Virus record (IMG/VR): IMGVR_UViG_3300032092_000001
Source: a virus
Lineage: Duplodnaviria; Caudoviricetes
Length of the DNA stretch: 64,000 bases
Reading direction: 5' to 3' (one strand)
Part shown: positions 1 to 64,000 of the stretch, piece after piece
Layout of the letters: the number at the start of each line of letters is the position of its first letter
Position numbering within the stretch: position 1 is the stretch's first letter
The notes under the pieces: model-generated
Seen by the model: the letters and a program-made list of their open reading frames with translations, nothing else
Told to the model about the DNA's origin: nothing
The model's database searches: none
Position numbers and translations under genes: made by a program

Positions 1-381
1 AACAACAACAAGATATCTACCCTTTGGGAATTTCTTAATGAAAGTTCCTGTGGTCATGTTACGTTTAACAATCTGACCTTTAACTTTAACATCATATTTC
101 ATATGTCCGTGTTGGTCACCCAAGTTGGAGAATGACTTACCATTAATCAAAATTCCTTCTCTAACCATACCACGCATACCTCCAATGAAGTTTCTTGTCC
201 CCTCACGATTTCCACGAAACCATTTTTTCGCAACGAACTTGTGTGCTTCATCGTAATGCATTTCAAACGAAGATGCAATTGCTCTAACTACACAATCATT
301 ACTTTCACTTTGAGCGATTTTAGAATCACTGTATCCAATAATCGCATCTTTTGTCGGTATGTATTTTATTTCGTTATTCAT
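1..381 (-). CDS. Conserved phage hypothetical protein, partial (runs off window start)
   Basis: Hand-translated from ATG at 381: MNNEIKYIPTKDAIIGYSDSKIAQSESNDCVVRAIASSF...; open to position 1; TAtcTTTG promoter-like motif just upstream. Confidence 0.75.
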   Translation of the reverse strand, partial: MNNEIKYIPTKDAIIGYSDSKIAQSESNDCVVRAIASSFEMHYDEAHKFVAKKWFRGNREGTRNFIGGMRGMVREGILINGKSFSNLGDQHGHMKYDVKVKGQIVKRNMTTGTFIKKFPKGRYLVVV

Positions 382-427
382 ACCACAAAGATAAGGCGAA
401 ATACTTTACCCCACAAATTTTTTTTGA

Positions 428-542
428 AGTCAGGACAGGATTCGAACCTGTAAGTAATGGAAGTTCCTCAACCTCTCCCTAAGTTCAGTGTCTTTGTGCC
501 CTGCCCTTTGTTTTATACTTTGGCACCAATTGCCACCTGACT
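428..542 (-). tRNA. Degenerate tRNA-like element (~115 nt; intact acceptor stem and T-arm, no recognisable anticodon arm)
   Basis: 5' AGTCAGG pairs with 3' CCTGACT; T-arm ACAGG-TTCGAAT-CCTGT; interior expanded and non-canonical. Confidence 0.55.
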
Positions 543-544
543 AT

Positions 545-697
545 GTTACCAGTCTTTCCTGGTCGTCACCTTGCTCCGCAGGTATGAACCCGCATTGCCC
601 TTGGTTGGGTCTATTTGGAAAAGTCACGGTCGGCTCTGTTTCCAAATCATTTTTGTGGTTGACGGCTCAATCCGACACGACCGATTAATCCCACATT
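545..697 (-). ncRNA. Candidate structured RNA between two tRNA-like elements
   Basis: Helices UGUGG/CCACA, AUUUGGAAA/UUUCCAAAU, GCGGGU-UCAU-ACCUGC, ACCAG/CUGGU; loop CGACCG complementary to upstream CGGUCG; GC-richer than flanks. Confidence 0.35.
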
Positions 698-699
698 AG

Positions 700-804
700 T
701 ACTCAGAGAAGGACTTGAACCTTCATGTCATTTCTGACTCGGTAAATTACCTTAGCGTCTATCCATCGGGAATTACATGATTACCTCGCTTCCGCCACCT
801 GAGC
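700..804 (-). tRNA. Degenerate tRNA-Leu-like element with D-loop insertion and collapsed anticodon arm
   Basis: GCTCAGG/TCTGAGT acceptor; GCGGAA...GGATAGACGC Leu-type D-arm split by ~25 extra nt; variable arm GTCA-GAAA-TGAC; T-arm GAAGG-TTCAAGT-CCTTC. Confidence 0.55.
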
Positions 805-808
805 ATCT

Positions 809-1012
809 TTATTTTTTAACATATTCCATCATCTCTCTCATTTTGGAAATCAATAGTTCCATTTCATCTACATTGAGGTACATACGAGGACTATCTGAAC
901 CATCCAACTCTTTTGTTTCAACGATGATTCCATTATACGTCTCCGTTGGGTATACCTCAACTTCTTGTTCTTCTGTTGAGATTGTTACTTTGTGCCAAAC
1001 TTTATTCTTCAT
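809..1012 (-). CDS. Hypothetical protein (67 aa)
   Basis: ORF track; fits gene packing; TAtcTTTG motif upstream. Confidence 0.7.
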   Translation of the reverse strand: MKNKVWHKVTISTEEQEVEVYPTETYNGIIVETKELDGSDSPRMYLNVDEMELLISKMREMMEYVKK

Positions 1013-1035
1013 AGGACAAAGATAATACTAATTTT

Positions 1036-1284
1036 TTACTTCTCCAAAAATTCTTTCACCAATCTTAAAACAATTTGAGCTCTATCTTCCCCTTCTTCCC
1101 ATTCCCAAAATAAAAACTTCTTTTTAATTGTCTTCGCATAGTCCTGAAGTCCATTCTTTTTAGAATCAATCACACCAAACTGAACCAAACACGCTTCCAT
1201 ATACCCCAAATAAAACCCTGATGGAAGAAATCCTCTATTATGGTAGTTGTTATAACAATTTTTTAAATGTCCTTTCTGTAGCAT
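1036..1284 (-). CDS. Hypothetical protein (82 aa)
   Basis: ORF track; promoter-like motif upstream. Confidence 0.65.
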   Translation of the reverse strand: MLQKGHLKNCYNNYHNRGFLPSGFYLGYMEACLVQFGVIDSKKNGLQDYAKTIKKKFLFWEWEEGEDRAQIVLRLVKEFLEK

Positions 1285-1326
1285 AGTGTTTTAATTTATT
1301 TCACAAATCTACAACATTCTTTTCAG

Positions 1327-1497
1327 TTACACAAATATTTCTTCAATTCCCTTACAAATTTGTTTCTCATTGGATGTGTCCCAAAGTTTTGGGTTCACCA
1401 TATGACAGGTATGTTTCTTACCAGTTCTATTAACAAACTCTTTTAATTTTTGGTTGTGGTTATTCTCCACCTTCCAAGGACATTCTTTACACTTCAT
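1327..1497 (-). CDS. Small Cys/His-rich protein (56 aa), possible metal-binding, DUF6283-like
   Basis: Hand-translated MKCKECPWKVENNHNQKLKEFVNRTGKKHTCHMVNPKLWDTSNEKQICKGIEEIFV; CxxCPW...CH...C pattern. Confidence 0.6.
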   Translation of the reverse strand: MKCKECPWKVENNHNQKLKEFVNRTGKKHTCHMVNPKLWDTSNEKQICKGIEEIFV

Positions 1498-1504
1498 TTT
1501 AAAC

Positions 1505-1726
1505 TTATAGACTCATTTTTCTTCTAATTCTTCTTTTAGCCCTTCTAGACGCTCTGTCATACTGACGACACCATTTTTTGTACGATACTTCTTTACCATT
1601 GGCTAGTTTAATTTTTGAAGGTAACTCATCCTGAATAGGGATGTTAGTACTCACATTAACAGTGTCTTGCCCATATAATAAAGATGAAATCAAGATAGTA
1701 AAAATTGAAACTAATAGATTTTTCAT
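1505..1726 (-). CDS. Small secreted/membrane protein
   Basis: MKNLLVSIFTILISSLLYGQ signal-peptide-like start; basic C-terminus. Confidence 0.65.
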   Translation of the reverse strand: MKNLLVSIFTILISSLLYGQDTVNVSTNIPIQDELPSKIKLANGKEVSYKKWCRQYDRASRRAKRRIRRKMSL

Positions 1727-1777
1727 AGTGGTGTGATTATTTCTACAAATATACCACACCTATTCTTACCCCACAAG

Positions 1778-1784
1778 TATTTAT
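1778..1784 (+). promoter_or_regulatory. TATTTAT putative phage late promoter motif (representative copy)
   Basis: Sense-strand TATTTAT lies ~5-45 nt upstream of starts at 1792, 6399, 11087, 14540, 17064, 17314, 18987, 20724, 21485, 25014, 25398, 32781, 34375, 34725, 39761, 40791, 41087, 52948. Confidence 0.6.
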
Positions 1785-1791
1785 TTATGAA

Positions 1792-3552
1792 ATGTCAAAA
1801 AAATTTTTAATTTCTGAGGACGAAAGAAGGGATATCCTATCAATGTATGGAATCCTCAAAGAGTCCATTGACCCTACAAAAGGAGGTACTCAAGAATTTA
1901 GAGTAAATTATAAAGCAGGATGGTATGATGCAAATAATCCTTCAGCCTACCTGGATGGACAGAATAAATTAATTGATGAGATTGATAATTTTGTAAAAAC
2001 ACAATTAATCCCTTATCTACAAAAAGTACCATCTAGCGTGGTCGCCATGAAGTTTAGGTCAGGAGAATCTTTGGTCCCCAATACCGATAATGAAGGTAAA
2101 GATAAGGGTAAAGGACAACCTTTAGAACCTGGTAGATTAAGTGAGTTAAGAAAATATTATTTAGAACAATATTTGAATACTGTCGTCATTCCACAAATAC
2201 AAAATGTTGACAAACAAGCCGAAATACCCGAATTACAATATGAAAAGGTTGAACCAAAAGAACCTTGGATTGGTAAATCGTGGTGTAAAAACCCAACAGA
2301 TAAAGAAGGTAGGAGTTGTCTAAAAGCTTGGAAAGATAGTGGATATATTGACAGAGATAAATATAATTTAGACCAAGTAAGTGAGTTTTCAATTACGGTT
2401 ACCCCTAAGACACCGACCAAAAAAGTAGAAGATTGCCCATCAACAATCAGAATTAGATTTGAGATTAAAAATCATAGCTGTCAAAATGCTGAATTTTTTG
2501 TATTCGCAAATAAAACTAGATTAAATAATATGGAAGGTGGAATGACCGCAAACTTGAATACAGGTTCAGGTGGTAGAGGTATACCAGGTGTTAAAGACCA
2601 ACCAATATTCCCAAAAGAATTAATGAATCCGGGTTATGGTATTTTAAGTCGTAAATATAAATCCCCACCCAAAGGTCAAACTAAAGAACAGAATGACGCT
2701 CTTTTTAGTAAAGCAACAAGATGGGACGATTTTGAAATAACCCCATCAATTAAAGAGGAAATATTATCACAATCAATTAATGATAAAAACACCACTCCAT
2801 TTATTAACATATGGTTTGAATGTACCACCTATGATGCTCATGACGATATTGTTACAATAACGATTTATGATGGGAATAATAAAGTAGTTGGTAAACCATT
2901 TTCACCTAATGGTAAAAATGAAGGTTTATTGTGTACTTTAGACAAATGCGGTATTCCGATAAAGACAATTAATGGCTCAATTGGCCCATCAGAAGGAGAT
3001 GTTAGTTCCGCAAGACAAGAGTTAATTAATTATAAGAGTAGTTTGATGAATAGTTTAGGTTTGAGTGCCGACACAACTAACTTAGATACTAAGGGGCTGG
3101 AATTAGAGAAAGCGGGAAGTTTACTTACAAACATTAATACAGTTCTTAAAAGTTTTGACGACGCATTTAAATCAATTAAATCGGAGTTTGGAAAATACAA
3201 TAAGGAATTTAATAAACTTGATGAAACAACAAGAAAGTTTATTATGTCTCAAGGAGACTCATTTAATTTTGTTAGGAATCAGAAAATTGAATACTTTCAG
3301 AAAGTACTCAATTCTAATGGATATAAAAGTTTACTTAGAAAGGACCCTTTAGACCCAAATTCATACAAAAGAGGTTTAGTTACAAGTGATATGGGTGGAG
3401 ATTTAAAAGTAAGACTTGATAAATTTTACAATTATTTCAATAAATTCTACAAGATAGGAGATGATGAAAAAATTAGACCGATATCATTAGTAAGCCCTGA
3501 GAAATATATCAATCTTAATAATGAATTAAATAAAATACGAGAACAATCTTAA
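1792..3552 (+). CDS. Large hypothetical protein (586 aa), probable virion/head-associated
   Basis: Long ORF; TATTTAT upstream; N-terminus MSKKFLISE...ILKE. Confidence 0.85.
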   Translation: MSKKFLISEDERRDILSMYGILKESIDPTKGGTQEFRVNYKAGWYDANNPSAYLDGQNKLIDEIDNFVKTQLIPYLQKVPSSVVAMKFRSGESLVPNTDNEGKDKGKGQPLEPGRLSELRKYYLEQYLNTVVIPQIQNVDKQAEIPELQYEKVEPKEPWIGKSWCKNPTDKEGRSCLKAWKDSGYIDRDKYNLDQVSEFSITVTPKTPTKKVEDCPSTIRIRFEIKNHSCQNAEFFVFANKTRLNNMEGGMTANLNTGSGGRGIPGVKDQPIFPKELMNPGYGILSRKYKSPPKGQTKEQNDALFSKATRWDDFEITPSIKEEILSQSINDKNTTPFINIWFECTTYDAHDDIVTITIYDGNNKVVGKPFSPNGKNEGLLCTLDKCGIPIKTINGSIGPSEGDVSSARQELINYKSSLMNSLGLSADTTNLDTKGLELEKAGSLLTNINTVLKSFDDAFKSIKSEFGKYNKEFNKLDETTRKFIMSQGDSFNFVRNQKIEYFQKVLNSNGYKSLLRKDPLDPNSYKRGLVTSDMGGDLKVRLDKFYNYFNKFYKIGDDEKIRPISLVSPEKYINLNNELNKIREQS

Positions 3553-3592
3553 CTTTGATTATAGTTGTATTTTCAAATCGTTGAGTTCTTTT

Positions 3593-4105
3593 TCAATTAT
3601 TTTTATACCACTCAGGTGTTTCTCTATTTTTCCAAACCGCAAATCCTGACTTGGCTTCACGGTAGTAATTTCTATATGATTCAATAACATCATTACCTAC
3701 TTTGAACTCATCTCCCATCGCTAATGGAGGGGTTGTAAAATCAATATCATGAATGTTTGGTCTATTGGTTAAACACCACTCAATTACATCTTGAGATTTG
3801 TGACGTTTACCATATCGGTATGTATATTCTTTACACAACTCAAGTCCCAAATCACATAGGTAAAGATAGTTACTTAAACTCTCACGAGTCCAAATAGCAC
3901 AAGGATGATTCCTATGAGATAACTTGTACGGTACTTGGTCGTTTACTTGGTCGGTACTTGGTGGGTACTTGGTGGGTACTTGGTGGGTTACATGGTGGAC
4001 ACCACACAATAGTTGAGCGGTTTCCAATATCATCTTAACGACGTGTTTGTCACAGTGATACTGAGCACATTTTTTAACGTCAAAATCCAAAAAGAAAATA
4101 TTCAT
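3593..4105 (-). CDS. Pyrimidine-dimer DNA glycosylase / endonuclease V-like protein
   Basis: MNIFFLD...HCDKHVVKMILETAQLL and HRNHPCAIWTRES motifs of the Pyr_excise-type family. Confidence 0.8.
   Translation of the reverse strand: MNIFFLDFDVKKCAQYHCDKHVVKMILETAQLLCGVHHVTHQVPTKYPPSTDQVNDQVPYKLSHRNHPCAIWTRESLSNYLYLCDLGLELCKEYTYRYGKRHKSQDVIEWCLTNRPNIHDIDFTTPPLAMGDEFKVGNDVIESYRNYYREAKSGFAVWKNRETPEWYKNN
3931..3986 (+). repeat. Intragenic 11-nt tandem repeat
   Basis: GTACTTGGTGG x3 perfect (3954-3986) preceded by two imperfect units (GTACTTGGTCG, TTTACTTGGTCG). Confidence 0.9.
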
Positions 4106-4118
4106 ACCGCTAATATAT

Positions 4119-4145
4119 AAAAAAAACCGATTACTCGGCTTTTTT
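4119..4145. terminator. Short intrinsic terminator-like hairpin
   Basis: A-run CCGA-TTAC-TCGG followed by C and T-run. Confidence 0.45.
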
Positions 4146-4355
4146 AATCAGTCTTTGATAATGATTCTCATCAATAGCAAGTCTGAGTCTATTTTCGGTC
4201 GCCTTATATAAGTCGGCGCCAGGTCCACCCAATTGTTTCCCATACATTGTCAGATAATTCCTAACAAGTTTTCTACAAGCGATGTCTTGTATCGGATGGG
4301 TACAAGAGTCAATAACACTGATTACCCATAACATTGTTTCATACCAACCTTTCAT
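4131..4355 (-). CDS. Hypothetical protein (74 aa)
   Basis: Start corrected to MKGWYETML because the ORF-track start lies inside the tRNA gene. Confidence 0.7.
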   Translation of the reverse strand: MKGWYETMLWVISVIDSCTHPIQDIACRKLVRNYLTMYGKQLGGPGADLYKATENRLRLAIDENHYQRLIKKAE

Positions 4356-4376
4356 AGTTTTATATTTTAAAGTTTG

Positions 4377-4451
4377 TGAAGAAGACGGGAATCGAACCTC
4401 GTGGCACAAGGGTTTTCGGACCCTTTGCTCTACCTTCTGAGCTACTTCTTC
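4377..4451 (-). tRNA. tRNA-Phe-like with aberrant 8-nt anticodon loop (TCCGAAAA) and bulged T-stem
   Basis: GAAGAAG/CTTCTTC acceptor + A73; GCTC-AGAAGGTA-GAGC D-arm; AAGGG/CCCTT anticodon stem; TTCGATT T-loop. Confidence 0.7.
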
Positions 4452-4458
4452 ATTTATA

Positions 4459-5187
4459 TTATTTACTTAAAACTTCCTTGTTGTAGTAGTCATCAAAACC
4501 TACTAACATCTCAGAAATTGTTTTGGTACCTTCACTCTTAATTACTTCATCAATCAACCCAAATTCCTTAGCCTCATCTGAGTTATACCATCTATCTCTC
4601 CTTGAGAACTCCAATACCTCGTCAACCGTTTTCCCACAATTCTCAGCAATCATCTTAAACAAAATGTAGTTGTATTTCTCAGCTTCCATTTGATTAATTC
4701 TTGTGTCCTGCACATTACCCTCCGTTCCGTGACTAACTTGGTGAGTCATGACTTTGGAATATACAAGTGATGAACGTTTACCTTTGGTCCCTGATGATAA
4801 CAACACCGAGCCCATTGACGCACACATCCCAATGTTTGTGGTTGCAACATCTGACTTAATGTAGTTCATCAAATCAACGATACCCAAACCACAGAGAACT
4901 GAACCACCAGGTGAGTTAATATATAACGTAATGTCACGTTGTTCAACTGAGTCCAAAAATAACAACTGAGCCTGAACAATATCCGACATATGTTGGTTAA
5001 CCGCTCCCGACACCCACAAAATTCGTTCTCTCATTAATCGTGAGAAAATATCAATCTGTGTTGCTCTTAATTCTCTTTCCTCTAACACATAAGGTGTTAA
5101 ACCATTTTCAAATCTGTCCAAATTTAGTGAAGAAATACCCTCACTCATTGCAAATTTTCTAAACTCTTTTCCGTAATTCATTTTCAT
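4459..5187 (-). CDS. clpP: ATP-dependent Clp protease proteolytic subunit
   Basis: DIFSRLMRERI, YINSPGGSV, CASMG (catalytic Ser), HQ (catalytic His), RDRW motifs. Confidence 0.95.
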   Translation of the reverse strand: MKMNYGKEFRKFAMSEGISSLNLDRFENGLTPYVLEERELRATQIDIFSRLMRERILWVSGAVNQHMSDIVQAQLLFLDSVEQRDITLYINSPGGSVLCGLGIVDLMNYIKSDVATTNIGMCASMGSVLLSSGTKGKRSSLVYSKVMTHQVSHGTEGNVQDTRINQMEAEKYNYILFKMIAENCGKTVDEVLEFSRRDRWYNSDEAKEFGLIDEVIKSEGTKTISEMLVGFDDYYNKEVLSK

Positions 5188-5194
5188 TTCTTAA

Positions 5195-5605
5195 AAAGGT
5201 AAAGGTCGTCTTCTCTGTCCGTGTGGTATTCACGAGACGACCTTTGGTTAGTGGATATTACCATATATAGTATTTCTTCGGATATGTCCCAAGAGAGTGG
5301 GACCGTAGTAACCATCCACCGAAGACCTATACTCTCACCCATATTACAGGGTTACCCTCAGGACATCTTAACCCTACCCCCAAAGTTACATGGTCGGTCT
5401 CACTCGTAAGAAGAGTGTATATTGTAGAATTGTCCAGTGTTTCTACAACTTGTGGATTGTATTACAACCATTTAAGGTCCCTAACCCCTTCCATCCATAA
5501 TTGGGGTATCTGATTCAAATTTGTGTAGCCTCCCCCATAGCCTTGGAGCCTTCCCGCCAGGTTCACACTGTCCAACCGCAGATAAATCGGTATTGTGGGG
5601 TCTTC
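5195..5605 (-). ncRNA. Candidate ~400-nt structured RNA immediately upstream of clpP
   Basis: No credible ORF; GC-rich; perfect 11-bp stem 5201-5211/5235-5245 plus stems GTCCC/GGGAC, CTTCGG/CCGAAG, CACTC/GAGTG, TTGTAGAA/TTCTACAA, CCCC/GGGG, ACCG/CGGT. Confidence 0.55.
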
Positions 5606-5613
5606 TTTACAAA

Positions 5614-5979
5614 TTAGATTACTTCGGAAATTGCTTCGTCAGCATATTCCATAATAATATCGTTTTCAACACCTTCTGTAGCACTTACGAATGCGTCTCT
5701 CAAAACATCTTCGTCAATACTTGGTACAATTTCACGACCATCTACGTCAAATGTTACCACATCATTAGCATCTAATGAATTAATCATTTCATCAAAGATG
5801 TACTCATTAATTTTGTTGGTGTATTCAACCAAGAAGTTTTCAAGTTGTTCTCTTGTGAAAACGATATCCGCTTCTTCAACTACGAAACCCGCATCGGATT
5901 TAACTTCATTTAATTGTGATTGGATTTCATTCAATTTTTCAATCAACTCACTGTTTTGGTTTTTGTTTTTTTTGCTCAT
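5614..5979 (-). CDS. Hypothetical acidic protein (121 aa)
   Basis: ORF track; TATATTTG promoter motif near 6010. Confidence 0.8.
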   Translation of the reverse strand: MSKKNKNQNSELIEKLNEIQSQLNEVKSDAGFVVEEADIVFTREQLENFLVEYTNKINEYIFDEMINSLDANDVVTFDVDGREIVPSIDEDVLRDAFVSATEGVENDIIMEYADEAISEVI

Positions 5980-6029
5980 AATATTTATTTTTTGTTTTTA
6001 TTTTCTTTTACAAATATACACCAGATTTC

Positions 6030-6227
6030 TTATTCTAACAAGGTGTAGATGTTATTTTCATCCAAAATAATTTCACCCTTTTCTCCAATGGTAATACACA
6101 AACCTTCCATCACATTTTGGAAGTTTGTTTCACTCATAACATTAGCCTTGACAAGTTTTTTGTATCCCAAAATGAAGTCAATCAATTCAGGTTCACAGAT
6201 AAATCCTTTTTCAATTACTGGTATCAT
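6030..6227 (-). CDS. Hypothetical protein (65 aa)
   Basis: ORF track; follows tRNA-Cys. Confidence 0.6.
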   Translation of the reverse strand: MIPVIEKGFICEPELIDFILGYKKLVKANVMSETNFQNVMEGLCITIGEKGEIILDENNIYTLLE

Positions 6228-6243
6228 ATTGTATTAAATTTTG

Positions 6244-6315
6244 AGGTCGGAGTTGGAATCGAACCAACATAAGAGCTTTTGCAGAGCTCCACTTAAACCA
6301 TTCAGACATCCGACC
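6244..6315 (-). tRNA. tRNA-Cys(GCA)
   Basis: GGTCGGA/TCCGACC acceptor, U73 discriminator, GAGCT-CTGCAAA-AGCTC anticodon arm, GTTGG-TTCGATT-CCAAC T-arm. Confidence 0.92.
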
Positions 6316-6398
6316 TTATTTAGAATACAAAGATAATAATACTTATCACTACAAATCAAATTTTTTATTAATTATTTTTTCATTATATTTATCAATGT

Positions 6399-7055
6399 AT
6401 GGCAGTAAATATTGAGTTCTTTTTTAAACAGTTCACTAAAATGAATCATACAATTAATTGTGAGAATGGTTTGCAATTAATTTGGTCGGGAGATTATAAG
6501 GAAAGATTTGTAAAGAGATTCAAAGACAAGGAAGATGTTCCAATATACTTCATTAATAATCCCCAAGATTCACCGTACACAAAGGAAGCTCTCACACAGT
6601 TTATTGAGTCCAAATTAGAATCATTTAGAGAAATTATTCCAATAGATGAAAGTTATATTACAAGTCGTCTATACGAGATTGACTCTGAAGAAGCATTATT
6701 TATTCCAAATAAAGTATTAAGAAACATTACAAATAAATTACAAAAAGTCACGGTTGACAAATCAGTAAACCCCGTAAGATTAATTGGAGAATTTGACGGT
6801 CAGTTTGAAATATCTCAAGATGATGAGAATATACTTGTTTATATAGATTTCTCACTTTCAGAATTACAGTTAAACGGAGAAGAAATAGATAGTTCCCATG
6901 ATGAATACGATGAATGGATTGATTATTTCAGATACGATAATAACGAGTTCCTTGAAGACGGGATTTGGGTCTGTTTTAGTGAATTAACCAATAACAAAAA
7001 CTTTTATAACTATGAGTGGATGGGTTGGTATAGTAATTTCTATTTCATTACCTAA
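6399..7055 (+). CDS. Hypothetical protein (218 aa)
   Basis: ORF track; TATTTAT upstream. Confidence 0.8.
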   Translation: MAVNIEFFFKQFTKMNHTINCENGLQLIWSGDYKERFVKRFKDKEDVPIYFINNPQDSPYTKEALTQFIESKLESFREIIPIDESYITSRLYEIDSEEALFIPNKVLRNITNKLQKVTVDKSVNPVRLIGEFDGQFEISQDDENILVYIDFSLSELQLNGEEIDSSHDEYDEWIDYFRYDNNEFLEDGIWVCFSELTNNKNFYNYEWMGWYSNFYFIT

Positions 7056-8625
7056 TTAATACCACGTGTCCTTTTTCTACGTGTCCAATTCCTCTGTCGT
7101 CCCTATACGTCATTATCCAGTTATAAACACCTGTCTGACAATAGTACCCACTACCATCATTACCATTCCAAGTTTGGTTTAATGATTTAATATTATAAAC
7201 CATCATACCATCTCTACTGTAAATCTTCATATCAGGTTCATAAACTGACATACCAGCAATTTTAAACACGTCGTTGAATCCATCATTATTTGGTGTAAAT
7301 GAATTGGGAACATACAATCTATAACAAGTGTTTGTTCTAATGGTGATTGCATTTAACTCACTCTCACAACCCAAAGTATCAGTTCCATAAACTGTAATGG
7401 TATGGTCCATAGTCGTGTCAGGCCAAAGAACATTTAATTCAAAGTCAGTATCAGGTTGTAAAACACCATCAACATGCCAAGTATATTCAATACCAACACT
7501 ATCAGGAGCCAAATAAGTTTGGTTATAAGGGTCAGTACAGAAATCAATGAAGTTTGATTGAGCAAATATTTCAGGAGCTTCAAACTTTGGTCTCACATAA
7601 ATCTCAACGGAATCAACAACAGGACACCCATATATGTTAACAAAATACAATGAATAATATGTACCTGAATTAAACCCAGTGAAAACATTCCCAACCAAAT
7701 TCTCTCCATTCCAAAATCCACCTGAAGGACTTGCTGATAACTGAACCGTCTCTTCCAAACAGATACCAATATTGTCTTGGCCAAATGTAATTAAAGTATC
7801 CACAACAGTAATTGTTGTATCAATAATATCACCAATACATCCATCAACAGTTGTTTCTTGTACAGATATTACATAATCACCTGGTACCCCACCCCATTCA
7901 ACATCAATACTATTTGTTCCGTTGTCAGTCATAGTACCTCCACCAGAAATAGTCCAATCATATGTTGAACCAACAGTATTTACAACTGAATATGTTTCAA
8001 CAAGTCCAACACATATCGTATCCATTGGAACATCAATAGGTGAAGTTACAACATCACCTCCAAGAACAGTTCCATTGAATACTTGAAACGGAGAATCAAA
8101 ACAAGACTCGGTTCCCCAACTACCCATAGTTCCATCAGCATAAGGAGTAACCTCAATCAACAACGACAAAGGGTCACACTCATCAGTAACTTGTAACTGA
8201 ACACAAAAAGACCATAGACAATCAAGACCAAAATCCCCCCAATCATTACCAGGGTTTCCATCAGTAGGTCCTTGAGGTCCCTCATAGAAATAACCCGGTC
8301 CAACAGTTAATGTCCCATCATTATTTGTAACACTTTCAGACCATAACCATTGTTGAGGTGGTACCGCTCCACCACAATCATCAGGTCCTGAAATAGGACT
8401 GTGTGATACCCATCCCGGTCCCAAAGTCAATCCAAACCCCTCAATCCAATTGGACCCAAAGTTAGTTCCATTCCAACCGTTCATCGTGTAACACATAGTT
8501 ACAACAGTTTCCGGTTCATAAGTCCCATTAGTAGGTGATGGCGTTAATGTAAAAGATTGGACCCCAGCACATTGTGAAAGGACAATATTGGGGATTAATA
8601 ATAGGAAAAATAGGATTGTTCTCAT
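7048..8625 (-). CDS. Secreted protein with gliding-motility-associated (T9SS type-B / CHU_C) C-terminal domain and PKD/Ig-like repeats
   Basis: Signal peptide MRTILFFLLLIPNIVLSQC; C-terminus LYVPNSFTPNNDGFNDVFKI...IYSRDG...WNG...GVY...KGHVVLIR. Confidence 0.85.
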   Translation of the reverse strand: MRTILFFLLLIPNIVLSQCAGVQSFTLTPSPTNGTYEPETVVTMCYTMNGWNGTNFGSNWIEGFGLTLGPGWVSHSPISGPDDCGGAVPPQQWLWSESVTNNDGTLTVGPGYFYEGPQGPTDGNPGNDWGDFGLDCLWSFCVQLQVTDECDPLSLLIEVTPYADGTMGSWGTESCFDSPFQVFNGTVLGGDVVTSPIDVPMDTICVGLVETYSVVNTVGSTYDWTISGGGTMTDNGTNSIDVEWGGVPGDYVISVQETTVDGCIGDIIDTTITVVDTLITFGQDNIGICLEETVQLSASPSGGFWNGENLVGNVFTGFNSGTYYSLYFVNIYGCPVVDSVEIYVRPKFEAPEIFAQSNFIDFCTDPYNQTYLAPDSVGIEYTWHVDGVLQPDTDFELNVLWPDTTMDHTITVYGTDTLGCESELNAITIRTNTCYRLYVPNSFTPNNDGFNDVFKIAGMSVYEPDMKIYSRDGMMVYNIKSLNQTWNGNDGSGYYCQTGVYNWIMTYRDDRGIGHVEKGHVVLIR

Positions 8626-8669
8626 GCCGATAAATATCAACATAGATACAAATAAGATTATAATAGTTG

Positions 8670-8747
8670 TACCCCCTGAGAGACTCGAACTCTCACCCTA
8701 AGACATCGTTCTAAGCGATGCGCGTCTGCCTATTCCGCCAAGGGGGC
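8670..8747 (-). tRNA. tRNA-Leu(TAG), short variable arm
   Basis: GCCCCCT/AGGGGGT acceptor + A73; GCGGAATAGGCAGACGC D-arm; CATCG-CTTAGAA-CGATG; GAGAG-TTCGAGT-CTCTC. Confidence 0.88.
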
Positions 8748-8749
8748 AA

Positions 8750-8961
8750 ATTCCCCACCCTGAGATTATGGTGAGTAGTCATATCGGTTTTTTCCTATTT
8801 GTAAAAACCTGATGGGCATCCCCGTTAAAAAAAGTCAGACTACGTGGCGGTGTGTCAGGACCGTTACTCCACGGCTGGGTACTATCGGCATTTCCCAGTC
8901 TATACCGAGTCCATTGTTAAATGAGTCTTGGACCAAAGACTGTTGAGTATCTCTTACTCAT
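8750..8961 (-). ncRNA. Candidate ~210-nt RNA with tandem H-type pseudoknots between two tRNA genes
   Basis: AGUCU/AGACU with loop GGUCCA pairing UGGACU; CGGUAU/AUGCCG with loop CUGGG pairing CCCAG; CGUGG/CCACG; AUC.GGUUUUU/AAAAACCGAU; CACC/GGUG. Confidence 0.5.
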
Positions 8962-8963
8962 TG

Positions 8964-9039
8964 CAATCAGAACAGGATTCGAACCTGTGAATCACTCTCT
9001 TTCAAAGAGAGTTGTGTTTCCCTATCTCACTACCTGACT
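8964..9039 (-). tRNA. tRNA-like gene with register-ambiguous anticodon (TTG Gln or TGA Ser in a short-variable-arm body)
   Basis: AGTCAGG/TCTGATT acceptor; ACTCTCTTTGAAAGAGAGT anticodon arm; ACAGG-TTCGAAT-CCTGT T-arm identical to that of 428-542. Confidence 0.65.
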
Positions 9040-9053
9040 ATGTTTTTAATCTC

Positions 9054-9075
9054 TCAAAGAACTTCAACAAAGATA
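9054..9075 (-). promoter_or_regulatory. Bacteroidota-type -7 promoter element followed by boxA-like sequence, heading the tRNA/ncRNA operon
   Basis: TATCTTTG (9075-9068) then AAGTTCTTTGA (9064-9054). Confidence 0.6.
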
Positions 9076-9086
9076 TGGTAACTTTT

Positions 9087-9389
9087 TCATTCCACCAAAT
9101 CTTTTTCCACATCTTCATACCATTCTTCAACCGCAAATAATAATTGAATAAACTCACCATCTTCATCCGATTCATACTTAACATGGAACCCACCTGTTGA
9201 TATATTTGTTTTTTCCTCAAACGCCATTTTTAATAATCGTCTTGCTTCTTGTCTCAATTCAGGAACAGTAGGAATACCTTCTTCAGAAGCCACCCACTCC
9301 CAATTTAATGATTCCATTACTTTTTGGACTTGTTCAAACTTGAAGTAGTCCATTATGTTGTCAATCGCGACTTGTTGTTTCGGTGTCAT
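9087..9389 (-). CDS. Hypothetical protein (100 aa)
   Basis: Start set at MTPKQQ, just after the upstream gene's stop. Confidence 0.75.
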   Translation of the reverse strand: MTPKQQVAIDNIMDYFKFEQVQKVMESLNWEWVASEEGIPTVPELRQEARRLLKMAFEEKTNISTGGFHVKYESDEDGEFIQLLFAVEEWYEDVEKDLVE

Positions 9390-9390
9390 A

Positions 9391-9888
9391 TTATTTATTT
9401 TTTTTATTAATACTCTTTTGTTTCGCATCTTTCACCATCTTAATCATCTTCTCCCCAACTGAAAGATGAGTTTTAGTTTCCCCATCATCCATATTCATTA
9501 AATCAATAAGAATTTCCTTTTGTTTTTCTTTCTTCGCCATCTCAATCATCTTCTTAATAACCGCAATGTTTCCTTCTCTCTTATCTTTGAAGAAATCAAA
9601 AACCATTGGTGGAAACTTCCAACTCTTAATAGAGTAGTCAAATCCCAAAATCTCATTTGGTGTGGTGTCAGTTCTAATATCCACAAAATATGAATAATTC
9701 TCTTCAAACCATCTGAATGCTTGTGAGTAGGTTGGTGTGTCAACAGTAAATGAATCTTTTGTAACAAGCGGTCTTGAATAATACTCTAACTTTTCGGTTG
9801 AAGTACTATATCCTACAAAACAAGTTTCATCAAATCCAAGATTCTTGAGTTCTAATGCTAACTCATATGTAACAAATTCTTTTTCCAT
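9391..9888 (-). CDS. Hypothetical protein (165 aa)
   Basis: ORF track; MEKEFVTYELALELKNLGFDE phage-type N-terminus; TAtcTTTG upstream. Confidence 0.8.
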   Translation of the reverse strand: MEKEFVTYELALELKNLGFDETCFVGYSTSTEKLEYYSRPLVTKDSFTVDTPTYSQAFRWFEENYSYFVDIRTDTTPNEILGFDYSIKSWKFPPMVFDFFKDKREGNIAVIKKMIEMAKKEKQKEILIDLMNMDDGETKTHLSVGEKMIKMVKDAKQKSINKKNK

Positions 9889-9986
9889 AGGACAAAGATA
9901 AGAAAAAAAAATAATTAAACAAAAAAATAGAGTGTAGTAGGGCTGCAGTCCCCTGAGGCTCCTACACTAAGTTGTTCCTCTTTATT

Positions 9987-10463
9987 TTAAATTTTTATTT
10001 CAAAATGGATAAAATTATAGTCACCTTCAAATACTTCAATGTTATATGACATTCCTTCACTCGTCCTTTTCTTAATTGACAGGAGTCCTATTCCAGCACC
10101 ACCCTTTTCACTAAATTCAGAATTTTGTAACCTATTTAATATTTTTTCTTTTATTTCCTCATCAGTAGAACTTAAAACACAATCCATTCTCTTTTCCAAC
10201 TCTTCCGTCTTTTCTTTGGAGATTAGGTTTCCTGTCTTTATTGTGTACGAGTCTTCGTTTTTAATTAATTCAAAGTATGACTTGGTATCACCGTTTGAAT
10301 CTTTGTCGGAGTGATGAACCACGTTTTGTAGTGACTCAACAATTAAGAAACAAATCTTTCTGATTAGTGCTGGTTTTTCATCAAATGTATTAACACTCTG
10401 AATTACACCGTCAATGTATTCAGGTGTAATGTTTCCGTGGTATGAAAGTAAAGTGTTATTCAT
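9987..10463 (-). CDS. SiaB-family (DUF6272) GHKL-type protein kinase-like protein
   Basis: FLIVESLQNVVHHS (N-box) and SEKGGAGIGLLSI (G-box). Confidence 0.7.
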   Translation of the reverse strand: MNNTLLSYHGNITPEYIDGVIQSVNTFDEKPALIRKICFLIVESLQNVVHHSDKDSNGDTKSYFELIKNEDSYTIKTGNLISKEKTEELEKRMDCVLSSTDEEIKEKILNRLQNSEFSEKGGAGIGLLSIKKRTSEGMSYNIEVFEGDYNFIHFEIKI

Positions 10464-10535
10464 GTGATTTGTGTTAGTATACAAATATACTACATATAAA
10501 TAGAAAAGGTTACAAAGAAAGAATTAAAAGATTTG

Positions 10536-11087
10536 TTAAATATAATTGATATCTTCTACAACATAGGTAAATCCAGTATAATCAGTAATTTCCTGTTCTA
10601 TGATTTTATAAATTACATCATCAGCTTCACTATGAACTTCCATTCCTATCTCATCATCCCACATTGCATCCGATAAATCACGAACTCCACCATCTACCAT
10701 AATTAAATCCACCTCACCACCAGGTAAAACATCAACCTCCAATAATAATTGATTCATATCTCTATCAACAATATTAACTTTGAATTGGAAGTCATATCCA
10801 CCTGATATTTCAGGGTAGTCAGATGTGTTAAATACTTTACTAACCCTATTGTCAGCCGCCTTGTATATACCATTACCCAAAAACTCCCTTAATGACCTAA
10901 GTAATCTATCATGAGCTGTTGAGTATTTTTTAATACCTAAAAAAATAAGTAATCCACCGTCAATATGCGGGTCCTCACCTCTTGCAATTTGTTTTTTAAA
11001 CCAATTGGTTGAGACCTTTTTAAGGGTTTCCTCGTTCATTTCTTTTATGATTTGTCTATGTTGAGATTCCGTGATGACGTATTTCAT
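10536..11087 (-). CDS. Hypothetical protein, putative head-packaged
   Basis: MKYVITESQ...IIKE N-terminus; TATTTAT upstream. Confidence 0.8.
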   Translation of the reverse strand: MKYVITESQHRQIIKEMNEETLKKVSTNWFKKQIARGEDPHIDGGLLIFLGIKKYSTAHDRLLRSLREFLGNGIYKAADNRVSKVFNTSDYPEISGGYDFQFKVNIVDRDMNQLLLEVDVLPGGEVDLIMVDGGVRDLSDAMWDDEIGMEVHSEADDVIYKIIEQEITDYTGFTYVVEDINYI

Positions 11088-11099
11088 ATATCATAAATA

Positions 11100-11672
11100 T
11101 TACCCTTGTAAGAAAGATAATATTTTTTCTTTCACCCCAACTTGTTTGATACCCTCATTGTTCAAAGGTGTATGAACGAAATTATCTAAACCCCATTCGT
11201 GCTCAAATTCCATTGAGTAATGTATCCCTATCTTTCTCATATCCAAATCATCAATTGCAACCCAATGAGTTACTTCGGGATGCTCCTTTAACCATTCTTG
11301 GATTTGTATGCTTCTTGTCCCTTCCAAATCCCAATTTCGGTGCCATGTAACTTTTTCACCATCAATCACATTTGTTGTGAAATCAATTGGTCGTTTGATG
11401 ATACCTTGTTTCTCATAGTAATCCCCCATCTCTTCAACTGAGCACCAAACTTTCCAATCGGAAGATACAACGATTTCTGCACCGGTCTGTTCCAAGATTT
11501 CATTCAATACCTTGATTGACTTCTTGTCAAAGTTATCAAAACGAGCATCAAGAGGCATTGTCATCACTGATTGACTCAATTTTTTTCTATACTTCTTTTG
11601 TTTTGTAAATCGTGACCCAAAGTTATTGTTTAGACAGATAACTCCATCGTGGTCTAAAAATATAACTTTCAT
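11100..11672 (-). CDS. HAD-domain protein of the Swiss-Army-Knife RNA-repair type
   Basis: MKVIFLDHDGV, IVVSSDWK, WVAIDD motifs. Confidence 0.8.
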   Translation of the reverse strand: MKVIFLDHDGVICLNNNFGSRFTKQKKYRKKLSQSVMTMPLDARFDNFDKKSIKVLNEILEQTGAEIVVSSDWKVWCSVEEMGDYYEKQGIIKRPIDFTTNVIDGEKVTWHRNWDLEGTRSIQIQEWLKEHPEVTHWVAIDDLDMRKIGIHYSMEFEHEWGLDNFVHTPLNNEGIKQVGVKEKILSFLQG

Positions 11673-11673
11673 A

Positions 11674-11844
11674 TTATTTCTTTTTGGAGAGTCTCTCTCG
11701 GTTGGTTTGTTTCTTTTCAGGCGGATGTTTATACTTAATCTCAACTGAAATTGGTCCGTTCTTGAACTTTGTTAAATCATAAGTCCAAACGGTAACCGCC
11801 TCATCATCTTCGTAAACTTGTTGGTATTGTTCTTTTTTACTCAT
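11674..11844 (-). CDS. Hypothetical protein (56 aa)
   Basis: Hand-translated MSKKEQYQQVYEDDEAVTVWTYDLTKFKNGPISVEIKY...; promoter motif upstream. Confidence 0.6.
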   Translation of the reverse strand: MSKKEQYQQVYEDDEAVTVWTYDLTKFKNGPISVEIKYKHPPEKKQTNRERLSKKK

Positions 11845-11865
11845 AACGAGCACAAAGATACGAAA

Positions 11866-12294
11866 CTATTTTGAATTATCCAAATTAACCAATGAAACAA
11901 AATCTTCATTTGGTTCAAATTCAATGGTGTCAATGACAACGTTCATATTAATATTGAAGAACTTTAAAAAAGATTCAATATCTTGACCCGTCTGAACGGA
12001 GAACTCAAACCAGTTGTTTGATACTGACTCTCTACCAGCAATTCTTTGATTTTTGAAATGGGTAAGATATAAATTAACCATTCCTTCCCCATTTACAATT
12101 TTAACCGAAATAAAAAGATGGTCTTTCCATTCTCCAATTGAAATCAATCTTTTAACTCCATCAATATGAAATTGGTAGTAAACCTTTACAGGGTCATTAT
12201 TGAACCTGACATAATGGTCGTAAACAAAAGTTTTACCTTCAATAAACTTATTTATTCTATTTATATCTTTCTCAGTCATTTCTTTCAATAGCAT
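11866..12294 (-). CDS. Hypothetical protein (142 aa)
   Basis: ORF track; last gene of the 14540-headed operon. Confidence 0.75.
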   Translation of the reverse strand: MLLKEMTEKDINRINKFIEGKTFVYDHYVRFNNDPVKVYYQFHIDGVKRLISIGEWKDHLFISVKIVNGEGMVNLYLTHFKNQRIAGRESVSNNWFEFSVQTGQDIESFLKFFNINMNVVIDTIEFEPNEDFVSLVNLDNSK

Positions 12295-13339
12295 TTAACC
12301 TGGCGTAGTTTCTTTTTAACTTGGTTCCAGCATTATTGATTCTTGTTTCAAACTTTTTAAACAACTCTAAAATGTTTTTAGTTTTAAAAACTTCATCTTT
12401 CATTAATTCCTCCTCGCTTGTGATATCATCACCTCTCTCACTTTTAACATATTGTAGATATTGTTTTAAATAAAACTTATGTAAATTTTTGATGTGGAAT
12501 AAAACAGCTTCAGGACTTCTTTCCATCGTGGCATTATACAGTTCATCAAACATTTGCTCACCACTATAGTTCTCCATAGCTTCAGCAATCTTATATTGTT
12601 TTCCGTTTTTGAACTCTTCCCACGACATTCTTAATAACTTAGAATAAGCTTCTTGTATGTTTGCGTTAACTTCCCATGGTTCTGAATAATACAAGTAGTC
12701 CAAAAATTTAGCGTAAACTCTAAATATCTTTTTGGGTGTGTTAACATTTCTTCCACCGGCAAATGATTTTGCCAAACTAAATTCACTACTACCAGTGTTT
12801 AATATTCTGTTATAAAACTCATACATATGATTCAATTCATGTGTAATGGTATCTCTTAAATCATACAATAACTCATCAATATCTTTATCATCAAATTCTT
12901 GGTTGATGAATACTTCAAAATCAAATTTTGCTTGTATTACCTTGTCAACTTCTTTAAGTACTGAAACAGGTAAATCTTCATCAGGTTCTTTAATTTGAGA
13001 AGCCCCTGAACCATCGGTAGTTAACGGATAAGCAGCCCCACCAGTTGTGAACATTAACCCATTTTCAGGTTTTTTCTTAGTGACTTTAAAAACCAAATCA
13101 ACCTCAATCATTTCTATCGGGAAATCGTAAAAGGTATTCATATTACCTTTAAAATCTTTTAAAATCTCATCACTCTCAACATAAAATTCATCAGTATCAT
13201 TTTTCCTAACCGCAATCATTTCAATCACTTTTGGTTCAATAATACTATACAAAAGATTCACATATGCCAATGACGCCTCACTAACCCCTAATGATTCATT
13301 AATATTTTTTAGTTGTTGTTCTTTTAAAATTATTTTCAT
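12272..13339 (-). CDS. Putative zinc metallopeptidase (HExxH), putative head-packaged
   Basis: THELNHMYE and downstream EPWEVNA; N-terminus MKIILKEQQLKNINE. Confidence 0.6.
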   Translation of the reverse strand: MKIILKEQQLKNINESLGVSEASLAYVNLLYSIIEPKVIEMIAVRKNDTDEFYVESDEILKDFKGNMNTFYDFPIEMIEVDLVFKVTKKKPENGLMFTTGGAAYPLTTDGSGASQIKEPDEDLPVSVLKEVDKVIQAKFDFEVFINQEFDDKDIDELLYDLRDTITHELNHMYEFYNRILNTGSSEFSLAKSFAGGRNVNTPKKIFRVYAKFLDYLYYSEPWEVNANIQEAYSKLLRMSWEEFKNGKQYKIAEAMENYSGEQMFDELYNATMERSPEAVLFHIKNLHKFYLKQYLQYVKSERGDDITSEEELMKDEVFKTKNILELFKKFETRINNAGTKLKRNYARLNAIERND

Positions 13340-14214
13340 TATAGTAAGTCGTTAACTATTTGTTTAAATTGTTCTTTATTCTTCACAATCCAATTTAATA
13401 TGTCAGGTCGTACCTTATTTGAGAATGGTCCAAATATTTTTGACACCTCAACTTCATCGGAAGAAATTGTTAAAAATTCATCGTACTCTTTCTGACTAAT
13501 AGTTGGTATTATGATTTTAAAACTATCACCAAATTCAGAGAATGTTTTAAAACTAACTCTTAATTCATTTGAACCCTTTTTTCTTGGGTTGTATATATTC
13601 TTAGCATTACTGAATAATTCAACCGCCTGATTTTTAGTGATATAGTAAGTAACCAAATTATTTCCAACTTTTGTAGTCACTGCCGTTATATCAACAAGCA
13701 TTGACTCTAAAATTTGTTTTTTAAACTCTGTTAACTCATCATCATTAATTAAAAAAAGATTGGTTCCACTAACCCCGTACTTTTCCAATACGTTCTTAAT
13801 AATCGTAATGTTATCACCACCAAGTTGATTTAATATACTGGTAAAGCTACCAATTGATGGGTTCTCAGATGTGTCATTTATATATTTTTGTTCTACCTGT
13901 CCTTGTCTTACTTGGTAGTCCCATAAACCACTTTTAGATTCATTCAATACTCCGTCAAATAAACCCGCCATTAATCCCTCAATCGCATGTCCCCTAACTT
14001 CAGTATACTTAACAACCCTGTTGATATAGTCTTTAAATCTCATCTTATTCACAGCATCCATCTCATTTAAATCAACATCTTCACCAAAGACGTAAGTTAT
14101 CTTTTTTGATTTCAGAATGTTTTGAATAACCTGAGCCGCTTCCTGTTTTATAATAGGAATTGGGTTATACAAATAGAAATATCTACTATCTTCAGATATT
14201 ATTTTTTTCTTCAT
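13339..14214 (-). CDS. Hypothetical protein, possible PD-(D/E)XK nuclease fold
   Basis: E...WDYQVRQGQVEQK gives D-x8-E-x-K; N-terminus MKKKIISE. Confidence 0.5.
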   Translation of the reverse strand: MKKKIISEDSRYFYLYNPIPIIKQEAAQVIQNILKSKKITYVFGEDVDLNEMDAVNKMRFKDYINRVVKYTEVRGHAIEGLMAGLFDGVLNESKSGLWDYQVRQGQVEQKYINDTSENPSIGSFTSILNQLGGDNITIIKNVLEKYGVSGTNLFLINDDELTEFKKQILESMLVDITAVTTKVGNNLVTYYITKNQAVELFSNAKNIYNPRKKGSNELRVSFKTFSEFGDSFKIIIPTISQKEYDEFLTISSDEVEVSKIFGPFSNKVRPDILNWIVKNKEQFKQIVNDLL

Positions 14215-14540
14215 TATTTACCAATAACTAATTCATTGTAATTTAAAGTCTCCATACCTTTCATATCTTCAACCGCTTCATCATACATATACGATTTAAC
14301 AACAGAAACAATTGACTGTTCAGCTTGAGCGATTTTTGTTTCCATCCAATCATCTAGTTCCTCATCTTCTTCCATAATCTCCCACATACTCATAGCCAAA
14401 GTTGCAATTGTAAACAACTGTTGTTTTGCCATGTAATTTCCATCTTTACCCTCTTTTATCTCGGTATTGATTTCAGTTTCTTTTAATAAACCTTCTTGTA
14501 TTTTCTTTAATTGACTTTCAGTGAAAACATATTTAGCCAT
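14214..14540 (-). CDS. Conserved phage protein (108 aa), putative head-associated
   Basis: MAKYVFTESQLKKIQEGLLKE; ELDDWMETKI motif; TATTTAT upstream. Confidence 0.75.
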   Translation of the reverse strand: MAKYVFTESQLKKIQEGLLKETEINTEIKEGKDGNYMAKQQLFTIATLAMSMWEIMEEDEELDDWMETKIAQAEQSIVSVVKSYMYDEAVEDMKGMETLNYNELVIGK

Positions 14541-14575
14541 AATATTCTATTTTTATATAAATACAATGGAAAATA

Positions 14576-14602
14576 AAAAAAGGGAACAATTGTTCCCTTT
14601 TT
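14576..14602. terminator. Intrinsic terminator (symmetrical)
   Basis: AAAAAAGGGAAC-AATT-GTTCCCTTTTT. Confidence 0.75.
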
Positions 14603-14646
14603 GAGCCCTACTCGGATGAGAGGTCCACCACTTTGTAAAACAAAGA

Positions 14647-14907
14647 TTATTTAATTTCCGCAACCTTAGCTAATACTTGGTCCGAGTAACTAACAAGTTC
14701 AGTTTCAGTAGTAATCAAACATTCTGACAATATCTTGAATGGGATGTGAAATAAAGTATGCGACACATCAAAATATCTAAATGCTTTCTCATTATCAATA
14801 GAGTCATTTACCATCTTCAAGAAAAGTTTAGTTTGTACCGCATCGGTGAAACCCATAGTTAAGATTTTACCGTATTTTTCGTGTTGGATATTCAATGTTG
14901 TAATCAT
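14647..14907 (-). CDS. Hypothetical protein (86 aa)
   Basis: ORF track. Confidence 0.7.
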   Translation of the reverse strand: MITTLNIQHEKYGKILTMGFTDAVQTKLFLKMVNDSIDNEKAFRYFDVSHTLFHIPFKILSECLITTETELVSYSDQVLAKVAEIK

Positions 14908-14930
14908 AACACAAAAGTACTACAAAACTT

Positions 14931-15905
14931 TTAAAGTTCCAAATGTTCCTTGAATTTTTTTAGATAATAGTTGATGGTAATATCAATACCATCATTAAAA
15001 TCAGTCTCAGGAGACCAATCTAATGACTTACTTATTTTGGAATTATCTATTGCATATCTAAAATCATGTCCCTTTCTGTCCTCAACGAACTTAATTAGCT
15101 CTCTTGAAGAGTTTTCATAATCCAAAAGTTCGTCTAACTTATCACATATTATGTGAGTTAACCTTAAATTACTCATTTGAACTCCACCTCCAATACAGTA
15201 CGTTTCTCCGATTTTACCTTTATGGAGAATACTATCAATAGCATTAACGTGGTCCATAACAAATAACCAATCTCTAACATTTGTCCCGTTACCATAAATT
15301 GGAATCGGAGTTTGTTTAACAATACTTTTAATTATAGTCGGAATTAATTTCTCTTCATGTTGGTTTGGTCCGTAGTTGTTTGAGCAATTTGAAATTATAA
15401 CCGGTAATCCATAGGTATGGTGGTAAGCTCTAACAAAATGGTCCGATGACGCCTTAGACGCCGAATAAGGACTTCTAGGGTCGTATGGTGTATTCTCATT
15501 AAACTCCCCTGTTGGCCCCAAATGTCCGAATACTTCATCTGTTGAGATGTGATAAAATAACTCAATCCCGTATTTAACACACGCATCCAAAAGATTGATT
15601 GTTCCAATAATGTTCGTATTAACAAATTCCATTGGATTCTTTATTGAGTTATCCACGTGGGATTCCGCAGCAAGGTGTATGACGTGTGAAAATTTATAAG
15701 TTTCAAAAAGTTTAAAAACTCGTTCTCTTTCAGTTATACTAAATTTAATTACTCTAGCTCCACTAACATTATCAATATTATCTTCATTTGCAGCATAGGT
15801 CTCAGAATCCAAAATAACGAAGTTATAATTTAGATACTTCTTAGTCATAAAATTAAAGAGGTTTGAGCCGATAAAGCCCAAACCTCCAGTGATTAATACA
15901 TTCAT
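14931..15905 (-). CDS. rfbB: dTDP-glucose 4,6-dehydratase
   Basis: GGLGFIG, HLAAESHVDNSI, ISTDEVFG, PYSASKASSD, RDWLFV, DRKGHDFRYA motifs. Confidence 0.9.
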   Translation of the reverse strand: MNVLITGGLGFIGSNLFNFMTKKYLNYNFVILDSETYAANEDNIDNVSGARVIKFSITERERVFKLFETYKFSHVIHLAAESHVDNSIKNPMEFVNTNIIGTINLLDACVKYGIELFYHISTDEVFGHLGPTGEFNENTPYDPRSPYSASKASSDHFVRAYHHTYGLPVIISNCSNNYGPNQHEEKLIPTIIKSIVKQTPIPIYGNGTNVRDWLFVMDHVNAIDSILHKGKIGETYCIGGGVQMSNLRLTHIICDKLDELLDYENSSRELIKFVEDRKGHDFRYAIDNSKISKSLDWSPETDFNDGIDITINYYLKKFKEHLEL

Positions 15906-16165
15906 TTTTCTAATTTAATAATAAATTTTGTTTTACTCTTATTAAAATCTTCTTTAACAACCTCATTCCAACTTAATTCTTCTAAGAACTTTTTGAAATC
16001 TTCGTCTTTGATTTTTTTAATATATTTGAGTAAATCTTCTTCTGTAGCATCTGGATTAACATCTAAATAATACTTTATGATTGGAAACTTTTCTAAGTCA
16101 ACCCTCTCAAGTTCCCTAACTCCAGTATAATGATGTGTTTCCACTACCCCTATTTTTATTTCCAT
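15902..16165 (-). CDS. Hypothetical protein (87 aa)
   Basis: ORF track; overlaps rfbB start by 4 nt. Confidence 0.7.
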   Translation of the reverse strand: MEIKIGVVETHHYTGVRELERVDLEKFPIIKYYLDVNPDATEEDLLKYIKKIKDEDFKKFLEELSWNEVVKEDFNKSKTKFIIKLEK

Positions 16166-16227
16166 AACTTTTCTAAGTATTAAAATTTAATAGGAATATT
16201 TTATATATTCAACACTCAAGTAAAATA

Positions 16228-17064
16228 TTACTTCAATAAATTGTAATATTCCTTAAAGTGTTTGATTCTGTCAGGTAAACCTATAGTCCCACCATTAACT
16301 CGTTTAGTCACCGCAGTTACAGTATCGTCATCAGCACCCTTGTCACAAATAGACCAAAGTTTATTTGAGTCAAAGAAAAATGCGGCAGATGCCAATGGAT
16401 ATTTTGTAGCAACTAAATCCGGATTGGATACCGTGTCTTCACCAATAAACTTAGCGAAGTTCGTATAGTTCTGTTTTCCAGTCAACTGAATGTAACCTCG
16501 GCCACGAAATTTATAACCTTCTTTGGTTGACTCGTCACCATTACCCATTCTTCCACCATAAACTTTTGATGCAATTTTTTCAGGGTTTCTAGCATATCCC
16601 TCGGCTAAATTACCAGGAAAATACTTCGGGAAGATTTTCTTTAAACCGTCAGCAGAATAATTTAAATTCTCTTGAACCGCTTTAAATCCACCTGACTCGT
16701 GTCCACATTGAGCCAAGAAATGGGCTAATCTTAATGGGTTAGTGATATTGAATTTCTTAGCAGTGTCAGGGATTTGAGCAATTACAGCATCAGGAATATG
16801 TCCTTTAAGATTCTGCAATTTAAATTCTGAACTTGTAGGAATTACAACATCTTCTTTTATCACTTGAGCAGGTTGTTCAGTCGCTCCGAACATTTTACTC
16901 CAAGTTCCATCACCAACAATTCCGTCAGCAGTTAATCCGTTAGCTGCTTGCCATTCTTTAACTTTAGCCGCTGTTCCATTACCGAAGATACCATCAGCGG
17001 TAAGTCCTAATTTTGCTTGGAGTTTTTTAACGTCTTCTCCCTGAGACCCAACTTTTAGTAACAT
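16228..17064 (-). CDS. Endolysin: N-terminal peptidoglycan-binding domain plus GH19 (chitinase-class) catalytic domain
   Basis: LLKVGSQGEDVKKLQ...ADGIFG...ADGIVG; HFLAQCGHESGGF, ENLNYS, FRGRGYIQLTGK, RVNGG. Confidence 0.9.
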   Translation of the reverse strand: MLLKVGSQGEDVKKLQAKLGLTADGIFGNGTAAKVKEWQAANGLTADGIVGDGTWSKMFGATEQPAQVIKEDVVIPTSSEFKLQNLKGHIPDAVIAQIPDTAKKFNITNPLRLAHFLAQCGHESGGFKAVQENLNYSADGLKKIFPKYFPGNLAEGYARNPEKIASKVYGGRMGNGDESTKEGYKFRGRGYIQLTGKQNYTNFAKFIGEDTVSNPDLVATKYPLASAAFFFDSNKLWSICDKGADDDTVTAVTKRVNGGTIGLPDRIKHFKEYYNLLK

Positions 17065-17089
17065 AATTTTATAGTTTTAACTATAAATA

Positions 17090-17314
17090 TTACTTTTTGG
17101 TGTAAATGAAAAAGTGTTCTCCAATTTCTTTAGTATACCTTTCAATGAACTTACCCTCACAAGCCTTTTTCATTGTGTTACTTAAAGCAAAATGTTCATC
17201 ATCAGTAATAGTTGGTTGAATGATTATCTCATATTCCATTTTATTTGGAAGTTCTTTTTCTTTCACCTCAGCCCATGATGGGAGGACCTCTTTTAAATTT
17301 TGTAGTATTGACAT
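17090..17314 (-). CDS. Hypothetical protein (74 aa)
   Basis: ORF track; TATTTAT upstream. Confidence 0.7.
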   Translation of the reverse strand: MSILQNLKEVLPSWAEVKEKELPNKMEYEIIIQPTITDDEHFALSNTMKKACEGKFIERYTKEIGEHFFIYTKK

Positions 17315-17335
17315 AATAGTAAGTATCTTACATAA

Positions 17336-17363
17336 ATAAAAAAACCCGTCAGAAAGACAGGTC
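17336..17363 (-). terminator. Intrinsic terminator ending the large ncRNA
   Basis: Minus strand ACCTGTC-TTTCT-GACGGGT followed by a T-run. Confidence 0.75.
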
Positions 17364-17364
17364 A

Positions 17365-18272
17365 GATTAGTTAATATAGCCTGAGATTACAGCTTTATGT
17401 GAGAACCTTTTGAAGTATTATTGTTTTACTTCGTATCCACTTCCTTTTGAGAAGTATTTCTCAGTCACGGTCTTTTAGGTTTACCACTCCTTGAGGTCTA
17501 AGTTACTCTCTTCTTACTCAACTCTTTCCGAGGTTGCCACCCCAGTTCGTCCTTGCGGGATTAAAGGTTTTTCGTAAAACTACAGTCGGACTTGGGGTCT
17601 TTCTGTGCAATGAACGGCTCATTACTATGTAGTGACCTTTCACCTAAACCTGATGGACACTTTTCCTTAATGTATTTTTTAATTATTGGATAATTTTGGA
17701 ATCCATTAGTTTTGTGTCGTAGATGTGTCAGAGTAGTGGTCCACCGTAAGCTCCGTCTCCTTTTGGGCGACAGAATACTAAACTACTCCGTGAAGTGTCC
17801 CCACCTCCATATTTCAAGATTACTTCATAAAGATACCTTGGTAGGTCGTCTTTAAGGATAGTAGCGACACCACTCGTTCTCTATCTTACCTTTCGGTTTT
17901 AAGTCCTCTATCGTATTGGAACCCGCAATAGTGTAATTGGATAATCACATTTTTTACTTGATTCCTATGGGTTATTCTTGTTGTTCTTCCGAACTCAACC
18001 TGATAATCTACTTTACCAGGTCACCCTTCCATTTTCCCTACGAAGTCATCCTCGGTACTAAAGGTTTGGTGATATCCCACTTGTGTACTTGAGTTCTCCA
18101 CCCCTTACGGGGTTTCAAACCGCAGCCTCCTCAACACGGGGGAGACCACTTTATCCTACTTTAGTAGTTTATTTAAGGACCATACACGGCCCATTATCGT
18201 TTATCTCTTTTCAGTGCTCATATTCGTCACACGAAGGTGGGAATACGACTTACTCAGAGAATGGATAATCTA
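17365..18272 (-). ncRNA. Large (~900 nt) ornate structured ncRNA, GOLLD/ROOL-like
   Basis: No credible ORF; GC-richer than flanks; minus-strand GNRA hairpins (ACCCC-GUAA-GGGGU, ACC-GAAA-GGU, CC-GCAA-GG); long-range helices 17655-62/17793-800, 17731-37/17782-88, 17714-19/17864-69; own promoters and terminator. Confidence 0.8.
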
Positions 18273-18275
18273 TTT

Positions 18276-18554
18276 TTTCAAAGAACGTTTCGGACATTTC
18301 CGAATTGTTTTACAAATTTACGACATTTATTTCTATTTGTCAAGTTATTTGTGAACTTTTTTTGAGATTTGGAACTTTCATCGTTTTACCACTTTGTGAA
18401 CCTTAATCTCAAATTCTTTACAAACTTACGACTTTTTTTTCAATCTGTCAAATAAATTAAGAACTTTTTTTTTCAATTTGACTACCGAGTATCTTTCATT
18501 CCCTATAAGTGTCAAATCTTTTACAAACTTACGGCAAGAAATTGGTAGTGTCAA
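18276..18554 (-). promoter_or_regulatory. Three tandem Bacteroidota-type promoters plus boxA-like element
   Basis: TTGACA-17nt-TAA(A/G)TTTG at 18343-18313, 18451-18421, 18554-18524; CGTTCTTTGAAA at 18287-18276. Confidence 0.8.
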
Positions 18555-18561
18555 ATAAATA

Positions 18562-18966
18562 TCACAAAAAATTCAAAAGTAGTTCTTTAATACCATTAGA
18601 CATGTATAAATTCTCAATTTCATTCCTACCCATATATTGACATTGAGTGTGCTCAAACCCATCCATAGCATTTTCTAAATCAGGAACTATCTTTTGATTT
18701 GTTTCATAAGTGAATACATGAAGGACACTTTTCTGAACCCCTAATTTATTATAACGATTAATCTTACCATAAGATTCAATATCGCCATTAATATCAACTC
18801 CCATTTCCTCAATAAATTCTCTGTACGCAGCTTTTTTAGGGTCCTCCCCTTCCTCAATACCTCCCATAGGTATTGCCCATTTACCTGGCTCTTCGTTTTC
18901 TTGAGCTCTTTGACACACAAGACATTTGTCCTTAACTTTTACAATAATCCCAGCAGATTGTTTCAT
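18562..18966 (-). CDS. NUDIX hydrolase
   Basis: Nudix box GGIEEGEDPKKAAYREFIEEMG. Confidence 0.9.
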   Translation of the reverse strand: MKQSAGIIVKVKDKCLVCQRAQENEEPGKWAIPMGGIEEGEDPKKAAYREFIEEMGVDINGDIESYGKINRYNKLGVQKSVLHVFTYETNQKIVPDLENAMDGFEHTQCQYMGRNEIENLYMSNGIKELLLNFL

Positions 18967-18986
18967 ATCTAATATTTATCATAAGT

Positions 18987-19343
18987 ATGTATGTCAAAAT
19001 AAATAATAATGATTTTAAAGTCAAAGTATGTAATTCCAACAGAGAGGTTTCCGAAGGGATGATGGGTAAGGAATTCATCGGATTTGATGGTATGATATTC
19101 TTTATGGGTAATGGATACCATAGTTTTTGGATGAAAAACTGTATCATACCATTAGACATTATCTTTATTGATAGCAATTTAATAATAACTGAAATATATC
19201 ATAACTGTGAACCATGTGACACACCAATATGTGAGAATTATGACGGTTATGGCAAATACGTATTAGAGATTGAAGGTGGTCGTTGTGAAAACGATAACAT
19301 TCAAATCGGTGATTCAGTCTCTTTTATTTTTCAGACTCACTAA
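18987..19343 (+). CDS. DUF192 family protein
   Basis: GMM...GMIF...FWMKNCIIPLDIIFID...YVLEIEGG. Confidence 0.85.
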   Translation: MYVKINNNDFKVKVCNSNREVSEGMMGKEFIGFDGMIFFMGNGYHSFWMKNCIIPLDIIFIDSNLIITEIYHNCEPCDTPICENYDGYGKYVLEIEGGRCENDNIQIGDSVSFIFQTH

Positions 19344-20724
19344 TCTTATCTTTAAGAACCGTTACAAATCTTTTCTGTAACATCTTCAAAAACTTAATAT
19401 AAGGACTATCACCAGACTCAGGGTTATATTTATACTTACCTTGTGGTGGTCTCTTACTTCTTCCAATATAGTTTAATCCCGAGATATTAGTAATACATTT
19501 GTGTCCGCCAGAGTTTGCTTGGATTACATCCCAAACAGGAACTGTGATTTCATCTAAAAATAACCATTCGTCTTCTGTTAATTCTGATGTTGTTTTAGAC
19601 ATTAAATCTTTAATATCCATTAATTCTTCAACACCATCTTTCTTATTTAGATATTTCTCACCGTATATTGCCGCAAAATCTTTGAACGTAAATCCAACTG
19701 AGCCTTCTCCAACACCAGTTTCTGATACCCACTTAATTGTTGACAAAGGAACTTGTTTCTCCTTTAACTGTCCTTCCCACTTTGATAAAACCTCTTGAGC
19801 AATCTCCCCAAGATTCACACCCTTCAATTGTCTTTCTTTCTTAAATGGGTTACATGACGCCTGTAACAAACCTAACGGCCAAGCAATTACCAAAAAGTCA
19901 GCCTCAGGGTTATTCTTAAATGGAGTATATCTGTCATAAGAGCCAGGTTTCATCATATTACCACCACCATACTGAACTATAATGTTATCTTCAATATCAG
20001 GGTAACTTTGCATTTGTGAAACATAACCAGCTTTATTCATCTCAAGTTTTTCAATATCTGCCCATCCCTTATCTTTCATTTCTTTTCTAATAATATTAAA
20101 AATAGACAACAAAGATGGTTGAGCATCCATTACTAACTTCTCTAAAAACCCTGGTTTGTTTTTAAATGCTAATAATAGTTTGTTAGTGACAAGTCCTAAC
20201 ATCATTCTATTTCTTTTAGCGGATGAATCCTTATCAAAAGAATAAACATAATTCATTACCATATCGGGAGTTATCTCATTAGAGGCATAATTAGCACTAT
20301 CAACCATTGATATTGTTTCTACGTCAACGGCTGTGAATATTTCAGATGAAGGAATAATTTGTGAAAGTGTTTCAACATTTGAACGAGATTGTCTAAACGA
20401 TGTTGAACCTGTGTCCTCAGCCCCTGCCTGTCTATCATGGTGGTCCGTATGAATAACGAACATAGGTTTCCCATGTGCAAAATCCACTAAGACCGGCATA
20501 ACCTCACCAGTCGCGTCAGCCTTTTTAACTGAGAATTCTTTATCACCGTACTGAATAATTTCAGTATCAACAACTTTAATTCCGTTGTCTTCAAGATATT
20601 TTTTCATGGCAATTGCTGAAGTAACACCATCTAAATCTTGGTGAAAGTAAATTTTTGCCTTTTTGTATCTATCGGATAATTCCCCGATGTTTCTAATACC
20701 ACCTTCAGAGATAATTCTTTTCAT
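19324..20724 (-). CDS. DHH/DHHA1-family phosphoesterase, putative head-packaged
   Basis: HQDLDG, VDF, TDHH, DSA and C-terminal SGGH motifs; N-terminus MKRIISE; TATTTAT upstream. Confidence 0.7.
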   Translation of the reverse strand: MKRIISEGGIRNIGELSDRYKKAKIYFHQDLDGVTSAIAMKKYLEDNGIKVVDTEIIQYGDKEFSVKKADATGEVMPVLVDFAHGKPMFVIHTDHHDRQAGAEDTGSTSFRQSRSNVETLSQIIPSSEIFTAVDVETISMVDSANYASNEITPDMVMNYVYSFDKDSSAKRNRMMLGLVTNKLLLAFKNKPGFLEKLVMDAQPSLLSIFNIIRKEMKDKGWADIEKLEMNKAGYVSQMQSYPDIEDNIIVQYGGGNMMKPGSYDRYTPFKNNPEADFLVIAWPLGLLQASCNPFKKERQLKGVNLGEIAQEVLSKWEGQLKEKQVPLSTIKWVSETGVGEGSVGFTFKDFAAIYGEKYLNKKDGVEELMDIKDLMSKTTSELTEDEWLFLDEITVPVWDVIQANSGGHKCITNISGLNYIGRSKRPPQGKYKYNPESGDSPYIKFLKMLQKRFVTVLKDKISESEK

Positions 20725-20736
20725 AACATATAAATA

Positions 20737-21078
20737 TTATTCTTTCCAAAAAACTTGGACTAAAACAATAATTACTGACAACGAAAGACATATTAAAGTT
20801 TTAATTGTGATTTGCTCACTAAATAGATAATGGGACATCACAGCATATACTATAGTACCGATTGAGAACCCTATAATTCTACTCGGCCAAAGAGCCCCAC
20901 CATAATGTCTAATTAACATATTAATACCAACCATGAATATGATTGAAATTGGAATTCCTAATAGGACCGAAAACCACTGATTATTTTTAAAAAAATCATA
21001 TTTCAGGTGTCCCTGAATCTGAAAAAAAGTTAATACTTGTCCGAAAATTAATAATAAAACTCCGTATAGAAAATTCAT
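20737..21078 (-). CDS. Small multi-pass membrane protein
   Basis: About four hydrophobic segments. Confidence 0.75.
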   Translation of the reverse strand: MNFLYGVLLLIFGQVLTFFQIQGHLKYDFFKNNQWFSVLLGIPISIIFMVGINMLIRHYGGALWPSRIIGFSIGTIVYAVMSHYLFSEQITIKTLICLSLSVIIVLVQVFWKE

Positions 21079-21113
21079 TGGTAAGTATAATACCAATAAA
21101 TTAAACTATCAAA

Positions 21114-21485
21114 TCACTTTAAAGTTAACAAGTACTTTAACTTGTTAATTCCATGTAACATTTCATCTCTAAGATTTAGTAAGTCAGAATCTTTCTTAGG
21201 GTCAAAATGGTCGGTTAGTGAGATTAGAAAATTACAAGTTTCATCAATGAAGCTCTGTAAATCCATCTCTTTAGCATCCATACCGTTTATTTGATATCCA
21301 CCCATATATTTTGGTCTACCGTGTTTACCCATACAAGCTTCAACAAAATCGTCAATTAACTCGTTTAAATCTGAATATACCCCACCATAAGCTTGGTGTT
21401 TAGCATAAGATGTTGTTTGCCAGTGTAAGAATCTAAACTGTGTTTGTATTTCAACTAATGTTAATATAATTTCTGAATTTTCCAT
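21114..21485 (-). CDS. Ferritin/Dps-like four-helix protein (DUF5856-like)
   Basis: QFRFLHWQT..YAKHQAYG..Y..LNELIDDFVE; LLNLRDEML. Confidence 0.7.
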   Translation of the reverse strand: MENSEIILTLVEIQTQFRFLHWQTTSYAKHQAYGGVYSDLNELIDDFVEACMGKHGRPKYMGGYQINGMDAKEMDLQSFIDETCNFLISLTDHFDPKKDSDLLNLRDEMLHGINKLKYLLTLK

Positions 21486-21519
21486 ACATATAAATATATC
21501 ATAAAATAAAAAACGGAGG

Positions 21520-22377
21520 TTACTGACCCCCGTTTTCAAATTGTAACTTCTGTTGTTTTTTTTGGTCAACAAAACCCTGTATTCGTTCTTTAGAAATATT
21601 AGCATAATTTTCAGATAATTCAATACCAATCCATCTTCTATCCAAAATTACTGCCGCCACACAACTTGTTCCGCTACCGTTGAAAGGGTCAAGGACAATA
21701 TCATTCTTATATGATAAAATCTTAATTGCCTTGGTTGGAATATCCATACTGAAGGTTGCCTTGGTCATTGGTCTTGAGTCATTCAAATACTTCCACTGAC
21801 CAAATACCAACTCCATAAAATCTTTCTTATCCTCATCCTGATAAACCATTTTGGTCTTACCTTCCTCTGTTATGGTAGGTTCTCCTTTCCATTGTGGTTC
21901 ACCCTTAACTTTCTTAATGTGAACCTTCTTATAAGCAAGAACCATACATTCCTTTGGGTTATAGATATACGGTGATGACGGACTCATCCAAGAACCCCAA
22001 GCGGTTGTCTTACTTCTATGTGGACTATCTTCCTCCAAGTCAACAACACCAAAGAAATTAAATCCAATCTCCTTCATCACCTGATAAACTTCAGATACAA
22101 AGAAAATCCTACCACCCTTCGCTTGTCTGTTAATCTCATAAGGAATATTTAAAGCAATCCTACCATCATCTTTCAATACTTTATAGGCCTCAGTCATCCA
22201 TTTACGAGTAAACTCCAAATACTCACTAATTTCCATATCATCATCATGGACATCATAAGCAATGTTTACTCCATAAGGAGGTGATGTCACAATTAAATCC
22301 ACCACTCCCTCCGGCATTTCCTTCATTACCTCAATACAATCCCCGTTGATAACGGTATTAATATAATTTTCTATCAT
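21520..22377 (-). CDS. Site-specific DNA methyltransferase (N4-C/N6-A, beta class)
   Basis: VTSPPY catalytic motif before LDPFNGSGT SAM-binding motif. Confidence 0.9.
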   Translation of the reverse strand: MIENYINTVINGDCIEVMKEMPEGVVDLIVTSPPYGVNIAYDVHDDDMEISEYLEFTRKWMTEAYKVLKDDGRIALNIPYEINRQAKGGRIFFVSEVYQVMKEIGFNFFGVVDLEEDSPHRSKTTAWGSWMSPSSPYIYNPKECMVLAYKKVHIKKVKGEPQWKGEPTITEEGKTKMVYQDEDKKDFMELVFGQWKYLNDSRPMTKATFSMDIPTKAIKILSYKNDIVLDPFNGSGTSCVAAVILDRRWIGIELSENYANISKERIQGFVDQKKQQKLQFENGGQ

Positions 22378-22631
22378 TTCCCTTCCAATGTTTCAATGTG
22401 ATGTTGTAAATACCAAAGAGCCTTTTTTAAATCTTCTAACTCTTTATCTTTGTGTTTTTTACCAGCTCGTGAGATGTATTTAACCGTGTTTCCAAGACAG
22501 AACCCTAAGTCCCATGCATCAATCACTTTAATTGCTTCATATGGATTTGACACCCCACCATAATGTTCGGGGTTATGTACCATTTCTTTTTTGTCAGTGT
22601 TTAACAAATGTTCCAATAATTCTTTTTCCAT
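22374..22631 (-). CDS. DUF3310 domain protein
   Basis: VHNPEHY...EAIKVI...FCLGNTVKYISRAGKK...EDLKKALWYL. Confidence 0.9.
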   Translation of the reverse strand: MEKELLEHLLNTDKKEMVHNPEHYGGVSNPYEAIKVIDAWDLGFCLGNTVKYISRAGKKHKDKELEDLKKALWYLQHHIETLEGK

Positions 22632-22828
22632 TATTTCATTTTTTTTCTAACATAATAACCTTTACCATACTGACTTTCTTCTAAAAAATCAGACTTAATA
22701 AGTTCGTCAATTTTGGTTTGACAAATCTCAATAGGTAACCTTAGTATGTATTCAGAAATATATGAAATATGAATCGGTCTTTCAAGTTTAGATAGTAACA
22801 ATTCTGTTGGTGCTGTATTTTTTCTCAT
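22631..22828 (-). CDS. Hypothetical protein (65 aa), possible winged helix
   Basis: ORF track. Confidence 0.6.
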   Translation of the reverse strand: MRKNTAPTELLLSKLERPIHISYISEYILRLPIEICQTKIDELIKSDFLEESQYGKGYYVRKKMK

Positions 22829-22964
22829 ATTCTTTAAATTTTTGACTTACTTCATTACTACTAAAAATTAAACAATCCGAATTTAAATAGTGTCTGATTC
22901 TTGTTATGTCAACATCAATCTGTTTAATCTCATTTTCACCAATAAATTTCTTGTTAAATCCCAT
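22788..22964 (-). CDS. Hypothetical protein (58 aa)
   Basis: Hand-translated MGFNKKFIGENEIKQIDVD...; fills the gap between neighbours. Confidence 0.5.
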   Translation of the reverse strand: MGFNKKFIGENEIKQIDVDITRIRHYLNSDCLIFSSNEVSQKFKEYEKKYSTNRIVTI

Positions 22965-22976
22965 ACAACAAATGTA

Positions 22977-23747
22977 TTAAGAATTTTTTAAAGAAACAAT
23001 TGTATTTGATTGCATAATATATGTCACAACCTTTCTCTTAAAAATCGGTAACAATGTATGTTCTAATGGTAAATTATTTGAAACTTTAATTTCAAATACC
23101 GGTAATTCGGGATTGTAATTAATATCTTTTAGTATTGTTTTAAATCTTTTTTTAGTTTCATTACTGTAAGAGAGAATGGTTTCAATTTTTGATTCTATCT
23201 TTAACTTACCAGGTTCCCCACAAGTAAAACTCCATAAATACTTTTTATTGTCTATTTCACAATAAAAATAACCAGAATTAAAGTCTTTAATATCATCTTT
23301 ATTGATGAGATTAATTGCCACCGAATCGTAGGTGATGGTCCATAGAGCCTTAACTATATTGAAGTACTCGTATATTTTGAGTCCAGCTCTTTTTAAAATC
23401 TTATTGAACTCAATTAAATCATCATCATTTAATTTAGGTATCGGTAGAAATTTTAATTCACTAATTAATATCTCATCATCAACTGATTTAAATTTCTTAT
23501 CTAAACTAATATACTTAAATTCGTTACTGATTGACTGTAAATTAGCCAAATGAAATGATATCTCACTAAATAATGGGTATAATTCAAACTTATCAATCTT
23601 GTCATCGCAGTACTTGATAAAGTCCATTAAAATGTAATATTTGTGTTCGTAGTCAACCGGCTCTTGCGTAATCCAGTCTGAACTTAACTTAAAATTAGAT
23701 TTTTTTCTAACGTATTTTCTTTTTTCGGTTTTTTCCATATCAACCAT
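22977..23747 (-). CDS. Hypothetical protein (256 aa)
   Basis: ORF track. Confidence 0.8.
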   Translation of the reverse strand: MVDMEKTEKRKYVRKKSNFKLSSDWITQEPVDYEHKYYILMDFIKYCDDKIDKFELYPLFSEISFHLANLQSISNEFKYISLDKKFKSVDDEILISELKFLPIPKLNDDDLIEFNKILKRAGLKIYEYFNIVKALWTITYDSVAINLINKDDIKDFNSGYFYCEIDNKKYLWSFTCGEPGKLKIESKIETILSYSNETKKRFKTILKDINYNPELPVFEIKVSNNLPLEHTLLPIFKRKVVTYIMQSNTIVSLKNS

Positions 23748-25014
23748 CTATTTGGAAAATATAGTATGTTTCACCATCAAACTCAACAGTATCTTCTGTA
23801 CCATCGTATGAATTAATTGTATTACCATATCCGTCAGTATCTACAACATCTTTAATTAAAGCATCCATATCAACAAAATCTTGCATATTTAGACCGTAAT
23901 CTCTAATTGTTGTTGCAGCATCATAAGTTTTATCTTCCAACAAACTTTCCACCTTTTCTTCAATCAAATTTTCAGGTATAGTTTTATCACTATCTTTTAA
24001 CTCGTCCAATTCTTCATTTAATTCGTCATATTGTTCTTGTGATAAATTTTCAGAGTCTTCCAACATTTCAGTAATCTCATCAATTCTTTCTTGGATTTGG
24101 GGGTCCGAATAAACAAAATCATCTTCATCAAAGAAATCTTCTAAATTTTCTCTAACATAATCTTCCTCGCCTTCTCTAAAATAATCTTTCAATTCTTCCT
24201 CGTCAATATGATTCTCAACGAAACTACCTCTAAATCCATCTATACCAACATCATCAATTAAGTTTTCAACAGTTTGAACTGCCGTTTTTTCAGTCGCATA
24301 TTCATCACCAACCGCCCATGTTGCACGACTCTCTCCATCACTTTCTAAAACTTTAAATGAATGTAGGGAGTAGTGTCTTCCTTCGTAGATAATATCATAA
24401 ATGTCAATACGACCTTCAATTTCTTCTATTTCAATATCAATCGCTCTAAGTTCTGTTAGATTCTCATCATCTTCCGTCTCTTTCTCTATTTGTTCTCTTC
24501 TTTCTTTTTCAGCGTAAAGGTCCTCTAATCTTTGTGTATCTTCAGGTGTTTTCTCTTCATATACAGTTGATATTAAAAAATTAAATAATGCTAACGTGCA
24601 TTTATCAACATCGGACAAATTTTCCCTTTCTTCAAAATAACCTTCTTCTCTTCTATCATTTTGAATCTCCTTTCTTCTTTGGAATTCTTGATAGATTTCT
24701 TGTTTTTTAAGAGGTGTATTATAATATGATATGTAATTAGCAATAACTCCTTGTTTAGTTCTTAGCTGACTGTAATTCGCATCAACACTACCATTAACAG
24801 TAATATTACCTAAATAAGTCGCGTCACTTGGTATTTTTACACTTCCATCAATAACAATTTGTTTTCCTTTATATTGTTTCAAATTATTAATTCTTCTTCC
24901 GTCATGACCAACAAAATTCATTAACTCAATATATTTCTCAGGAGTAATGTGAACGACGTTTTCGTCAGATTCCATTATAAATTGTCTTATAATATTTTTG
25001 ATATTTTTTCTCAT
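23740..25014 (-). CDS. Acidic hypothetical protein (424 aa), putative head-packaged
   Basis: N-terminus MRKNIKNIIRQFIME; TATTTAT upstream. Confidence 0.85.
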   Translation of the reverse strand: MRKNIKNIIRQFIMESDENVVHITPEKYIELMNFVGHDGRRINNLKQYKGKQIVIDGSVKIPSDATYLGNITVNGSVDANYSQLRTKQGVIANYISYYNTPLKKQEIYQEFQRRKEIQNDRREEGYFEERENLSDVDKCTLALFNFLISTVYEEKTPEDTQRLEDLYAEKERREQIEKETEDDENLTELRAIDIEIEEIEGRIDIYDIIYEGRHYSLHSFKVLESDGESRATWAVGDEYATEKTAVQTVENLIDDVGIDGFRGSFVENHIDEEELKDYFREGEEDYVRENLEDFFDEDDFVYSDPQIQERIDEITEMLEDSENLSQEQYDELNEELDELKDSDKTIPENLIEEKVESLLEDKTYDAATTIRDYGLNMQDFVDMDALIKDVVDTDGYGNTINSYDGTEDTVEFDGETYYIFQIDG

Positions 25015-25110
25015 AATATACTCTATAAATATATTATTTTATTATTAGTTTTAATAGTAATACCAAATATAAAATATTTATGGTAAATAAACTATTAATA
25101 CTTTAAAACT

Positions 25111-25233
25111 ATGGCATGTGGATGTAAAAACAATCAAAACAAAGCTCAGTCAGATAAACCAGTACAAAAAGAGTCTTTGCAAAAAGTGATTAAAACAACT
25201 ATTGAGAAGTACTACAACAAAAATAAAAAGTAA
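25111..25233 (+). CDS. Micro-protein (40 aa) with N-terminal CGC motif
   Basis: MACGCKNNQNKAQSDKPVQKESLQKVIKTTIEKYYNKNKK; TATTTAT upstream. Confidence 0.55.
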   Translation: MACGCKNNQNKAQSDKPVQKESLQKVIKTTIEKYYNKNKK

Positions 25234-25274
25234 TATATACTTATAAGTAATAAACTAAATTAAAACATACTATT

Positions 25275-25325
25275 ATGAAAAACGGTGGTGGTAACAATGG
25301 TGGCGGATGTGGTTGTGGTAAATAA
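25275..25325 (+). CDS. Micro-peptide (16 aa) MKNGGGNNGGGCGCGK
   Basis: GC-rich coding-like island in an AT-rich spacer; followed by a terminator. Confidence 0.45.
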   Translation: MKNGGGNNGGGCGCGK

Positions 25326-25357
25326 TCAATCCTGATTTGATGATAATCTAAAGCTTT

Positions 25358-25384
25358 AAAAGGGGGAATTTTTTCCCCTTTTTT
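25358..25384 (+). terminator. Intrinsic terminator
   Basis: AAAAGGGGGAA-TTTT-TTCCCCTTTTTT. Confidence 0.65.
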
Positions 25385-25397
25385 AATATTTATAACT

Positions 25398-26498
25398 ATG
25401 ATGGAACAAGAGGAACCTAAATTATCCAGACAACAAGAAAAGTTATTATTAATATTAAATAAATTCCAAGAAGGTGATATTGATATATCATTCTTGGAAG
25501 ACTCTGTCGGTGGTTTGGAGAATTTCTTAAAATTACTAAGTAAAAATAATTTGCTCACATATATTGACCCATTCTCAAGGGATTGGGAAGATTACCAAAA
25601 TCAATTATTTTACACGTTCTATCAAAATGATACATCATTTGTTTGGACTATAGTTGATAAACTTCTTTCAGATGTTGTTAAAATTGGAGATGATTATTAT
25701 TTTGACACATCAACTGGTGACCTTGCAGGTTTTTTCAACACAAATTATCGCAGTGAAATAAGTAGGACTGGTATTGAAGATATTTTGAGTGGAGAACATA
25801 ATATGGATTTTTGGGATGTTACTGATAATGTTTATAGAGATGTATATGATGAGTTAACAAATGAAAACAAACAATTAGTTAAGGAAAGAATTGTATTAGA
25901 ACTTAGAGATATGAAAACAATCAGCTCCGATACCGAATTACTTGAAGAAATTGCTCAGGAACAGGGTCGTGATGATGTTGAATTAACTGATGAGGTCATC
26001 TCTCGTATACTTGGTGATGATGATACCGTTGAATATCTAATTAATAAGGAATTAGATTTAGATGATGTTAGAAGTGAGTTATATAGTTTATATTCAGGTT
26101 GTTATTCGGGAATATTAAGTGACGAATGGTATGGTAGTTTAATGTCTGAACTAGTTGGATTTGTAATTGACGACACCAAAAGGGATGAATATTCATACAA
26201 GAAACAAGTTTGGGGTAAAGAAGGTGAAGGTATAAAAGTTGACAAGACATTTTACGGAACAAGATACAAAGCCACAAAATGTATATATGAAGTCGTTTCA
26301 GAATGGTTAGAAGAAAACAAAAATTGTGAAGGTGGTTATTGCGATACAATTGAATATTTTGGAAGTTACGATAGACTACTCGCAGATTTAATAGATGATG
26401 GAGCTCGTGAATCATTAAGAGTTCCAAGATTAGACGAATACCCAGACCATAGGAAGGTTAATAGTTGTGTTAACGGAAATATCGGAGATTACTTTTAA
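25398..26498 (+). CDS. Acidic hypothetical protein (366 aa)
   Basis: ORF track; TATTTAT upstream. Confidence 0.85.
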   Translation: MMEQEEPKLSRQQEKLLLILNKFQEGDIDISFLEDSVGGLENFLKLLSKNNLLTYIDPFSRDWEDYQNQLFYTFYQNDTSFVWTIVDKLLSDVVKIGDDYYFDTSTGDLAGFFNTNYRSEISRTGIEDILSGEHNMDFWDVTDNVYRDVYDELTNENKQLVKERIVLELRDMKTISSDTELLEEIAQEQGRDDVELTDEVISRILGDDDTVEYLINKELDLDDVRSELYSLYSGCYSGILSDEWYGSLMSELVGFVIDDTKRDEYSYKKQVWGKEGEGIKVDKTFYGTRYKATKCIYEVVSEWLEENKNCEGGYCDTIEYFGSYDRLLADLIDDGARESLRVPRLDEYPDHRKVNSCVNGNIGDYF

Positions 26499-26554
26499 TA
26501 ATTCTAAAATTAATTTACTATTTATAGTCATTTTTTTTCCTACTAAATTTTAAC

Positions 26555-27172
26555 ATGGAAAAAATGAAAGTATCAGTTCGCCAAAATTTAGTTAACGATT
26601 TTGCCGATTATCTATGTAATTTAATTAGCGAGAATAATATACATAAAACAAAATTATCAGTAGTTGACGTTGAGAACTTCATGATAATTAAAGGTTACAC
26701 TAAAAGTTCTGAGGTAATCTCTCCAAGCAAAATATCATCAGACTTTGTAGAATCTGTTAAAGACAAATACCCAAATTTAAAATATATTAGCACGATTGAT
26801 GTAATATCATATAGTTGTGAGGAAAAAGATTTTGAAGACGAAGTAATATCATATTCCACTAAGGAAGAATCTCAAATTAATTCAGAATTGAGTATTTCAG
26901 TTTCATCAAAATTCCCTTACGGTTACTCTGACAATTATCTTAAACACGCATACAACCATCTAAAAGAAATATCTTGTAAAACTCAACCATATTTTAAATT
27001 CAGTTGGGTTGAATTAACCTGTAAACTTACCAAAACAGATTTTGAAATCACGTCAATCAAATCTGACAGTTATTATACCTCAGAAAAACTATTGTCAGTA
27101 TTGAAAGATAATTACGATGGTCCAAGTGATACAGTATTGGACGAGAGTAAACTCTTACTAAACGTAATTTAA
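26555..27172 (+). CDS. Hypothetical protein (205 aa), weak resemblance to the MetK N-terminal region
   Basis: ORF is clear; fold resemblance is by eye only. Confidence 0.7.
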   Translation: MEKMKVSVRQNLVNDFADYLCNLISENNIHKTKLSVVDVENFMIIKGYTKSSEVISPSKISSDFVESVKDKYPNLKYISTIDVISYSCEEKDFEDEVISYSTKEESQINSELSISVSSKFPYGYSDNYLKHAYNHLKEISCKTQPYFKFSWVELTCKLTKTDFEITSIKSDSYYTSEKLLSVLKDNYDGPSDTVLDESKLLLNVI

Positions 27173-27696
27173 ACTCGTTTAGAGTAACCAACTATTTGGT
27201 AAAAGTCTTTTTTACCCTCACAATATTCTTTAACTAACACCATAAGATTTCTAAACATGAAAGCATCTGGTGTTTGTTTTTCACATTTAGAGAATAACTC
27301 AATAAAGGCAGTTAATACCTGTAATGGATAATAACCCCTGTCTTCAATCATAATATGGTTCATCCAATATTTTGTCGGACATTGTAACTTGTAGTTATCT
27401 CGTTCTTCAACACTTTTAAATGGTTCACACTCATCATACATCTTAATCATATCTTCAACATATGATTTAACTCTACCCTTATCGTATTGAGCTTTAGCAA
27501 TTAAATCCACAATCCAATGGGTATGTGACGGGGTTCTTAACCGTTTACCTTCCTCCTTATACTTAACTATAAAATCTAAATCAGGACGAGCTCCTCTACT
27601 TCCCTGATAAATAGCAATTTTATATTTATTATCAATTTTCCAATATGTTAAAGGGGTGTTAACCACCCCTTTCTTTTTAAACTCTAAACTTTTCAT
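27169..27696 (-). CDS. Hypothetical protein (175 aa)
   Basis: ORF track; TATATTTG upstream. Confidence 0.8.
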   Translation of the reverse strand: MKSLEFKKKGVVNTPLTYWKIDNKYKIAIYQGSRGARPDLDFIVKYKEEGKRLRTPSHTHWIVDLIAKAQYDKGRVKSYVEDMIKMYDECEPFKSVEERDNYKLQCPTKYWMNHIMIEDRGYYPLQVLTAFIELFSKCEKQTPDAFMFRNLMVLVKEYCEGKKDFYQIVGYSKRV

Positions 27697-27708
27697 GTAA
27701 CAAATATA

Positions 27709-27978
27709 CTACAATTTTTCTTTCACAATCTCTAAAGCTTGTTCTAATCCATCAAAATCTATACTTGGAGCAAATAATTCCGCACTTTGGTTCTCAGGGT
27801 CAACAATCATAAACGATGGAACAAAGTCATTTTTTGCTTGGACGAATAAATCATGTTCTTCCCTATATTTTTCAACATCCCTATTTTTAAATTTAATGTT
27901 ATTCTCTTTCAACATTTTTTTAAAATCGGTACACCATCCGCAACCTTTTAAGGTATATACAACTAAAATTTTATTCAT
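27709..27978 (-). CDS. Glutaredoxin-like protein
   Basis: VYTLKGCGWC; FVP motif. Confidence 0.75.
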   Translation of the reverse strand: MNKILVVYTLKGCGWCTDFKKMLKENNIKFKNRDVEKYREEHDLFVQAKNDFVPSFMIVDPENQSAELFAPSIDFDGLEQALEIVKEKL

Positions 27979-27980
27979 AA

Positions 27981-28283
27981 TTAATTTAAATGTTCGTTTA
28001 TTAATTCCATAATTACGTCATGAGTTTTTAAACCAACCGTTGTATGTTTTTCAGTACCCTCTTTGAAGAACTTCATTACAGGTACACTTCTAACCCCCAA
28101 TTCTTTTGAGAATGTGATGTCACTTTCAACATCAAATTCGTATATTGGTACCTCAGTTACAACATTTTCTATCTCATAGGTAAGTTGTTTACATGGTCCA
28201 CACCATGTTGCCATCATTTTTAACAAAAAAGTTTCGTTATTATTAATTTTCTGTCTTATCTGTTCGGACGTTAATTGTTCCAT
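27981..28283 (-). CDS. Thioredoxin
   Basis: ATWCGPCK; GVRSVP. Confidence 0.9.
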   Translation of the reverse strand: MEQLTSEQIRQKINNNETFLLKMMATWCGPCKQLTYEIENVVTEVPIYEFDVESDITFSKELGVRSVPVMKFFKEGTEKHTTVGLKTHDVIMELINEHLN

Positions 28284-28608
28284 TTTTAATTTGTCGTTTT
28301 ATATTATTTATTAATAAGTCTAATTCTTTTCTATTCTCAACTGCATAGTAAGCCCTTAATTTATAAGTAGTACCATTATCTTTATTATGTAGGTACAAAT
28401 AAATTCCACTTCTAAGTTTACATATAAAATCACTAATCAACTCTCCATCAGTATAAATTTTAGATTCGGAGAAGATTATTGAGGTGTCCCTATTTTTTAA
28501 AATTTCAGGTGTTAATCCATGCCCATCAAAAATATCACTGTAAGATAAAAGAGGTTTATCATTAAGAAATTTATCTTGATGTTTAAAATCAGAATTAGAA
28601 GTCTTCAT
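28243..28608 (-). CDS. Hypothetical protein (121 aa)
   Basis: ORF track. Confidence 0.7.
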   Translation of the reverse strand: MKTSNSDFKHQDKFLNDKPLLSYSDIFDGHGLTPEILKNRDTSIIFSESKIYTDGELISDFICKLRSGIYLYLHNKDNGTTYKLRAYYAVENRKELDLLINNIKRQIKNGTINVRTDKTEN

Positions 28609-30286
28609 AAAAAGGAAGATAATTCATATCTTCATCTTTGTGAAGATTATCCCAAGTTAATTTACCATTCTCATCAAATTTCATATCAAAGTCCCGGGTC
28701 ATTACTCCTGTGATAAATTTAACAGTTGGGTTACCCCACCTTTTTAAGGTTACAGTTTTTAACCTAACATCCAAATCAAAGATAGCGTCATGCCACGTTT
28801 CATCTAATGAATAATTAAATCTTCCAAGTGTCTGAACTCTTTTGAAATGTACTGGTTGATTTTCATTAATACCAAACTTACCCAAAGTTGGTTTGTATTC
28901 AATTGATGCCCTATCACCGTTTTCTTTACGAAGTGATATAATCATTGAAGATTGATTATCTTGGTATGTTCTAACACAATTGGATTGGTTAATTGACTCA
29001 TCAACGTATTCTTCACTTGTCTGTAATAAGACCGGTGTAAAAACTCCATCATTTTTAGTAACAATAGGTCTTGATATGTAATTAACAAAATCTTCCGAGT
29101 ATTGTCTTGAGTATTTTCCTTTTGTATAAAAATCAACTTTATCTGACCACAATACGTGTTCAGCAGTAAATTCTTTTTCAGTTTTTGAGTTCCACCTAAC
29201 CGGTTCAAATTTTGATAGGGTATTAAAAAATCTAATGTGGTCGTAGAATGTGTGTGACGATATCTTTCCAAGTTTTTTTAAAAGAAGATAAATTTGATAA
29301 CAATTCTGTAAATCTCGTTTCTTAAAATTTAACAAATAATTAGTGATTGGTCCAAATGGAGAACTATTTTCACCACCATTAAAAATTAAAGATAATTCTT
29401 CTTCAGGTCTCTGTAAAATAAAATCCCTACCAAATGTACTAATTAAGTTTTTAATACTGGTGAAACAAGGGTTTTGGATTTTATGTAAAACCTTTTTAAT
29501 TTTTTCCGAATTAACATCATGAATTTTCATGTATGTGTCAACCATCTTCAACCCGTTTTTAACATAATCTTTTTTAACCGGCTTTGGGAACACTTCATAA
29601 AACCCTCTCCAATTATCAGGTTTTTTAACTCCCTGATTATCTAATACACAACCAAATAAAGAAATCGGTAATTCCCTTATACTATCACCAATTATTTCAG
29701 CACCAATTTTGTCTAAAAAAACATTAACTCCTGTGATTAATTCATAAGAATATTGTTCAGAGTCGTTAACACCATTCATAAATGTATAATACAAATCGGT
29801 CGTTAACGAAATTGGAAATGAATTTCGTCTTACAACATTAGATTTACCCTTACCTCGTTTTTTAAGGTATTCATTGTTTTTACCAACAGTAATTATTTTG
29901 GTTTTCTTATTGTAAGTAATGTAGTTTAACTTACTACTAACCCTGAAAAACACCTCACCAACCTTTCTATGTTTACCAATATAGAAAGTTTTCATAGATA
30001 CCTTATCGTCATTTTCTTCAACGACAAAAGTGCTTCTATAAAGAGTTACCTCACATAATGGATTTCCATAATTTTTCGTAAATTCATCCTCATTAGCATT
30101 TACAGATTTATCAAATGTATAAACAAAATGTTTACCATCAAAATGGTCTTTAGGGTTTGATTTACGTAATCTAAATAATGACTCAGTATCTTCCTTAAAA
30201 TCATCATTAGTCTCCCCTACCTCATTGTAGGGGAGATAATGCGCAACATAAAATTTTTGATTAACTAATTTAAACAAGTTTTCCAT
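28595..30286 (-). CDS. PcfJ-like domain protein
   Basis: C-terminal LLQTSEEYVDESINQSNCVRTY motif; start coupled to upstream stop (TAATG). Confidence 0.7.
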   Translation of the reverse strand: MENLFKLVNQKFYVAHYLPYNEVGETNDDFKEDTESLFRLRKSNPKDHFDGKHFVYTFDKSVNANEDEFTKNYGNPLCEVTLYRSTFVVEENDDKVSMKTFYIGKHRKVGEVFFRVSSKLNYITYNKKTKIITVGKNNEYLKKRGKGKSNVVRRNSFPISLTTDLYYTFMNGVNDSEQYSYELITGVNVFLDKIGAEIIGDSIRELPISLFGCVLDNQGVKKPDNWRGFYEVFPKPVKKDYVKNGLKMVDTYMKIHDVNSEKIKKVLHKIQNPCFTSIKNLISTFGRDFILQRPEEELSLIFNGGENSSPFGPITNYLLNFKKRDLQNCYQIYLLLKKLGKISSHTFYDHIRFFNTLSKFEPVRWNSKTEKEFTAEHVLWSDKVDFYTKGKYSRQYSEDFVNYISRPIVTKNDGVFTPVLLQTSEEYVDESINQSNCVRTYQDNQSSMIISLRKENGDRASIEYKPTLGKFGINENQPVHFKRVQTLGRFNYSLDETWHDAIFDLDVRLKTVTLKRWGNPTVKFITGVMTRDFDMKFDENGKLTWDNLHKDEDMNYLPFYEDF

Positions 30287-31035
30287 TAGCAATATGTTTC
30301 AGCAAGTTCCCAAAGTTTAGTGTTAATCATGTTATCCATGTTTAAGGAATTGATACCCTTCACAGTTCTAACATTACGACCTTGTTGTTTGATGAATCCA
30401 CCACGGATTAACTTCTCTTGAACAACGTTGAAGGTATTCCACAAGTTGTCTTCTCGGTCCCCATCACGAAGTGGGTTAATGATTGTCTCCAAGGTTAGAG
30501 ATGAAATGTCTTCAGTATTCTTCCAACGGATTCCAACTGCTTTAGATACGAAGTCAACTTTCTTGTCAGTATCCATTCTAACCTCCATCATACGGTCAAC
30601 TGACTTCTGAATCTTTGGAGTATTTAAAATGAATTGTTCTGTAATCAACTCAACATCGCCCATACTCAAGTTTAAGTGAGTTTGTTTCATATCTCCGAAT
30701 GTTGATACGGGAACCGTCAAACCATTACTACAGACAAGTCGGTATAAACCCGCACCAACTTGAAGAGTTGATGTTCCGTTGTGTGAGTTTGTAATTACCA
30801 CCTCTAACAATGAATCACCTACTTGTGGTAACTCTGAATTACGAAGACGAACTTGGTGTTTACCGAATGAACCTTTACCAACTTGTTTTGCTCCGCTCAC
30901 TTGCCAACCATTTTGAATGAACTTCTCAACAACATCAATGGTAGGAACCATAGTGTATCGGTCAGACAATTTTGAAAGTTTTTCTGTTTGGAAAAGTGCT
31001 GGAACGTTACCTCTTAAATCTTGTAAGTTTATCAT
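30286..31035 (-). CDS. DUF932 (DUF945) domain protein
   Basis: SDRYTMVPT, KHQVRLR, NSHNG.S, GLYRLVCSNGL, LWNTFNVVQE. Confidence 0.9.
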   Translation of the reverse strand: MINLQDLRGNVPALFQTEKLSKLSDRYTMVPTIDVVEKFIQNGWQVSGAKQVGKGSFGKHQVRLRNSELPQVGDSLLEVVITNSHNGTSTLQVGAGLYRLVCSNGLTVPVSTFGDMKQTHLNLSMGDVELITEQFILNTPKIQKSVDRMMEVRMDTDKKVDFVSKAVGIRWKNTEDISSLTLETIINPLRDGDREDNLWNTFNVVQEKLIRGGFIKQQGRNVRTVKGINSLNMDNMINTKLWELAETYC

Positions 31036-31080
31036 AGTTATTTGGGTTTTGAATTATGAGTACAAATATACATCAAAATT

Positions 31081-31380
31081 CTAATTCAACCAAATAATTC
31101 CATAATTTGTTTTGATAACAGGGACTTGGACTTCTATTTTTTCACCCTTCTTAGTTGCATCATCATACATACCAACGACAATATCAATAAGCTGTTTTTG
31201 GGTGAGTTGTAATTCCTCACCCTTATCAGCATTTTCATATACAGTTTTTCTTATTCTATCGTAGAAAGTTTCCTTCCTCATCTCGCCGATGAGGTCAATC
31301 AAATCATTTGGGTTCTTTTCAAAGAAACCAATTAGATTATTTAAATAGATTTCCGCATCAACGTTGTTCTTCATAATCAT
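31081..31380 (-). CDS. Hypothetical protein (~99 aa)
   Basis: ORF track; start moved downstream of the promoter motif at ~31392. Confidence 0.7.
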   Translation of the reverse strand: MIMKNNVDAEIYLNNLIGFFEKNPNDLIDLIGEMRKETFYDRIRKTVYENADKGEELQLTQKQLIDIVVGMYDDATKKGEKIEVQVPVIKTNYGIIWLN

Positions 31381-31419
31381 AAAATTTGGAAACAAATATA
31401 CGGAATATTTCTATTCCAA

Positions 31420-32781
31420 TTACATTACATAGTAAAATCCATCACCCTGGTCTTCAAGTTTTGAACGTAAATCTTCAGGTATATTAATATTTGGATTTCC
31501 TTGTGTTAAGTTAATGAATGTTAAGTTATCAAAATCTTTAACACATGATGGAATACTCTTCAACCCAGGGTTGTTAGGTAATGCCAACAATGTTAGATTT
31601 TTAAGATTACAAATAGATTCAGGTAACTCAGCAACACAGTTCTTCAACATTAATGCTTCCAAGTTTGTAAATCTTCCTAAACCACTCATAACTTCCGCAC
31701 CCCAGTTCAAATTATCACTTGACCTGTTTTGAATTAATAAGTGCTCAATATCTGTTGGTAATGTGTTAAACAAATCTTTTGGTCCGTAGATTGCAATAAA
31801 CTTACCAGCCGAACTATCAGGAATAGTAATCTCAACTTTGTTACCTCCTTGAGTTTTAAACCCTTTAGCAAACTCAGGTTTCAAGTATTCTGCAATTTCA
31901 TGTAATTTACCACCAGGACTCAACAACTTAACTAAGTCTTGTTGTCTATCATCTCTATCCATAAATTGGTTAGATGGGAAGTGGAATTGGTATCTTTCAA
32001 CTGGTAATCCAGTTTTTTGTCCGACTTTATCAGATTGATTTGGTAAAATAACATAAAGAGGTCCTTGTTTGATATAACCATCAAAATAAGATAAACCTGG
32101 TGATGATGTACACCATCTTGATTCACCTTTATCACTCTCATGGTAACCACCAAAGAAACAAGCTGCGTCTTTACCTAACTTACCCTTATCTTCAATCTTA
32201 ACAACAGTCCAACTTGGACCCTTGAATACCACTTCAGAACCTGGATATTGGTATGAAGATTTTGCTTCTTCTTTTTCTTGTTTAGTACCTTTAGTTTTCT
32301 CTAAACTAAAATCTTTAACTAAGTCAAACAATTGGTCTTTATCCAATTTGTTAATATCTCTCGCCTCTTGAGGTAATTGATTTTTAAATCTGTCGTATTT
32401 CTTTAAATCATTAGTTACCTTATACATGTCCTCCAAGAATAAGTCTTGGTATGATTTAACAGCCGCGGTATAAGCTCTCTTATCTTCAGGGTCTGCTTCA
32501 ATATTTGCAGGTTTTAAGAAATTCTTTAATAACCAATTAGTGTACTTACCAACCTTAACTAACTCCATATCTTCAGCAGTTAATGTGTCAATATCCTCAC
32601 CCATGTTTCTTGGGAATTTGGTGTCAGGGTCAGCGAAAATAATCGCCTTTAATGTTTCAAATGGGATTTTTCCAGCCTCTTTTTTCTTAGCTTCTGGATT
32701 TTTATCAACTAATTTGTCATACAATAACTTAAATCTTGAGTTTTCTAAGATAAGTGATGTTAAAATACTTGTAAATTTCAT
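31420..32781 (-). CDS. Leucine-rich-repeat protein, putative head-packaged
   Basis: C-terminal LEALMLKN..ELPESICNLKNLTLLALPNN..LKSIP..LTFINL; central SRWCTS motif; N-terminus MKFTSILTSLILE. Confidence 0.75.
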   Translation of the reverse strand: MKFTSILTSLILENSRFKLLYDKLVDKNPEAKKKEAGKIPFETLKAIIFADPDTKFPRNMGEDIDTLTAEDMELVKVGKYTNWLLKNFLKPANIEADPEDKRAYTAAVKSYQDLFLEDMYKVTNDLKKYDRFKNQLPQEARDINKLDKDQLFDLVKDFSLEKTKGTKQEKEEAKSSYQYPGSEVVFKGPSWTVVKIEDKGKLGKDAACFFGGYHESDKGESRWCTSSPGLSYFDGYIKQGPLYVILPNQSDKVGQKTGLPVERYQFHFPSNQFMDRDDRQQDLVKLLSPGGKLHEIAEYLKPEFAKGFKTQGGNKVEITIPDSSAGKFIAIYGPKDLFNTLPTDIEHLLIQNRSSDNLNWGAEVMSGLGRFTNLEALMLKNCVAELPESICNLKNLTLLALPNNPGLKSIPSCVKDFDNLTFINLTQGNPNINIPEDLRSKLEDQGDGFYYVM

Positions 32782-32808
32782 TTCAATCTATTTTTTTATA
32801 TAAATATA

Positions 32809-33648
32809 TCAATAATTCATTATTAATAGCTCTTCTCCCATATTTTGTGATTTACCTTTCTTTGCCGCCGCAGCTTTAGCAAATTCTTTCTTTTCCCACT
32901 TATATTCAGTTTCAGGAAACCACTCGTGCAAAAGTACAAAATCATAATAAGATAACGAAAACTTTCCTTCAATATTTTTCAACACATTTGCCAATCTTTC
33001 GTGGTCTTCTCTATCAAAATCGTGATTTGAATAATAGTTTTCAGTTTTCCAATAGGGTGGGTCAACATAAAAATATGTTGTCGGACTATCAAATTCCTTA
33101 ATCACATCTTCAAAATCACCTAATCTAAAATGAGAAATCTTATTAAAATGTTCCACCCATTCAGGTTTAGATAACTTATCTCTAAATGTAAGATATTTTG
33201 ACTTATACTTACCCTTTAAATCAATAAATGAACTTGTCTCAGGTTTTGAACCGCTGAAAACTTGGGTTAAAACATAAGCATACTTGGCAGCAACATTATA
33301 ATCAGGGTAACTAATTGTAAATCCATCAGAAAAAATCTCCTTTTGGAACTCATTAAATTGTTCTTTATATATAAGTGGGGTAACTTCTTCCCCTTGTTGT
33401 TGACAAGGAATACTATTTACCGCAGATAACAGAACTTCAGGGTTCTGAAGACACATAAACAAATTGTAGTTGAGTGGATTAAAGTCGTTATAAACAACTC
33501 TTTTAAGATTTGGATATTGTTTTAAATCCATATTAAAGAAACACCAAAACATTCCTCCGAATGTCTCAACGTATGTTTCCATATCTGTTGGGTAGAACGG
33601 AACAATCCATTTACCAATTTTACTCTTACCACCAATATAACTCAGCAT
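32809..33648 (-). CDS. D12-class (Dam-like) N6-adenine DNA methyltransferase
   Basis: SYIGGKSK, YVETFGG, YNDFN, YVDPPY. Confidence 0.88.
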   Translation of the reverse strand: MLSYIGGKSKIGKWIVPFYPTDMETYVETFGGMFWCFFNMDLKQYPNLKRVVYNDFNPLNYNLFMCLQNPEVLLSAVNSIPCQQQGEEVTPLIYKEQFNEFQKEIFSDGFTISYPDYNVAAKYAYVLTQVFSGSKPETSSFIDLKGKYKSKYLTFRDKLSKPEWVEHFNKISHFRLGDFEDVIKEFDSPTTYFYVDPPYWKTENYYSNHDFDREDHERLANVLKNIEGKFSLSYYDFVLLHEWFPETEYKWEKKEFAKAAAAKKGKSQNMGEELLIMNY

Positions 33649-33751
33649 AACTTTTTTTGTAAGTATAATAATTTTTAAGACATAAAACAACCAAAAATAT
33701 TTCCAATTTAAGAATTATTATTTAATATTACTCATATAACACATATAGAAT

Positions 33752-33925
33752 ATGAAAAACTTAAAAGATATCACCCCGACATTGATGGATAAGGATTGTG
33801 AGGGATGTAAAAAGACAAGAGCCGCAGCAATTAAATACACGATTATCGGCTCGTTTATTATTGGAACCTCAATCTACGGGATTGTAACCCTATTTAATAA
33901 GATATTAGAGATTTTTGTTAAGTAG
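33752..33925 (+). CDS. Small CxxC protein with one transmembrane segment (57 aa)
   Basis: Hand-translated MKNLKDITPTLMDKDCEGCKK...IIGSFIIGTSIYGIVTLF. Confidence 0.55.
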   Translation: MKNLKDITPTLMDKDCEGCKKTRAAAIKYTIIGSFIIGTSIYGIVTLFNKILEIFVK

Positions 33926-34375
33926 TTGTTTTAAGAACTCTTCTTTTGTAAAATTGTTCTTTTTCTTTGGTTGAGTAACCTTAGTTTCAACTATTCTTGG
34001 TTTTTCAACAATTGTTTCTTCTTGTTCAATTACTTGAACTTTCATTTTTGGTTTTTCTTCAACTTGTTCTTGGACTACCACATTAACTTTCTTATTTGTT
34101 TTAACTGTGAAGTCTGAAGACCATGGCTCAAAATATACGTCATCAGCAATAACTTCCAATCTCATATTACCATTTGAACCTTCAGATAAGAAATGTTTTG
34201 TTTTAGGAATGTTAACTTCACAAAGTCCGTTATTCTCAATTCTACCTTTAAACATATAAGACATTTCATCTGTCTCAACAACTAATCTTACTTGTGATTT
34301 TGCAAGAGATGTTCCTTCTATTTCAATATTACAATTGAACTTATTTGGTTTGTCTGTATATAAACTGTACGCCAT
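33905..34375 (-). CDS. Hypothetical late protein (156 aa)
   Basis: ORF track; TATTTAT upstream. Confidence 0.75.
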   Translation of the reverse strand: MAYSLYTDKPNKFNCNIEIEGTSLAKSQVRLVVETDEMSYMFKGRIENNGLCEVNIPKTKHFLSEGSNGNMRLEVIADDVYFEPWSSDFTVKTNKKVNVVVQEQVEEKPKMKVQVIEQEETIVEKPRIVETKVTQPKKKNNFTKEEFLKQLLNKNL

Positions 34376-34389
34376 ATCTCATAAATATA

Positions 34390-34725
34390 TCAATCTTCAT
34401 TAATTTTAACATTGACTTTCACAAATCTTTCAACAGATGCTTTAACTTCAATATCCGATAATTTAATCTTAACTTTTGTGTTTTTGTTTTTATTCACTTT
34501 TCTTTCAAACTCAATCTCATCAACATTTAATCTAACAAATAAGTTAATAAGTATTTCTTTTTCATCTTCAGGTAAATCCTTTAATCTCTTCCTTAGTGTT
34601 TGTGATGATATCGCACCTCCTCCACCTCCAATAACTTTTTCAATAACACAGCCTTCCGCCCAAGTGAAAGGTGTATCAATCCAAGCAAAAGGTGTTTCAT
34701 CCCAAGCGTAACAAATAGTAGCCAT
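34390..34725 (-). CDS. Hypothetical late protein (111 aa)
   Basis: ORF track; palindromic TATTTATAAATA in the divergent spacer. Confidence 0.7.
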   Translation of the reverse strand: MATICYAWDETPFAWIDTPFTWAEGCVIEKVIGGGGGAISSQTLRKRLKDLPEDEKEILINLFVRLNVDEIEFERKVNKNKNTKVKIKLSDIEVKASVERFVKVNVKINED

Positions 34726-34763
34726 ACTATTTATAAATAACTTAAAATTTGTAAAATTAAAGC

Positions 34764-35297
34764 ATGGCCGATATTAAAGACCAATTAATTAAAGATTCTT
34801 ATAATTACGTCTTACAATCTGACTTATCAACTGGTGTAGTATATCGAATAGGTGGAACCATCCCTGTAAATCCAATTTTTTCTTCAGGACTTACAATTAA
34901 TGATAGTTTTACATATTCTAACGGAACTGAACAGAATGGATTCGCTTTATTAACGGATGGTACAGGTTATGCGTATTGGGGACCTGTATCTGGGTCGTCA
35001 AATGGACAATATCTTCATTTAAGTGGTGGTACTGTAACCGGTCCGACTATTTTTCAAAGTGGGGTTACTGCCAATACAATTTACACATCAAGTAAATTAA
35101 GTGTTGGGGGATTACCTCAAAATTTATCGGCGATAATTGAAATTGCCAGCACAACTCAAGGAATTTTATTTCCTAGAATGACAAATTCTCAAAGAGAATC
35201 AATAGTAAGTCCTACTCCAGGGTTATTTGTTTTTTGTACGGATTTCCCTGATGGACTATTTATGTATAAATCCACAGGTTGGTTACAAATATTATAA
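34764..35297 (+). CDS. Tail-associated protein
   Basis: YLHLSGGTVTG fibre motif; GILFPRMT..QR..I.SP.PGL.VF.TD C-terminal motif. Confidence 0.7.
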   Translation: MADIKDQLIKDSYNYVLQSDLSTGVVYRIGGTIPVNPIFSSGLTINDSFTYSNGTEQNGFALLTDGTGYAYWGPVSGSSNGQYLHLSGGTVTGPTIFQSGVTANTIYTSSKLSVGGLPQNLSAIIEIASTTQGILFPRMTNSQRESIVSPTPGLFVFCTDFPDGLFMYKSTGWLQIL

Positions 35298-35300
35298 GGA

Positions 35301-38300
35301 ATGGCAAATAACGGTATATATTATAGTTCGGGTAATACTTTAAATTTTACAACAGATAATACTACTTGGGCAACATTGACAAGTGGTGGAACATTTGTAA
35401 TTAATACTGTTTCAGGAGGTACTTATCTTAATTTACCAGCGTCGACTGGAGGTACTTCAACATCAGGAGCTTATCTTCCTTTAAGTGGTGGAACAGTAAC
35501 AGGAGCAACTAACTTCACAGGTGGGTTGACTGCAAATACAATATCAGCAACCACAATATCACAACCATTCACAACAGGTTCGGTAATATTCCAAGGAAGT
35601 GGTGGAACATTAAGTCAAAGTAACTCACAATTATTTTGGGATAATACAAATAACAGATTCGGGGTTGGGACTAATACTTTTTGGGGAACCACTAAAGCAC
35701 TTGTTGTAGATAGTGCAACTGAAGGTAGATTAGGAGTTGCTAATACAGGTAAACAAGGTGTTTATTTGGGACGAGTTTCTAATTTTTCTCAAATATTTGC
35801 TTACGATTATACCGCAGTGGCAGCACTACCATTATCAATAAATTCATTTGGTGGAAACGTACTAATAGGAACCACAACAGATTCGGGTTATCTATTAGAT
35901 GTTAACGGAACAAGTCGTTTAAATGGATTATCGTCAATAAACGGGGTCGGAGTTGCTAATACTGCATTGGCAATTTATGCCAACGGGACAGGTGGCGGTA
36001 ACTATATTATAAATGCGTATGACTCAGGTTTAGTTCAAAGATTTTACGTCGCAGCGAGTGGTAATTTTAGAATAGCTGGAGCTACTGATACAGGTACGAG
36101 TGGTTCAGATGAAAAAATGAGATTGACGTTAACGTTCTCACCAACAAGTGGGAATCGTGAACATTATGGACATTATATCACACAAACAATAAATCAAACA
36201 GGAGGTGCAAGTGGTATCACAAGAGGGATTTATATTACCCCAACATTAACTTCGGCGTATGATTATAGAGCAATAGAAACTACCATAGGAGATGTAATGT
36301 TAAATACTATAAGTGGTAACACACTTATTGGTACAACTGCTGACACAGGAACTTACAAATTAGACGTTAATGGGGCCACGAGGGTAAGTGGTGTAATGCG
36401 TTCAACAGATGTTTTTGTAGTAGGAGGAACTGCAACCTCAAACACTGCAAATGCTCGTTTTTGGTCAAGTGGCGGTCAAGCTCCAACAAGTGGATTATAT
36501 CGAGGTTTTTATACCGACATTTCATTCATTCCTACCAATGGAAGTTCTGAATGGTATGGATTAGATTTAAGACCGACTATTAACCAAACAGGTGGTGCAA
36601 ATGGTGTAACACGAGGTTTATATATCGCAGCCGCACTAACATCCGCAGCTGACTTTAGGGCAATAGAAACTACCGTCGGTAATGTAATTTTAAATGGTAC
36701 AAGTGGTAACACCATAATAGGTAAAACAACAGATTCAGGTCAAAAATTACAAGTTAGTGGAAATACATTAATCCAAGGTGGTTTAACTGCCACAACGATA
36801 TCCGCAACGACATATCAAAACTTACCTTTTTCAGGTAGTGTAACAGGTAGTGGAACAACAGGTTATTTACCAAAATGGACAGGTTCAACAGGTTTAAGTA
36901 ATTCTTTAGTTTACGATGCAACAACAGGTGTTACAATAGGGACAGGTTTTACTTGGAATAATACAAATTCAAGATTAGGAATTGGGACAAGTAGTCCTTC
37001 ATATAGTATCCATTCAACAGGTACTATTTCGACGGGTACAGGAAACTTATTGGACGGAACATTACGAATTGAGCGTTCAGGCGGGGGTATTGGATTAGTA
37101 ATTCAAGGTTCAAATGGAAATGTTATTGGTGGAGGTGGTTACCCGGCTTATGAACCATATAACTACGGAACCGCTGACCATAACTTTAACATAGGTCACG
37201 CATCTGTAGGTAATTATAATTGGTTTGTTGGGACAAATTCTACATTGAATCTTAACACCAATTTAATGCGTCTTACCAGGGGTGGTAATTTACTCATTGG
37301 CACAACAACAGATTCAGGATATAAATTAGACGTAAATGGTACCGCAAGATTTACTAATTACGTGTACGCCCAATCAGGAGTTACTGTTGGTGGTACAGGT
37401 GGGGTTGCTGGGGTATTTCCAGCCGCAGGGTCAGTATTAAATAGAGAAACAGTAGTACTACGAGGAGGTCTAATTCCATCCGACGCCGGAGATGATATAG
37501 TTTTATCCAATGGCCAAGGAGACGCCGCAAATACATCGTCAACAAGAACTTTAGTAAACATTTCCAGAGGTTTCAATCCAATAAGTGGAACGGGGGTTTA
37601 TAATATTTTAAGAATAACTTCTCCCATTAACCAAACGGGAGGCGCTAATGGTATTACACGAGGTCTTTATGTTAATCCAACATTAACATCCGCAGCTGAC
37701 TTTAGAGCCATTGAAGTAGAAAGAGGTAAAGTAATATTAAATAGTATAAGTGGTAACACGTTAATTGGTACCACCGCAGACACAGGAACTTACAAATTAG
37801 ATGTCCTTGGTAATACAAGATTCTCAGCAACAACAGGAACAAGTTTAACTGTAATCAGTTCAGGTAATAGTACATCATCACCTGTCTTTTCAGTTCAAGG
37901 TTCACAAGGTGAGTTGTTTAGTGTTACAGATAGTTTAACAGGTTCATTATTCTCTGTAAGTGACATATCAGGTTTACCAATAATGGAAGTATTCTCTGAT
38001 AGTACAATAATACTTGGAGATTACCAAGCTCCATCACTTTATACAACAAAACGTGTCACATCAATTACCGCATCAACAGGTACAACAATCTATTCATTCC
38101 CAACAAGTGCTTACACATCTTCATTTGTTGATTATTATGTGTCAGGTAGTACGGGATTAAGAGCGGGTAATATTATGGCAATATGGAGTGGTACTTCAGT
38201 TAACTTTACTGAAACATCTACTAATGATTTGGGCAATACTACTCCGTTAACTTTTGGTTTTGTAATCTCAGGTTCAAATGCGGTTTTACAAGCATCAGCT

Positions 38301-38345
38301 TCAACATCTACTTGGATAGTTAAAACAATAGTTAGAGGGTTATAA
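35301..38345 (+). CDS. Tail fibre-like protein (1014 aa) with internal repeats
   Basis: G/T/S/N-rich; repeated GNxLIGTTxDxGYKLDVNG; triplicated INQTGGAxGITRG module. Confidence 0.8.
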   Translation: MANNGIYYSSGNTLNFTTDNTTWATLTSGGTFVINTVSGGTYLNLPASTGGTSTSGAYLPLSGGTVTGATNFTGGLTANTISATTISQPFTTGSVIFQGSGGTLSQSNSQLFWDNTNNRFGVGTNTFWGTTKALVVDSATEGRLGVANTGKQGVYLGRVSNFSQIFAYDYTAVAALPLSINSFGGNVLIGTTTDSGYLLDVNGTSRLNGLSSINGVGVANTALAIYANGTGGGNYIINAYDSGLVQRFYVAASGNFRIAGATDTGTSGSDEKMRLTLTFSPTSGNREHYGHYITQTINQTGGASGITRGIYITPTLTSAYDYRAIETTIGDVMLNTISGNTLIGTTADTGTYKLDVNGATRVSGVMRSTDVFVVGGTATSNTANARFWSSGGQAPTSGLYRGFYTDISFIPTNGSSEWYGLDLRPTINQTGGANGVTRGLYIAAALTSAADFRAIETTVGNVILNGTSGNTIIGKTTDSGQKLQVSGNTLIQGGLTATTISATTYQNLPFSGSVTGSGTTGYLPKWTGSTGLSNSLVYDATTGVTIGTGFTWNNTNSRLGIGTSSPSYSIHSTGTISTGTGNLLDGTLRIERSGGGIGLVIQGSNGNVIGGGGYPAYEPYNYGTADHNFNIGHASVGNYNWFVGTNSTLNLNTNLMRLTRGGNLLIGTTTDSGYKLDVNGTARFTNYVYAQSGVTVGGTGGVAGVFPAAGSVLNRETVVLRGGLIPSDAGDDIVLSNGQGDAANTSSTRTLVNISRGFNPISGTGVYNILRITSPINQTGGANGITRGLYVNPTLTSAADFRAIEVERGKVILNSISGNTLIGTTADTGTYKLDVLGNTRFSATTGTSLTVISSGNSTSSPVFSVQGSQGELFSVTDSLTGSLFSVSDISGLPIMEVFSDSTIILGDYQAPSLYTTKRVTSITASTGTTIYSFPTSAYTSSFVDYYVSGSTGLRAGNIMAIWSGTSVNFTETSTNDLGNTTPLTFGFVISGSNAVLQASASTSTWIVKTIVRGL

Positions 38346-38346
38346 T

Positions 38347-39042
38347 ATGGCTTTTAGATATTCACCCAAAATAGTAACGGACGGATTAGTTTTATACTTG
38401 GATGCTGCGAATACTAAATCATATGTAAGTGGGAGTACTATATGGACTGATATTTCACGTACAGGAATAAATGGAGTATTAGTTAATGGGCCAACTTTTA
38501 ATAGTGGAAATGGAGGAAGTATAGTATTTGATGGCACAAATGATTATGTCACATGCGGAAACATCCTAGATTATACATCAGGAAATTTTACATTTAGTTG
38601 TTGGGTTTACATTAATAGTTTAACAACAAATTCACCAGGACAAGGGCCTATTTTGTTTTATAAAGGCCAATTTAATTCTAAGGGATACTATACCCAAATA
38701 ACCCAAACTGGTAATTTATCTATAGTGACAAATAATCCGGGAGTAAACAACGTATCCACCACAAACTCAGGAATAATTTCAGCAGGCAATATATACAACT
38801 TAACTTTTTCTAGAAATGGAACTTCAATTCGTATATATGTCAACGGTGTAGATGTTACAACTTCACCTGGAGTACATGCCAATCCAACCACAAGTAGTGA
38901 GCCCTTTTTAATTTCCACTTATGCACTTTCAATTTATTCTAATATAAGAATTTTTAATTTTTTAAACTACAATAGAGTCCTTTCATCTTTAGAAGTTCTT
39001 CAAAACTACAATTCCACTAAATCAAGATTTGGATTAACATAA
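38347..39042 (+). CDS. Concanavalin A-like lectin / LamG domain protein
   Basis: IVTDGLVLYLDAA...FDGTNDY...YNRVLSSLEVLQNY. Confidence 0.85.
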   Translation: MAFRYSPKIVTDGLVLYLDAANTKSYVSGSTIWTDISRTGINGVLVNGPTFNSGNGGSIVFDGTNDYVTCGNILDYTSGNFTFSCWVYINSLTTNSPGQGPILFYKGQFNSKGYYTQITQTGNLSIVTNNPGVNNVSTTNSGIISAGNIYNLTFSRNGTSIRIYVNGVDVTTSPGVHANPTTSSEPFLISTYALSIYSNIRIFNFLNYNRVLSSLEVLQNYNSTKSRFGLT

Positions 39043-39043
39043 T

Positions 39044-39748
39044 ATGGCAGGAAGAATATCATATTACGGAGGAATAGTAAGAAATGGTCTAATATTAGAT
39101 TTAGATGCAGCAAAATTTGATTCATACCCTAAAACAGGTACCCGTTGGTATGATATCGTTTGGTCAACATCGGGTGGAACACTAATAAATGGTCCTGCGT
39201 TTAATAGTAATAATGGTGGTTATATTTCATTTGATGGTACGAATGATTATGCAGATTTAGGTAATGTATTATTTAATAGTGCGACTACAGTAACATTAGA
39301 TATATGGGTCAATATTCCCAGTATGGTAGTTAACAAGTACATAATGTCTAAAGGTTCTGCCGCTGATGGTATATCTACTTTTTTTTTAACAACAGGTCCT
39401 GGACCATCAGGTGGTGGTTCAAGTTATGTAAGATTTGCAATGGGTAATCAATCAGGTACCACTTCCTCCGTTATAGAGTATTCTAGTTTAGTTTGGGGTC
39501 AATGGTATAATTTTACTTTTACATATAATGGAACAACTATCACTGGATATAGAAATGCTTCAACACCACAAACCAGTTCATTGAGTGGGAATTTATATAC
39601 AACAACATCACCAATAAATTTGGCAAGTGATAAATATGGTAATGTGGGTGCGGCAAATATCGCGTCGTTTAAAATCTACAACAGAGTACTATCGTCAACA
39701 GAGGTACTTCAAAACTACAACGCAGTTAAAGGAAGATTTGGATTATAA
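39044..39748 (+). CDS. Concanavalin A-like lectin / LamG domain protein
   Basis: Paralog with GLILDLDAA...FDGTNDY...YNRVLS. Confidence 0.85.
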   Translation: MAGRISYYGGIVRNGLILDLDAAKFDSYPKTGTRWYDIVWSTSGGTLINGPAFNSNNGGYISFDGTNDYADLGNVLFNSATTVTLDIWVNIPSMVVNKYIMSKGSAADGISTFFLTTGPGPSGGGSSYVRFAMGNQSGTTSSVIEYSSLVWGQWYNFTFTYNGTTITGYRNASTPQTSSLSGNLYTTTSPINLASDKYGNVGAANIASFKIYNRVLSSTEVLQNYNAVKGRFGL

Positions 39749-39760
39749 TATTTATAACAT

Positions 39761-40018
39761 ATGGAATACGGACAAAGACAATTTATGATATTTGGTACAA
39801 GTGAGTTACCTCTTATTGATTTTACACAAGTTTTAGAAACATCAATAGATACCGTTAGAAAGTCGGTTGATGAAACAAAAACATTTGTTAAATGGGATGG
39901 TGAGGTCGTTCCATCAAGTGTGGATTCTTTAACAACAAAAGAAGGACCGTACACTTATGAAGAAATATTAACCATTTTACAAACTCCTGAATGGACATCT
40001 CCTGAACCAATTATATGA
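39761..40018 (+). CDS. Small tail-associated hypothetical protein
   Basis: ORF track; within the fibre cassette. Confidence 0.7.
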   Translation: MEYGQRQFMIFGTSELPLIDFTQVLETSIDTVRKSVDETKTFVKWDGEVVPSSVDSLTTKEGPYTYEEILTILQTPEWTSPEPII

Positions 40019-40767
40019 GTACAGTACAGAATGTAAGAAATATTACAACAAATGGATTGGTCTTATTCTTGGATGCCGCAAATCCTAAATCATATGTAAG
40101 TGGTAGTACCTCTTGGAATGATTTATCAATTGGTGGAAATAATGGAACCTTGATAAATGGACCAACATATAATAGTGGAAACGCTGGTAATATCTCTTTT
40201 GACGCTGTTGATGACTATTGTGCAATAACAAATAATTTAACAACTCGGCAAAAGTGGAGTAGTTTTTGGTCAAATTCTAATGAGGTTACCTTTATAATGG
40301 TAATCTCTGCAAATTTTTCAGGAAATACAACACAACGAGACCCAATATTCGGACAACAATACTACTATGGTGCGGGTTTTAGTATTGAAATTCACGCAAA
40401 CAACCAATCACCTCGTGCGATTGGTTATAATATAGGGGCTTCTGGTAATTTTAATAATCTTAATGGACCAACGTGGAGTAATTTTACTAATACTCCAACA
40501 TTTATTAGTATAACACATAATGGTACTACAAAGGCAGTAAGGTTTTCGGTAAATGGAGTGTTCTATAATACTGCACTACCTCAATCAGTTTCAGTCGGAA
40601 ACTTTATGAGTGATACAACAAACAACGTACAATTAGCAAGATTTACAGACGGAGAAGGTTATAGTAGTAAATCATTTTATCAATTAATGACTTACAATAG
40701 AGTACTTTCAGACCAAGAAGTTCTCCAAATTTATAATAGCGTCAGAGGTAGATTTAATTTACCATAG
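40015..40767 (+). CDS. Concanavalin A-like lectin / LamG domain protein
   Basis: Third paralog with GLVLFLDAA...FDAVDDY...YNRVLS. Confidence 0.85.
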   Translation: MSTVQNVRNITTNGLVLFLDAANPKSYVSGSTSWNDLSIGGNNGTLINGPTYNSGNAGNISFDAVDDYCAITNNLTTRQKWSSFWSNSNEVTFIMVISANFSGNTTQRDPIFGQQYYYGAGFSIEIHANNQSPRAIGYNIGASGNFNNLNGPTWSNFTNTPTFISITHNGTTKAVRFSVNGVFYNTALPQSVSVGNFMSDTTNNVQLARFTDGEGYSSKSFYQLMTYNRVLSDQEVLQIYNSVRGRFNLP

Positions 40768-40790
40768 TATTTATAGTAAACATTATTACT

Positions 40791-41042
40791 ATGAATATAG
40801 AAATTCAACCAGTTATCGTACCAACAAAAGGAACAGGTACTCAATTTAATTTAGATTCTCTCAAATTTCCGATGTTTCCAACATCTGTTCCATTCCTTTG
40901 GCAAGTGTTAACAGATGAAGGTATTCCTGTTTTGGAAGGTAACCTATATATGGACGAAGAAACATACAATGGATGGTCAAATGATGATAATTACGCAATT
41001 GATTGGGCTTTGAATGAGATAGGGTTACAAAGAGTAGTTTAA
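40791..41042 (+). CDS. Small tail-associated hypothetical protein
   Basis: ORF track; TATTTAT upstream. Confidence 0.7.
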   Translation: MNIEIQPVIVPTKGTGTQFNLDSLKFPMFPTSVPFLWQVLTDEGIPVLEGNLYMDEETYNGWSNDDNYAIDWALNEIGLQRVV

Positions 41043-41086
41043 TAACGTATTTATATAATAATCTTGGATAGGGAAAAGATTTAATT

Positions 41087-44000
41087 ATGGCAAACGAATT
41101 TAATATAAAAAATGGTTTTATAACCAGCGGCAACTCCAATGTTTACGCAAATCTAAATGTATCAGGTGGAATAACCGCAACGACGATATCCGCAACTACA
41201 TACACAAACTTACCAACATTCAGTGGTGGAACATTAACAGGTTTAACAATTAATGGTGATTTAACAGTTACAGGTGACACAAATATTTCAGGTGTCACAA
41301 CATTTAATTCCGCACCTGTATTCAATAACTTAACCAACTCAACTGAAATAAATGCTCTTGTTTTAGACGCATCAGGTAACGTATATCTTAATAGTAATTT
41401 CATTAATACCATTAATGGTTCAACAGGTATAAGCACGTCAACAGTTGCAGGAGTTACAACAATAACTAATACCGCACCTGACCAAACTGTAACAATCACA
41501 GGTGGAACTAATATGCAAGTTTCGGGTACTTACCCTAACTTCGGAGTTAACTTCACGGGTGGAACTGTAACTAATCCAACTAACTTTACCGGAGGTTTAA
41601 CTGCAAACACTCTTAACATATCAACAACACCAACAACTAACACCACAGATTCAAGTGTGTTAGTTAGAAATTCATCAACCGGAAATATTGAATCAAGAAA
41701 TATTAAAAGTTTAATTAATGCAAACAACACCGTAACTGTTGGTCTTGATGGAAGTGTGGGGGTTGATTTTAATAGTATTAAAGACGCAGTTGATAGTATT
41801 ACAGCGTCAACTTCAGCAAATACGTATAGTGTACAAGTTGCAGGTGGAGTTTATTATGAAGACCCATTCACAATCCCTTCTTGGGTTTCAGTTGTGGGTG
41901 AAAGTTCAGTATCAACAATTATCCAAGCAAATGATGGTTCACAGACATTAATTAATTTAAGTGACCAATCGGCATTATTTGATTGTCAGGTACAGGGTTG
42001 TACCGGCACATCAGTATCTGCAATTGTTTATTCTTCCTCAACGACTCCTCAATCAAGTGCAATCTCATATGTTGAGAACGTTAGATTTGGAGCAAACTAC
42101 ACTCACGCAAAAGTTGTAGCTTATGGTGGTGCAAATGTCATCATGCAATGTTCAAACGTTAAGTATGGTGGTTATCCATTCACAATAGGTTTTTACGCAA
42201 CCAATAGTGGTAGTGGTATTGGTAGAATGCAGTTAAGAAACGTAACCTCTACTAATGGTGGAATTACAACAACAACAGGACTTATTTTTGCCAAAGCAGA
42301 TGCCGCAAGTTGTGGTTTTGTCGTTAATGGATGTCTATTAACGAAAGCGGTAGGAGCAGCTGCGGGAACAGGTTTCTATGTTGAGAATGGTGGATTTTTA
42401 AGATTGACAGCAGTTAACTTCCAAAGATGGTCCGTTGGTATTGACGCACCTCAAGTTGGGGCGGCTCCAAGTATTGATGCAACCGCATTAAACTTTGAGA
42501 ACAATACAATTGACGTAAACATCGCTCACTCAGGTGCAACAGGTAAGATTCAAGGAACTGATAATTTCTTAAAGACAATCATCAACCCTGATGCCCCTCT
42601 TTATGAGGTTAGCCAAGACCCTAGACAAATCACCGTTGCTAAGAAAGGTGGTGATTTTTCGGGTATTACAGAGGCAGTTAGTTATTTAATATCTTCAGGA
42701 AACACATCATCTACAAATAGATATATTATTAGTGTTGGCCCAGGTAAATTTGAAGAGGAAGAAATTGATTTAACAAGTACCCCTTACGTCAGTATTGTTG
42801 GTAGTGATATTTTACAAACAGTCATTATCCCTAAATCAGGGTTTGAGTCCGGTTATCTTTTCATATTAGGGGATTCAAATGAATTGTCGTTTATGACAAT
42901 ATCGGGTATGACGGGTTCAGGTGGTGTTGGTATTTTTTGCAGAAACACTGGAGGTTTTTCACTTGTACATAAAATTTCTATGTATGATAATGATACTCAT
43001 ATTGCGGTACAGTCAAGTTCTTTAGATACTCAATTTTTTGGTGAATATGTGGATTTAAATGGTGACTACAATTATGGAGTTTCTGTAATTTCAGCGGGAG
43101 GAAGTGCCTCGGCAAATTTAGAAAACCATTATAACTTTGCAACAGGAGCGTTAGGATTACCAACCATCGCATATTACGCACAAGGTGTTGATGCGTCAAT
43201 AAATGTAACCGTTGGTGATAATATTGGTCAGTCAGCGACTGATTCAGCATGTATAGTAATTGAAGACGGTGCTGATTTAAACATATCAAGTATTAACATT
43301 AATGGTTGGGATTACGGTATACGTAACCCAAATATAGGTAGTGGTTGTACTTTTGATATTGATGGTATCAGTATCGTTAATTCAACAATAAAAGATTTGA
43401 GAATTGACCAACAATTTACAACAGGCACAATTCAAGGTAGTTTATCTCACCAAAAGATTACAAATAATGCCCCCGGCGTTTATTGGCAGTTCTTGGACCA
43501 CGATGATGGTGAATTGGACGTTACTAGAAAAATATCTATAACATTTGAAGATGGTACTCATACCGACACTTCAACATTAATCTTCCAAGCAAGTACGATG
43601 GGAGCAATGACGGGTGGAACTATCACTTCTATTGGTGGATTGTCGGCTCAAACATCTAGTGGATATGGATATCTACAAAACCCATCAAGTGAAATATTCC
43701 AAAGAATTGATTGGACTAATTCAGTAATACTATTAGGAGCAAATACAAACAATTACATCTATATTAATAGTAGTTCAATATTATCGGCATCCAATACAAT
43801 ACCTAATAATACTGAAAACATTATATTAGGTAGAGTGGTTACCAATGCATCAACAATTGAGTTCATTGACCCATCACCACAAAAAGCCCAACATACCTCA
43901 AACTTATTCTCAACATTTAATAGAATCGCTCTTGGTCCCGTTTATGCTACAGGTTCATTAGTAACACAAAACGCTACGGCATTTAGAATAAATGTTAGTA

Positions 44001-45538
44001 ATGGTGATTATTTCTTTTCTGAAAATCAATTCTTACCATCAGGAGGTTCAGGTATAACATTTACGCAATACTATAGAAATGGTATCGGTGGATGGAACAC
44101 ATCTGCAACAACATTTGTTCAAGGTAATAACTTTGACAATAACGGAACGCTATCAGGACTTACAACTTCAGCGTATACAAAACACACATTATACGTGTTA
44201 GGTGATGGGGCGTATGAGAAATACTTCTTAGTATTAGGTCAAAATCAGTATACAACATTAGTTGAAGCTGAGAATGCCGACTTACCAACACCTCCAACGT
44301 ACTTTGATGATGCGGTTGTATCAATTGCCTCAATATACGTCCAACAAGGAGCTTCAAATATAATTGAATTTGAGGACATAAGACCAGTAATTGGATTTAA
44401 AGCAGGTGGAGTTAACGCATCTTCATTACACGCAAACTTATTAGGTTTAACTGCTGATGACCACAAACAATATTTGTTGGTTGATGGTAGTAGAAGTATG
44501 TCAGGTAGTTTAAATATGAGTGGTAATACAATTACCAACGCAGGAACTATCAATGGTGTGACGATTGAAACTCACGCAGCAAGACATAAGAGTGGAGGTT
44601 CAGACCCTGTGGGTACTGCAACACCTACGGCAAGTGCAATACCATACGCAGACGCATTTGGTAAATTGGATGGATGGATAACACCTATTACAATATCAGG
44701 TGGAACAGGTATTTCTACAGGTGGGACTTATCCAAATTTAAGTATATCTTTTACAGGTGGTACAATACCAAGTGCAACTAGATTTACAGGTGGTTTAAGT
44801 GCAAATACAATATCGGCAACAACATATCAAAATTTACCTTTTTCAGGTACAGTTATAAATTCGGGGACAACTACTAGTAATTTCATTCCAAAATGGACTG
44901 GTACTACTGCATTAACTAATAGTCAAATAAGAGATGATGGGACAAGTGTCGCAGTTGGTCAGGTACCAACTGCCGGGATTAAATTATGGGTTTACACCGC
45001 AGCAGCATCATCCTATGGTATTAGAGGGGATGGGACATCTGCTGGAATACAAGGACAAGGTGTGGGAACTGGTTATGGAGTTTTTGGTGGGGCGTCATCA
45101 TCTGTTGGGGTTTATGGTTCGTCTGTTGCGGATACGGGTACTAATATAGGTGTTCAAGGGGTAGCTGACATTCAGGATGGTGGAAGTCCCACAAATATAG
45201 GTGGTTTCTTCTCAGCTTTAAATGGAGGGTCTAATTACTCAATTCAATTACAAGATGGTTCAGAAGCAATAGGTTATGTTTTAGTATCAAAAACATCTGA
45301 CGGTAAAGCAAATTGGAGTGATACTTTAACAGGACTAACGAATGTTAGGTCAACAACAATATCAGCAACGACTTATCAAGGTAATGTTGTTACTCAAATA
45401 GTTGCGGGAACAAACGTGACAATATCCCCAACAAATGGTATTGGTGCAGTTACAATAAATGCATCAGGAGGTGGTGGTGGAGGTTCTACTAACTACGGAG
45501 CTATTTACACTACGGCAAATAACTTTAATCTTATATAA
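41087..45538 (+). CDS. Long tail fibre / tailspike-like protein (1483 aa), probable beta-helix segments
   Basis: MANEFNIKNG fibre-type start; two FxSI/GIxxAV pectin-lyase-like N-cap motifs; shares GGLTANTISATT/YQNLPFSG segments with the 35301 protein. Confidence 0.8.
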   Translation: MANEFNIKNGFITSGNSNVYANLNVSGGITATTISATTYTNLPTFSGGTLTGLTINGDLTVTGDTNISGVTTFNSAPVFNNLTNSTEINALVLDASGNVYLNSNFINTINGSTGISTSTVAGVTTITNTAPDQTVTITGGTNMQVSGTYPNFGVNFTGGTVTNPTNFTGGLTANTLNISTTPTTNTTDSSVLVRNSSTGNIESRNIKSLINANNTVTVGLDGSVGVDFNSIKDAVDSITASTSANTYSVQVAGGVYYEDPFTIPSWVSVVGESSVSTIIQANDGSQTLINLSDQSALFDCQVQGCTGTSVSAIVYSSSTTPQSSAISYVENVRFGANYTHAKVVAYGGANVIMQCSNVKYGGYPFTIGFYATNSGSGIGRMQLRNVTSTNGGITTTTGLIFAKADAASCGFVVNGCLLTKAVGAAAGTGFYVENGGFLRLTAVNFQRWSVGIDAPQVGAAPSIDATALNFENNTIDVNIAHSGATGKIQGTDNFLKTIINPDAPLYEVSQDPRQITVAKKGGDFSGITEAVSYLISSGNTSSTNRYIISVGPGKFEEEEIDLTSTPYVSIVGSDILQTVIIPKSGFESGYLFILGDSNELSFMTISGMTGSGGVGIFCRNTGGFSLVHKISMYDNDTHIAVQSSSLDTQFFGEYVDLNGDYNYGVSVISAGGSASANLENHYNFATGALGLPTIAYYAQGVDASINVTVGDNIGQSATDSACIVIEDGADLNISSININGWDYGIRNPNIGSGCTFDIDGISIVNSTIKDLRIDQQFTTGTIQGSLSHQKITNNAPGVYWQFLDHDDGELDVTRKISITFEDGTHTDTSTLIFQASTMGAMTGGTITSIGGLSAQTSSGYGYLQNPSSEIFQRIDWTNSVILLGANTNNYIYINSSSILSASNTIPNNTENIILGRVVTNASTIEFIDPSPQKAQHTSNLFSTFNRIALGPVYATGSLVTQNATAFRINVSNGDYFFSENQFLPSGGSGITFTQYYRNGIGGWNTSATTFVQGNNFDNNGTLSGLTTSAYTKHTLYVLGDGAYEKYFLVLGQNQYTTLVEAENADLPTPPTYFDDAVVSIASIYVQQGASNIIEFEDIRPVIGFKAGGVNASSLHANLLGLTADDHKQYLLVDGSRSMSGSLNMSGNTITNAGTINGVTIETHAARHKSGGSDPVGTATPTASAIPYADAFGKLDGWITPITISGGTGISTGGTYPNLSISFTGGTIPSATRFTGGLSANTISATTYQNLPFSGTVINSGTTTSNFIPKWTGTTALTNSQIRDDGTSVAVGQVPTAGIKLWVYTAAASSYGIRGDGTSAGIQGQGVGTGYGVFGGASSSVGVYGSSVADTGTNIGVQGVADIQDGGSPTNIGGFFSALNGGSNYSIQLQDGSEAIGYVLVSKTSDGKANWSDTLTGLTNVRSTTISATTYQGNVVTQIVAGTNVTISPTNGIGAVTINASGGGGGGSTNYGAIYTTANNFNLI

Positions 45539-45567
45539 AAAAATAAAAAATAATAAAATAATATAAA

Positions 45568-45984
45568 ATGCCAGCAAATACAACACCAATTTTTACATTA
45601 TCTCCTCAAATTGAATGGGGAAATACAATTACAACAGCGAACGCAACTACGGATTTAACAACAGGTACTGTTTACCCTGTATTCACAGGAGGAACAAATG
45701 GTAGTTATGTTCAAAAAATAAGATTTAGACATACAGGTTCAAACGCTTCGGCAACAGTTGCAAGGGTTTGGATTAATAATGGTTCAGCAACTACAACCGC
45801 AGCAAATAATGTATTATGGGACGAGATAACACTTGCAACAAATACACTATCTCAAACGGCGGCTTCGGTTAACTACGAATTACCATTAAACTTCGCAATA
45901 CCTGCCAACTATGTAATTTATGTGACAATAGGTACGGCAGCGGCTGGAGGTATTGACGCAACGGTTATAGGAGGAGATTACTAA
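45568..45984 (+). CDS. Tail-associated hypothetical protein (138 aa)
   Basis: ORF track; T/A-rich. Confidence 0.75.
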   Translation: MPANTTPIFTLSPQIEWGNTITTANATTDLTTGTVYPVFTGGTNGSYVQKIRFRHTGSNASATVARVWINNGSATTTAANNVLWDEITLATNTLSQTAASVNYELPLNFAIPANYVIYVTIGTAAAGGIDATVIGGDY

Positions 45985-46169
45985 TGATTTATCAAAAGAT
46001 ATTATTCACTTACGGTTCTCCAGTATCTGAAGGTTATATGGAGATAGATGAGACATCAGGAACATTGGCTAGGCTAATGGATTTAGATTGTAACACTTTA
46101 AATTTAGAACCACCATATGGTTACTACGTAACTGACCCTGAACCTCCTAAACCAAGCTGTATTCCATAA
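45984..46169 (+). CDS. Hypothetical protein (61 aa)
   Basis: Coupled to both neighbours. Confidence 0.65.
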   Translation: MIYQKILFTYGSPVSEGYMEIDETSGTLARLMDLDCNTLNLEPPYGYYVTDPEPPKPSCIP

Positions 46170-47065
46170 TGAGTTACGGTTCATTTGATTTACCAACAAA
46201 CCAATTAAAAACACAAGTTTTTTATCAGTCCACAACTTGGACAATACCTCAAGGTGCAACAATGTTACACATCGTATGTATTGGACCCGGTGGAGGTGGT
46301 GGTGGTGGATTTACAAATGCAACAGGTAACCCTCGTGGAGGAGGTGGAGGAGGTGGTTCAGGAGCAATCTCAACATTATTAATTAAAAGAATATTCCTTC
46401 CCGACGCATTAAACGTTGTGATTGGGGCTGGAGGAAATGGTGGTGGCGCAAATACCGCAGGAACAAACGCTACCCCATCATATGTAGAGTCAATTAGGTC
46501 AACTGGTCCTTCTGTACCAACACCAACCGATTTAACCGCATTACTATTAAGAGGTAATGGAGGCAATGGAGGAAACGCAGGAACCTCAGCTTCAGGTGGG
46601 GCGGGTGGAAGTGCTGGTGCGGGGTCAACCACCGCAGTTCAAGTATTAGATAAATTAGGTGTTTTTTCAACTATTGGAGGACAAGCAGGTGCAACAGGTG
46701 GTGCTCAGACAGGTGCTGCGGGGAATTCAAATACTTACGCAGGGACTGTTACAGGTGGAGCGGGTGGTGCGGGAATTAATACTTCAGTACAATCAACATT
46801 TGCAGGAGGTGCAATTAACGGAGCAGGTTTTGTTCCGACTATTCCAGGTGGAGTGTCTCCAACCTTTTCAGGTAATACAGGTATTCATTTATTAACCCCA
46901 TTCGCATCAACAGGTGGTTCAGGTGGAGCATCAAGTGATGGATTAGTTGGTGGATTTGGTGGTAATGGTAATATTGGTTGTGGTGGTGGAGGAGGAGGTG
47001 GTGGAACCACTGGTGGAACAGGTGGTCGTGGTGGTAATGGACTTGTAGTAATAAATTATTGGTAA
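46169..47065 (+). CDS. Glycine-rich tail-associated protein
   Basis: KTQVFY..TWTIP.G...GGGGGGG...GGNGLVVI. Confidence 0.8.
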   Translation: MSYGSFDLPTNQLKTQVFYQSTTWTIPQGATMLHIVCIGPGGGGGGGFTNATGNPRGGGGGGGSGAISTLLIKRIFLPDALNVVIGAGGNGGGANTAGTNATPSYVESIRSTGPSVPTPTDLTALLLRGNGGNGGNAGTSASGGAGGSAGAGSTTAVQVLDKLGVFSTIGGQAGATGGAQTGAAGNSNTYAGTVTGGAGGAGINTSVQSTFAGGAINGAGFVPTIPGGVSPTFSGNTGIHLLTPFASTGGSGGASSDGLVGGFGGNGNIGCGGGGGGGGTTGGTGGRGGNGLVVINYW

Positions 47066-47079
47066 AAATATAATATAAA

Positions 47080-47964
47080 ATGGATTACGTATTTAATCTT
47101 CCTGACTCATCATATAAAACTCAAGTGTTTTATGCTTCAGGTGAATGGAATAAACCTAACGGAATAACTATGATTGAAATCACTGCTATCGGTGCTGGAG
47201 GTGGTGGTGCCGGTGGAGCAACAAGAGCATCAGGTGCCGCGGGTGCCGGAGGTGGAGGTGGAGGTTCAGGAGCAATGACAAGGTTATTAATTCCCGCAAT
47301 TTTTATACCTAACACATTAATAGTCACAGTAGGTGCTGGAGGTAATGGTGGTGCGGCAGGCGCTGCGGGAACTGCGGGTGGTACAACAATAGTAGATTTA
47401 CCCGTATTAGGTAATGGCGTTGCAACAACAAGAGTAGTAGTTGCGAATGGCGGGACTCAAGGAGGTGCAGGTGTCACTGCGGGTGCGGGTGGAGCAGCAA
47501 CAACTCAAACTTCAAGTGTTTACTCAACTTTAGGAACATTCACATCAACCGCAGGTCAGACTGCAGGTGCGGGTAACGCAACAGGTGCTCCAACCGCTTT
47601 AGTATATGGTGCAACTGCGGGTGTTCCTGTGTGTGGTGGAGGTGGAGGAGCGGGTATCAACGCCGCGGCACCTGGTACTGCACAAGCAGGAGGTAATATC
47701 ACAGGTGCGGGTTTCGTCCCAACTAATCCAGGTGGAACAACTGCAATAGTTTCAGGAAATACAGGAATTTTTCTATTAGCCCCATTCGCGTCAGTAGGTG
47801 GTTCAGGTGGCGCTTCTAACTCAACAACTACAGGTGGATTTGGAGGTAACGGAAATATCGGTAGTGGTGGTGGAGGAGGAGGAGCAGGAACAAGTGGTAC
47901 CGGTGGTGTTGGAGGAACTGGTGGAAGAGGAGGAAACGGACTTTGTATAATTTCTTGTTGGTAA
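47080..47964 (+). CDS. Glycine-rich tail-associated protein (paralog of 46169-47065)
   Basis: Same KTQVFY, NITGAGFVPT and GGNGL motifs. Confidence 0.8.
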   Translation: MDYVFNLPDSSYKTQVFYASGEWNKPNGITMIEITAIGAGGGGAGGATRASGAAGAGGGGGGSGAMTRLLIPAIFIPNTLIVTVGAGGNGGAAGAAGTAGGTTIVDLPVLGNGVATTRVVVANGGTQGGAGVTAGAGGAATTQTSSVYSTLGTFTSTAGQTAGAGNATGAPTALVYGATAGVPVCGGGGGAGINAAAPGTAQAGGNITGAGFVPTNPGGTTAIVSGNTGIFLLAPFASVGGSGGASNSTTTGGFGGNGNIGSGGGGGGAGTSGTGGVGGTGGRGGNGLCIISCW

Positions 47965-48004
47965 TTCCAAATATTATTCTTACATTTGTGAAAAATAAAA
48001 ACAA

Positions 48005-48397
48005 ATGAAAAAATTTATCTTATCAACTCTTTTAGTAATCTCAACTTTACTAACCTTCTCACAAGACATTGCCTTTGCAAGAGCTCATCAATTCACTTTA
48101 GGTAAAAGAGATTTTTCAACCAATGAAATTGTTTGGAATGGAACACCTAACGATTGTAATATTCTAATTAAGCTAGAACAAACCAAAGTTACGATTTATA
48201 GTAACACGATTCAACAATACCGAGTAGTTTCCAAACTATCTGAAACTGAAGACGGAGTTCAGTATAGAATGTTAGATTCAAATGGAACTAATTGTAATTT
48301 TTATATGGGTCCAATTGCTAATAGTCCTTCCATTTTCATCGCCATTGAGTATAACGACTACTCTTGGATGTACTATTGTAAAGACGAAAGTAATTAA
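48005..48397 (+). CDS. Secreted hypothetical protein (130 aa)
   Basis: MKKFILSTLLVISTLLTFSQ Bacteroidota-style signal peptide; TACATTTG promoter-like motif upstream. Confidence 0.8.
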   Translation: MKKFILSTLLVISTLLTFSQDIAFARAHQFTLGKRDFSTNEIVWNGTPNDCNILIKLEQTKVTIYSNTIQQYRVVSKLSETEDGVQYRMLDSNGTNCNFYMGPIANSPSIFIAIEYNDYSWMYYCKDESN

Positions 48398-49311
48398 CCT
48401 CGTTTGTGTTTTACAAACAACTTAACGTAAAAATCAGCACTGTTAAACCCATAACCCCTAACTCTTAGGGGTTTTGTTGTATCTATAACTTCAGGTAATT
48501 TAAGACTTAAATCCCCTTTAGGATGTGGAACGTTGATTGATTCATTATTAAACTCATCAATCTTCATTTCATAGTTATATATTAAGTCGTTGTCGGATTT
48601 TTCAAATCCATTTTGAGGGACAATATTAATCTTTAGTATAGCATCGCCAAATATACCATCGTGATAATCACCCATACCTTGAGCTCTGATAAATTGTCCG
48701 TCAGTAATACCGTGAGGTAATTTAAAGTCAATTGTTTTAAATTCATCATTTCTACCATCTCCGTGACAAACATGACAAGTTGTTTTAAATGTAAAACCTC
48801 TACCTTGACAGCTATTACATGTTGTTCTCACAATATTTGCAAAAAATGAATTTCCAACTCTTTGGGTAATACTTCCTTGCCCATTACACGTATTACATGT
48901 TAATCTTTCTCCTCCCTGCCCATTACAAGGATTACAAGCAGTTTTCCTTGAGAAATTGATATTCATTTGTTTCTCGGTGAATGAATCAACAACTCCAACA
49001 GATATATTAATTATTTTATCAGGAGCTCTTCTTTGTCTTTGTTGATTACCCATATTACTGAAGAAACTACTGAATGCATCAAATGGGTCTCCTCCTGCGA
49101 AATTACCAAAAGGATTATTTCTTTGATTGTCATATTGAGCGCGTTTAGTTTCGTCCCCAATTGTTTCATAAGCTTCTGATATCTTTTTAAAGATTGTTTC
49201 ATCCCCACCTTTATCAGGGTGATGTTCTACCGCCTTTTTTCTGTAAGCCTTTTTAATTTCTTCTTGGGATGCGGTTTGATTAACACCTAAAATTTCGTAG
49301 TAATTTTCCAA
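48394..49311 (-). CDS. dnaJ: DnaJ-class co-chaperone
   Basis: YYEILGV...HHPDK J-domain; CxxCxGxG zinc-finger repeats; C-terminal domain. Confidence 0.92.
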   Translation of the reverse strand: MENYYEILGVNQTASQEEIKKAYRKKAVEHHPDKGGDETIFKKISEAYETIGDETKRAQYDNQRNNPFGNFAGGDPFDAFSSFFSNMGNQQRQRRAPDKIINISVGVVDSFTEKQMNINFSRKTACNPCNGQGGERLTCNTCNGQGSITQRVGNSFFANIVRTTCNSCQGRGFTFKTTCHVCHGDGRNDEFKTIDFKLPHGITDGQFIRAQGMGDYHDGIFGDAILKINIVPQNGFEKSDNDLIYNYEMKIDEFNNESINVPHPKGDLSLKLPEVIDTTKPLRVRGYGFNSADFYVKLFVKHKRG

Positions 49312-49348
49312 CTCTTTTTTATTTACAAAAGTTTATTAAATTTAAAAT

Positions 49349-49972
49349 ATGTTTCATATTATCGTTTTTAAGAATAATAAAAAAAAGAAAAAACTTAAAT
49401 CCTTCGTTAGAGAAAATTTGGCAGTTGATTATTATAATAAGTTAATTAAAAAATCAAATGATATAATTTTCGCAAAAAAATATGAGTCAGGATATGAGTG
49501 TAAATTTAATATTGCAATAATTACTGATAAATTTATTGAAGATAAAATTTACTACACAGATGAATATGGTAGAAACAAAACCATTGATTCCAAAATTGAC
49601 GATTTAAACTACATCTATAGAATTTCCCCTTACAATTTTGAAGAGGATATTTTTGACGTTCAAGAAAATAAAAGGATTACTTTATCTGAGTTTGAATCCT
49701 CGTATTTAAAAAAGGATAAGGTATATATGGTTTCAAAACTAAAAAATAAATTCATATTACAGGATGACGATAACTTTAAATTATTTAGTTTGAAAAATGA
49801 AAGTGATTCTGACAGACTGATGAATTTATTCCAAGAGATAAAATTAGGAACAAAATTAATAGTAGTTAAGGATGTTTCATCCCCTCAAAGAAAATACCTT
49901 TATAATATGTTAGTTGAACGTGGATATAATAAGAAATTCCTATACACCAGTTACACTACTTATCCAACATAA
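49349..49972 (+). CDS. Hypothetical protein (207 aa)
   Basis: ORF track. Confidence 0.8.
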   Translation: MFHIIVFKNNKKKKKLKSFVRENLAVDYYNKLIKKSNDIIFAKKYESGYECKFNIAIITDKFIEDKIYYTDEYGRNKTIDSKIDDLNYIYRISPYNFEEDIFDVQENKRITLSEFESSYLKKDKVYMVSKLKNKFILQDDDNFKLFSLKNESDSDRLMNLFQEIKLGTKLIVVKDVSSPQRKYLYNMLVERGYNKKFLYTSYTTYPT

Positions 49973-50177
49973 AAATAAAATCGGACCCTGAAATCTCAAT
50001 TTTAAATTCTTCCTTAGTATAGTCAGGTTTTTCTTCAACCATCATATATATTTCAGAAAAGTCGGGATTCTCCACTTGGAATACGATTGTCATTTTACCT
50101 TTAACCAATTCTTGCCCCGCATCGGCAATCATCGCTAATTTCGTTAGAAATTCAGTACCTTCTTTATTCTCTGCCAT
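49956..50177 (-). CDS. Hypothetical protein (73 aa)
   Basis: ORF track. Confidence 0.7.
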   Translation of the reverse strand: MAENKEGTEFLTKLAMIADAGQELVKGKMTIVFQVENPDFSEIYMMVEEKPDYTKEEFKIEISGSDFIFMLDK

Positions 50178-50335
50178 AGTGTTAGTTTTTTTGCAACAGG
50201 AAATAAATCTTCCTTTTTAACGCTTTTAATTTCTTTCAGGAATTTTGATTTTTCATTCTCTAAATCAATCTTGTCCCTCTTCTGCGATGATATCAGATAA
50301 TCCAGTTGTTTTTGCTGGCTCGTTATTTTTGACAT
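50144..50335 (-). CDS. Hypothetical protein (63 aa)
   Basis: ORF track. Confidence 0.6.
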   Translation of the reverse strand: MSKITSQQKQLDYLISSQKRDKIDLENEKSKFLKEIKSVKKEDLFPVAKKLTLWQRIKKVLNF

Positions 50336-50720
50336 TTTCTAATTTTGTTGATTTTTCTCCGTTAATATTAAACTTTAAAACTTTCAAGTTATCTAAACTT
50401 TCCTTATCAAAAATTGTTTTTAATTCATTAATTTTAGACTCCAACAATCTCTCTTTAGCCTCTCTCTCTAAATTATAATTAATAATCCCCAATATATTTT
50501 TTTGCGTTGTTGATATCTCGTTTTCATTAAAGTCCGAAACAAAGGATAAAGATAGTTGTTCGTCAAAAATACCATTGTTAACAAACTTATCTTCAACAAT
50601 ATATTTTTTCAACACTTTCCATGATGTAGGGAATTTTATATCAAATACAATATAATTTTCCAATCTGCGAATACTATCAATATAGTTAATTAAGGGGGAA
50701 AGTTCTTTGTATATACTCAT
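50265..50720 (-). CDS. Hypothetical protein (151 aa)
   Basis: ORF track. Confidence 0.75.
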   Translation of the reverse strand: MSIYKELSPLINYIDSIRRLENYIVFDIKFPTSWKVLKKYIVEDKFVNNGIFDEQLSLSFVSDFNENEISTTQKNILGIINYNLEREAKERLLESKINELKTIFDKESLDNLKVLKFNINGEKSTKLENVKNNEPAKTTGLSDIIAEEGQD

Positions 50721-50908
50721 TAATTCTGTATTATAAATGTTATTATATATGAAATGGATAATAGTAGTAATAAAAGTTCCCCACTACTTAACCTCATGTG
50801 TTGAGGAGGTGTCTGTAGTAGGGCTCTTATAAAGATGAATAAAATTCTAGTATTATATAGAATACTCAATACAAATAAAAATATAAATATAGTAGTTGTA
50901 TTAAGCAT
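50720..50908 (-). CDS. Small two-TM membrane protein (62 aa)
   Basis: Two hydrophobic segments. Confidence 0.65.
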   Translation of the reverse strand: MLNTTTIFIFLFVLSILYNTRILFIFIRALLQTPPQHMRLSSGELLLLLLSISYIITFIIQN

Positions 50909-51077
50909 CTTGTTTTCTTGAATCTAGAATTTCACCTCTGAATTGCTGTAGTAATGATTTCAATTCCTGAGCAGTTTTTCTAGCACGTGTTCCCGCACTT
51001 TTGTTTCCATTGTAAAACTTACCAGCATCAATTGAAAGTGATTCAGTTAATTCCTTGATTTTTTCTACTGTTTCCAT
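50901..51077 (-). CDS. Histone H1-like (Hc1-family) small basic protein, 58 aa
   Basis: Hand-translated METVEKIKELTESLSIDAGKFYNGNKSAGTRARKTAQELKSLLQQFRGEILESRKQDA; GNKxAGTRARK is the Bacteroidota Hc1-like signature. Confidence 0.8.
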   Translation of the reverse strand: METVEKIKELTESLSIDAGKFYNGNKSAGTRARKTAQELKSLLQQFRGEILDSRKQDA

Positions 51078-51130
51078 GTTACTAAAATATAATAAATGTT
51101 TATTTCAATATCAAGATAGTCATTTATCTT

Positions 51131-51604
51131 TTATTGTAAATTTACTTTCATGTTTTTTTCCAAAGTTTTGTATAGGGTGGTTAACAAATCCAAATCCGAT
51201 TTTGTAAACATGGTTTCAATATTGAATACCTCTTCAAAAAATTTAATCAACGACATTTTAATTTCTTTAGATTTTTGTAAGTAAAATGTTTCATATAGAA
51301 AACCTTTAATGAAGTCATAGTGGTCCCCATCAGGTTCAAAAATTATCTTCTCCTTTCTAAAACTTTCAAGTGTTTTTTTCCAACACCATTCAAAGTGTTT
51401 TAAATTATCTTCTTCAGTTAGTCGTATATTAGTTTCATTACCTTCTTCTTCACCTAAATAAGTTTCATATATTAAGTTTAATAACGAAATCATGAAATCC
51501 TTATATAGTTCTAATTTAATAAAACAAATATTGTTTGAGTCTACCCAAAACTCAAATTCGTCCGAATTAACCGGCTTAGATATATATGAAAAAAAATTCT
51601 CCAT
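51131..51604 (-). CDS. Hypothetical protein (157 aa)
   Basis: ORF track. Confidence 0.8.
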   Translation of the reverse strand: MENFFSYISKPVNSDEFEFWVDSNNICFIKLELYKDFMISLLNLIYETYLGEEEGNETNIRLTEEDNLKHFEWCWKKTLESFRKEKIIFEPDGDHYDFIKGFLYETFYLQKSKEIKMSLIKFFEEVFNIETMFTKSDLDLLTTLYKTLEKNMKVNLQ

Positions 51605-51649
51605 AGGGAACTATGGAGAATAATAATTAATAATCAGTAATTGTAACTA

Positions 51650-52948
51650 TTATTGAGTTTTTTGGCGATAAGTAATTAAATTTTTCATTTTACTCATTTC
51701 CTCATTAATTAGATTTGTTTTTTCATTTTCAGATTCGCCTAACTTTGAAAACATTTTATCTAATTTACCTTCTTTCTTATCTTCCCCTGCAGTATCTACA
51801 GGTTGTTTCACTCTCTTATAACTTCTATCAACTTCTTTCTGATATAGGTTTTCTTTTCTTTTCTTATTGATTTTCTTACCTAAGTCAGTCTCAACAGCAT
51901 TTGCATATTTACCTGAGTTACCAGTCTTTTCAGAACCTTCAATATTCATTGACAACCATTCATCATTTGGTTCAATCTCATCATATTTTAAATTTTCCAT
52001 GCCAGGAGAATAAGCGAAGTTTTCAATATATTCTTCAACAGCGTCTGATGCTCTATAAGCCTTTTTAGACATCTCTCCTAATTCACCATTTCCTTTTGGG
52101 AAGTGTTTAGGATTCATTTCAAAATTTCCTTTTGAACCTGCCTTAACATACTCTTTCATTTTCTTTTCAACGTCTTTCAAAGCGTTAGAGTTAACTTGTG
52201 AATCTTGTTTGTGCACTTTGTCATAAGCAACTAACCCTTTAGCTTTACCACCCTTAACATTGTTTGTTATCTGTTCTTCAGTAACTATTGACTCAATCAT
52301 ATCAACTAACTCATTCTCAGTTAAATCAACAGTATGATTTTCAGATATTGCAACTCTATAAGTTACTGACTCCTCAAGTGTTTCAAAACCAAAATCATCT
52401 TCGTCTTCAACACTATAGTCTCTCTTTATGTATCTTCTAAGGTATTTTTCTAAAGTTTCTTTATCTTCATCTGATGGGTTCATTAGATTCATTCCACCGA
52501 AAGCCGGATGTGAATCTTCCATACCTCCTAAATCTTCATTAGCTTCAACTTTATAGGTTTTTCCATCAACCTCAAATGATGTTTTACCAGCCTTTTTAGC
52601 CTTTGCCAATTCACCTGTAAACTTATTACCTTCACCAATTTCTTTTTCTAATTGGGTTTCATTAATTTTTCTTATCATTTTATTAATCAATTTATTACTT
52701 AAAATTATTTTTTCACCGTCATTATTTTCAAACTTACCGCCATGAGGTACTTTACCTTTATAAACAACTCTTTTAGATTTATAGTCGTCAGATTTTTTAT
52801 AGTCATACTCTTGCCCAACTTCTAATTCAAAAGTGTCAATATCTTCATTAGTTTCAACTTTTTGCATAATTTTTTCAGTCAACTCATCAGCTTTACTTTG
52901 AATTGACTCATTTAAAATTCTATTGAAAAGTTCTTTACTATTTTTCAT
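51650..52948 (-). CDS. Charged hypothetical protein (432 aa), putative head/scaffold-associated
   Basis: ILNE N-terminal motif; GNKFTGELAKAKKAG..FEVDGKTY; TATTTAT upstream. Confidence 0.8.
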   Translation of the reverse strand: MKNSKELFNRILNESIQSKADELTEKIMQKVETNEDIDTFELEVGQEYDYKKSDDYKSKRVVYKGKVPHGGKFENNDGEKIILSNKLINKMIRKINETQLEKEIGEGNKFTGELAKAKKAGKTSFEVDGKTYKVEANEDLGGMEDSHPAFGGMNLMNPSDEDKETLEKYLRRYIKRDYSVEDEDDFGFETLEESVTYRVAISENHTVDLTENELVDMIESIVTEEQITNNVKGGKAKGLVAYDKVHKQDSQVNSNALKDVEKKMKEYVKAGSKGNFEMNPKHFPKGNGELGEMSKKAYRASDAVEEYIENFAYSPGMENLKYDEIEPNDEWLSMNIEGSEKTGNSGKYANAVETDLGKKINKKRKENLYQKEVDRSYKRVKQPVDTAGEDKKEGKLDKMFSKLGESENEKTNLINEEMSKMKNLITYRQKTQ

Positions 52949-52972
52949 GATATCAGTTTATAATAAATACTA

Positions 52973-62263: not shown

Positions 62264-62617
62264 TTATCTATTATATAACATTATCCCTAATCCAGTTCCT
62301 GTCAACGCAACTCCCGTTAACATCATTATTGGTCTTGTTGATTGAGTAATAAAGGGTCTATAAACCCATCCATTACTTGTCGGTCTTTTCCAAGCTTCTT
62401 TACCTTCATAAAGGTCCAATCCAACAACTGCAAGACCACCAATCACCATTGTTAATCCAACTTTACGATTATCGTCCTTGTCAGAAACCCATACGTCTTT
62501 TACCGATTGGATTGATTGTGGTTCAACATATAATTCAGGAGTTTTTACCTCGGATGACATTTGTCCGAACATTCCGATAGTTAGAAATACTAATAAGAAG
62601 GTTAATAGTTTTCTCAT
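62264..62617 (-). CDS. Secreted/membrane hypothetical protein (117 aa)
   Basis: Signal peptide plus two TM segments. Confidence 0.7.
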   Translation of the reverse strand: MRKLLTFLLVFLTIGMFGQMSSEVKTPELYVEPQSIQSVKDVWVSDKDDNRKVGLTMVIGGLAVVGLDLYEGKEAWKRPTSNGWVYRPFITQSTRPIMMLTGVALTGTGLGIMLYNR

Positions 62618-62751
62618 TGTTTTATTGTTTGGACGTTATCGTATGCCGCACATTTTGGATGTTTTGATACACAGGAAGTTGCCGCTCCGATTAAAAATCC
62701 GAGACACAATCCTGTTAAAATAGCGATTATTATTTTTTCAGTTCTTTTCAT
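62614..62751 (-). CDS. Small lipoprotein-like protein (45 aa)
   Basis: Hand-translated MKRTEKIIIAILTGLCLGFLIGAATSCVSKHPKCAAY... Confidence 0.55.
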   Translation of the reverse strand: MKRTEKIIIAILTGLCLGFLIGAATSCVSKHPKCAAYDNVQTIKQ

Positions 62752-62755
62752 AATA

Positions 62756-62956
62756 TTAGTTTTCAATAAACATAATTGTGTGGTTTATGGGTAGACGAAG
62801 AATCGGTAATGACTTTCCGTTTTCATCTTTTTGCATTAATTCATAGTACCCTTCTCTTACTTGTACTGTTGGTACATTTAGATAATTGTCAGTCATTTGA
62901 TTTCCGAAATCAACAAATGCTGTTTTGTCAGTTGTGTTAAATGTTAGTTTTATCAT
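62756..62956 (-). CDS. Hypothetical protein (66 aa)
   Basis: ORF track. Confidence 0.7.
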   Translation of the reverse strand: MIKLTFNTTDKTAFVDFGNQMTDNYLNVPTVQVREGYYELMQKDENGKSLPILRLPINHTIMFIEN

Positions 62957-62987
62957 GGTTTAAATATATCACTTTTCAAATGAATTG

Positions 62988-63842
62988 TCAATTTAAATAA
63001 TCCTCCATATTCATATTAAGGACTGTGTCAATGACTTCTTGCGGAACACGATACTCTTCATATTCTGAATCCTCACGCAATAATACGACAATACAACCAT
63101 ATAATCTAATGTTTTCGTATTTGGTTCCTTTCAACATATGTAAAAGTAACTTACCATATAAAGGTAATTGAACGTAGTAGTGACCTAATGCAGTATTTGG
63201 ATACTTTTCAAAAGGTTTATACATCGGTTTGGTAAAGTTATTTGATTGAAAGTTTTTAGGCTTATTCGTTTTCCAATCGGTTATTAATAATCCGAACTCA
63301 TCACCCTTCTTGTTAACCACTAACCAAATTTTGTCCGGCTGCCCCGTGTACTTTAAGTCTGGATGACCTAGCACCATTTCAGTATCAAGTAATACAACAT
63401 CTCTACTCTCCATTAATTTAAGATATTTGTTACCTGCACTAACCATACTATCACTTTTTAATATTTGAGTAAAATCACAATCAAATATCGGCTGTCTTAC
63501 TTCCTTATAATCCCCATACTTTTCAATAAGTTTTTTTTCCAAAATGTAATGAACCCTACTTCCCATATTGGTTGAGTAGTCACCAGCCGCAGCCCATTCC
63601 TCAATCAATTGTTGTTTAACAATTGGGTCTCCTTTTGATTTCTTTTCAGCCGCTTCGTCTGTTGGGAACTCAGGGTAAAACTTCTTTAATACTTTTGAAA
63701 CCGAGGGGAATGTGTTCTTAACTTCACCATCAGTATCTTTCATATAATAAGTGTGGGTGTCCTCAATAAAGGTCAACTCCAAGTCTTTTCTTTTCTCATC
63801 CAAGATTTCTCTAATCTCTTCAGCAATTTTTTTTAAATCCAT
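62988..63842 (-). CDS. PD-(D/E)XK exonuclease
   Basis: SVSKVL, GSRVH, GQPD, ITDWKTNK, YYVQLPLY. Confidence 0.85.
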   Translation of the reverse strand: MDLKKIAEEIREILDEKRKDLELTFIEDTHTYYMKDTDGEVKNTFPSVSKVLKKFYPEFPTDEAAEKKSKGDPIVKQQLIEEWAAAGDYSTNMGSRVHYILEKKLIEKYGDYKEVRQPIFDCDFTQILKSDSMVSAGNKYLKLMESRDVVLLDTEMVLGHPDLKYTGQPDKIWLVVNKKGDEFGLLITDWKTNKPKNFQSNNFTKPMYKPFEKYPNTALGHYYVQLPLYGKLLLHMLKGTKYENIRLYGCIVVLLREDSEYEEYRVPQEVIDTVLNMNMEDYLN

Positions 63843-63845
63843 TTC

Positions 63846-64000
63846 TTAATAATTCATTTGATAAAAATAATCTTCAATGTTACCCCTTAGTTCGGCAACA
63901 TCTTTGTCTTTCGGTAATTTTATAATTTTAACTCTCCCTCTTAACTTACCTCCATTAAGAGTGTTGTATAATTTTTTTGCGTTGTTCCAAGCATCTTCGT
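63846..64000 (-). CDS. DNA primase, C-terminal (TOPRIM) end, partial
   Basis: ...DAWNNAKKLY...VKIIKLPKDKDVAEL TOPRIM-type ending; start lies beyond the window. Confidence 0.65.
   Translation of the reverse strand, partial: EDAWNNAKKLYNTLNGGKLRGRVKIIKLPKDKDVAELRGNIEDYFYQMNY

What the first reader, a model, noticed from the sequence alone, without database searches (positions are those of the whole stretch)
5195..5605. ~400-nt structured RNA in the clpP leader, ending in an 11-bp hairpin next to the start codon
Seen: ORF-free, GC-rich, at least seven helices, and a hairpin loop (GAGAGT near 5293) with a complementary ACTCTC near 5330 that could form a pseudoknot. A perfect AAAGGTCGTCT/AGACGACCTTT stem is followed on the minus strand by ACCTTTTT, 8-14 nt before the clpP ATG. 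There is no room for a separate clpP promoter. Inference: an unknown cis-regulatory element (attenuator, thermosensor or riboswitch) controlling ClpP, or a second stand-alone ncRNA.
Basis: partly seen in the sequence, partly recalled or inferred. Interest (0 to 1): 0.7.

Follow-up and report, generated by a model that had tools for sequence, protein, structure and literature searches.

The report
Large knotted phage RNA beside tRNAs
The gene-free stretch in front of clpP is not a clpP control element but a roughly 400-base, heavily knotted non-coding RNA of an uncatalogued family that giant lake phages carry next to their tRNA genes; what it does is unknown, as it is for the GOLLD and ROOL RNAs found in the same setting.

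Summary
The stretch is a real RNA gene on the minus strand, with its conserved core at 5201-5604.

- **Conservation:** about 100 viral and metagenome loci hold it, giving 52 distinct full-length copies.
- **Structure:** a 17-helix model with four pseudoknots is 96.8% paired, against about 40% in register-shifted controls. Of its 93 pairs, 63 show compensatory changes.
- **No known family:** nothing in Rfam 15 matches. There is no conserved ORF, no match in 50,697 phage records, and no pattern hit in genomes of 185,579 prokaryote species.
- **Not a clpP leader:** clpP follows the RNA in only 5 of 52 copies, all from one near-identical subclade. A tRNA gene follows in 31 of 52, starting 6-13 nt after the terminal hairpin, and some copies sit inside tRNA arrays.
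- **The 11-bp hairpin:** two covarying pseudoknots tie it into the fold.
- **Expression:** contigs from four freshwater or river metatranscriptome studies cover the RNA. This is supportive, not decisive.
- **Source:** jumbo phages, probably of Bacteroidota, most of which also encode GOLLD elsewhere in the genome.

Best reading: a stand-alone, processed, trans-acting phage RNA of a new class, function unknown. This scan has already found the same family on other DNA (e1-5392088, e1-5392107).

The parts
5201..5604 (-). Conserved core of the RNA gene, from the invariant AAGACCCCAC at the 5' end to the 3' end of the terminal stem. The whole intergenic stretch is 5188-5613.
   Evidence: nhmmer match 5190-5613 at E 1e-135. 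Alignment A3 of 52 distinct copies. Columns mapped to window coordinates.
5595..5602 (-). Invariant 5' element GACCCCAC. It may pair with the invariant UGGGG at 5533-5537 (candidate P1).
   Evidence: Invariant in all 52 copies, and the proposed pairs are complementary in 51-52 of 52. Because neither side varies, covariation cannot test the pairing.
5573..5591 (-). P2 hairpin
   Evidence: 4 of its 6 pairs carry compensatory changes; 99.6% paired.
5523..5568 (-). P3, P4 and PK-D, an H-type pseudoknot around the invariant GGCUAUGGGGGA.
   Evidence: Helices 2-4 are 97.6-99% paired. Pairs 63:76 and 73:95 change on both sides in 24 and 14 copies respectively.
5519..5520 (-). Site of optional insert domain 1 (about 75 nt). 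The window lacks it; 24 of 52 copies have it.
   Evidence: A3 columns 104-180. The insert has its own covarying helices.
5485..5506 (-). P5 hairpin, whose loop holds the invariant UUAUGG.
   Evidence: 100% paired; 2 of 4 pairs are compensatory.
5466..5479 (-). P6 hairpin
   Evidence: 100% paired; 3 of 4 pairs are compensatory.
5421..5449 (-). P7 hairpin (9 bp). Its loop bases GGACA (5431-5435) form PK-C.
   Evidence: 99.6% paired; 4 compensatory pairs.
5361..5365 (-). 3' strand of PK-C (UGUCC), which pairs with the P7 loop. It lies in the near-invariant AAGAUGUCCUGAGGGUA.
   Evidence: 99.2% paired. G:C becomes A:U in 5 copies.
5401..5417 (-). P8 hairpin
   Evidence: 100% paired; 2 compensatory pairs.
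5376..5398 (-). P9 hairpin with the invariant loop GUAACU (5384-5389). The loop is complementary to the invariant GGUUAC at 5308-5313 (candidate PK-E).
   Evidence: The stem is 94% paired, with 5 of 7 pairs compensatory. The loop-loop complementarity holds in 52 of 52 copies but never varies, so covariation cannot test it.
5338..5351 (-). P10. In the window it is a short hairpin. In 32 of 52 copies it closes optional insert domain 2 (about 70 nt).
   Evidence: 4 of 4 pairs are compensatory; 96.8% paired.
5275..5325 (-). P11 (UCUUCGG/CCGAAGA). It encloses the invariant internal loop GGAUGGUUACUA and P12.
   Evidence: 100% paired; 6 of 7 pairs are compensatory.
5286..5303 (-). P12 hairpin (GUCCCA/UGGGAC). 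Its loop bases UCUCU (5292-5296) form PK-A.
   Evidence: 100% paired; 6 of 6 pairs are compensatory.
5212..5216 (-). 3' strand of PK-A (AGAGA), in the internal loop of the terminal hairpin. It pairs with the P12 loop.
   Evidence: 5 of 5 pairs are compensatory; 98.5% paired.
5259..5263 (-). 5' strand of PK-B (UGGUA). It pairs with the apical loop UACCA (5224-5228) of the terminal hairpin.
   Evidence: 5 of 5 pairs are compensatory; 92.6% paired.
5202..5244 (-). It has an outer stem, an inner CGUG/CACG stem, an asymmetric internal loop and a conserved apical loop.
   Evidence: Outer stem: 8 of 9 pairs compensatory. Inner stem: 4 of 4 compensatory. The outer stem's lower 82% pairing comes from a 2-column misregister in the divergent clade.
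5188..5201 (-). Tail UACCUUUUUAAGAA running up to the clpP ATG. Together with P13 it looks like a terminator.
   Evidence: Read directly from the sequence. The consensus terminator scan did not call it. In other copies a tRNA begins 6-13 nt after P13.
5614..5979 (-). Upstream neighbour p121, an acidic 121-aa protein of unknown function. Its stop codon abuts the RNA.
   Evidence: It is the upstream gene in 27 of 52 copies. It has no Pfam or PHROG family and 443 uncharacterised homologues.
6011..6018 (-). It lies 32 nt upstream of the p121 start and could be the promoter of a p121-RNA(-clpP) transcript.
   Evidence: Pattern match only. Use as a promoter is inferred, not shown.
4459..5187 (-). 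Downstream neighbour clpP
   Evidence: Pfam CLP_protease, E 8.9e-55.
4377..4451 (-). tRNA-Phe-like gene. In most relatives of this clade it directly follows the RNA; here clpP lies between the two.
   Evidence: Rfam tRNA at 53.5 bits; ARAGORN does not call it. In L015 and L008 the order is RNA, then tRNA-Phe 9 nt later.

Best explanation
Window 5201-5604 (minus strand) encodes a stand-alone, stable, highly structured non-coding RNA of about 400 nt. It belongs to an uncatalogued family carried, one copy per genome, by freshwater jumbo phages that probably infect Bacteroidota.

**Shown**
- A conserved 17-helix fold with four covarying pseudoknots and long invariant unpaired stretches.
- No conserved ORF.
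- The transcribed strand is the minus strand.
- The family's home is next to, or inside, phage tRNA clusters, whatever protein genes lie nearby.

**Inferred**
- The RNA is made as part of a longer transcript. In this window that transcript would run p121-RNA-clpP, perhaps from the TAnnTTTG motif at 6018-6011.
- It is then cut out. In most phages the 3' end would come from RNase P cleaving at the 5' end of the tRNA that starts 6-13 nt after the terminal stem. Where a tRNA lies 4 nt upstream, tRNA 3' processing would set the 5' end.
- In this window clpP has come to lie between the RNA and its tRNA. Here the terminal hairpin plus U5 would end or pause most transcripts, and read-through would supply clpP.
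- The 3' domain locks the terminal hairpin with two pseudoknots. This should shield the 3' end from exonucleases, much as the MALAT1 3' end is made by RNase P and protected by its own structure.
- The RNA then acts in trans during infection. By analogy with GOLLD and ROOL it may act as an RNA-only or RNA-scaffolded particle, or as a decoy tied to tRNA or translation biology.

My odds: stand-alone ncRNA of a new family, about 0.85; release by tRNA-processing enzymes, about 0.6; any particular trans function, at most 0.25.
For: **Structure and strand**
- 93 pairs are 96.8% paired, against 38-46% when slid. 63 pairs have compensatory change. The covariation score is 0.387 against 0.06-0.08 slid and 0.16 shuffled, with 0 of 500 shuffles as high.
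- Abundant conserved G:U pairs (for example 255:283 in 52 of 52 copies, 72:96 in 46) would be A:C on the other strand, so the minus strand is the RNA.

**Not a known family**
- No Rfam family matches even at E up to 10 on the window, or up to 1 on four divergent homologues.
- ARAGORN calls no tmRNA.
- The longest ORFs differ in place and length between copies.

**Genomic context**
- The downstream element is a tRNA in 31 of 52 copies. Its identity varies (Phe, Met, Glu, Asp, Val and Thr), and in the 22 copies where ARAGORN calls it close by (within 30 nt) it starts 6-13 nt after the terminal stem.
- Copies L081, L132 and L149 have a tRNA ending 4 nt upstream and another starting 6-7 nt downstream.
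- L084 and L085 lie in long tRNA arrays.
- There is one copy per jumbo contig, 10-29 kb away from GOLLD in 4 of 5 contigs.

**Distribution**
- Found only in viral and metagenome contigs: about 30 IMG/VR contigs and 71 metagenome loci.
- No pattern hit in one genome each of 185,579 prokaryote species.

**Expression**
- In four RNA libraries from four studies, contigs cover the RNA at summed depths of 15-1200, against about 0-6 on clpP and p121.
- One 424-nt contig (X2) spans 5215-5635 and stops there.

**Host**
- A neighbouring gene carries a CHU_C type IX secretion signal.
- The nearest ClpP matches are in huge uncultured phages and Prevotella Lak phages.
Against: - No transcript ends were mapped. 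The RNA evidence is assembled contigs, whose depth is summed over relatives.
- The RNA core is more conserved than its flanks, so it recruits more relatives at the 85% threshold.
- For contigs nearly identical to the window, the RNA (depth 8-16) exceeds clpP (5.6) only about 2-3 fold.
- No promoter of its own is evident, and in this window clpP has no other visible promoter. A cis effect on clpP here therefore cannot be excluded as a side effect.
- Nothing computed bears on the function. The self-assembly and decoy ideas rest on analogy only.
- Some close relatives have lost most of the RNA (L007) or all but the hairpin (L009, L020), so it is dispensable for at least some phages.
Confidence: 0.82

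Rival explanations
1. One reading: a cis-acting leader of clpP (attenuator, thermosensor or riboswitch). On this view the terminal hairpin plus U-tract is the switchable terminator or a sequestering element next to the start codon.
For: - In this window the terminal stem ends 12 nt before the clpP ATG.
- A U5 tract follows the stem.
- No separate clpP promoter fits in the gap.
- clpP must therefore be transcribed through the RNA.
Against: - clpP follows the RNA in only 5 of 52 distinct copies, all one near-identical subclade. Elsewhere the next element is a tRNA (31), a 173-179-aa ORF (6) or something else (10).
- Related phages place a tRNA and two small ORFs between the RNA and clpP (L015, L008), or have clpP with no RNA before it (L009-L018).
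- The terminal hairpin is fixed in the fold by two covarying pseudoknots and shows no sign of an alternative pairing.
- Copies inside tRNA arrays have no mRNA to regulate.
Confidence: 0.04
2. A 3' element of the p121 mRNA, or the RNA partner of the p121 protein. It would either stabilise or terminate the upstream message, or form a particle with p121.
For: - In 27 of 52 copies the RNA begins 1-17 nt after the p121 stop codon, while the downstream gene varies.
- L076 has a distant p121-like ORF upstream.
- p121 is a large uncharacterised family of 443 homologues, seen on contigs of up to about 305 kb.
Against: - 23 copies have other upstream neighbours, including tRNAs ending 4 nt away.
- p121 occurs without the RNA in L009-L018 and L020.
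- p121 is strongly acidic, which is unusual for an RNA-binding protein (my inference from the sequence).
- The linkage may be no more than shared synteny within one phage clade.
Confidence: 0.07
3. A catalytic or mobile RNA: a diverged self-splicing intron, RNase P-like ribozyme, tmRNA-like RNA, or the RNA of a mobile element.
For: - It has ribozyme-like size and complexity, with pseudoknots and long invariant unpaired stretches.
- It is present in some closely related phages and absent from others, and carries modular optional domains.
- A tRNA-processing ribozyme would make sense in a tRNA cluster.
Against: - No Rfam intron, RNase P, tmRNA or other model matches, even at E up to 10.
- ARAGORN calls no tmRNA.
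- There are no flanking exon halves: the RNA lies between whole genes.
- No reverse transcriptase, transposase or endonuclease gene is linked to it.
- The reduced forms look like deletions that leave the 3' domain or the hairpin behind, not like precise excisions.
Confidence: 0.05

Closest known systems
GOLLD RNA (Rfam RF02032; cryo-EM 14-mer, Kretsch et al. 2025, PMC12286853)
   Same: - A large, ornate, pseudoknotted non-coding RNA of phages with unknown function.
- Located near tRNA islands (PMC12286853).
- A conserved core with variable, optional domains.
- Found in the same jumbo phage genomes: the window at 17378-17790, and 4 of 5 contigs.
   Different: - No match to the GOLLD model at E up to 10.
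- About 400-535 nt rather than 800 nt or more.
- A separate locus 10-29 kb from GOLLD, so it is not GOLLD's variable 5' half.
- One complete 268-kb phage contig has this RNA but no GOLLD.
- Whether it forms multimers is unknown.
ROOL RNA (Rfam RF03087)
   Same: - A phage or prophage RNA of about 500-600 nt with several pseudoknots.
- Often near tRNA islands, with no known protein partner (PMC12286853).
- The size range overlaps the longer copies here (up to 535 nt).
   Different: - No match to the ROOL model at E up to 10 on the window, or up to 1 on four homologues.
- ROOL was described from the rumen, and, from my recollection, from Firmicutes phages; this family comes from freshwater jumbo phages with signs of Bacteroidota hosts.
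- No hit in bacterial genomes, meaning no prophage copies at the sensitivity of the pattern used.
MALAT1-mascRNA type 3'-end formation (an analogy from established knowledge, not a homologue)
   Same: - A long structured RNA lies immediately upstream of a tRNA or tRNA-like unit, so RNase P cleavage would create its 3' end.
- That end is then buried in the RNA's own tertiary structure.
- Here the tRNA starts 6-13 nt after a terminal hairpin held by two pseudoknots.
   Different: - MALAT1 is eukaryotic and nuclear, and protects its end with a triple helix.
- Processing here is inferred from gene spacing only.
- In this window the tRNA is displaced by clpP.
Candidate structured RNAs predicted from IMG/VR (10,006 csRNAs; PMC10690425)
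   Same: They use the same data source (IMG/VR) and the same kind of evidence (covariation). Pieces of this RNA could be among those unnamed candidates.
   Different: - The paper names no large RNA adjacent to tRNAs, and mentions neither GOLLD nor ROOL.
- Its supplementary files are not held, so overlap could not be checked.

Membership tests
GOLLD (RF02032) | Match to the family covariance model (conserved 3' domain) | tested here: not met
   cmscan of 5000-5800 at E up to 10 gives no GOLLD hit. The true GOLLD of this window scores 306 bits at 17378-17790.
GOLLD (RF02032) | Phage-encoded and located near tRNA genes | tested here: met
   tRNA downstream in 31 of 52 copies, and some copies lie inside tRNA arrays. 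This is context only and does not establish membership.
ROOL (RF03087) | Match to the family covariance model | tested here: not met
   No ROOL hit at E up to 10 on the window, nor at E up to 1 on L081, L085, L076 and L061.
GOLLD/ROOL-like RNA cages | Self-assembly into a closed homo-oligomer | not testable with these tools
   This needs in vitro transcription followed by native gel, SEC-MALS or cryo-EM.
Cis-regulatory leader or riboswitch of clpP | Consistently placed upstream of the same gene or pathway in homologues | tested here: not met
   clpP is downstream in 5 of 52 copies. clpP occurs without the RNA in L009-L018.
Cis-regulatory leader or riboswitch of clpP | An expression platform with mutually exclusive pairings (terminator versus antiterminator, or start-site sequestration) | tested here: inconclusive
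   The terminal hairpin's loops covary with PK-A and PK-B partners, which points to one fixed fold. A specific search for alternative pairings was not made.
Intrinsic terminator | G+C-rich stem directly followed by a U-tract, ending the transcription unit | tested here: inconclusive
   The window has the stem, then 3 nt, then U5, but the consensus scan does not call it. In 31 of 52 copies a tRNA with no promoter space follows within a few nt (6-13 nt where ARAGORN calls it close by), so read-through must occur.
tmRNA | tRNA-like domain formed by the two ends, plus a tag reading frame | tested here: not met
   ARAGORN finds no tmRNA in the window. There is no Rfam tmRNA hit, and the covariation scan found no helix between the two ends of the RNA.
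RNase P RNA | Match to the bacterial or archaeal RNase P models (P4 core, conserved regions CR-I to CR-V) | tested here: not met
   No RNase P model hit at E up to 10. ACAGAGAAG, which superficially resembles CR-V, is not conserved in the divergent clade.
Group I or group II intron | Match to the intron core models, with flanking exon halves | tested here: not met
   No Rfam hit. The RNA lies between complete genes or tRNAs.

The most novel reading that the evidence does not exclude
This would be a third, independent class of large phage RNA that, like GOLLD and ROOL, is made from tRNA-cluster transcripts and works as an RNA-only machine. Possible forms are a self-assembling particle, or a decoy or sequestering scaffold for a host factor that acts on tRNAs or ribosomes, for example an anti-defence RNA. 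Three unrelated RNA folds in the same genomic niche would point to a general, still unknown need of large phages that only big structured RNAs meet.
Probability: 0.25. Interest if true: 0.88.

Novelty: new variant of a known kind. Interest (0 to 1): 0.72.

Why it matters
GOLLD and ROOL are among the largest bacterial or phage RNAs without a known function. Both sit in phage tRNA islands, and both were recently shown to form RNA-only cages (PMC12286853).

A further, unrelated fold in the same niche makes the open question 'what do big RNAs do for phages next to their tRNAs?' more general and easier to test. This family is:
- well supported by covariation;
- compact, at about 400 nt with optional domains;
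- often present in the same genomes as GOLLD.

Its compactness makes it a tractable target for cryo-EM and biochemistry, and comparing the three classes could show what they share.

For this window, the practical result is a corrected annotation: the stretch is an RNA gene, not a clpP regulator.

Tried and rejected
- **Single-sequence folding:** neither strand folds better than shuffled sequence (z -0.81 and -1.08). It is therefore not evidence either way.
- **RNAalifold consensus:** run alone on A2 and A3, it gave partly wrong long-range pairs. One example is ACCCCA:UGAGGGU, which about 12 copies with G351A contradict. I replaced it with a covariation-driven helix search.
- **Raw mutual information:** it was swamped by clade signal within the optional inserts.
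rejected.
- **Other pairings:** GAAGACC:GGUCUUC, the closing stem in the minimum-free-energy fold, is rejected because the compensatory change in L006 and L019 supports UCUUCGG:CCGAAGA instead. GUAACC:GGUUAC is rejected because the first partner varies without compensation.
- **Cultured phages:** blastn against 50,697 phage records found no match.
- **Own genome:** none is held for this window.
- **Chance hits:** the 18-mer hits in L053, L059 and L067 lie inside a coding gene.
- **A two-block pattern scan of viral contigs:** it returned only 3 loci.
- **Promoter and terminator consensus scan:** nothing usable within the RNA. The TAnnTTTG at 5388-5381 lies in the P9 loop and is not conserved.
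- **p121, p65, the 173-aa ORF and a 73-aa ORF:** no PHROG family.
- **Literature:** five searches and four papers gave no description of this RNA or of its invariant sequence strings. The supplements of PMC10690425 are not held.
- **The depth spike at 5937-6066 in X4:** it comes from 31-nt T-rich contigs and I treat it as a low-complexity artefact.
Full report
**1. What is at the coordinates**

Window 5188-5613 is the gap between two minus-strand genes. One encodes an acidic 121-aa protein, p121 (5614-5979). The other is clpP (4459-5187; Pfam CLP_protease, E 8.9e-55). The gap's G+C is 45-46%, against about 29-40% around it.

The perfect stem AAAGGTCGTCT/AGACGACCTTT (5200-5210 and 5234-5244) is there as described. 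So are the ACCUUUUU tail and the 12-nt distance to the clpP ATG.

The window also holds:
- tRNA genes on the same strand: tRNA-Cys at 6243-6315 and a tRNA-Phe-like gene at 4377-4451;
- a full GOLLD RNA at 17378-17790, scoring 306 bits.

No whole genome is held for the window. The identical p121 occurs on a 285-kb contig, so the source is a jumbo phage.

**2. Is it more than chance?**

Not from this sequence alone. Neither strand folds better than shuffles (z -0.81 and -1.08). By my rough estimate, one perfect 11-bp stem per 64 kb is about what chance gives. Comparison with relatives settles the matter.

Sources of homologues:
- relatives of clpP in IMG/VR gave 50 loci, 12 of which hold a homologue of the stretch;
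- conserved-word scans added more viral contigs and 71 metagenome loci.

Together these gave 52 distinct full-length copies, aligned as A3.

I searched for helices by covariation and assembled a model of 93 pairs in 17 helices. Tested on A3:

| Measure | Model | Control |
|---|---|---|
| Cells paired | 96.8% | 38-46% for partners slid by 1-3 columns |
| Pairs with changes on both sides | 63 | 13-19 when slid |
| Covariation score | 0.387 | 0.06-0.08 slid; 0.16 shuffled |
| Shuffles reaching the observed value | 0 of 500 | - |

Conserved G:U pairs would be A:C on the other strand, which makes the minus strand the RNA. No ORF is conserved: the longest ORF in each copy is 14-68 codons and begins at different alignment columns.

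**3. Anatomy (window coordinates, minus strand)**

In 5' to 3' order:
- the invariant GACCCCAC (5602-5595);
- P2;
- an H-type pseudoknot (P3, P4 and PK-D) around the invariant GGCUAUGGGGGA;
- P5 and P6;
- P7, whose loop GGACA pairs with UGUCC 70 nt downstream (PK-C);
- P8, P9 and P10;
- a 3' domain, described below.

In the 3' domain, P11 encloses the invariant GGAUGGUUACUA and the hairpin P12. The P12 loop UCUCU (5296-5292) pairs with AGAGA (5216-5212) in the internal loop of the terminal hairpin. This is PK-A, with 5 of 5 pairs covarying. Separately, UGGUA (5263-5259) pairs with the apical loop UACCA (5228-5224) of the same hairpin. This is PK-B, also with 5 of 5 covarying.

It is not a free-standing terminator or thermosensor.

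GAGAGU:ACUCUC is broken at its central pairs in 20-22 of 52 copies.

Two further complementarities hold in 51-52 of 52 copies (CCCCA:UGGGG) and in all 52 (GGUUAC:GUAACU) but never vary, so they remain untestable candidates.

Two optional domains of about 75 and 70 nt occur in all four combinations among the copies. Lengths from the 5' element to the terminal stem run from 401 to 535 nt.

**4. Context decides against a clpP leader**

Among the 52 distinct copies:

| Element directly downstream | Copies |
|---|---|
| tRNA gene | 31 |
| 173-179-aa ORF | 6 |
| clpP | 5 |
| other | 10 |

- In the 22 copies where ARAGORN calls the tRNA close by, it starts 6-13 nt after the terminal stem. Its identity varies: Phe, Met, Glu, Asp, Val and Thr.
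- The five clpP cases are the window and four copies about 95-97% identical to it.
- In L015 and L008 the order is RNA, then tRNA-Phe, then two small ORFs, then clpP.
- In L081, L132 and L149 a tRNA ends 4 nt before the RNA and another begins 6-7 nt after it. L084 and L085 lie in long tRNA arrays with neither p121 nor clpP.
- Phages of the L009-L018 type keep p121 and clpP but not the RNA. Only a small remnant of the terminal hairpin is left between p121 and the tRNA. L007 keeps only the 3' domain.
- The upstream gene is p121 in 27 of 52 copies. The rest have other neighbours, so I read this as clade synteny rather than a functional bond.

**5. Identity**

- No Rfam 15 family matches, at E up to 10 on the window or up to 1 on four divergent homologues. 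That covers GOLLD, ROOL, RNase P, tmRNA, introns and riboswitches.
- ARAGORN calls no tmRNA.
- blastn against 50,697 phage records finds nothing.
- A 25-base two-block pattern that hits more than 100 viral and metagenome loci hits no genome among 185,579 prokaryote species.
- Each of five jumbo contigs (185-294 kb) has one copy. Four of them also have GOLLD, 10-29 kb away. One complete 268-kb contig has this RNA but no GOLLD.
- Literature searches, including searches for the invariant sequence strings, found no description. A catalogue of 10,006 unnamed IMG/VR candidates could contain pieces of it, but that could not be checked.
- The host is probably in Bacteroidota. A neighbouring gene ends in a CHU_C type IX secretion signal, and the nearest ClpP matches lie in huge uncultured phages and Prevotella Lak phages.

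**6. Expression**

Contigs from four metatranscriptome runs, each from a different study (three freshwater, one riverine), were laid on 4377-6320.
- They cover the RNA at summed depths of 15-1200, against about 0-6 on clpP and p121.
- In run X2 a 424-nt contig spans 5215-5635 and ends there.
- In X5 a contig joins 5296 to 5595, which is the L007-like short form.

Caveats:
- these are assembled contigs;
- depth sums over relatives, and the conserved core recruits more of them;
- for contigs near-identical to the window the excess over clpP is only about 2-3 fold.

I count this as support for a stable RNA, not as proof of its ends.

**7. How it most likely works**

Shown: a conserved, knotted, non-coding fold, in single copy, whose home is the phage tRNA cluster.

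Inferred:
- It is co-transcribed with its neighbours. In the window this may start from the TAnnTTTG motif at 6018-6011.
- RNase P cutting at the next tRNA sets the 3' end, and the double pseudoknot on the terminal hairpin protects that end.
- In this window clpP has come to lie between the RNA and its tRNA-Phe-like gene. Here the hairpin plus U5 would act as a leaky end, with read-through feeding clpP.
- The RNA then acts in trans.

Its function is unknown. By analogy with GOLLD and ROOL (PMC12286853) I favour an RNA-only or scaffold role linked to tRNA or translation biology, but nothing computed here tests that.

**8. Comparison and novelty**

The RNA resembles GOLLD and ROOL in kind and in context, but it fails their membership tests: no covariance-model match, a different size, and a separate locus. 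It is a new family within the informal kind 'large ornate phage RNAs in tRNA islands'.

This scan has already reported the same family on other DNA (e1-5392088, e1-5392107) and reached the same conclusion. My tests here were run independently of those reports.

**Verdict:** The clpP-regulator reading is wrong and the stand-alone-ncRNA reading is right. Interest is moderately high.

Noticed in passing
window 17378-17790 (-): A full match to GOLLD RNA (Rfam RF02032, 306 bits), 12 kb from this RNA. Four of five related jumbo contigs also carry GOLLD, 10-29 kb from their copy of this RNA.
   Followed up: partly
window 4377-4451 (-): A tRNA-like gene that Rfam scores at 53.5 bits but ARAGORN does not call. 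In 8 related copies ARAGORN also misses this gene, and there it directly follows the RNA.
   Followed up: partly
L007:2629-2761; L009:2480-2530; L020 (same region): A series of reduced forms. L007 keeps only the 3' domain, with its 5' AAGACCCC joined to GAGGUCUU. L009 and L020 keep only a small remnant of the terminal hairpin between p121 and tRNA-Phe. A metatranscriptome contig in X5 shows the L007-like join (5296 to 5595).
   Followed up: partly
window 5614-5979 (-): p121 is an acidic 121-aa protein with a short basic N-terminus. It has 443 uncharacterised metagenomic homologues and no Pfam or PHROG family. It is the upstream neighbour of the RNA in about half of the copies.
   Followed up: partly
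window 7048-8643 (-): A 531-aa phage protein with a C-terminal CHU_C type IX secretion signal (E 3.7e-15) and a weak PKD-like domain. It points to a Bacteroidota host.
   Followed up: partly
They lie just upstream of tRNA-Cys and of p121. No such conserved motif lies directly before the RNA.
   Followed up: no
window 5980-6010: A T-rich 31-mer upstream of p121 attracts 31-nt contigs of very high depth in RNA libraries (up to about 1750 in X4). This is probably a low-complexity artefact.
   Followed up: no
L057:10011-10532; L072:5173-5712: A conserved 173-179-aa ORF (starting MKYKI.../MKKYKI...) with no PHROG family takes clpP's place directly after the RNA in six copies. A tRNA follows it.
   Followed up: no
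window 3593-4105 (-): A 170-aa protein with a weak Pyr_excise match (pyrimidine dimer DNA glycosylase; E 4.4e-5, just above the cut-off).
   Followed up: no

What the first reader, a model, noticed from the sequence alone, without database searches (positions are those of the whole stretch)
8750..8961. Compact RNA with tandem H-type pseudoknots, bracketed by tRNA genes
Seen (minus strand): hairpin UGAGUA/UACUCA; pseudoknot 1 (AGUCU/AGACU plus GGUCCA/UGGACU); pseudoknot 2 (CGGUAU/AUGCCG plus CUGGG/CCCAG); a CGUGG/CCACG domain; a U/A-rich hairpin; CACC/GGUG. The 5' UGAGUA can alternatively pair with a second UACUCA near the 3' end, closing the whole domain. It sits in a boxA-led operon between two tRNAs, so tRNA maturation would excise it. 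Inference: an undescribed phage small RNA.
Basis: partly seen in the sequence, partly recalled or inferred. Interest (0 to 1): 0.6.

Follow-up and report, generated by a model that had tools for sequence, protein, structure and literature searches.

The report
Uncatalogued pseudoknotted RNA among phage tRNAs
The 215 bases between two tRNA genes of this uncultured large phage encode a real, strongly conserved folded RNA with three pseudoknots in a row, which matches no catalogued RNA family and whose function is still unknown.

Summary
Window 8748-8962 (minus strand) fills the gap between a tRNA-shaped gene (8963-9039) and tRNA-Leu(UAG) (8669-8747). It belongs to a family with about 100 distinct versions in more than 130 uncultured phage contigs (IMG/VR). 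It is single copy in five 245-465 kb genomes.

In the 5' half 90.9% of cells pair, against 32-40% when partners are slid. In the 3' half 88.6% pair, against 42-61%. Fifty of 58 pairs show changes on both sides.

The proposed alternative closing helix (UGAGUA with the second UACUCA) gets no covariation support. New here: the near-invariant loops of the first and last hairpins (GAGAU and AUCUC) are complementary.

Rfam 15 gives no match even at E of 10. The family models do not hit T4 rnaC or rnaD. No copy was found in cultured phages or GTDB genomes.

Best reading: a stable small RNA released by tRNA-processing enzymes. The pseudoknots act as a scaffold that presents the two invariant loops. 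The function is unknown.

The scan met this family before on other DNA (e1-5340851, e1-5765774). The boxA claim is undecided, and nothing points to self-cleavage.

The parts
8748..8962 (-). The whole RNA as bounded by the flanking tRNA genes (215 nt; RNA position p = 8963 minus window coordinate). The first two A residues probably belong to the CAA trailer of the upstream tRNA-shaped gene.
8944..8960 (-). H1: 5' hairpin UGAGUA/UACUCA with loop AGAGA. It is almost invariant. Two fully compensatory changes occur in relatives (G-C to A-U in L272, A-U to G-C in L242).
8908..8941 (-). Pseudoknot 1: stem S1 (p22-26/35-39) whose loop (p29-34) pairs with p50-55 (S2). The A-rich linker is p40-49.
   Evidence: S1 92.5% and S2 92.9% of cells paired, 10 of 11 pairs with changes on both sides.
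8875..8907 (-). Pseudoknot 2: stem S3 (p56-61/72-77) whose loop (p65-69) pairs with p84-88 (S4). It abuts pseudoknot 1 without a spacer.
   Evidence: S3 82.6% and S4 84.9% paired, all 11 pairs with changes on both sides.
8838..8873 (-). Pseudoknot 3: outer stem S5 (p90-94/116-120), inner stem S6 (p100-102/113-115), and loop p107-109 pairing with p123-125 (S7). S7 has only 3 bp in this copy and 4-6 bp in most relatives. The GUA at p120-122 is invariant.
   Evidence: helices 1-5; S7 was not part of the model, 78-81% paired.
8827..8833 (-). Conserved U run (p130-136) between pseudoknot 3 and H8. It is a possible third strand for the U-A helix H9 (speculative).
   Evidence: conservation. (H9 U-A pairs keep their polarity)
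8814..8823 (-). H8: short hairpin GGG/CCC with loop GAUG. Relatives have either GAYG or GUAAGA loops.
   Evidence: helix 6, 88.5% paired, all 3 pairs covary.
8785..8811 (-). H9: U/A-rich hairpin C-(A)-GGUUUUU / AAAAACC-G (p152-178). The outer C-G pair covaries.
   Evidence: helices 7-9. (C175-G303 pair, 91 of 99 canonical)
8754..8778 (-). Conserved CUAC, then H10: hairpin CUCACC/GGUGGG (p188-193/204-209) with loop AUAAUCUCAG. The loop's AUCUC is complementary to GAGAU of H1.
   Evidence: helix 10, 96.8% paired, all 6 pairs covary. (loop-loop pairing possible in 98 of 99)
8963..9039 (-). Upstream tRNA-shaped gene. ARAGORN calls it tRNA-Ser(UGA), but it lacks the long variable arm. It is a member of the AGUCAGG...CCUGAYUR frame family, and its 3' processing would set the 5' end of the RNA.
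8669..8747 (-). Downstream tRNA-Leu(UAG). RNase P cleavage at its 5' end would set the 3' end of the RNA.
9054..9062 (-). GTTCTTTGA motif upstream of the RNA gene cluster. It could be boxA-like or promoter -35-like, undecided.

Best explanation
This is a gene for a stable, trans-acting structured small RNA of about 210 nt. It is one member of a widespread family, absent from Rfam, that large uncultured phages (host probably Bacteroidota) carry once per genome inside their tRNA gene arrays.

The RNA is transcribed with the neighbouring tRNAs. It is cut out by the enzymes that mature them. RNase P, cutting at the 5' end of the downstream tRNA, makes its 3' end. 3'-end processing of the upstream tRNA-shaped gene makes its 5' end.

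Three H-type pseudoknots stacked end to end, plus two hairpins, form a rigid and nuclease-resistant scaffold whose sequence is free to drift. The working surfaces are the parts that do not drift:

- the 5' hairpin H1 (loop AGAGA);
- the loop AAUCUCA of the 3' hairpin H10;
- GUA, CUAC and a U run.

The H1 and H10 loops can pair with each other over 4-5 bp. That would either clamp the two ends of one molecule together or join molecules head to tail. The partner or target that these invariant parts serve is unknown.

Shown: the family, the fold, the strand, the tRNA bracketing and the single copy. Inferred: excision, stability, loop-loop pairing and action in trans.
For: Family and fold:
- More than 120 IMG/VR contigs hold the H1 motif (capped). 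Further members came from an independent motif.
- There are 99 aligned members. In the 5' half 90.9% of cells pair against 32-40% slid, covariation is 0.489 against at most 0.12, and 23 of 28 pairs change on both sides.
- In the 3' half 88.6% pair against 42-61% slid, covariation is 0.329 against at most 0.066, and 27 of 30 pairs change on both sides.
- Helices S1, S3 and S7 were not in the models used for alignment and still pair in 78-93% of cells.
- Mutual information independently ranks the same pairs on top.

Strand: abundant G-U pairs (for example U-G in 91 of 98 sequences at one H10 pair) would be A-C on the other strand.

Excision: a tRNA ends exactly 2 nt upstream in 40 of 85 members and a tRNA starts 2-5 nt downstream in 55 of 85. 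Most of the others have tRNA-shaped genes there, and the tRNA identities vary.

Single copy: one copy in each of five 245-465 kb genomes and one in the window.

Invariant loops: GAGAU/AUCUC pairing is possible in 98 of 99 sequences. All seven loop changes seen (A to G in H1, C to U in H10) keep a wobble pair.

[quoted passage not shown] GOLLD and ROOL are encoded near phage tRNA islands and assemble through loop contacts (PMC12286853).

Host: the neighbouring ORF carries a type IX secretion sorting domain.
Against: - No expression, processing or stability data exist. The phages are uncultured, and no cultured phage has a copy.
- The loop-loop pairing has no compensatory double change, because both loops barely vary. 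It is compatible with the data rather than demonstrated.
- The nested fold of the single sequence is not unusually stable (z = -0.64).
- No partner protein emerged. TROVE/Ro is in 1 of 5 related genomes, RtcB in 0 of 5, and the RNA-repair HAD in 4 of 5 but unlinked.
- A purely cis role in the tRNA precursor is not excluded.
Confidence: 0.55

Rival explanations
1. It is a cis-acting module of the tRNA precursor. A structured spacer would organise folding, order the RNase P and RNase Z cuts, or shield the polycistronic tRNA transcript from nucleases, and would be discarded after processing.
For: It is always wedged between tRNA or tRNA-shaped genes with 2-5 nt spacers, whatever their identity. 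An H1 hairpin alone sits between two tRNAs in L138, and a 42-nt H1-H10 fusion sits in L092. Phage tRNAs in these contigs share a CAA trailer that runs straight into H1.
Against: There is only one copy per genome, although these genomes hold 15-26 tRNAs, most of them packed 5-10 nt apart without any such spacer. A 17-nt invariant hairpin, an invariant loop and about 58 covarying pairs are far more than a spacer needs.
Confidence: 0.15
2. It is a decoy or counter-defence RNA in the conflict over tRNAs. The excised RNA would bind and block a host nuclease, or another defence protein that attacks tRNAs or the translation machinery.
For: The phage invests in this conflict. It has tRNA arrays and 137 versions of a tRNA-shaped frame with a hypervariable middle in related contigs. 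An RNA-repair-type HAD phosphatase lies 2 kb upstream and occurs in 4 of 5 related genomes. The motifs stay invariant across phages whose proteins have diverged to 30-40% identity, which suggests a conserved host target.
Against: Nothing in the RNA resembles a tRNA anticodon arm or any other known nuclease substrate. The repair gene is not linked to the RNA in other genomes. No defence-related partner was identified.
Confidence: 0.12
3. It is a self-cleaving ribozyme that trims its own end next to the tRNA, as HDV-like theta ribozymes do behind phage tRNAs.
For: It sits immediately 3' of a tRNA-shaped gene, has pseudoknots and has highly conserved nucleotides.
Against: No ribozyme family of Rfam 15 (hammerhead, HDV-like, twister, pistol, hatchet and others) matches even at E of 10. 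The covariation-supported topology starts with a plain hairpin followed by classical H-type pseudoknots, not the nested double pseudoknot of HDV-like ribozymes. Flanking tRNAs already provide both cuts.
Confidence: 0.04
4. It is a DNA-level element such as a palindromic protein-binding site or a recombination site, or a small protein-coding gene, rather than an RNA.
For: H1 is a near-palindrome at the DNA level. A 44-codon ORF lies on the plus strand (8812-8946). The UACUCAC direct repeat seems to have mediated a deletion in L092.
Against: The pairs are kept through G-U wobbles that work on one strand only. There are 50 pairs with compensatory changes. Relatives differ by 1-2 nt insertions and deletions throughout, and by insertions of 40-70 nt. 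None of this fits a reading frame or a DNA site.
Confidence: 0.02

Closest known systems
Phage T4 small stable RNAs C and D (rnaC 139 nt, rnaD 119 nt; 'species 1 and 2')
   Same: They are non-tRNA stable RNA genes embedded in a phage tRNA cluster, abutting a tRNA by 1-6 nt. They are therefore released by tRNA processing. Their roles are still unknown (PMC3014915).
   Different: There is no sequence or structure homology: models R1 and R2 give no hit on rnaC or rnaD at E of 10 with filters off. This RNA is larger, has three tandem pseudoknots, and comes from unrelated jumbo phages of a different host phylum.
GOLLD and ROOL RNAs
   Same: They are phage-borne ornate RNAs of unknown function encoded near tRNA islands. 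They are rich in pseudoknots and self-assemble through a few loop contacts (PMC12286853). A GOLLD gene lies 8.4 kb away in this window.
   Different: They are 2-4 times larger and share no homology with this RNA. GOLLD was not found in five genomes that carry this RNA. Assembly of this RNA is only a possibility.
tmRNA pseudoknot string (PK2-PK4) and the tobamovirus upstream pseudoknot domain next to a tRNA-like structure
   Same: Both have several classical H-type pseudoknots stacked in a row, next to a tRNA-shaped domain.
   Different: This RNA has no tRNA-like domain formed by its own ends and no tag reading frame. ARAGORN and Rfam find no tmRNA. The adjacent tRNA-shaped gene is a separate closed cloverleaf.
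phi29 prohead RNA (pRNA)
   Same: It is a small phage RNA with two loops that are complementary to each other. In pRNA this pairing joins molecules into a ring (my own knowledge).
   Different: There is no homology (Rfam has a pRNA family, no hit). The fold and the genomic place differ, and this RNA has no link to packaging genes. Whether the loops here pair within or between molecules is unknown.
ENE / MALAT1-type triple helix upstream of an RNase P-cleaved tRNA-like element
   Same: The order is a U run, a small hairpin, a second U tract and an A tract, followed downstream by an RNase P site. The U-A pairs of H9 never flip polarity, as expected if a third strand reads the A strand.
   Different: The A tract is 40 nt from the 3' end, not at it. 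Triples cannot be tested by covariation here. This is only a resemblance recalled from memory.

Membership tests
Any Rfam 15 family (4,227 models) | Score at or above the family's gathering threshold, or at least a marginal E-value | tested here: not met
   gathering thresholds; E up to 10 on 8600-9100. Only the two flanking tRNAs match, and nothing matches inside 8748-8962.
T4 rnaC / rnaD stable RNAs | Gene lies inside a phage tRNA cluster, directly abutting tRNA genes | tested here: met
   There are 2-5 nt gaps to tRNAs on both sides here, and 1-6 nt gaps in T4.
T4 rnaC / rnaD stable RNAs | Sequence or structure homology to rnaC or rnaD | tested here: not met
   No R1 or R2 match overlaps L278 1909-2172 at E of 10 with filters off.
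T4 rnaC / rnaD stable RNAs | Accumulates as a stable processed RNA during infection | not testable with these tools
   No transcript data exist for these uncultured phages.
tmRNA | tRNA-like domain formed by the 5' and 3' ends, plus a tag reading frame | tested here: not met
   ARAGORN's tmRNA search found none and Rfam gave no hit. The ends form separate hairpins H1 and H10.
tmRNA | String of H-type pseudoknots | tested here: met
   Three tandem pseudoknots are supported by covariation.
HDV-like / theta ribozymes | Nested double pseudoknot whose P1 strand starts at the cleavage site right behind the tRNA | tested here: not met
   The first element is a self-contained hairpin with its own compensatory changes. 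The pseudoknots are classical H-type and sequential. There is no Rfam hit.
HDV-like / theta ribozymes | Self-cleavage | not testable with these tools
   This needs an in vitro cleavage assay.
GOLLD / ROOL (large ornate phage RNAs) | Homology to the family model; length above 500 nt | tested here: not met
   The RNA is 205-290 nt in all members.
GOLLD / ROOL (large ornate phage RNAs) | Homo-oligomer held by loop-loop contacts | tested here: inconclusive
   Complementary invariant loops exist. Whether they pair within or between molecules cannot be told from sequence.
phi29 pRNA | Homology to the pRNA model; gene next to the packaging end of the genome | tested here: not met
   There is no Rfam hit. 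The gene lies in tRNA arrays.
Bacterial Y RNA (YrlA) / Ro system | Ro60 (TROVE) protein encoded with the RNA; often RtcB nearby | tested here: not met
   TROVE is in 1 of 5 and RtcB in 0 of 5 genomes that carry the RNA. There is no Rfam hit.
ENE-type triple helix | Two U tracts flanking a stem that clamp an A tract by U-A-U triples | tested here: inconclusive
   The U run is conserved and the H9 U-A pairs keep their polarity. Triples leave no covariation signal to test.

The most novel reading that the evidence does not exclude
The two invariant, mutually complementary terminal loops (H1 GAGAU and H10 AUCUC) pair between molecules. The rigid three-pseudoknot rod would then polymerise head to tail, or close into a ring or cage. 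That would make it a small RNA-only assembly, as in phi29 pRNA or the GOLLD and ROOL nanocages, built from a tRNA-processing by-product and perhaps stabilised by an internal U-A-U triple helix.
Probability: 0.15. Interest if true: 0.8.

Novelty: new variant of a known kind. Interest (0 to 1): 0.55.

Why it matters
Phage tRNA clusters have been known since T4 to hide stable RNAs that nobody can explain. GOLLD and ROOL showed that such RNAs can be spectacular RNA-only machines.

This family adds a compact, very well supported example: about 58 covarying pairs and three tandem pseudoknots in about 210 nt. It is single copy and widespread in jumbo phages of a likely Bacteroidota host. Its functional candidates are sharply defined: a 17-nt invariant hairpin and a complementary invariant loop.

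It is small enough for synthesis, probing, cryo-EM and mutational tests. It could therefore become a tractable model for what the non-tRNA genes in phage tRNA arrays do.

The two covariance models made here, or equivalent ones, would let the family be annotated in viral metagenomes.

Tried and rejected
- Single-sequence folding gave an ordinary energy (z = -0.64) and misses the pseudoknots, so it is uninformative.
- RNAalifold on a plain MAFFT alignment of full-length members found only 12 pairs, because the variable stems were misaligned. Structure-aware MAFFT modes are not installed.
- A greedy helix parser worked for only part of the family. I replaced it with two covariance models.
- Cultured phages (INPHARED, blastn) gave only a 63-nt tRNA-like hit.
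- No whole genome is held for the window.
- A scan of GTDB genomes for the H1 motif gave 18 hits, about what chance gives. None holds the full RNA. One Bacteroidia MAG contig is cut after 39 nt.
- GOLLD co-occurrence: 0 of 5.
- Ro/TROVE and RtcB partners: 1 of 5 and 0 of 5.
- The RNA-repair HAD is present in 4 of 5 genomes but unlinked.
- Neighbouring small ORFs, including the conserved 113-aa one just upstream, have no Pfam or PHROG family.
- T4 rnaC and rnaD show no homology.
- The alternative closing helix UGAGUA with the distal UACUCA has no compensatory change. Its distal strand covaries within H10 instead.
- A long-range GUA(G)/CUAC helix has both sides invariant and cognate pairing no better than non-cognate, so it is undecidable.
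- A contact between the H8 loop and the base before CUAC is only a correlation between two subfamilies.
- The published IMG/VR catalogue of candidate RNAs (PMC10690425) has no supplementary files held here, so overlap could not be checked.

Full report
WHAT IS THERE

On the minus strand, window 8963-9039 is a tRNA-shaped gene and 8669-8747 is tRNA-Leu(UAG) (ARAGORN; Rfam tRNA model at 44.7 and 53.8 bits). The 215 nt between them (8748-8962) are the finding. I number the RNA so that position 1 is window 8962.

Rfam 15 finds nothing in the stretch, at gathering thresholds or at E up to 10. A nested minimum-free-energy fold is no better than shuffled sequence (z = -0.64). The single sequence therefore proves nothing, and the case rests on relatives.

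RELATIVES

Cultured phages have no copy, and no genome is held for the window. IMG/VR contigs found through the two neighbouring proteins carry the same spacer. Its two ends are almost invariant and its middle is variable.

A scan with an independent motif near the 3' end added members whose 5' hairpin differs. Altogether there are about 100 distinct versions of 205-290 nt.

- In five 245-465 kb phage genomes (74-98% complete) the RNA occurs exactly once. It occurs once in the window.
- GTDB species genomes have no full copy. The 18 motif hits are about what chance gives, and only a 4.4-kb Bacteroidia MAG contig, cut after 39 nt, looks real.
- The ORF just downstream (7048-8643) carries a CHU_C type IX secretion sorting domain. 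That secretion system is confined to Bacteroidota (established knowledge), so the host is probably a member of that phylum.

THE FOLD

A plain MAFFT alignment misaligned the variable stems. I therefore built two covariance models from curated sub-alignments: R1 for the 5' half and R2 for the 3' half. I realigned 99 members with them.

5' half:
- 90.9% of cells form standard pairs, against 32-40% when the 3' partners are slid by 1-3 columns.
- The covariation score is 0.489, against 0.03-0.12 for slid partners.
- 23 of 28 pairs change on both sides.
- None of 500 shuffles reaches any observed measure.

3' half:
- 88.6% of cells pair, against 42-61% slid.
- The covariation score is 0.329, against 0.03-0.066.
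- 27 of 30 pairs change on both sides.

S1, S3 and S7 were deliberately left out of the models, so their alignment was not fitted to them. They still pair in 92.5%, 82.6% and 78-81% of cells. An alignment-free control agrees: each sequence's own strands pair much better than strands taken from different members. For S2 the duplex energy is -5.9 against -2.1 kcal/mol, and for S4 it is -7.6 against -2.9. Mutual information with average-product correction ranks the same pairs on top.

The resulting architecture in the window copy:
- H1: 3-8/14-19.
- Pseudoknot 1: S1 22-26/35-39 and S2 29-34/50-55.
- Pseudoknot 2: S3 56-61/72-77 and S4 65-69/84-88, abutting pseudoknot 1 without a spacer.
- Pseudoknot 3: S5 90-94/116-120, S6 100-102/113-115, and S7 joining loop 107-109 to 123-125.
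- A conserved U run: 130-136.
- H8: 140-142/147-149.
- H9: 152 and 154-160 with 171-178.
- Conserved CUAC: 185-188.
- H10: 188-193/204-209.

Frequent G-U pairs fix the strand. For example, one H10 pair is U-G in 91 of 98 sequences, and it would be A-C on the plus strand. Insertions and deletions of 1-2 nt, and inserts of 40-70 nt, rule out coding.

THE ALTERNATIVE CLOSING HELIX

UGAGUA (3-8) can pair with the second UACUCA (186-191) in 86 of 99 members, but only because both are nearly invariant. There is not one compensatory change.

H1 has two compensatory changes: G4-C18 to A-U in L272 and A5-U17 to G-C in L242. The CUCA of the distal copy covaries with its H10 partner; for instance C-G becomes U-A in 8 sequences. 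Where the distal copy diverges (L083, L091), H1 and H10 stay intact and the alternative helix loses pairs. A switch cannot be excluded, but the data favour H1 plus H10.

INVARIANT PARTS

The near-invariant parts are H1 with its loop, GUA (120-122), part of the U run, CUAC, and AAUCUCA in the H10 loop.

New here: GAGAU of H1 (10-14) is complementary to AUCUC of the H10 loop (197-201). All five pairs can form in 98 of 99 members. The seven changes seen in these positions are A to G on the H1 side or C to U on the H10 side, and every one keeps a wobble pair. This is compatible with a loop-loop contact but does not prove it. An earlier first-stage note on another genome saw the same complementarity (e1-5765774).

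The U-A pairs of H9 never flip polarity (U-A in 92 and 91 of 98), and a conserved U run lies upstream. A U-A-U triple helix is conceivable but untestable here.

CONTEXT

There are 85 distinct members with enough flank.
- In 40, ARAGORN calls a tRNA ending exactly 2 nt before H1. Of the other 45, 30 have a T-loop motif in the last 40 nt.
- In 55, a tRNA starts 2-5 nt after the RNA. Of the other 30, 19 have a tRNA-shaped gene there.
- The tRNA identities vary (Asp, Gly, Gln, Glu and others upstream; Ser, Asp, Pro, Met and others downstream). The association is therefore with tRNA processing, not with one tRNA.

The trailer CAA follows the discriminator of the phage tRNAs generally and runs into H1. 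Both ends of the RNA would thus be made by tRNA maturation: RNase P at the 3' side and tRNA 3'-end processing at the 5' side. This is inferred from layout. The precedent is T4, where rnaD and rnaC follow tRNA-Arg by 1 and 6 nt and whose roles are still unknown (PMC3014915).

BOXA

GTTCTTTGA lies 15 nt upstream of the tRNA-shaped gene. It is 14-fold enriched in 1.4 Mb of related loci (154 hits against about 11 expected), usually as GTTCTTTGACATATTGG. It resembles boxA, but it also contains a TTGACA -35 hexamer. I cannot tell which it is.

WHAT IT IS NOT

- It is in no Rfam family, and that includes all ribozyme classes, tmRNA, RNase P, 6S, pRNA, Y RNA, GOLLD and ROOL.
- It is not homologous to T4 rnaC or rnaD.
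- It is not a tmRNA.
- It does not have an HDV-like topology, because it starts with a plain hairpin followed by sequential H-type pseudoknots.
- It is not tied to Ro/RtcB or to GOLLD.
- An RNA-repair-type HAD protein lies 2 kb upstream and occurs in 4 of 5 related genomes, but far from the RNA in three of those four.

MECHANISM

My best reading (0.55) is a stable, excised, trans-acting RNA. The three stacked pseudoknots are a drifting but always-maintained scaffold. The invariant H1, the H10 loop, GUA, CUAC and the U run are the working surface. The H1-H10 loop complementarity either clamps the two ends together or joins molecules.

Rivals:
- A cis-acting processing or stability module (0.15). 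One copy per genome among 15-26 tightly packed tRNAs argues against it.
- A decoy in the tRNA conflict (0.12).
- A ribozyme (0.04).
- A DNA-level or coding element (0.02).

The boldest reading not excluded is an RNA-only oligomer by head-to-tail loop pairing (about 0.15).

NOVELTY

The kind, a structured RNA of unknown function inside phage tRNA clusters, is known (T4 RNAs C and D; GOLLD and ROOL near tRNA islands, PMC12286853). This family is distinct from all of them and absent from Rfam.

There are two caveats.
- This scan has already met the family on other DNA. e1-5340851 shares 62 of 75 words with my sequence, and e1-5765774 describes the same layout. Other uncatalogued families in phage tRNA arrays have been reported by sister agents.
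- A published catalogue of 8,495 anonymous IMG/VR candidate RNAs of 29-151 nt (PMC10690425) could contain fragments.

Noticed in passing
window 17378-17790 (-); ORF 16228-17064 (-): A full-length GOLLD RNA (306 bits, gathering score 150) lies 8.4 kb from the finding. It sits directly upstream of an endolysin-like ORF (PG_binding_1 plus glycoside hydrolase 19). This fits reports that GOLLD is tied to lysis.
   Followed up: partly
window 8963-9039 (-); many loci, e.g. L055, L057, L072, L087, L167: The upstream 'tRNA-Ser(UGA)' lacks the long variable arm of bacterial Ser tRNAs. It belongs to a tRNA-shaped frame family (AGUCAGG ... GGUUCGAAUCCUGUCCUGACUA) whose middle is hypervariable. I found 137 distinct versions of 71-189 nt in the fetched loci, often several per contig. 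Related contigs have a genuine 88-nt tRNA-Ser(UGA) after the RNA, and the window lacks it.
   Followed up: partly
window 9054-9062, 18278-18286, 60570-60578 (all -): The motif GTTCTTTGA, usually GTTCTTTGACATATTGG in relatives, is 14-fold enriched in related loci. It could be boxA-like or a promoter -35 element. One copy lies about 490 nt upstream of GOLLD.
   Followed up: partly
window 8664-8668 and 8961-8963; many loci: The phage tRNA genes of this group are followed by CAA after the discriminator instead of an encoded CCA.
   Followed up: no
window 7048-8643 (-): A 531-aa ORF has a C-terminal CHU_C type IX secretion sorting domain and a weak PKD-like match. A phage-encoded protein aimed at the Bacteroidota secretion system also serves as a host clue.
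   Followed up: partly
window 11100-11744 (-): A 214-aa ORF has the HAD domain of 'Swiss Army Knife' RNA repair proteins (E 8e-22). The domain is present in 4 of 5 related large genomes, so these phages carry RNA-repair functions.
   Followed up: partly
L092 4138-4180 (+); L138 8205-8221 (+): L092 holds a 42-nt version in which H1 runs straight into the H10 loop and 3' arm. This looks like a deletion between the two UACUCAC repeats. L138 holds the H1 hairpin alone between tRNA-Thr and tRNA-Leu(UAA).
   Followed up: partly
window 8814-8823 and 8779 (-); alignment A5 columns 98-100 and 311: The H8 loop type (GAUG or GUAAGA) correlates with the base just before CUAC (A or U). A 3-bp AGA/UCU contact is possible only in the second class. 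This may be a tertiary contact or only subfamily history.
   Followed up: partly
window 4377-4451 (-): Rfam calls a tRNA here (53.5 bits) that ARAGORN does not report. It may be another aberrant tRNA-shaped gene.
   Followed up: no
L015, L019, L022, L080, L099, L100, L128, L167, L173: A long subfamily (256-290 nt) carries an extra 40-70 nt structured insert between H8 and H9.
   Followed up: no

What the first reader, a model, noticed from the sequence alone, without database searches (positions are those of the whole stretch)
17336..18287. Phage-encoded ~900-nt ornate ncRNA with its own transcription unit (GOLLD/ROOL-like or a new class)
Seen: a ~0.9-kb ORF-free, GC-richer island bounded by promoters and a boxA-like element upstream and a terminator downstream. 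The minus strand carries many hairpins, several GNRA-capped (ACCCC-GUAA-GGGGU at 18100-18113, ACC-GAAA-GGU near 17890, CC-GCAA-GG near 17553). Long-range helices: a perfect 8-bp GGACACUU/AAGUGUCC (17793-17800 with 17655-17662) spanning an AU-rich linker, and GUGUCG/CGACAC (17864-69 with 17714-19), which crosses it and so forms a pseudoknot. Established: GOLLD and ROOL are giant ncRNAs of unknown function found in phage/prophage contexts, often near tRNAs, and reported to form multimeric cages. Inference: this is a member or a new relative in a Bacteroidota lytic phage, expressed at high level.
Basis: partly seen in the sequence, partly recalled or inferred. Interest (0 to 1): 0.9.

Follow-up and report, generated by a model that had tools for sequence, protein, structure and literature searches.

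The report
GOLLD cage RNA in huge phage
The gene-free stretch is a full-length copy of GOLLD, an already described giant phage RNA that assembles into hollow RNA-only cages, so it is a new member of a known family; its one less ordinary feature is a ribosomal-RNA-style leader signal that these phages also place in front of their tRNA and tmRNA genes.

Summary
Window 17378-18307 (minus strand) is a GOLLD RNA, not a new class. Rfam RF02032 matches 17378-17790 end to end at 306 bits (cut-off 150). The 5' half shares long sequence blocks with GOLLD env-38, whose 14-mer cage is solved. Thirty-four distinct full-length homologues from viral contigs give 184 consensus pairs, 114 with compensatory changes. 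No frame is conserved.

The island, three tandem Bacteroidota-type promoters, the terminator and the three named hairpins are real.

A small hairpin plus GUUCUUUGAA sits at the 5' end in 32 of 35 sequences (one reads GUUCUUUAAA). It resembles the boxA I found in four Bacteroidota rRNA operons, and it also precedes phage tRNA and tmRNA genes. Nus-factor antitermination is an inference.

Contigs from three metatranscriptomes of three studies cover the RNA body at high depth, which is only a weak hint of strong expression.

The host phage is over 240 kb and freshwater, with distant GOLLD and ORF466 matches in 634-642 kb uncultured phages. The scan has noted GOLLD with boxA on other DNA before. 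Function remains unknown. Interest is low to moderate.

The parts
18524..18554 (-). Promoter-like unit P3 (TTGACA-N17-TAAGTTTG)
   Evidence: one of only 3 matches in 64 kb, against 0.08 expected. The TAnnTTTG -7 box is the Bacteroidota type (from my own knowledge).
18421..18451 (-). Promoter-like unit P2 (TTGACA-N17-TAAGTTTG)
18313..18343 (-). Promoter-like unit P1 (TTGACA-N17-TAAATTTG), proximal. The inferred start of the RNA is near 18307.
   Evidence: In one search, 29 of 37 upstream stretches hold at least one such motif. In 7 of them (window, L058, L050, L089, L047, L016, L018) it ends 26-28 nt before the GTTCTTT box. In one search, nhmmer similarity to homologues begins at query position 2-5, which is about 18309-18306.
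18289..18304 (-). Small hairpin at the 5' end (UUCGGA-AAUG-UCCGAA), boxB-like by position
   Evidence: It is present in about 24 of 35 homologues, with compensatory variants (UCGGA/UCCGA, CAGG/CCUG, UUGG/CCAA, UCAGA/UCUGA).
18277..18286 (-). boxA-like element GUUCUUUGAA
   Evidence: GUUCUUUGAA in 31 of 35 sequences, GUUCUUUAAA in 1, absent in 3; the only exact copy in the window. Bacteroidota rrn boxA reads GUUC(A/U)UUGACA; the same motif lies in front of phage tRNA and tmRNA genes.
18193..18269 (-). 5' extension not present in the env-38 construct: helix AUUAUC/GAUAAU enclosing a variable hairpin
   Evidence: the helix is kept in 22-32 of 35 sequences per pair, with few double changes, and the enclosed hairpin varies in length; the env-38 construct starts just after the equivalent of GAUAAU.
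17791..18194 (-). GOLLD 5' domain (equivalent to env-38 residues 1 to about 420). It includes the variable-tip hairpin 18113-18100, the invariant GAAA loop hairpin 17896-17889 (L11a by position) and the GGGA-capped hairpin 17807-17792.
   Evidence: covarying helices run throughout; shared sequence blocks with env-38..
17378..17790 (-). GOLLD conserved 3' domain (Rfam RF02032 positions 1-416)
   Evidence: 306.4 bits against a gathering score of 150, E about 1e-87, untruncated.
17668..17728 (-). AU-rich variable linker (J13/15 by position). It holds no tRNA here.
   Evidence: unpaired model positions 63 to about 130; length and sequence vary among homologues; no tRNA there.
17652..17745 (-). Helix closing the linker: GGUGGAC (17745-17739) with GUCCAUC (17658-17652)
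   Evidence: 35 of 35 sequences pair at 6 of the 7 positions and 34 of 35 at the seventh. Double changes occur at 4 pairs (for example CG21/UA13 and GC27/AU8); env-38 has GAUAGAC/GUCUAUC at the same places.
17528..17559 (-). Two adjacent hairpins, L21a and L21b by position: CCC-GCAA-GG (17559-17551) and GGGGU-GGCA-ACCUC
   Evidence: the central loop dinucleotide of the first hairpin is self-complementary in 35 of 35 sequences (GC 28, CG 4, AU 3). The second loop always holds GC; in env-38 these loops form symmetric intermolecular kissing contacts.
17336..17363 (-). Intrinsic terminator (8-bp stem, T-run)
   Evidence: it is kept, with a compensatory change, in the closest relatives L058, L054, L012 and L070.

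Best explanation
This is a gene for a full-length GOLLD RNA of the env-38 type, carried by a huge freshwater phage that probably infects Bacteroidota.

Shown: family membership of both domains, a covarying secondary structure, and a promoter-to-terminator unit.

Inferred, step 1: transcription starts near 18307 from the proximal of three tandem TTGACA-N17-TAnnTTTG promoters.

Inferred, step 2: the first 30 nt of the RNA, a small hairpin then GUUCUUUGAA, act like an rRNA-operon boxB-boxA leader. They would load host NusB/S10 and partners onto RNA polymerase. The roughly 930-nt untranslated RNA would then be made without Rho-dependent termination, and perhaps with help in folding.

Inferred, step 3: transcription ends at the terminator 17363-17336. 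In many relatives the 3' end would instead be set by processing of an abutting tRNA-Met.

Inferred, step 4: the RNA folds into a 5' cap domain and a 3' ring domain joined by a disordered AU-rich linker. It then self-assembles into a closed RNA-only cage, about 14 copies as for env-38, partly through the self-complementary L21a and L21b loops.

What the cage does is unknown in the literature. My guess, about 25%, is that it holds or scaffolds a component of the translation apparatus late in infection. The basis is that these phages treat GOLLD as one of their stable-RNA genes alongside tRNA and tmRNA.
For:: RF02032 matches 17378-17790 at 306.4 bits against 150, covering model positions 1-416. 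No other family is found at E<=1 in 17000-18700.

44 viral-contig loci align over the whole length, and 34 are distinct.

184 consensus pairs, 114 with double changes, in both domains.

the top covarying pairs lie in nested helices. One long-range pair, 17665/17595, switches CG19/GC16.

the env-38 sequence shares long blocks with the window's 5' domain, namely GGAUAAAGUGG, GUUGAGUUCGGAAGA, AAGAAUAAC.CAUAG and AAGAUAG. It also has the same linker-closing helix.

the L21a central dinucleotide is self-complementary in 35 of 35 sequences.

the longest ORFs differ in strand and place, and variation shows no 3-base periodicity (0.69/0.68/0.72).

promoters and terminator.

Leader. (PMC13753749) describes B. 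subtilis rrn leaders as a small 5' hairpin followed at once by AUGAUCUUUGAAA.

in three RNA libraries from three studies, contigs 98-99% like the window have depth around 340-360 (X18) over the body, against 3.7 for a contig over 18305-18440. Summed depth over the body is 47-10,000, against 0-21 in the flanks.
Against: No ends are mapped, because contigs cannot show starts or ends. Part of the depth contrast reflects many relatives sharing the conserved body, and the DNA run also shows about 3-5 times more depth there.

Cage assembly is extrapolated from env-38 and not tested. The window RNA carries about 110 extra 5' nucleotides whose fate is unknown.

The boxA reading rests on sequence likeness, position and conservation only. 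Three near-identical relatives (L054, L012, L070) have swapped the leader for another hairpin without the full box, so it is dispensable for the RNA body. The motif also overlaps the TTTG core of the local -7 box, so a promoter-related role is not excluded.
Confidence: 0.9

Rival explanations
1. It is a new class of giant ornate RNA unrelated to GOLLD or ROOL.
For: It is longer than env-38 (about 930 against 833 nt) and has an extra 5' extension.
Against: The Rfam GOLLD match is full-length at twice the cut-off. The 5' domain shares long blocks with env-38.
Confidence: 0.01
2. The conserved GUUCUUUGAA and hairpin are not an antitermination signal. They would instead be a processing or stability element of stable-RNA precursors (for example an RNase site or 5' protective hairpin), or part of the promoter or initial transcribed region.
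For: The motif sits only 6-22 nt before tRNA and tmRNA 5' ends, closer than rrn boxA sits to 16S (about 130 nt). It contains the TTTG of the local -7 box. Three relatives have replaced it.
Against: It matches 10 of 11 positions of an rrn spacer boxA found in a Saprospiraceae genome. It also matches 10 of 11 positions of the gammaproteobacterial consensus GYTCTTTAANA. The hairpin-then-box order is that of B. subtilis rrn leaders. It lies after the -7 box, so it is transcribed.
Confidence: 0.4
3. The stretch is a decayed or fast-evolving protein-coding gene.
For: Short ORFs of 41-61 aa exist in the window.
Against: No ORF is conserved in strand or place across 35 homologues, there is no codon periodicity, and 114 pairs show compensatory changes.
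Confidence: 0.01
4. One reading: an 8-bp helix spans the linker and is crossed by a 6-bp helix to form a pseudoknot.
For: Both pairs of segments are complementary in the window, and helix 1 can pair in 96% of cells.
Against: Neither helix has any double change. Helix 1 has 10 C-A cells and helix 2 has 16 at one pair. The changes on these strands are compensated in other helices: the GGGA hairpin 17807-17792, the linker-closing helix 17745-17739/17658-17652, and the local CGA/UCG stem. env-38 supports the linker-closing helix.
Confidence: 0.05

Closest known systems
GOLLD RNA env-38 (Rfam RF02032; cryo-EM 14-mer, PDB 9MEE; Kretsch et al. 2025, PMC12286853)
   Same: Both have a two-domain build with a conserved 3' domain, an alignable 5' domain and an AU-rich disordered linker closed by the same helix. 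Both have a conserved GAAA loop (L11a by position) and self-complementary L21a/L21b loops. Both come from aquatic phage-type DNA with tRNA-Met nearby in relatives.
   Different: The window RNA has about 110 extra 5' nucleotides: a hairpin, the boxA-like box, and a helix enclosing a variable hairpin. It ends in an intrinsic terminator with no adjacent tRNA. Several hairpin tips differ in length. Its assembly has not been tested.
Streptococcus agalactiae GOLLD (12-mer full length, 10-mer 3' domain; PDB 9L0R and 9LMF, as summarised in PMC12990946)
   Same: It shares the same 3' domain family.
   Different: Sag GOLLD lacks P9, P11a-c and P21b. The window RNA keeps the L11a-type GAAA hairpin and a second P21 hairpin, so it is of the env-38 rather than the Lactobacillales type.
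ROOL RNA (Rfam RF03087)
   Same: It is also a large phage-borne RNA that forms RNA-only cages, often near tRNAs.
   Different: Its sequence and fold are unrelated. There is no Rfam match at E<=1 in 17000-18700.
rRNA operon leader boxB-boxA antitermination signal (E. coli UGCUCUUUAACA; B. subtilis 5' hairpin then AUGAUCUUUGAAA, PMC13753749)
   Same: A small 5' hairpin is followed within 3 nt by GUUCUUUGAA, ahead of a long untranslated structured RNA. It closely resembles the boxA I found in Bacteroidota rrn leaders and spacers.
   Different: It is phage-encoded, and it lies in front of GOLLD, tRNA and tmRNA genes rather than rRNA. Binding of Nus factors is untested.

Membership tests
GOLLD (RF02032) | Covariance-model score at or above the curated gathering score over the conserved 3' domain | tested here: met
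   306.4 bits against 150, model positions 1-416 of 416, not truncated.
GOLLD (RF02032) | 3' domain helices and the long-range 10-bp pairing of the model kept by covariation | tested here: met
   columns 821-830 pair with 970-979, and 7 of the 10 pairs have double changes. All the hairpins of the model covary in 35 sequences.
GOLLD (RF02032) | Less conserved 5' domain of about 400 nt, homologous to that of a solved member | tested here: met
   the env-38 sequence from the paper's Supplementary Table 4 shares long blocks in the same order. The comparison was by eye only, because the sequence could not be loaded into a tool; the domain covaries among homologues.
GOLLD (RF02032) | Variable single-stranded linker between the domains, sometimes holding a tRNA | tested here: met
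   AU-rich, variable in length, at 17728-17668; no tRNA inside.
GOLLD (RF02032) | Phage or prophage context, often near tRNA genes | tested here: met
   endolysin and NUDIX neighbours; the genome is over 240 kb with phage notes; four tRNA genes lie 8-13 kb away; tRNA-Met abuts the 3' end in at least 11 of 34 homologues.
GOLLD (RF02032) | Self-assembly into a closed RNA-only multimer (10- to 14-mer) | not testable with these tools
   There is only indirect support. The loops that form symmetric kissing contacts in env-38 keep self-complementary centres in 35 of 35 sequences.
ROOL (RF03087) | Match to the ROOL covariance model | tested here: not met
   no match at E<=1.
rrn-type boxA antitermination leader | Sequence close to the host-phylum rrn boxA, lying in the transcribed leader | tested here: met
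   GUUCAUUGACA and GUUCUUUGACA in Flavobacterium, Arcicella and Saprospiraceae rrn operons, and GAUCAUUGACA in Apibacter. The window reads GUUCUUUGAAA, 26 nt after the -7 box.
rrn-type boxA antitermination leader | Binding of NusB/S10 and resistance to Rho-dependent termination | not testable with these tools

The most novel reading that the evidence does not exclude
Huge Bacteroidota phages run a small 'stable-RNA regulon'. GOLLD, tRNA and tmRNA genes would each be preceded by an rRNA-operon-type hairpin-boxA leader that recruits the host Nus antitermination and chaperone complex. GOLLD biogenesis would then be mechanistically tied to the host's rRNA transcription machinery. This would give a first experimental handle on how GOLLD is made, and possibly a clue to what it is for. 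I found no paper in the held library linking GOLLD with boxA or antitermination. Earlier notes of this scan have seen the pairing on other DNA.
Probability: 0.45. Interest if true: 0.5.

Novelty: new member of a known kind. Interest (0 to 1): 0.3.

Why it matters
As a GOLLD copy it adds little, because the family, its fold and its cage are published. It still offers four modest points.

1. It is a clean, self-contained GOLLD unit with its own promoters and terminator and no fused tRNA. It has 34 close homologues, which makes it convenient material for expression and assembly studies.

2. The alignment independently supports published contacts. These are the self-complementary L21a centre and a covarying loop-linker pair.

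3. The hairpin plus boxA-like leader is shared with phage tRNA and tmRNA genes. It suggests that GOLLD is made as a stable RNA under rRNA-type antitermination. That is testable and bears on the open question of GOLLD function.

Tried and rejected
1. The genome search 'own': no genome is held for this window.

None is a GOLLD by nhmmer, so it gave no host information. I used those loci only as handles to Bacteroidota rRNA operons.

3. GenBank phages: one distant DNA match (66% identity, 3' domain) in a 634-kb uncultured phage, with no annotation.

4. The first boxA literature search with match 'anywhere' was swamped by 'carboxamide'.

5. Read laying: all runs are contigs, so no RNA ends, strand or level can be read. 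The parts without cover (flanks 16600-17382 and 18253-19200 in the RNA runs) are not evidence of absence. The drop in cover near 18250 and 17435 coincides with variable regions of relatives, so I did not take it as transcript ends.

6. PHROGs gave no family for 8 of 10 large ORFs, so I did not identify structural hallmark genes in this window.

7. ORF74 downstream is not hydrophobic, so I rejected the idea that it is a holin forming a lysis cassette with the endolysin.

8. RNAalifold's two pairs joining column 226/227 to 1003/1004 are rejected, because 1003 covaries with 989.

9. I looked for a partner strand for GUUCUUUGAA within the RNA. AAGAAU near 17979 can pair but is mismatched in two homologues, and the box is too invariant to test. 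I rejected it as unsupported.

Full report
**What is there**

The stretch 17336-18310 has no ORF above 61 aa on either strand. It is GC-richer than its flanks, 0.39-0.44 against 0.27-0.36. On the minus strand an 8-bp terminator hairpin with a T-run lies at 17363-17343. Upstream are three tandem copies of TTGACA-N17-TAAnTTTG at 18343-18313, 18451-18421 and 18554-18524. These are the only three matches in the 64-kb window, against 0.08 expected by chance. The TAnnTTTG box is the Bacteroidota -7 promoter element (my own knowledge).

The neighbours on the same strand are a NUDIX hydrolase gene upstream (18562-18966) and, downstream, a 74-aa ORF followed by a GH19 endolysin with a peptidoglycan-binding domain (16228-17064).

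**Identity**

Rfam's GOLLD model RF02032 matches 17378-17790 on the minus strand over all 416 model positions. The score is 306.4 bits against a gathering score of 150. No other family appears at E<=1 between 17000 and 18700. That model covers only the conserved 3' half of GOLLD.

For the 5' half I collected relatives. A pattern scan of IMG/VR followed by nhmmer gave 44 loci that align to the window RNA over essentially its whole length. Of these, 34 are distinct.

The sequence of GOLLD env-38, the member whose 14-mer cage was solved, is printed in Supplementary Table 4 of Kretsch et al. 2025 (PMC12286853). Its 5' domain shares long blocks with the window in the same order: GGAUAAAGUGG, GUUGAGUUCGGAAGA, AAGAAUAAC.CAUAG, AAGAUAG and GGUGGUG. 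This comparison was by eye, because the sequence could not be loaded into a tool. On this basis the window RNA is a full env-38-type GOLLD. It is not ROOL and not a new class.

**Structure**

The 35-sequence alignment (A1) gives an RNAalifold consensus of 184 pairs. Of these, 114 keep pairing through changes on both sides, in both domains. No ORF is conserved in strand or position, and variable columns show no codon periodicity (0.69/0.68/0.72 by phase).

- ACCCC-GUAA-GGGGU (18113-18100) is the tip of a hairpin whose length varies among relatives.
- CC-GAAA-GG (17896-17889) is nearly invariant. [quoted passage not shown]
- CCC-GCAA-GG (17559-17551) is the first of two adjacent hairpins, L21a by position.

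The two central loop bases of that last hairpin are self-complementary in all 35 sequences: GC in 28, CG in 4 and AU in 3. This is the pattern the paper used to argue for a symmetric intermolecular kissing contact. The neighbouring loop always holds GC.

One long-range pair, 17665 with 17595, switches between C-G (19) and G-C (16) with no exception. It joins the 3' flank of the linker to a hairpin loop. It fits the published loop-linker kissing contact, but that assignment is my inference.

GGACACUU (17800-17793) and AAGUGUCC (17662-17655) can pair in 96% of cells. However, no pair changes on both sides, and one pair is C-A in 10 sequences.

The changes on these strands are compensated elsewhere.
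- The first strand is the 3' half of a GGGA-capped hairpin, GAGGUG-GGGA-CACUUC (17807-17792). It pairs in 35 of 35 sequences and has double changes at three pairs.
- The second strand pairs as GUCCAUC (17658-17652) with GGUGGAC (17745-17739). It has double changes at four pairs, for example CG21/UA13. env-38 has GAUAGAC and GUCUAUC at the same two places.

Its UCG pairs locally with CGA, switching AU19/GC16 at two pairs. The proposed pseudoknot is therefore not supported.

**The leader**

Similarity among homologues begins at about 18309-18306, just after the proximal -7 box. The first element is a small hairpin at 18304-18289. It is present in about 24 of 35 sequences, with compensatory variants. 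Three nucleotides later comes GUUCUUUGAA (18286-18277). This box is present in 31 of 35 sequences, reads GUUCUUUAAA in one, and is absent in three. It is the only exact copy in the window.

Next comes a helix AUUAUC/GAUAAU enclosing a variable hairpin (18269-18193). The env-38 construct begins just after this point.

The box resembles boxA.
- The gammaproteobacterial consensus is GYTCTTTAANA (PMC5725501).
- I located 16S genes in four Bacteroidota genomes. At the expected places, about 130 nt before 16S and in the 16S-23S spacer, I found GUUCAUUGACA (Flavobacterium, Arcicella, Saprospiraceae), GAUCAUUGACA (Apibacter) and GUUCUUUGACA (Saprospiraceae).

The motif GTTC[AT]TTGA occurs 96 times across the 117 viral loci, against about 26 expected from base composition. 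Counting the window as well, there are 102 hits. Of these, 51 lie within 150 nt upstream, on the same strand, of a stable-RNA gene: 42 GOLLD, 3 tmRNA (6-7 nt away) and 6 tRNA (15-22 nt away). Random placement gives 2.4 +/- 1.7. One of the tRNA cases is in this window, at 9062-9054 before tRNA-Ser.

In the 634-kb uncultured phage LR745206.1 the same order recurs twice: -7 box, small hairpin, GUUCUUUGA, then an RNA gene. It occurs once before a tRNA-like gene and once at the start of that phage's GOLLD, directly after a tRNA-Met.

I read this as an rRNA-type antitermination leader used for phage stable RNAs, with about 45-55% confidence. Binding of Nus factors is untested. Three near-identical relatives have replaced the leader, and a processing or promoter-proximal role remains possible. 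I found no paper in the held library that links GOLLD with boxA or antitermination. Earlier notes of this scan have recorded GOLLD with boxA-like leaders on other DNA.

**Expression**

The stretch, or close relatives of it, is held by 20 public runs from 17 studies. Most are freshwater, and six are metatranscriptomes. All the runs are contigs, so ends, strand and level cannot be read.

Laid on 16600-19200, three RNA libraries from three studies show summed contig depth of 47 to about 10,000 over 17383-18252, against 0-21 in the flanks. A DNA run shows 34-331 over the body against 1-189 in the flanks. In run X18, contigs 98-99% identical to the window have depth about 340-360 over the body. A near-identical contig over 18305-18440 has depth 3.7.

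This is a weak hint that the RNA body is far more abundant than upstream read-through. It is not proof of a discrete transcript.

**Context**

Notes on the same genome lie up to 175 kb beyond the window's end, so the phage is over 240 kb. Only the GOLLD (66% DNA identity over the 3' half) and the 466-aa ORF upstream of it (39-44% protein identity) find matches in GenBank phages. Those matches are in 634-642 kb uncultured phages.

That ORF has a weak, sub-threshold DHH match. Together with a DUF192 gene it recurs upstream of GOLLD in about 14 of the loci. The two are not adjacent in LR745206.1.

In at least 11 of 34 homologues a tRNA-Met gene starts 1-12 nt after the GOLLD 3' end. The window's own clade has the terminator instead. 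In this window tRNA genes lie 8-13 kb away.

**How it most likely works**

Shown:
- It is a member of the GOLLD family.
- It has a conserved two-domain fold.
- It forms a promoter-to-terminator unit.

Inferred:
- It is transcribed from tandem promoters with a boxA-type leader.
- It folds into a cap domain and a ring domain joined by a disordered linker.
- It self-assembles into a closed cage like env-38, a 14-mer of 380 Å (PMC12286853).

The biological role of GOLLD is unknown in the literature. The paper suggests that the cages might contain macromolecules such as phage-encoded tRNAs or bacterial ribosomes. Association with stable-RNA genes and signals, as seen here, fits a link to the translation apparatus but does not establish one.

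**Verdict**

It is a new member of a known kind. The boxA-like leader is the one point worth following up.

Noticed in passing
window 9054-9090 (-): TATCTTTG (a -7-type box) is followed 6 nt later by GTTCTTTGAG, which ends 15 nt before tRNA-Ser (9039-8963). This is the same boxA-like motif as in the GOLLD leader. In other loci the motif lies 6-7 nt before tmRNA genes and 15-22 nt before tRNA genes.
   Followed up: partly
L042, L096, L085, L092, L045, L025, L101, L082, L112, L095, L020 (3' end of GOLLD): A tRNA-Met (CAT) gene starts 1-12 nt after the GOLLD 3' end, so the two are probably co-transcribed and the GOLLD 3' end would be set by tRNA processing. In L084, L036, L007 and L107 the tRNA-Met lies upstream instead. 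The window's clade has an intrinsic terminator in its place.
   Followed up: partly
window 18987-20724; also L058, L066, L067, L016, L115, L086, L084, L014, L036, L072, L031, L007/L111: A 466-aa ORF (weak, sub-threshold DHH-domain match) and a divergently oriented DUF192 gene recur just upstream of GOLLD in about 14 loci, sometimes with the NUDIX gene. This may be plain synteny among related phages. In LR745206.1 the ORF466 homologue is 314 kb away from GOLLD.
   Followed up: partly
L054:3933-3973, L012:5774-5814, L070:4915-4955: Three relatives whose RNA body is nearly identical to the window's have a different leader. It is a 9-10-bp hairpin whose loop holds CUUUGAA, with no full GUUCUUUGAA box.
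   Followed up: no
window about 18517-18476 and 18413-18361 (-): Between the tandem promoters, each upstream promoter is followed by a long inverted repeat (AUUUGAC...GUCAAAU; UUUGAGAUU...AAUCUCAAA), then an A-run and GUUC. The purpose is unknown. They could be short leader RNAs or remnants of duplicated promoter-leader units.
   Followed up: no
window 4377-4451 (-) and 8669-8747 (-): The two tRNA finders disagree. Rfam lists a tRNA at 4377-4451 that ARAGORN does not call. ARAGORN calls a tRNA-Leu(tag) at 8669-8747 that is not in Rfam's gathering-level list.
   Followed up: no
L042:6034-6424, L050:13563-13958, L095:6509-6896, L062 near 1351: Phage-encoded tmRNA genes lie within a few kb of GOLLD in several related contigs. 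Three of them are directly preceded by the boxA-like motif.
   Followed up: partly
window 17141-17150 (-): GTTCATTGAA, the Flavobacterium-type rrn boxA core, lies inside the 74-aa ORF between the GOLLD terminator and the endolysin gene. It may be chance: 11 one-mismatch hits in the window against 12 expected.
   Followed up: no

What the first reader, a model, noticed from the sequence alone, without database searches (positions are those of the whole stretch)
18276..18554. rRNA-operon-style triple promoter plus boxA driving a single non-coding RNA
Seen: three copies of TTGACA-N17-TAA(A/G)TTTG spaced 108 and 103 bp apart, all pointing into the ncRNA, then CGTTCTTTGAAA. Established: TAnnTTTG is the Bacteroidota -7 element, and tandem promoters plus boxA (Nus antitermination) typify rRNA operons. 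Inference: the phage mimics an rrn leader to mass-produce the RNA from early infection using host sigma and Nus factors. The same -7 plus boxA-like arrangement recurs at 9054-9075 ahead of the tRNA/ncRNA cluster.
Basis: partly seen in the sequence, partly recalled or inferred. Interest (0 to 1): 0.7.

Follow-up and report, generated by a model that had tools for sequence, protein, structure and literature searches.

The report
rRNA-style leader driving phage GOLLD RNA
A large freshwater phage of Bacteroidota puts three copies of a strong host-type promoter, a small hairpin and the boxA word of its host phylum's ribosomal-RNA operons in front of its giant GOLLD RNA, so this RNA is probably made in bulk by the host's rRNA-type, termination-resistant transcription.

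Summary
Three exact TTGACA-N17-TAARTTTG promoters lie on the minus strand, 103 and 108 bp apart (0 expected by chance). A hairpin and CGTTCTTTGAAA follow, and all point into a GOLLD RNA (Rfam RF02032, 306 bits) that ends at an intrinsic terminator.

I tested the rRNA-operon comparison on data:
- In 87 Bacteroidota 16S leaders, 55 carry 2-4 tandem promoters of the same type, with a median spacing of 117 bp.
- GTTCTTTGAA is the second commonest 10-mer in these leaders. It recurs in the 16S-23S spacer and is often preceded by a hairpin.
- All 18 non-redundant related phage contigs that carry GOLLD keep GTTCTTTGA at the RNA's 5' edge, and 17 have 2-3 promoters.
- A distant 634-kb phage has the same hairpin-plus-boxA before its tRNAs and before its GOLLD.
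- In four metatranscriptomes, RNA contigs cover only the stretch from boxA to the terminator at very high depth.

NusB/S10 binding, the transcription starts and early timing are not shown. The host genus is unknown. The second site (9051-9098) is real but is kept in only some relatives.

The published precedents are rrn leaders and T7's A1-A3 promoters with boxA. I found no paper on boxA before GOLLD. This scan has already noted the same cassette on other, related phage DNA.

The parts
18524..18554 (-). Promoter P1: TTGACA (18554-18549), 17-nt spacer, TAAGTTTG (18531-18524). It starts 8 nt after the stop codon of the NUDIX gene.
   Evidence: Exact pattern match with 0 expected. Same geometry as the window's other Bacteroidota-type promoters. 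Conserved in relatives.
18475..18518 (-). Hairpin module transcribed from P1 (stem GATTTGAC/GTCAAATT, with a conserved loop).
   Evidence: RNAfold gives about -8.7 kcal/mol. The stem changes in a compensated way in relatives (TTTGAC/GTCAAA against TTTAAC/GTTAAA).
18421..18451 (-). Promoter P2: TTGACA, 17-nt spacer, TAAGTTTG, with an upstream A-tract.
18361..18413 (-). Hairpin module transcribed from P2 (stem TTTGAGAT/ATCTCAAA).
   Evidence: RNAfold gives -11 kcal/mol. Variants of this module occur in relatives and in phage LR745206.1.
18313..18343 (-). Promoter P3: TTGACA, 17-nt spacer, TAAATTTG, with an upstream A-tract.
18289..18304 (-). boxB-like hairpin TTCGGA-AATG-TCCGAA, ending 1 nt before boxA.
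   Evidence: Hairpins of different sequence hold the same place in L201 and in many host-phylum rrn leaders.
18276..18287 (-). boxA-like word CGTTCTTTGAAA.
   Evidence: GTTCTTTGAA is invariant in 12 aligned leaders and GTTCTTTGA is present in 18 of 18 non-redundant GOLLD relatives. GTTCTTTGAA is the second commonest 10-mer of Bacteroidota rrn leaders, and GTTCTTTG recurs in the 16S-23S spacer.
17378..18274 (-). GOLLD RNA: variable 5' domain at about 18274-17791 and conserved 3' domain at 17790-17378.
   Evidence: Rfam RF02032, 306.4 bits, E 9e-87. There is no long ORF. RNA contigs at depths of hundreds to thousands cover 17340-18277 in 4 metatranscriptomes.
17335..17363 (-). Intrinsic terminator (8-bp stem plus a T-run).
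   Evidence: RNA contig cover ends in this bin.
9051..9098 (-). Second leader: promoter TTGGTG-N17-TATCTTTG (9098-9068), then AGTTCTTTGAGAG (9063-9051), directly before tRNA-Ser (9039-8963).
   Evidence: Kept in relatives L248, L250-L252 and L254 and absent in others. A near-identical promoter with hairpin and boxA precedes a tRNA in L201.

Best explanation
This is the expression cassette of a phage GOLLD RNA, and it is built like a ribosomal-RNA operon leader of the host phylum. Three tandem, near-consensus Bacteroidota sigma-A promoters (TTGACA at -33, 20 nt between the TTG of the -33 element and the -7 element, TAARTTTG at -7, with A-rich upstream tracts on P2 and P3) arose by tandem duplication and load host RNA polymerase at high density. 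Each start is followed by a small hairpin. The last hairpin is followed within 1-3 nt by boxA (CGTTCTTTGAAA), which lies directly at the 5' edge of the roughly 900-nt, untranslated, heavily folded GOLLD RNA. I infer that boxA in the nascent RNA recruits host NusB-S10, and with them the rrn-type antitermination complex. That would let polymerase cross the long untranslated RNA without Rho-dependent termination and perhaps help it fold as it is made. I also infer that the short leader is then removed and that transcription stops at the intrinsic terminator at 17363-17343. Unlike host rrn promoters, the phage promoters are followed by A/T-rich TAAAA rather than G+C-rich GCACCC. They may therefore escape the growth-rate or stringent control that such discriminators confer in E. 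coli; this is inference only. What is shown: the sequence architecture, its conservation, its match to host-phylum rrn leaders, and the high abundance and extent of the RNA. What is inferred: the transcription starts, Nus binding, Rho resistance, leader processing and timing.
For: 1. The promoter triplet is exact, with 0 expected by chance. Its TTG-N20-TAnnTTTG geometry is the modal one for about 15 other promoters that lie just before start codons or tRNAs in the window.
2. Bacteroidota rrn leaders: of 87 with at least 600 nt upstream, 38 have 2 such promoters, 13 have 3 and 4 have 4. The median spacing is 117 bp. Leaders of the Flavobacterium genus usually have 3 promoters 87-125 bp apart, each followed by a GTTCnTTnA word.
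3. A de novo k-mer count made GTTCTTTGAA the second commonest 10-mer of these leaders (31 of 96). 40 of 87 leaders have GTTCTTTG, and 18 of 50 have it again in the 16S-23S spacer. That double placement is the hallmark of rrn boxA. Many copies are preceded by a hairpin ending 1-3 nt upstream.
4. 18 of 18 non-redundant related GOLLD loci keep GTTCTTTGA at the 5' edge of GOLLD, and 17 of 18 have 2-3 promoters 86-113 bp apart. GTTCTTTGAA is invariant while the flanks vary.
5. boxA stays next to GOLLD when a small ORF or an extra hairpin is inserted behind the promoter (L002, L080, L012, L022, L050).
6. The 634-kb phage LR745206.1 has a GOLLD 3' domain only 66% identical to this one. It carries hairpin plus boxA after its first promoter (before a tRNA) and again directly before GOLLD.
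7. RNA contigs from four metatranscriptomes of four studies cover 17340-18277 at depths of 120-8800. Bins 18278-18545 show 0-33. Contigs at depth about 4 bridge 18259-18374 and 18305-18440, that is, from the promoter array into GOLLD. 20 RNA runs from 18 studies hold part of the stretch.
8. Literature: boxA loads NusB:S10 and is sufficient to form the rrn antitermination complex. B. subtilis rrn leaders have a small 5' hairpin immediately followed by boxA, which binds NusB (PMC13753749). T7 has a boxA antitermination element behind its strong host-RNAP promoters A0-A3 (PMC3709561).
Against: No experiment shows that GTTCTTTGA binds NusB/S10 in any Bacteroidota. The identification rests on its position in rrn leaders and spacers and on its likeness to the B. 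subtilis and E. coli boxA. No boxC-like element was identified. Only assembled contigs were available, so no transcription start is mapped. The drop in depth at about 18277 could partly reflect how the contigs were assembled. The leader, boxA included, is 100-1000 times rarer than the GOLLD body. That fits processing, but it would also fit an unseen start downstream of boxA. Because boxA always abuts the GOLLD 5' end, it could belong to the RNA's maturation or structure instead. In the Flavobacterium genus, exact GTTCTTTGA was not among the rrn boxA-like words seen, so the match depends on an unknown host. In Lactobacillus, GOLLD expression is reported to rise at lysis, which does not favour 'early' expression.
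Confidence: 0.7

Rival explanations
1. The GTTCTTTGAAA word, with its hairpin, is a maturation signal or a structural part of the GOLLD precursor. It could be a cleavage site that sets the 5' end of the RNA, or a segment that pairs within the precursor. On this reading it is not a Nus-factor loading site, and the tandem promoters only supply high transcription.
For: The word always abuts the GOLLD 5' edge, even when an ORF or an extra hairpin separates it from the promoter. High-depth RNA contigs stop at about 18277, just at the word. In rRNA operons too, the leader is a processing substrate.
Against: The same word lies in host-phylum rrn leaders and 16S-23S spacers. It also lies before tRNAs that have no GOLLD attached (window 9063-9051; L201 position 1466). 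I found no conserved partner for it at the 3' end of GOLLD: the candidate AGATTA/TAATCT pairing is lost in L002. The two roles do not exclude each other.
Confidence: 0.15
2. The three promoters are not additive. They are separately controlled starts (for example different times of infection, or different regulators bound at the conserved hairpin modules), or they act as a sink that draws host RNA polymerase away from host genes.
For: Each promoter has its own conserved downstream hairpin with a conserved loop word. Copy number varies from 1 to 3 among relatives. In E. coli, rrn P1 and P2 are controlled differently (general knowledge).
Against: The core elements of all three are near-identical, and P2 and P3 are recent duplicates. 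No regulator is known. Host rrn operons have the same multiplicity, so multiplicity is the ordinary form of the model being copied.
Confidence: 0.1
3. The likeness to rrn leaders is a coincidence of A/T-rich intergenic DNA that carries duplicated promoters, and the boxA-like word has no function.
For: GTTCTTTGA as a 9-mer is not enriched in the window as a whole (3 found against 1.3 expected).
Against: The word is invariant across contigs whose neighbouring protein is only 67-89% identical and whose GOLLD sequence is 70-91% identical. It is also present in a phage whose GOLLD 3' domain is 66% identical. Strand and position are always the same.
Confidence: 0.03

Closest known systems
Bacterial rrn operon leader (tandem promoters P1/P2, then boxB-boxA-boxC, forming the rrn antitermination complex with NusA/B/E/G, SuhB and S4)
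   Same: There are two to four tandem sigma-A promoters about 100-120 bp apart with A-rich upstream tracts. A hairpin is followed at once by boxA on the sense strand. boxA is repeated before a second stable RNA (seen in L201 and L001). The cargo is a long, untranslated, highly folded RNA, and the leader is much rarer than the mature RNA.
   Different: The cargo is a phage GOLLD RNA, not rRNA. No boxC was recognised. The -33 element is the full TTGACA, which only 8 of 231 host-phylum rrn promoters have. The 6 nt after the -7 element are A/T-rich (TAAAAG, TAAAGA, TAAAAC), whereas 216 of 231 rrn promoters have at least 4 G/C there. boxA lies about 26 nt after the -7 element; in rrn leaders that distance ranges from 20 to over 150 nt and is mostly above 40.
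Phage T7 early region: strong host-RNAP promoters A0-A3 followed by a boxA antitermination element (Savalia et al. 2010, as cited in PMC3709561)
   Same: A phage places several tandem strong host-type promoters and a boxA at the head of a transcription unit read by host polymerase.
   Different: The T7 unit encodes early mRNAs in E. coli. Here the unit is a single structured non-coding RNA in a Bacteroidota phage, with that phylum's promoter grammar and boxA variant.
GOLLD RNA (Rfam RF02032; the cryo-EM structure is a 14-mer nanocage; bioRxiv 10.1101/2024.12.08.627333, also PMC12286853)
   Same: The driven RNA is a full-scoring member of the family. It is phage-borne, in a genome that also carries tRNA genes, and has a conserved 3' domain and a variable 5' domain.
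   Different: That paper has no mention of boxA or antitermination, and its only use of 'promoter' is the T7 promoter of the in vitro templates (term search of its text). The leader described here is additional to what is described for the family.
Lambdoid nut sites (boxA then boxB, read by N protein with Nus factors)
   Same: They use a boxA word plus a hairpin in the nascent RNA of a phage.
   Different: The order here is hairpin then boxA, as in rrn operons, not boxA then boxB. No N-like protein is known here. The hairpin loop does not resemble a boxB GNRA-like pentaloop as far as I can tell from memory; I did not test this.

Membership tests
rrn-type boxA antitermination leader | A boxA word matching the one conserved in the host phylum's rrn leaders | tested here: met
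   CGTTCTTTGAAA was compared with a de novo count in which GTTCTTTGAA was the second commonest 10-mer (31 of 96 leaders). 40 of 87 leaders have GTTCTTTG.
rrn-type boxA antitermination leader | The same word recurs before the second large RNA of the operon (the 16S-23S spacer), which identifies it as boxA rather than a promoter element | tested here: met
   18 of 50 Bacteroidota spacers carry GTTCTTTGAC. In the phages it recurs before a tRNA and before GOLLD in L201, and twice in L001.
rrn-type boxA antitermination leader | The word lies on the sense strand in the transcribed leader, downstream of the promoter(s) | tested here: met
   By sequence, it lies 26 nt after the -7 element of P3. Low-depth RNA contigs bridge the promoter array and GOLLD. 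The exact starts are not mapped.
rrn-type boxA antitermination leader | A hairpin (boxB-like) lies immediately upstream of boxA | tested here: met
   The hairpin is at 18304-18289. Hairpins of other sequence hold the same place in L201 and in many rrn leaders. B. subtilis shows the same arrangement (PMC13753749).
rrn-type boxA antitermination leader | A boxC element lies downstream of boxA | not tested
   No consensus for Bacteroidota is available. The sequence after boxA is A-rich and then GATTATCC.
rrn-type boxA antitermination leader | NusB-S10 binding and Rho-resistant read-through that depends on boxA | not testable with these tools
   This needs biochemistry or genetics.
Bacteroidota sigma-A promoter (-33 TTG, -7 TAnnTTTG) | Both elements are present at the phylum's spacing | tested here: met
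   There are 20 nt between the TTG of the -33 element and TAnnTTTG in all three promoters. This is the commonest value (17 of the 32 others) among TTG/TAnnTTTG pairs in the window and lies within the 19-21 nt set for the 231 rrn promoters counted.
Bacteroidota sigma-A promoter (-33 TTG, -7 TAnnTTTG) | A transcription start lies a few nt downstream of the -7 element | not testable with these tools
   Only assembled RNA contigs were available.
GOLLD RNA (RF02032) | A covariance-model score above the Rfam gathering threshold over the whole model | tested here: met
   306.4 bits against 150, covering model positions 1-416 of 416.
Lambda-type nut site | boxA upstream of boxB, together with an N-family protein | tested here: not met
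   The order here is hairpin then boxA. No N-like gene was sought or seen among the neighbours.

The most novel reading that the evidence does not exclude
Hairpin-plus-boxA leaders are a general tag by which large Bacteroidota phages hand their stable RNAs (GOLLD, tRNA clusters, other unnamed structured RNAs) to the host's rRNA transcription-and-folding machine. On this reading the antitermination complex is needed as a co-transcriptional chaperone for the GOLLD cage to form. The phage promoters have shed the G+C-rich discriminator of rrn promoters, so GOLLD keeps being made, and draws Nus factors and S10/S4 away, when host rRNA synthesis is shut down during infection.
Probability: 0.15. Interest if true: 0.8.

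Novelty: new variant of a known kind. Interest (0 to 1): 0.55.

Why it matters
GOLLD is one of the largest bacterial or phage non-coding RNAs. It forms a 14-mer RNA cage and still has no known function. A conserved rRNA-style leader says how the cell is made to produce it: by host sigma-A polymerase at very high rate, probably in the Rho-resistant mode otherwise reserved for rRNA. That gives a concrete handle for expressing and disturbing GOLLD in vivo, through boxA and promoter mutants or Nus and Rho manipulation. It also links GOLLD to the ribosome-biogenesis machinery. As a by-product, the analysis gives the first data-based picture I know of for rrn leader grammar across Bacteroidota: tandem promoters, the GTTCTTTGA-type boxA and its Flavobacteriaceae variants. 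It extends the known boxA cargoes (rRNA, suhB, CRISPR arrays, lambda and T7 mRNAs) to a phage structured RNA. The principle itself is known, so this is an extension and not a new mechanism.

Tried and rejected
1. The sigma-70 consensus scan is not informative here. It found 12 sites against 10.3 expected and picks up only the TTGACA halves, because the host phylum uses a different -7 element.
2. No whole genome is held for the window, so I could not search the phage for its own Nus-like or sigma factors.
3. More distant relatives of the neighbouring DHH-like gene (L034-L079, 11 scanned) have no GOLLD within 6 kb. They say nothing about the leader.
4. A leader-trailer helix between the 5' flank (AGATTA, CTGAG) and the 3' flank (TAATCT, CTCAG) of GOLLD looked possible in the window. 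The TAATCT partner is missing in L002, so I dropped it.
5. Window-wide enrichment of GTTCTTTGA is not significant. Only position and conservation carry weight.
6. Absence of RNA contig cover on the flanking genes (16000-17339 and 18546-20000) cannot be used as evidence, because contigs and filters leave holes. For the same reason, the stop of the high-depth contigs at about 18277 is only a weak hint of a processed 5' end.
7. Literature searches for GOLLD with phage, boxA with Bacteroidetes, and boxA with phage tRNA genes found no paper describing this leader. The library is incomplete, so this does not prove that none exists.
8. PMC2941873 (Savalia 2010) is not held. The T7 boxA statement is taken from PMC3709561.
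9. Flavobacterium as host: neither the -33 TTGACA nor exact GTTCTTTGA is typical of that genus's rrn leaders, but related words (GTTCTTTAA, GTTCCTTGA, GTTCATTGA) occur there. The genus is neither supported nor excluded.

Full report
**What is in the sequence**

The feature lies on the minus strand. Read 5' to 3', the order is as follows.
- The stop codon of a NUDIX hydrolase gene (18966-18562; Pfam NUDIX, E 4e-17).
- Three copies of TTGACA-N17-TAARTTTG at 18554-18524, 18451-18421 and 18343-18313.
- A 6-bp hairpin at 18304-18289.
- CGTTCTTTGAAA at 18287-18276.
- About 900 nt without a credible ORF.

The distal 413 nt of that stretch (17790-17378) match the Rfam GOLLD model over its whole length, at 306 bits against a gathering score of 150. 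A clean intrinsic terminator follows at 17363-17343.

The exact promoter pattern occurs three times in 64 kb and nowhere else, and none of 100 shuffles gave a single match. P2 and P3 share 82% identity over 55 nt, including an upstream A-tract, so the array grew by tandem duplication.

**Are these promoters of the host type?**

I scanned the window for TTG, 17-22 nt, then TAnnTTTG. This gave 35 sites with a strong mode at 20 nt. About 15 of them lie directly before a start codon or a tRNA gene. The phage therefore uses the Bacteroidota sigma-A promoter grammar throughout. Supporting a Bacteroidota host, a protein encoded in the window carries a CHU_C type IX secretion sorting domain. The three GOLLD promoters are the only ones in the window with the full TTGACA.

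**Is the arrangement really rRNA-operon-like?**

I tested this on data rather than from memory. One scan of the species-representative genomes with a Bacteroidota-specific 16S 5' word returned 120 loci.
- Of 87 leaders with at least 600 nt upstream, 38 have two promoters of the strict TTG/TAnnTTTG form, 13 have three and 4 have four. The median spacing is 117 bp and most lie between 81 and 150 bp. The phage spacings of 103 and 108 bp fall inside this range.
- A blind 10-mer count in the leaders ranked GTTCTTTGAA second. The other top words were all forms of the -7 element itself.
- 40 of 87 leaders contain GTTCTTTG, and 18 of 50 loci carry it again in the 16S-23S spacer, mostly as AGTTCTTTGACATA. 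In many leaders a stable hairpin ends 1-3 nt before it. A word that lies both before 16S and before 23S is what defines the rrn boxA.
- In print, boxA loads NusB:S10 and suffices to form the antitermination complex. B. subtilis rrn leaders have a small 5' hairpin followed at once by a boxA (AUGAUCUUUGAAA) that binds NusB (PMC13753749).
- In 20 leaders of the Flavobacterium genus, three promoters 87-125 bp apart are usual. Each is followed by its own GTTCnTTnA word, and CACGTTCnTAGACATAT is fixed before 16S.

**Conservation**

The neighbouring 466-aa DHH-like protein has about 600 relatives in IMG/VR, on contigs of up to 321 kb.
- Among the 80 loci fetched, 26 carry GOLLD downstream.
- All 18 non-redundant loci whose 5' edge is present keep GTTCTTTGA immediately before the GOLLD 5' domain. 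Seventeen have 2 or 3 promoters, mostly 86-113 bp apart.
- In an alignment of 12 leaders, the ten bases GTTCTTTGAA are invariant while the neighbouring bases vary.
- When something is inserted behind the promoter, boxA stays with GOLLD. The insertions are a small ORF in L002, L003 and L080, and a longer hairpin in L012, L017, L022 and L050.
- The only hit in the phage collection is the 634-kb uncultured phage LR745206.1, whose GOLLD 3' domain is 66% identical (287 bits). Its order is: promoter, hairpin, AAGTTCTTTGAATTT, tRNA; two further promoters; two more tRNA-like genes; then hairpin, TAGTTCTTTGAAATA, GOLLD.

So the hairpin-boxA unit is kept across deep divergence, with three different hairpin sequences. 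It appears twice in one unit, as in an rrn operon.

**RNA evidence**

Twenty metatranscriptome runs from 18 studies (river, lake and sediment) hold part of the stretch. I laid the contigs of four runs from four studies on 16000-20000.
- Summed contig depths were 120-8800 in every bin from 17340 to 18277.
- Depths were 0-33 in 18278-18545.
- Depths were almost nil elsewhere.
- Contigs at depth about 4 run from the promoter array into GOLLD (18259-18363, 18259-18374 and 18305-18440).

What may be said is that RNA of this GOLLD lineage is abundant in nature and that its assembled extent coincides with boxA on one side and the terminator on the other. Contigs cannot show starts, and holes prove nothing. 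The apparent loss of the 30-nt leader is therefore only a weak hint of processing.

**Mechanism**

The best-supported reading has four steps.
1. Host holoenzyme starts at three strong promoters.
2. The nascent hairpin-boxA loads NusB-S10 and the rest of the rrn-type complex.
3. The modified polymerase crosses a long, untranslated, pause-rich RNA without Rho-dependent termination and stops at the intrinsic terminator.
4. The leader is trimmed.

Only the architecture, its conservation, its match to rrn leaders and the abundance of the RNA are shown. Every biochemical step is inferred.

One difference from the model being copied may matter. 216 of 231 host-phylum rrn promoters have at least 4 G/C in the six bases after the -7 element (typically GCACCC), whereas the phage has TAAAAG, TAAAGA and TAAAAC. 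In E. coli, a G+C-rich discriminator underlies stringent and growth-rate control (general knowledge). The phage copies may therefore be free of such control, but this is speculation.

**The second site**

Among 26 related loci, six in all (the window plus L248, L250-L252 and L254) have this form. Others have a different promoter variant that abuts the tRNA with no boxA. In L240 and L256 a GTTCATTAA variant precedes a protein gene. This site is therefore plausible but much less firmly conserved than the GOLLD one. The window's third GTTCTTTGA lies inside an ORF and is chance.

**What is not supported**

- 'From early infection' is untested. The literature reports that GOLLD rises at lysis in a Lactobacillus prophage.
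- The host genus is open. TTGACA at -33 together with exact GTTCTTTGA is commoner in Cytophagales, Sphingobacteriales and Chitinophagales leaders. Flavobacteriaceae mostly have GTTCATTGA or GTTCnTAGAC. Related words do occur in the Flavobacterium genus.

**Comparison with what is known, and novelty**

The cassette works like an rrn leader. For every membership feature that can be tested in sequence, the result was positive. boxC and Nus binding could not be tested. It is not a lambda-type nut site, because the order of elements is reversed.

A phage precedent exists: T7 has a boxA antitermination element behind its tandem host promoters A0-A3 (PMC3709561). boxA is also reported before suhB and CRISPR operons.

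I found no paper that describes boxA or an rrn-like leader before GOLLD. This scan has already recorded the same cassette on other DNA from related lake phages. My tests were run independently of those notes and agree with them.

I class it as a new variant of a known kind: a known expression device in a new phylum's dialect, with a new cargo.

Noticed in passing
window 18518-18475 and 18413-18361 (-); L201 about 1655-1700: Each upstream promoter is followed by its own hairpin. The stems change in a compensated way among relatives (TTTGAC/GTCAAA against TTTAAC/GTTAAA). The loops keep a word like GATnnAnATAC or ACGATTCAGATACA, and the same module occurs in the distant 634-kb phage LR745206.1. 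The function is unknown; it could be transcript stabilisation, a regulator site or a small RNA.
   Followed up: partly
L001 5308-5460; L031 about 8400-8540: In two relatives an extra element lies between P1 and P2. In L001 a second boxA (TGTTCTTTGAAAA) is followed by about 130 nt of G+C-richer, foldable sequence. In L031 a different insert holds the same place. These may be further small structured RNAs riding on the same leader.
   Followed up: no
L002 7604-7840; L003; L080 about 6060-6210: A small ORF of about 50-70 codons is inserted between a GOLLD promoter and the boxA. In these phages one promoter would therefore drive an mRNA and then GOLLD.
   Followed up: no
L029 and L032, about 70-150 nt before the terminator downstream of GOLLD: In these relatives a tRNA-like gene lies between the GOLLD 3' end and the terminator. 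This matches the published association of GOLLD with tRNAs.
   Followed up: no
window 8962-8748 (-): A 215-nt ORF-free gap lies between tRNA-Ser and tRNA-Leu inside the boxA-led unit. It could hold another structured RNA, but Rfam found nothing at gathering score. In addition, ARAGORN and Rfam disagree on two tRNAs: 8669-8747 was found only by ARAGORN and 4377-4451 only by Rfam.
   Followed up: no
L203-L234 (rrn leaders of the genus of L122, a Flavobacterium MAG): The rrn operons of this genus usually carry three tandem promoters, each followed about 15-20 nt later by its own GTTCnTTnA word. A fixed CACGTTCnTAGACATATTGAATTGACAGC lies before 16S. Marine Flavobacteriaceae use GTTCATTGA. I know of no published description of this grammar.
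   Followed up: partly
window 7048-8643 (-): A phage ORF of 531 aa carries a PKD-like domain and a C-terminal CHU_C type IX secretion sorting domain. The phage therefore encodes a protein that appears addressed to the Bacteroidota-specific T9SS.
   Followed up: no
window 18270-18263, 18008-18001, 17945-17938 and 17695-17688 (-): The word (G)ATTATC(C) recurs at least four times along the GOLLD RNA. The first copy lies directly after boxA and is conserved in relatives (AAAGATTATCC). Its meaning is unknown.
   Followed up: no
window 17340-18277: RNA of this GOLLD lineage was found in 20 metatranscriptome runs from 18 freshwater, river and sediment studies. In the four runs I laid, assembled depth reached hundreds to thousands, so it is among the abundant transcripts of those libraries.
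   Followed up: partly
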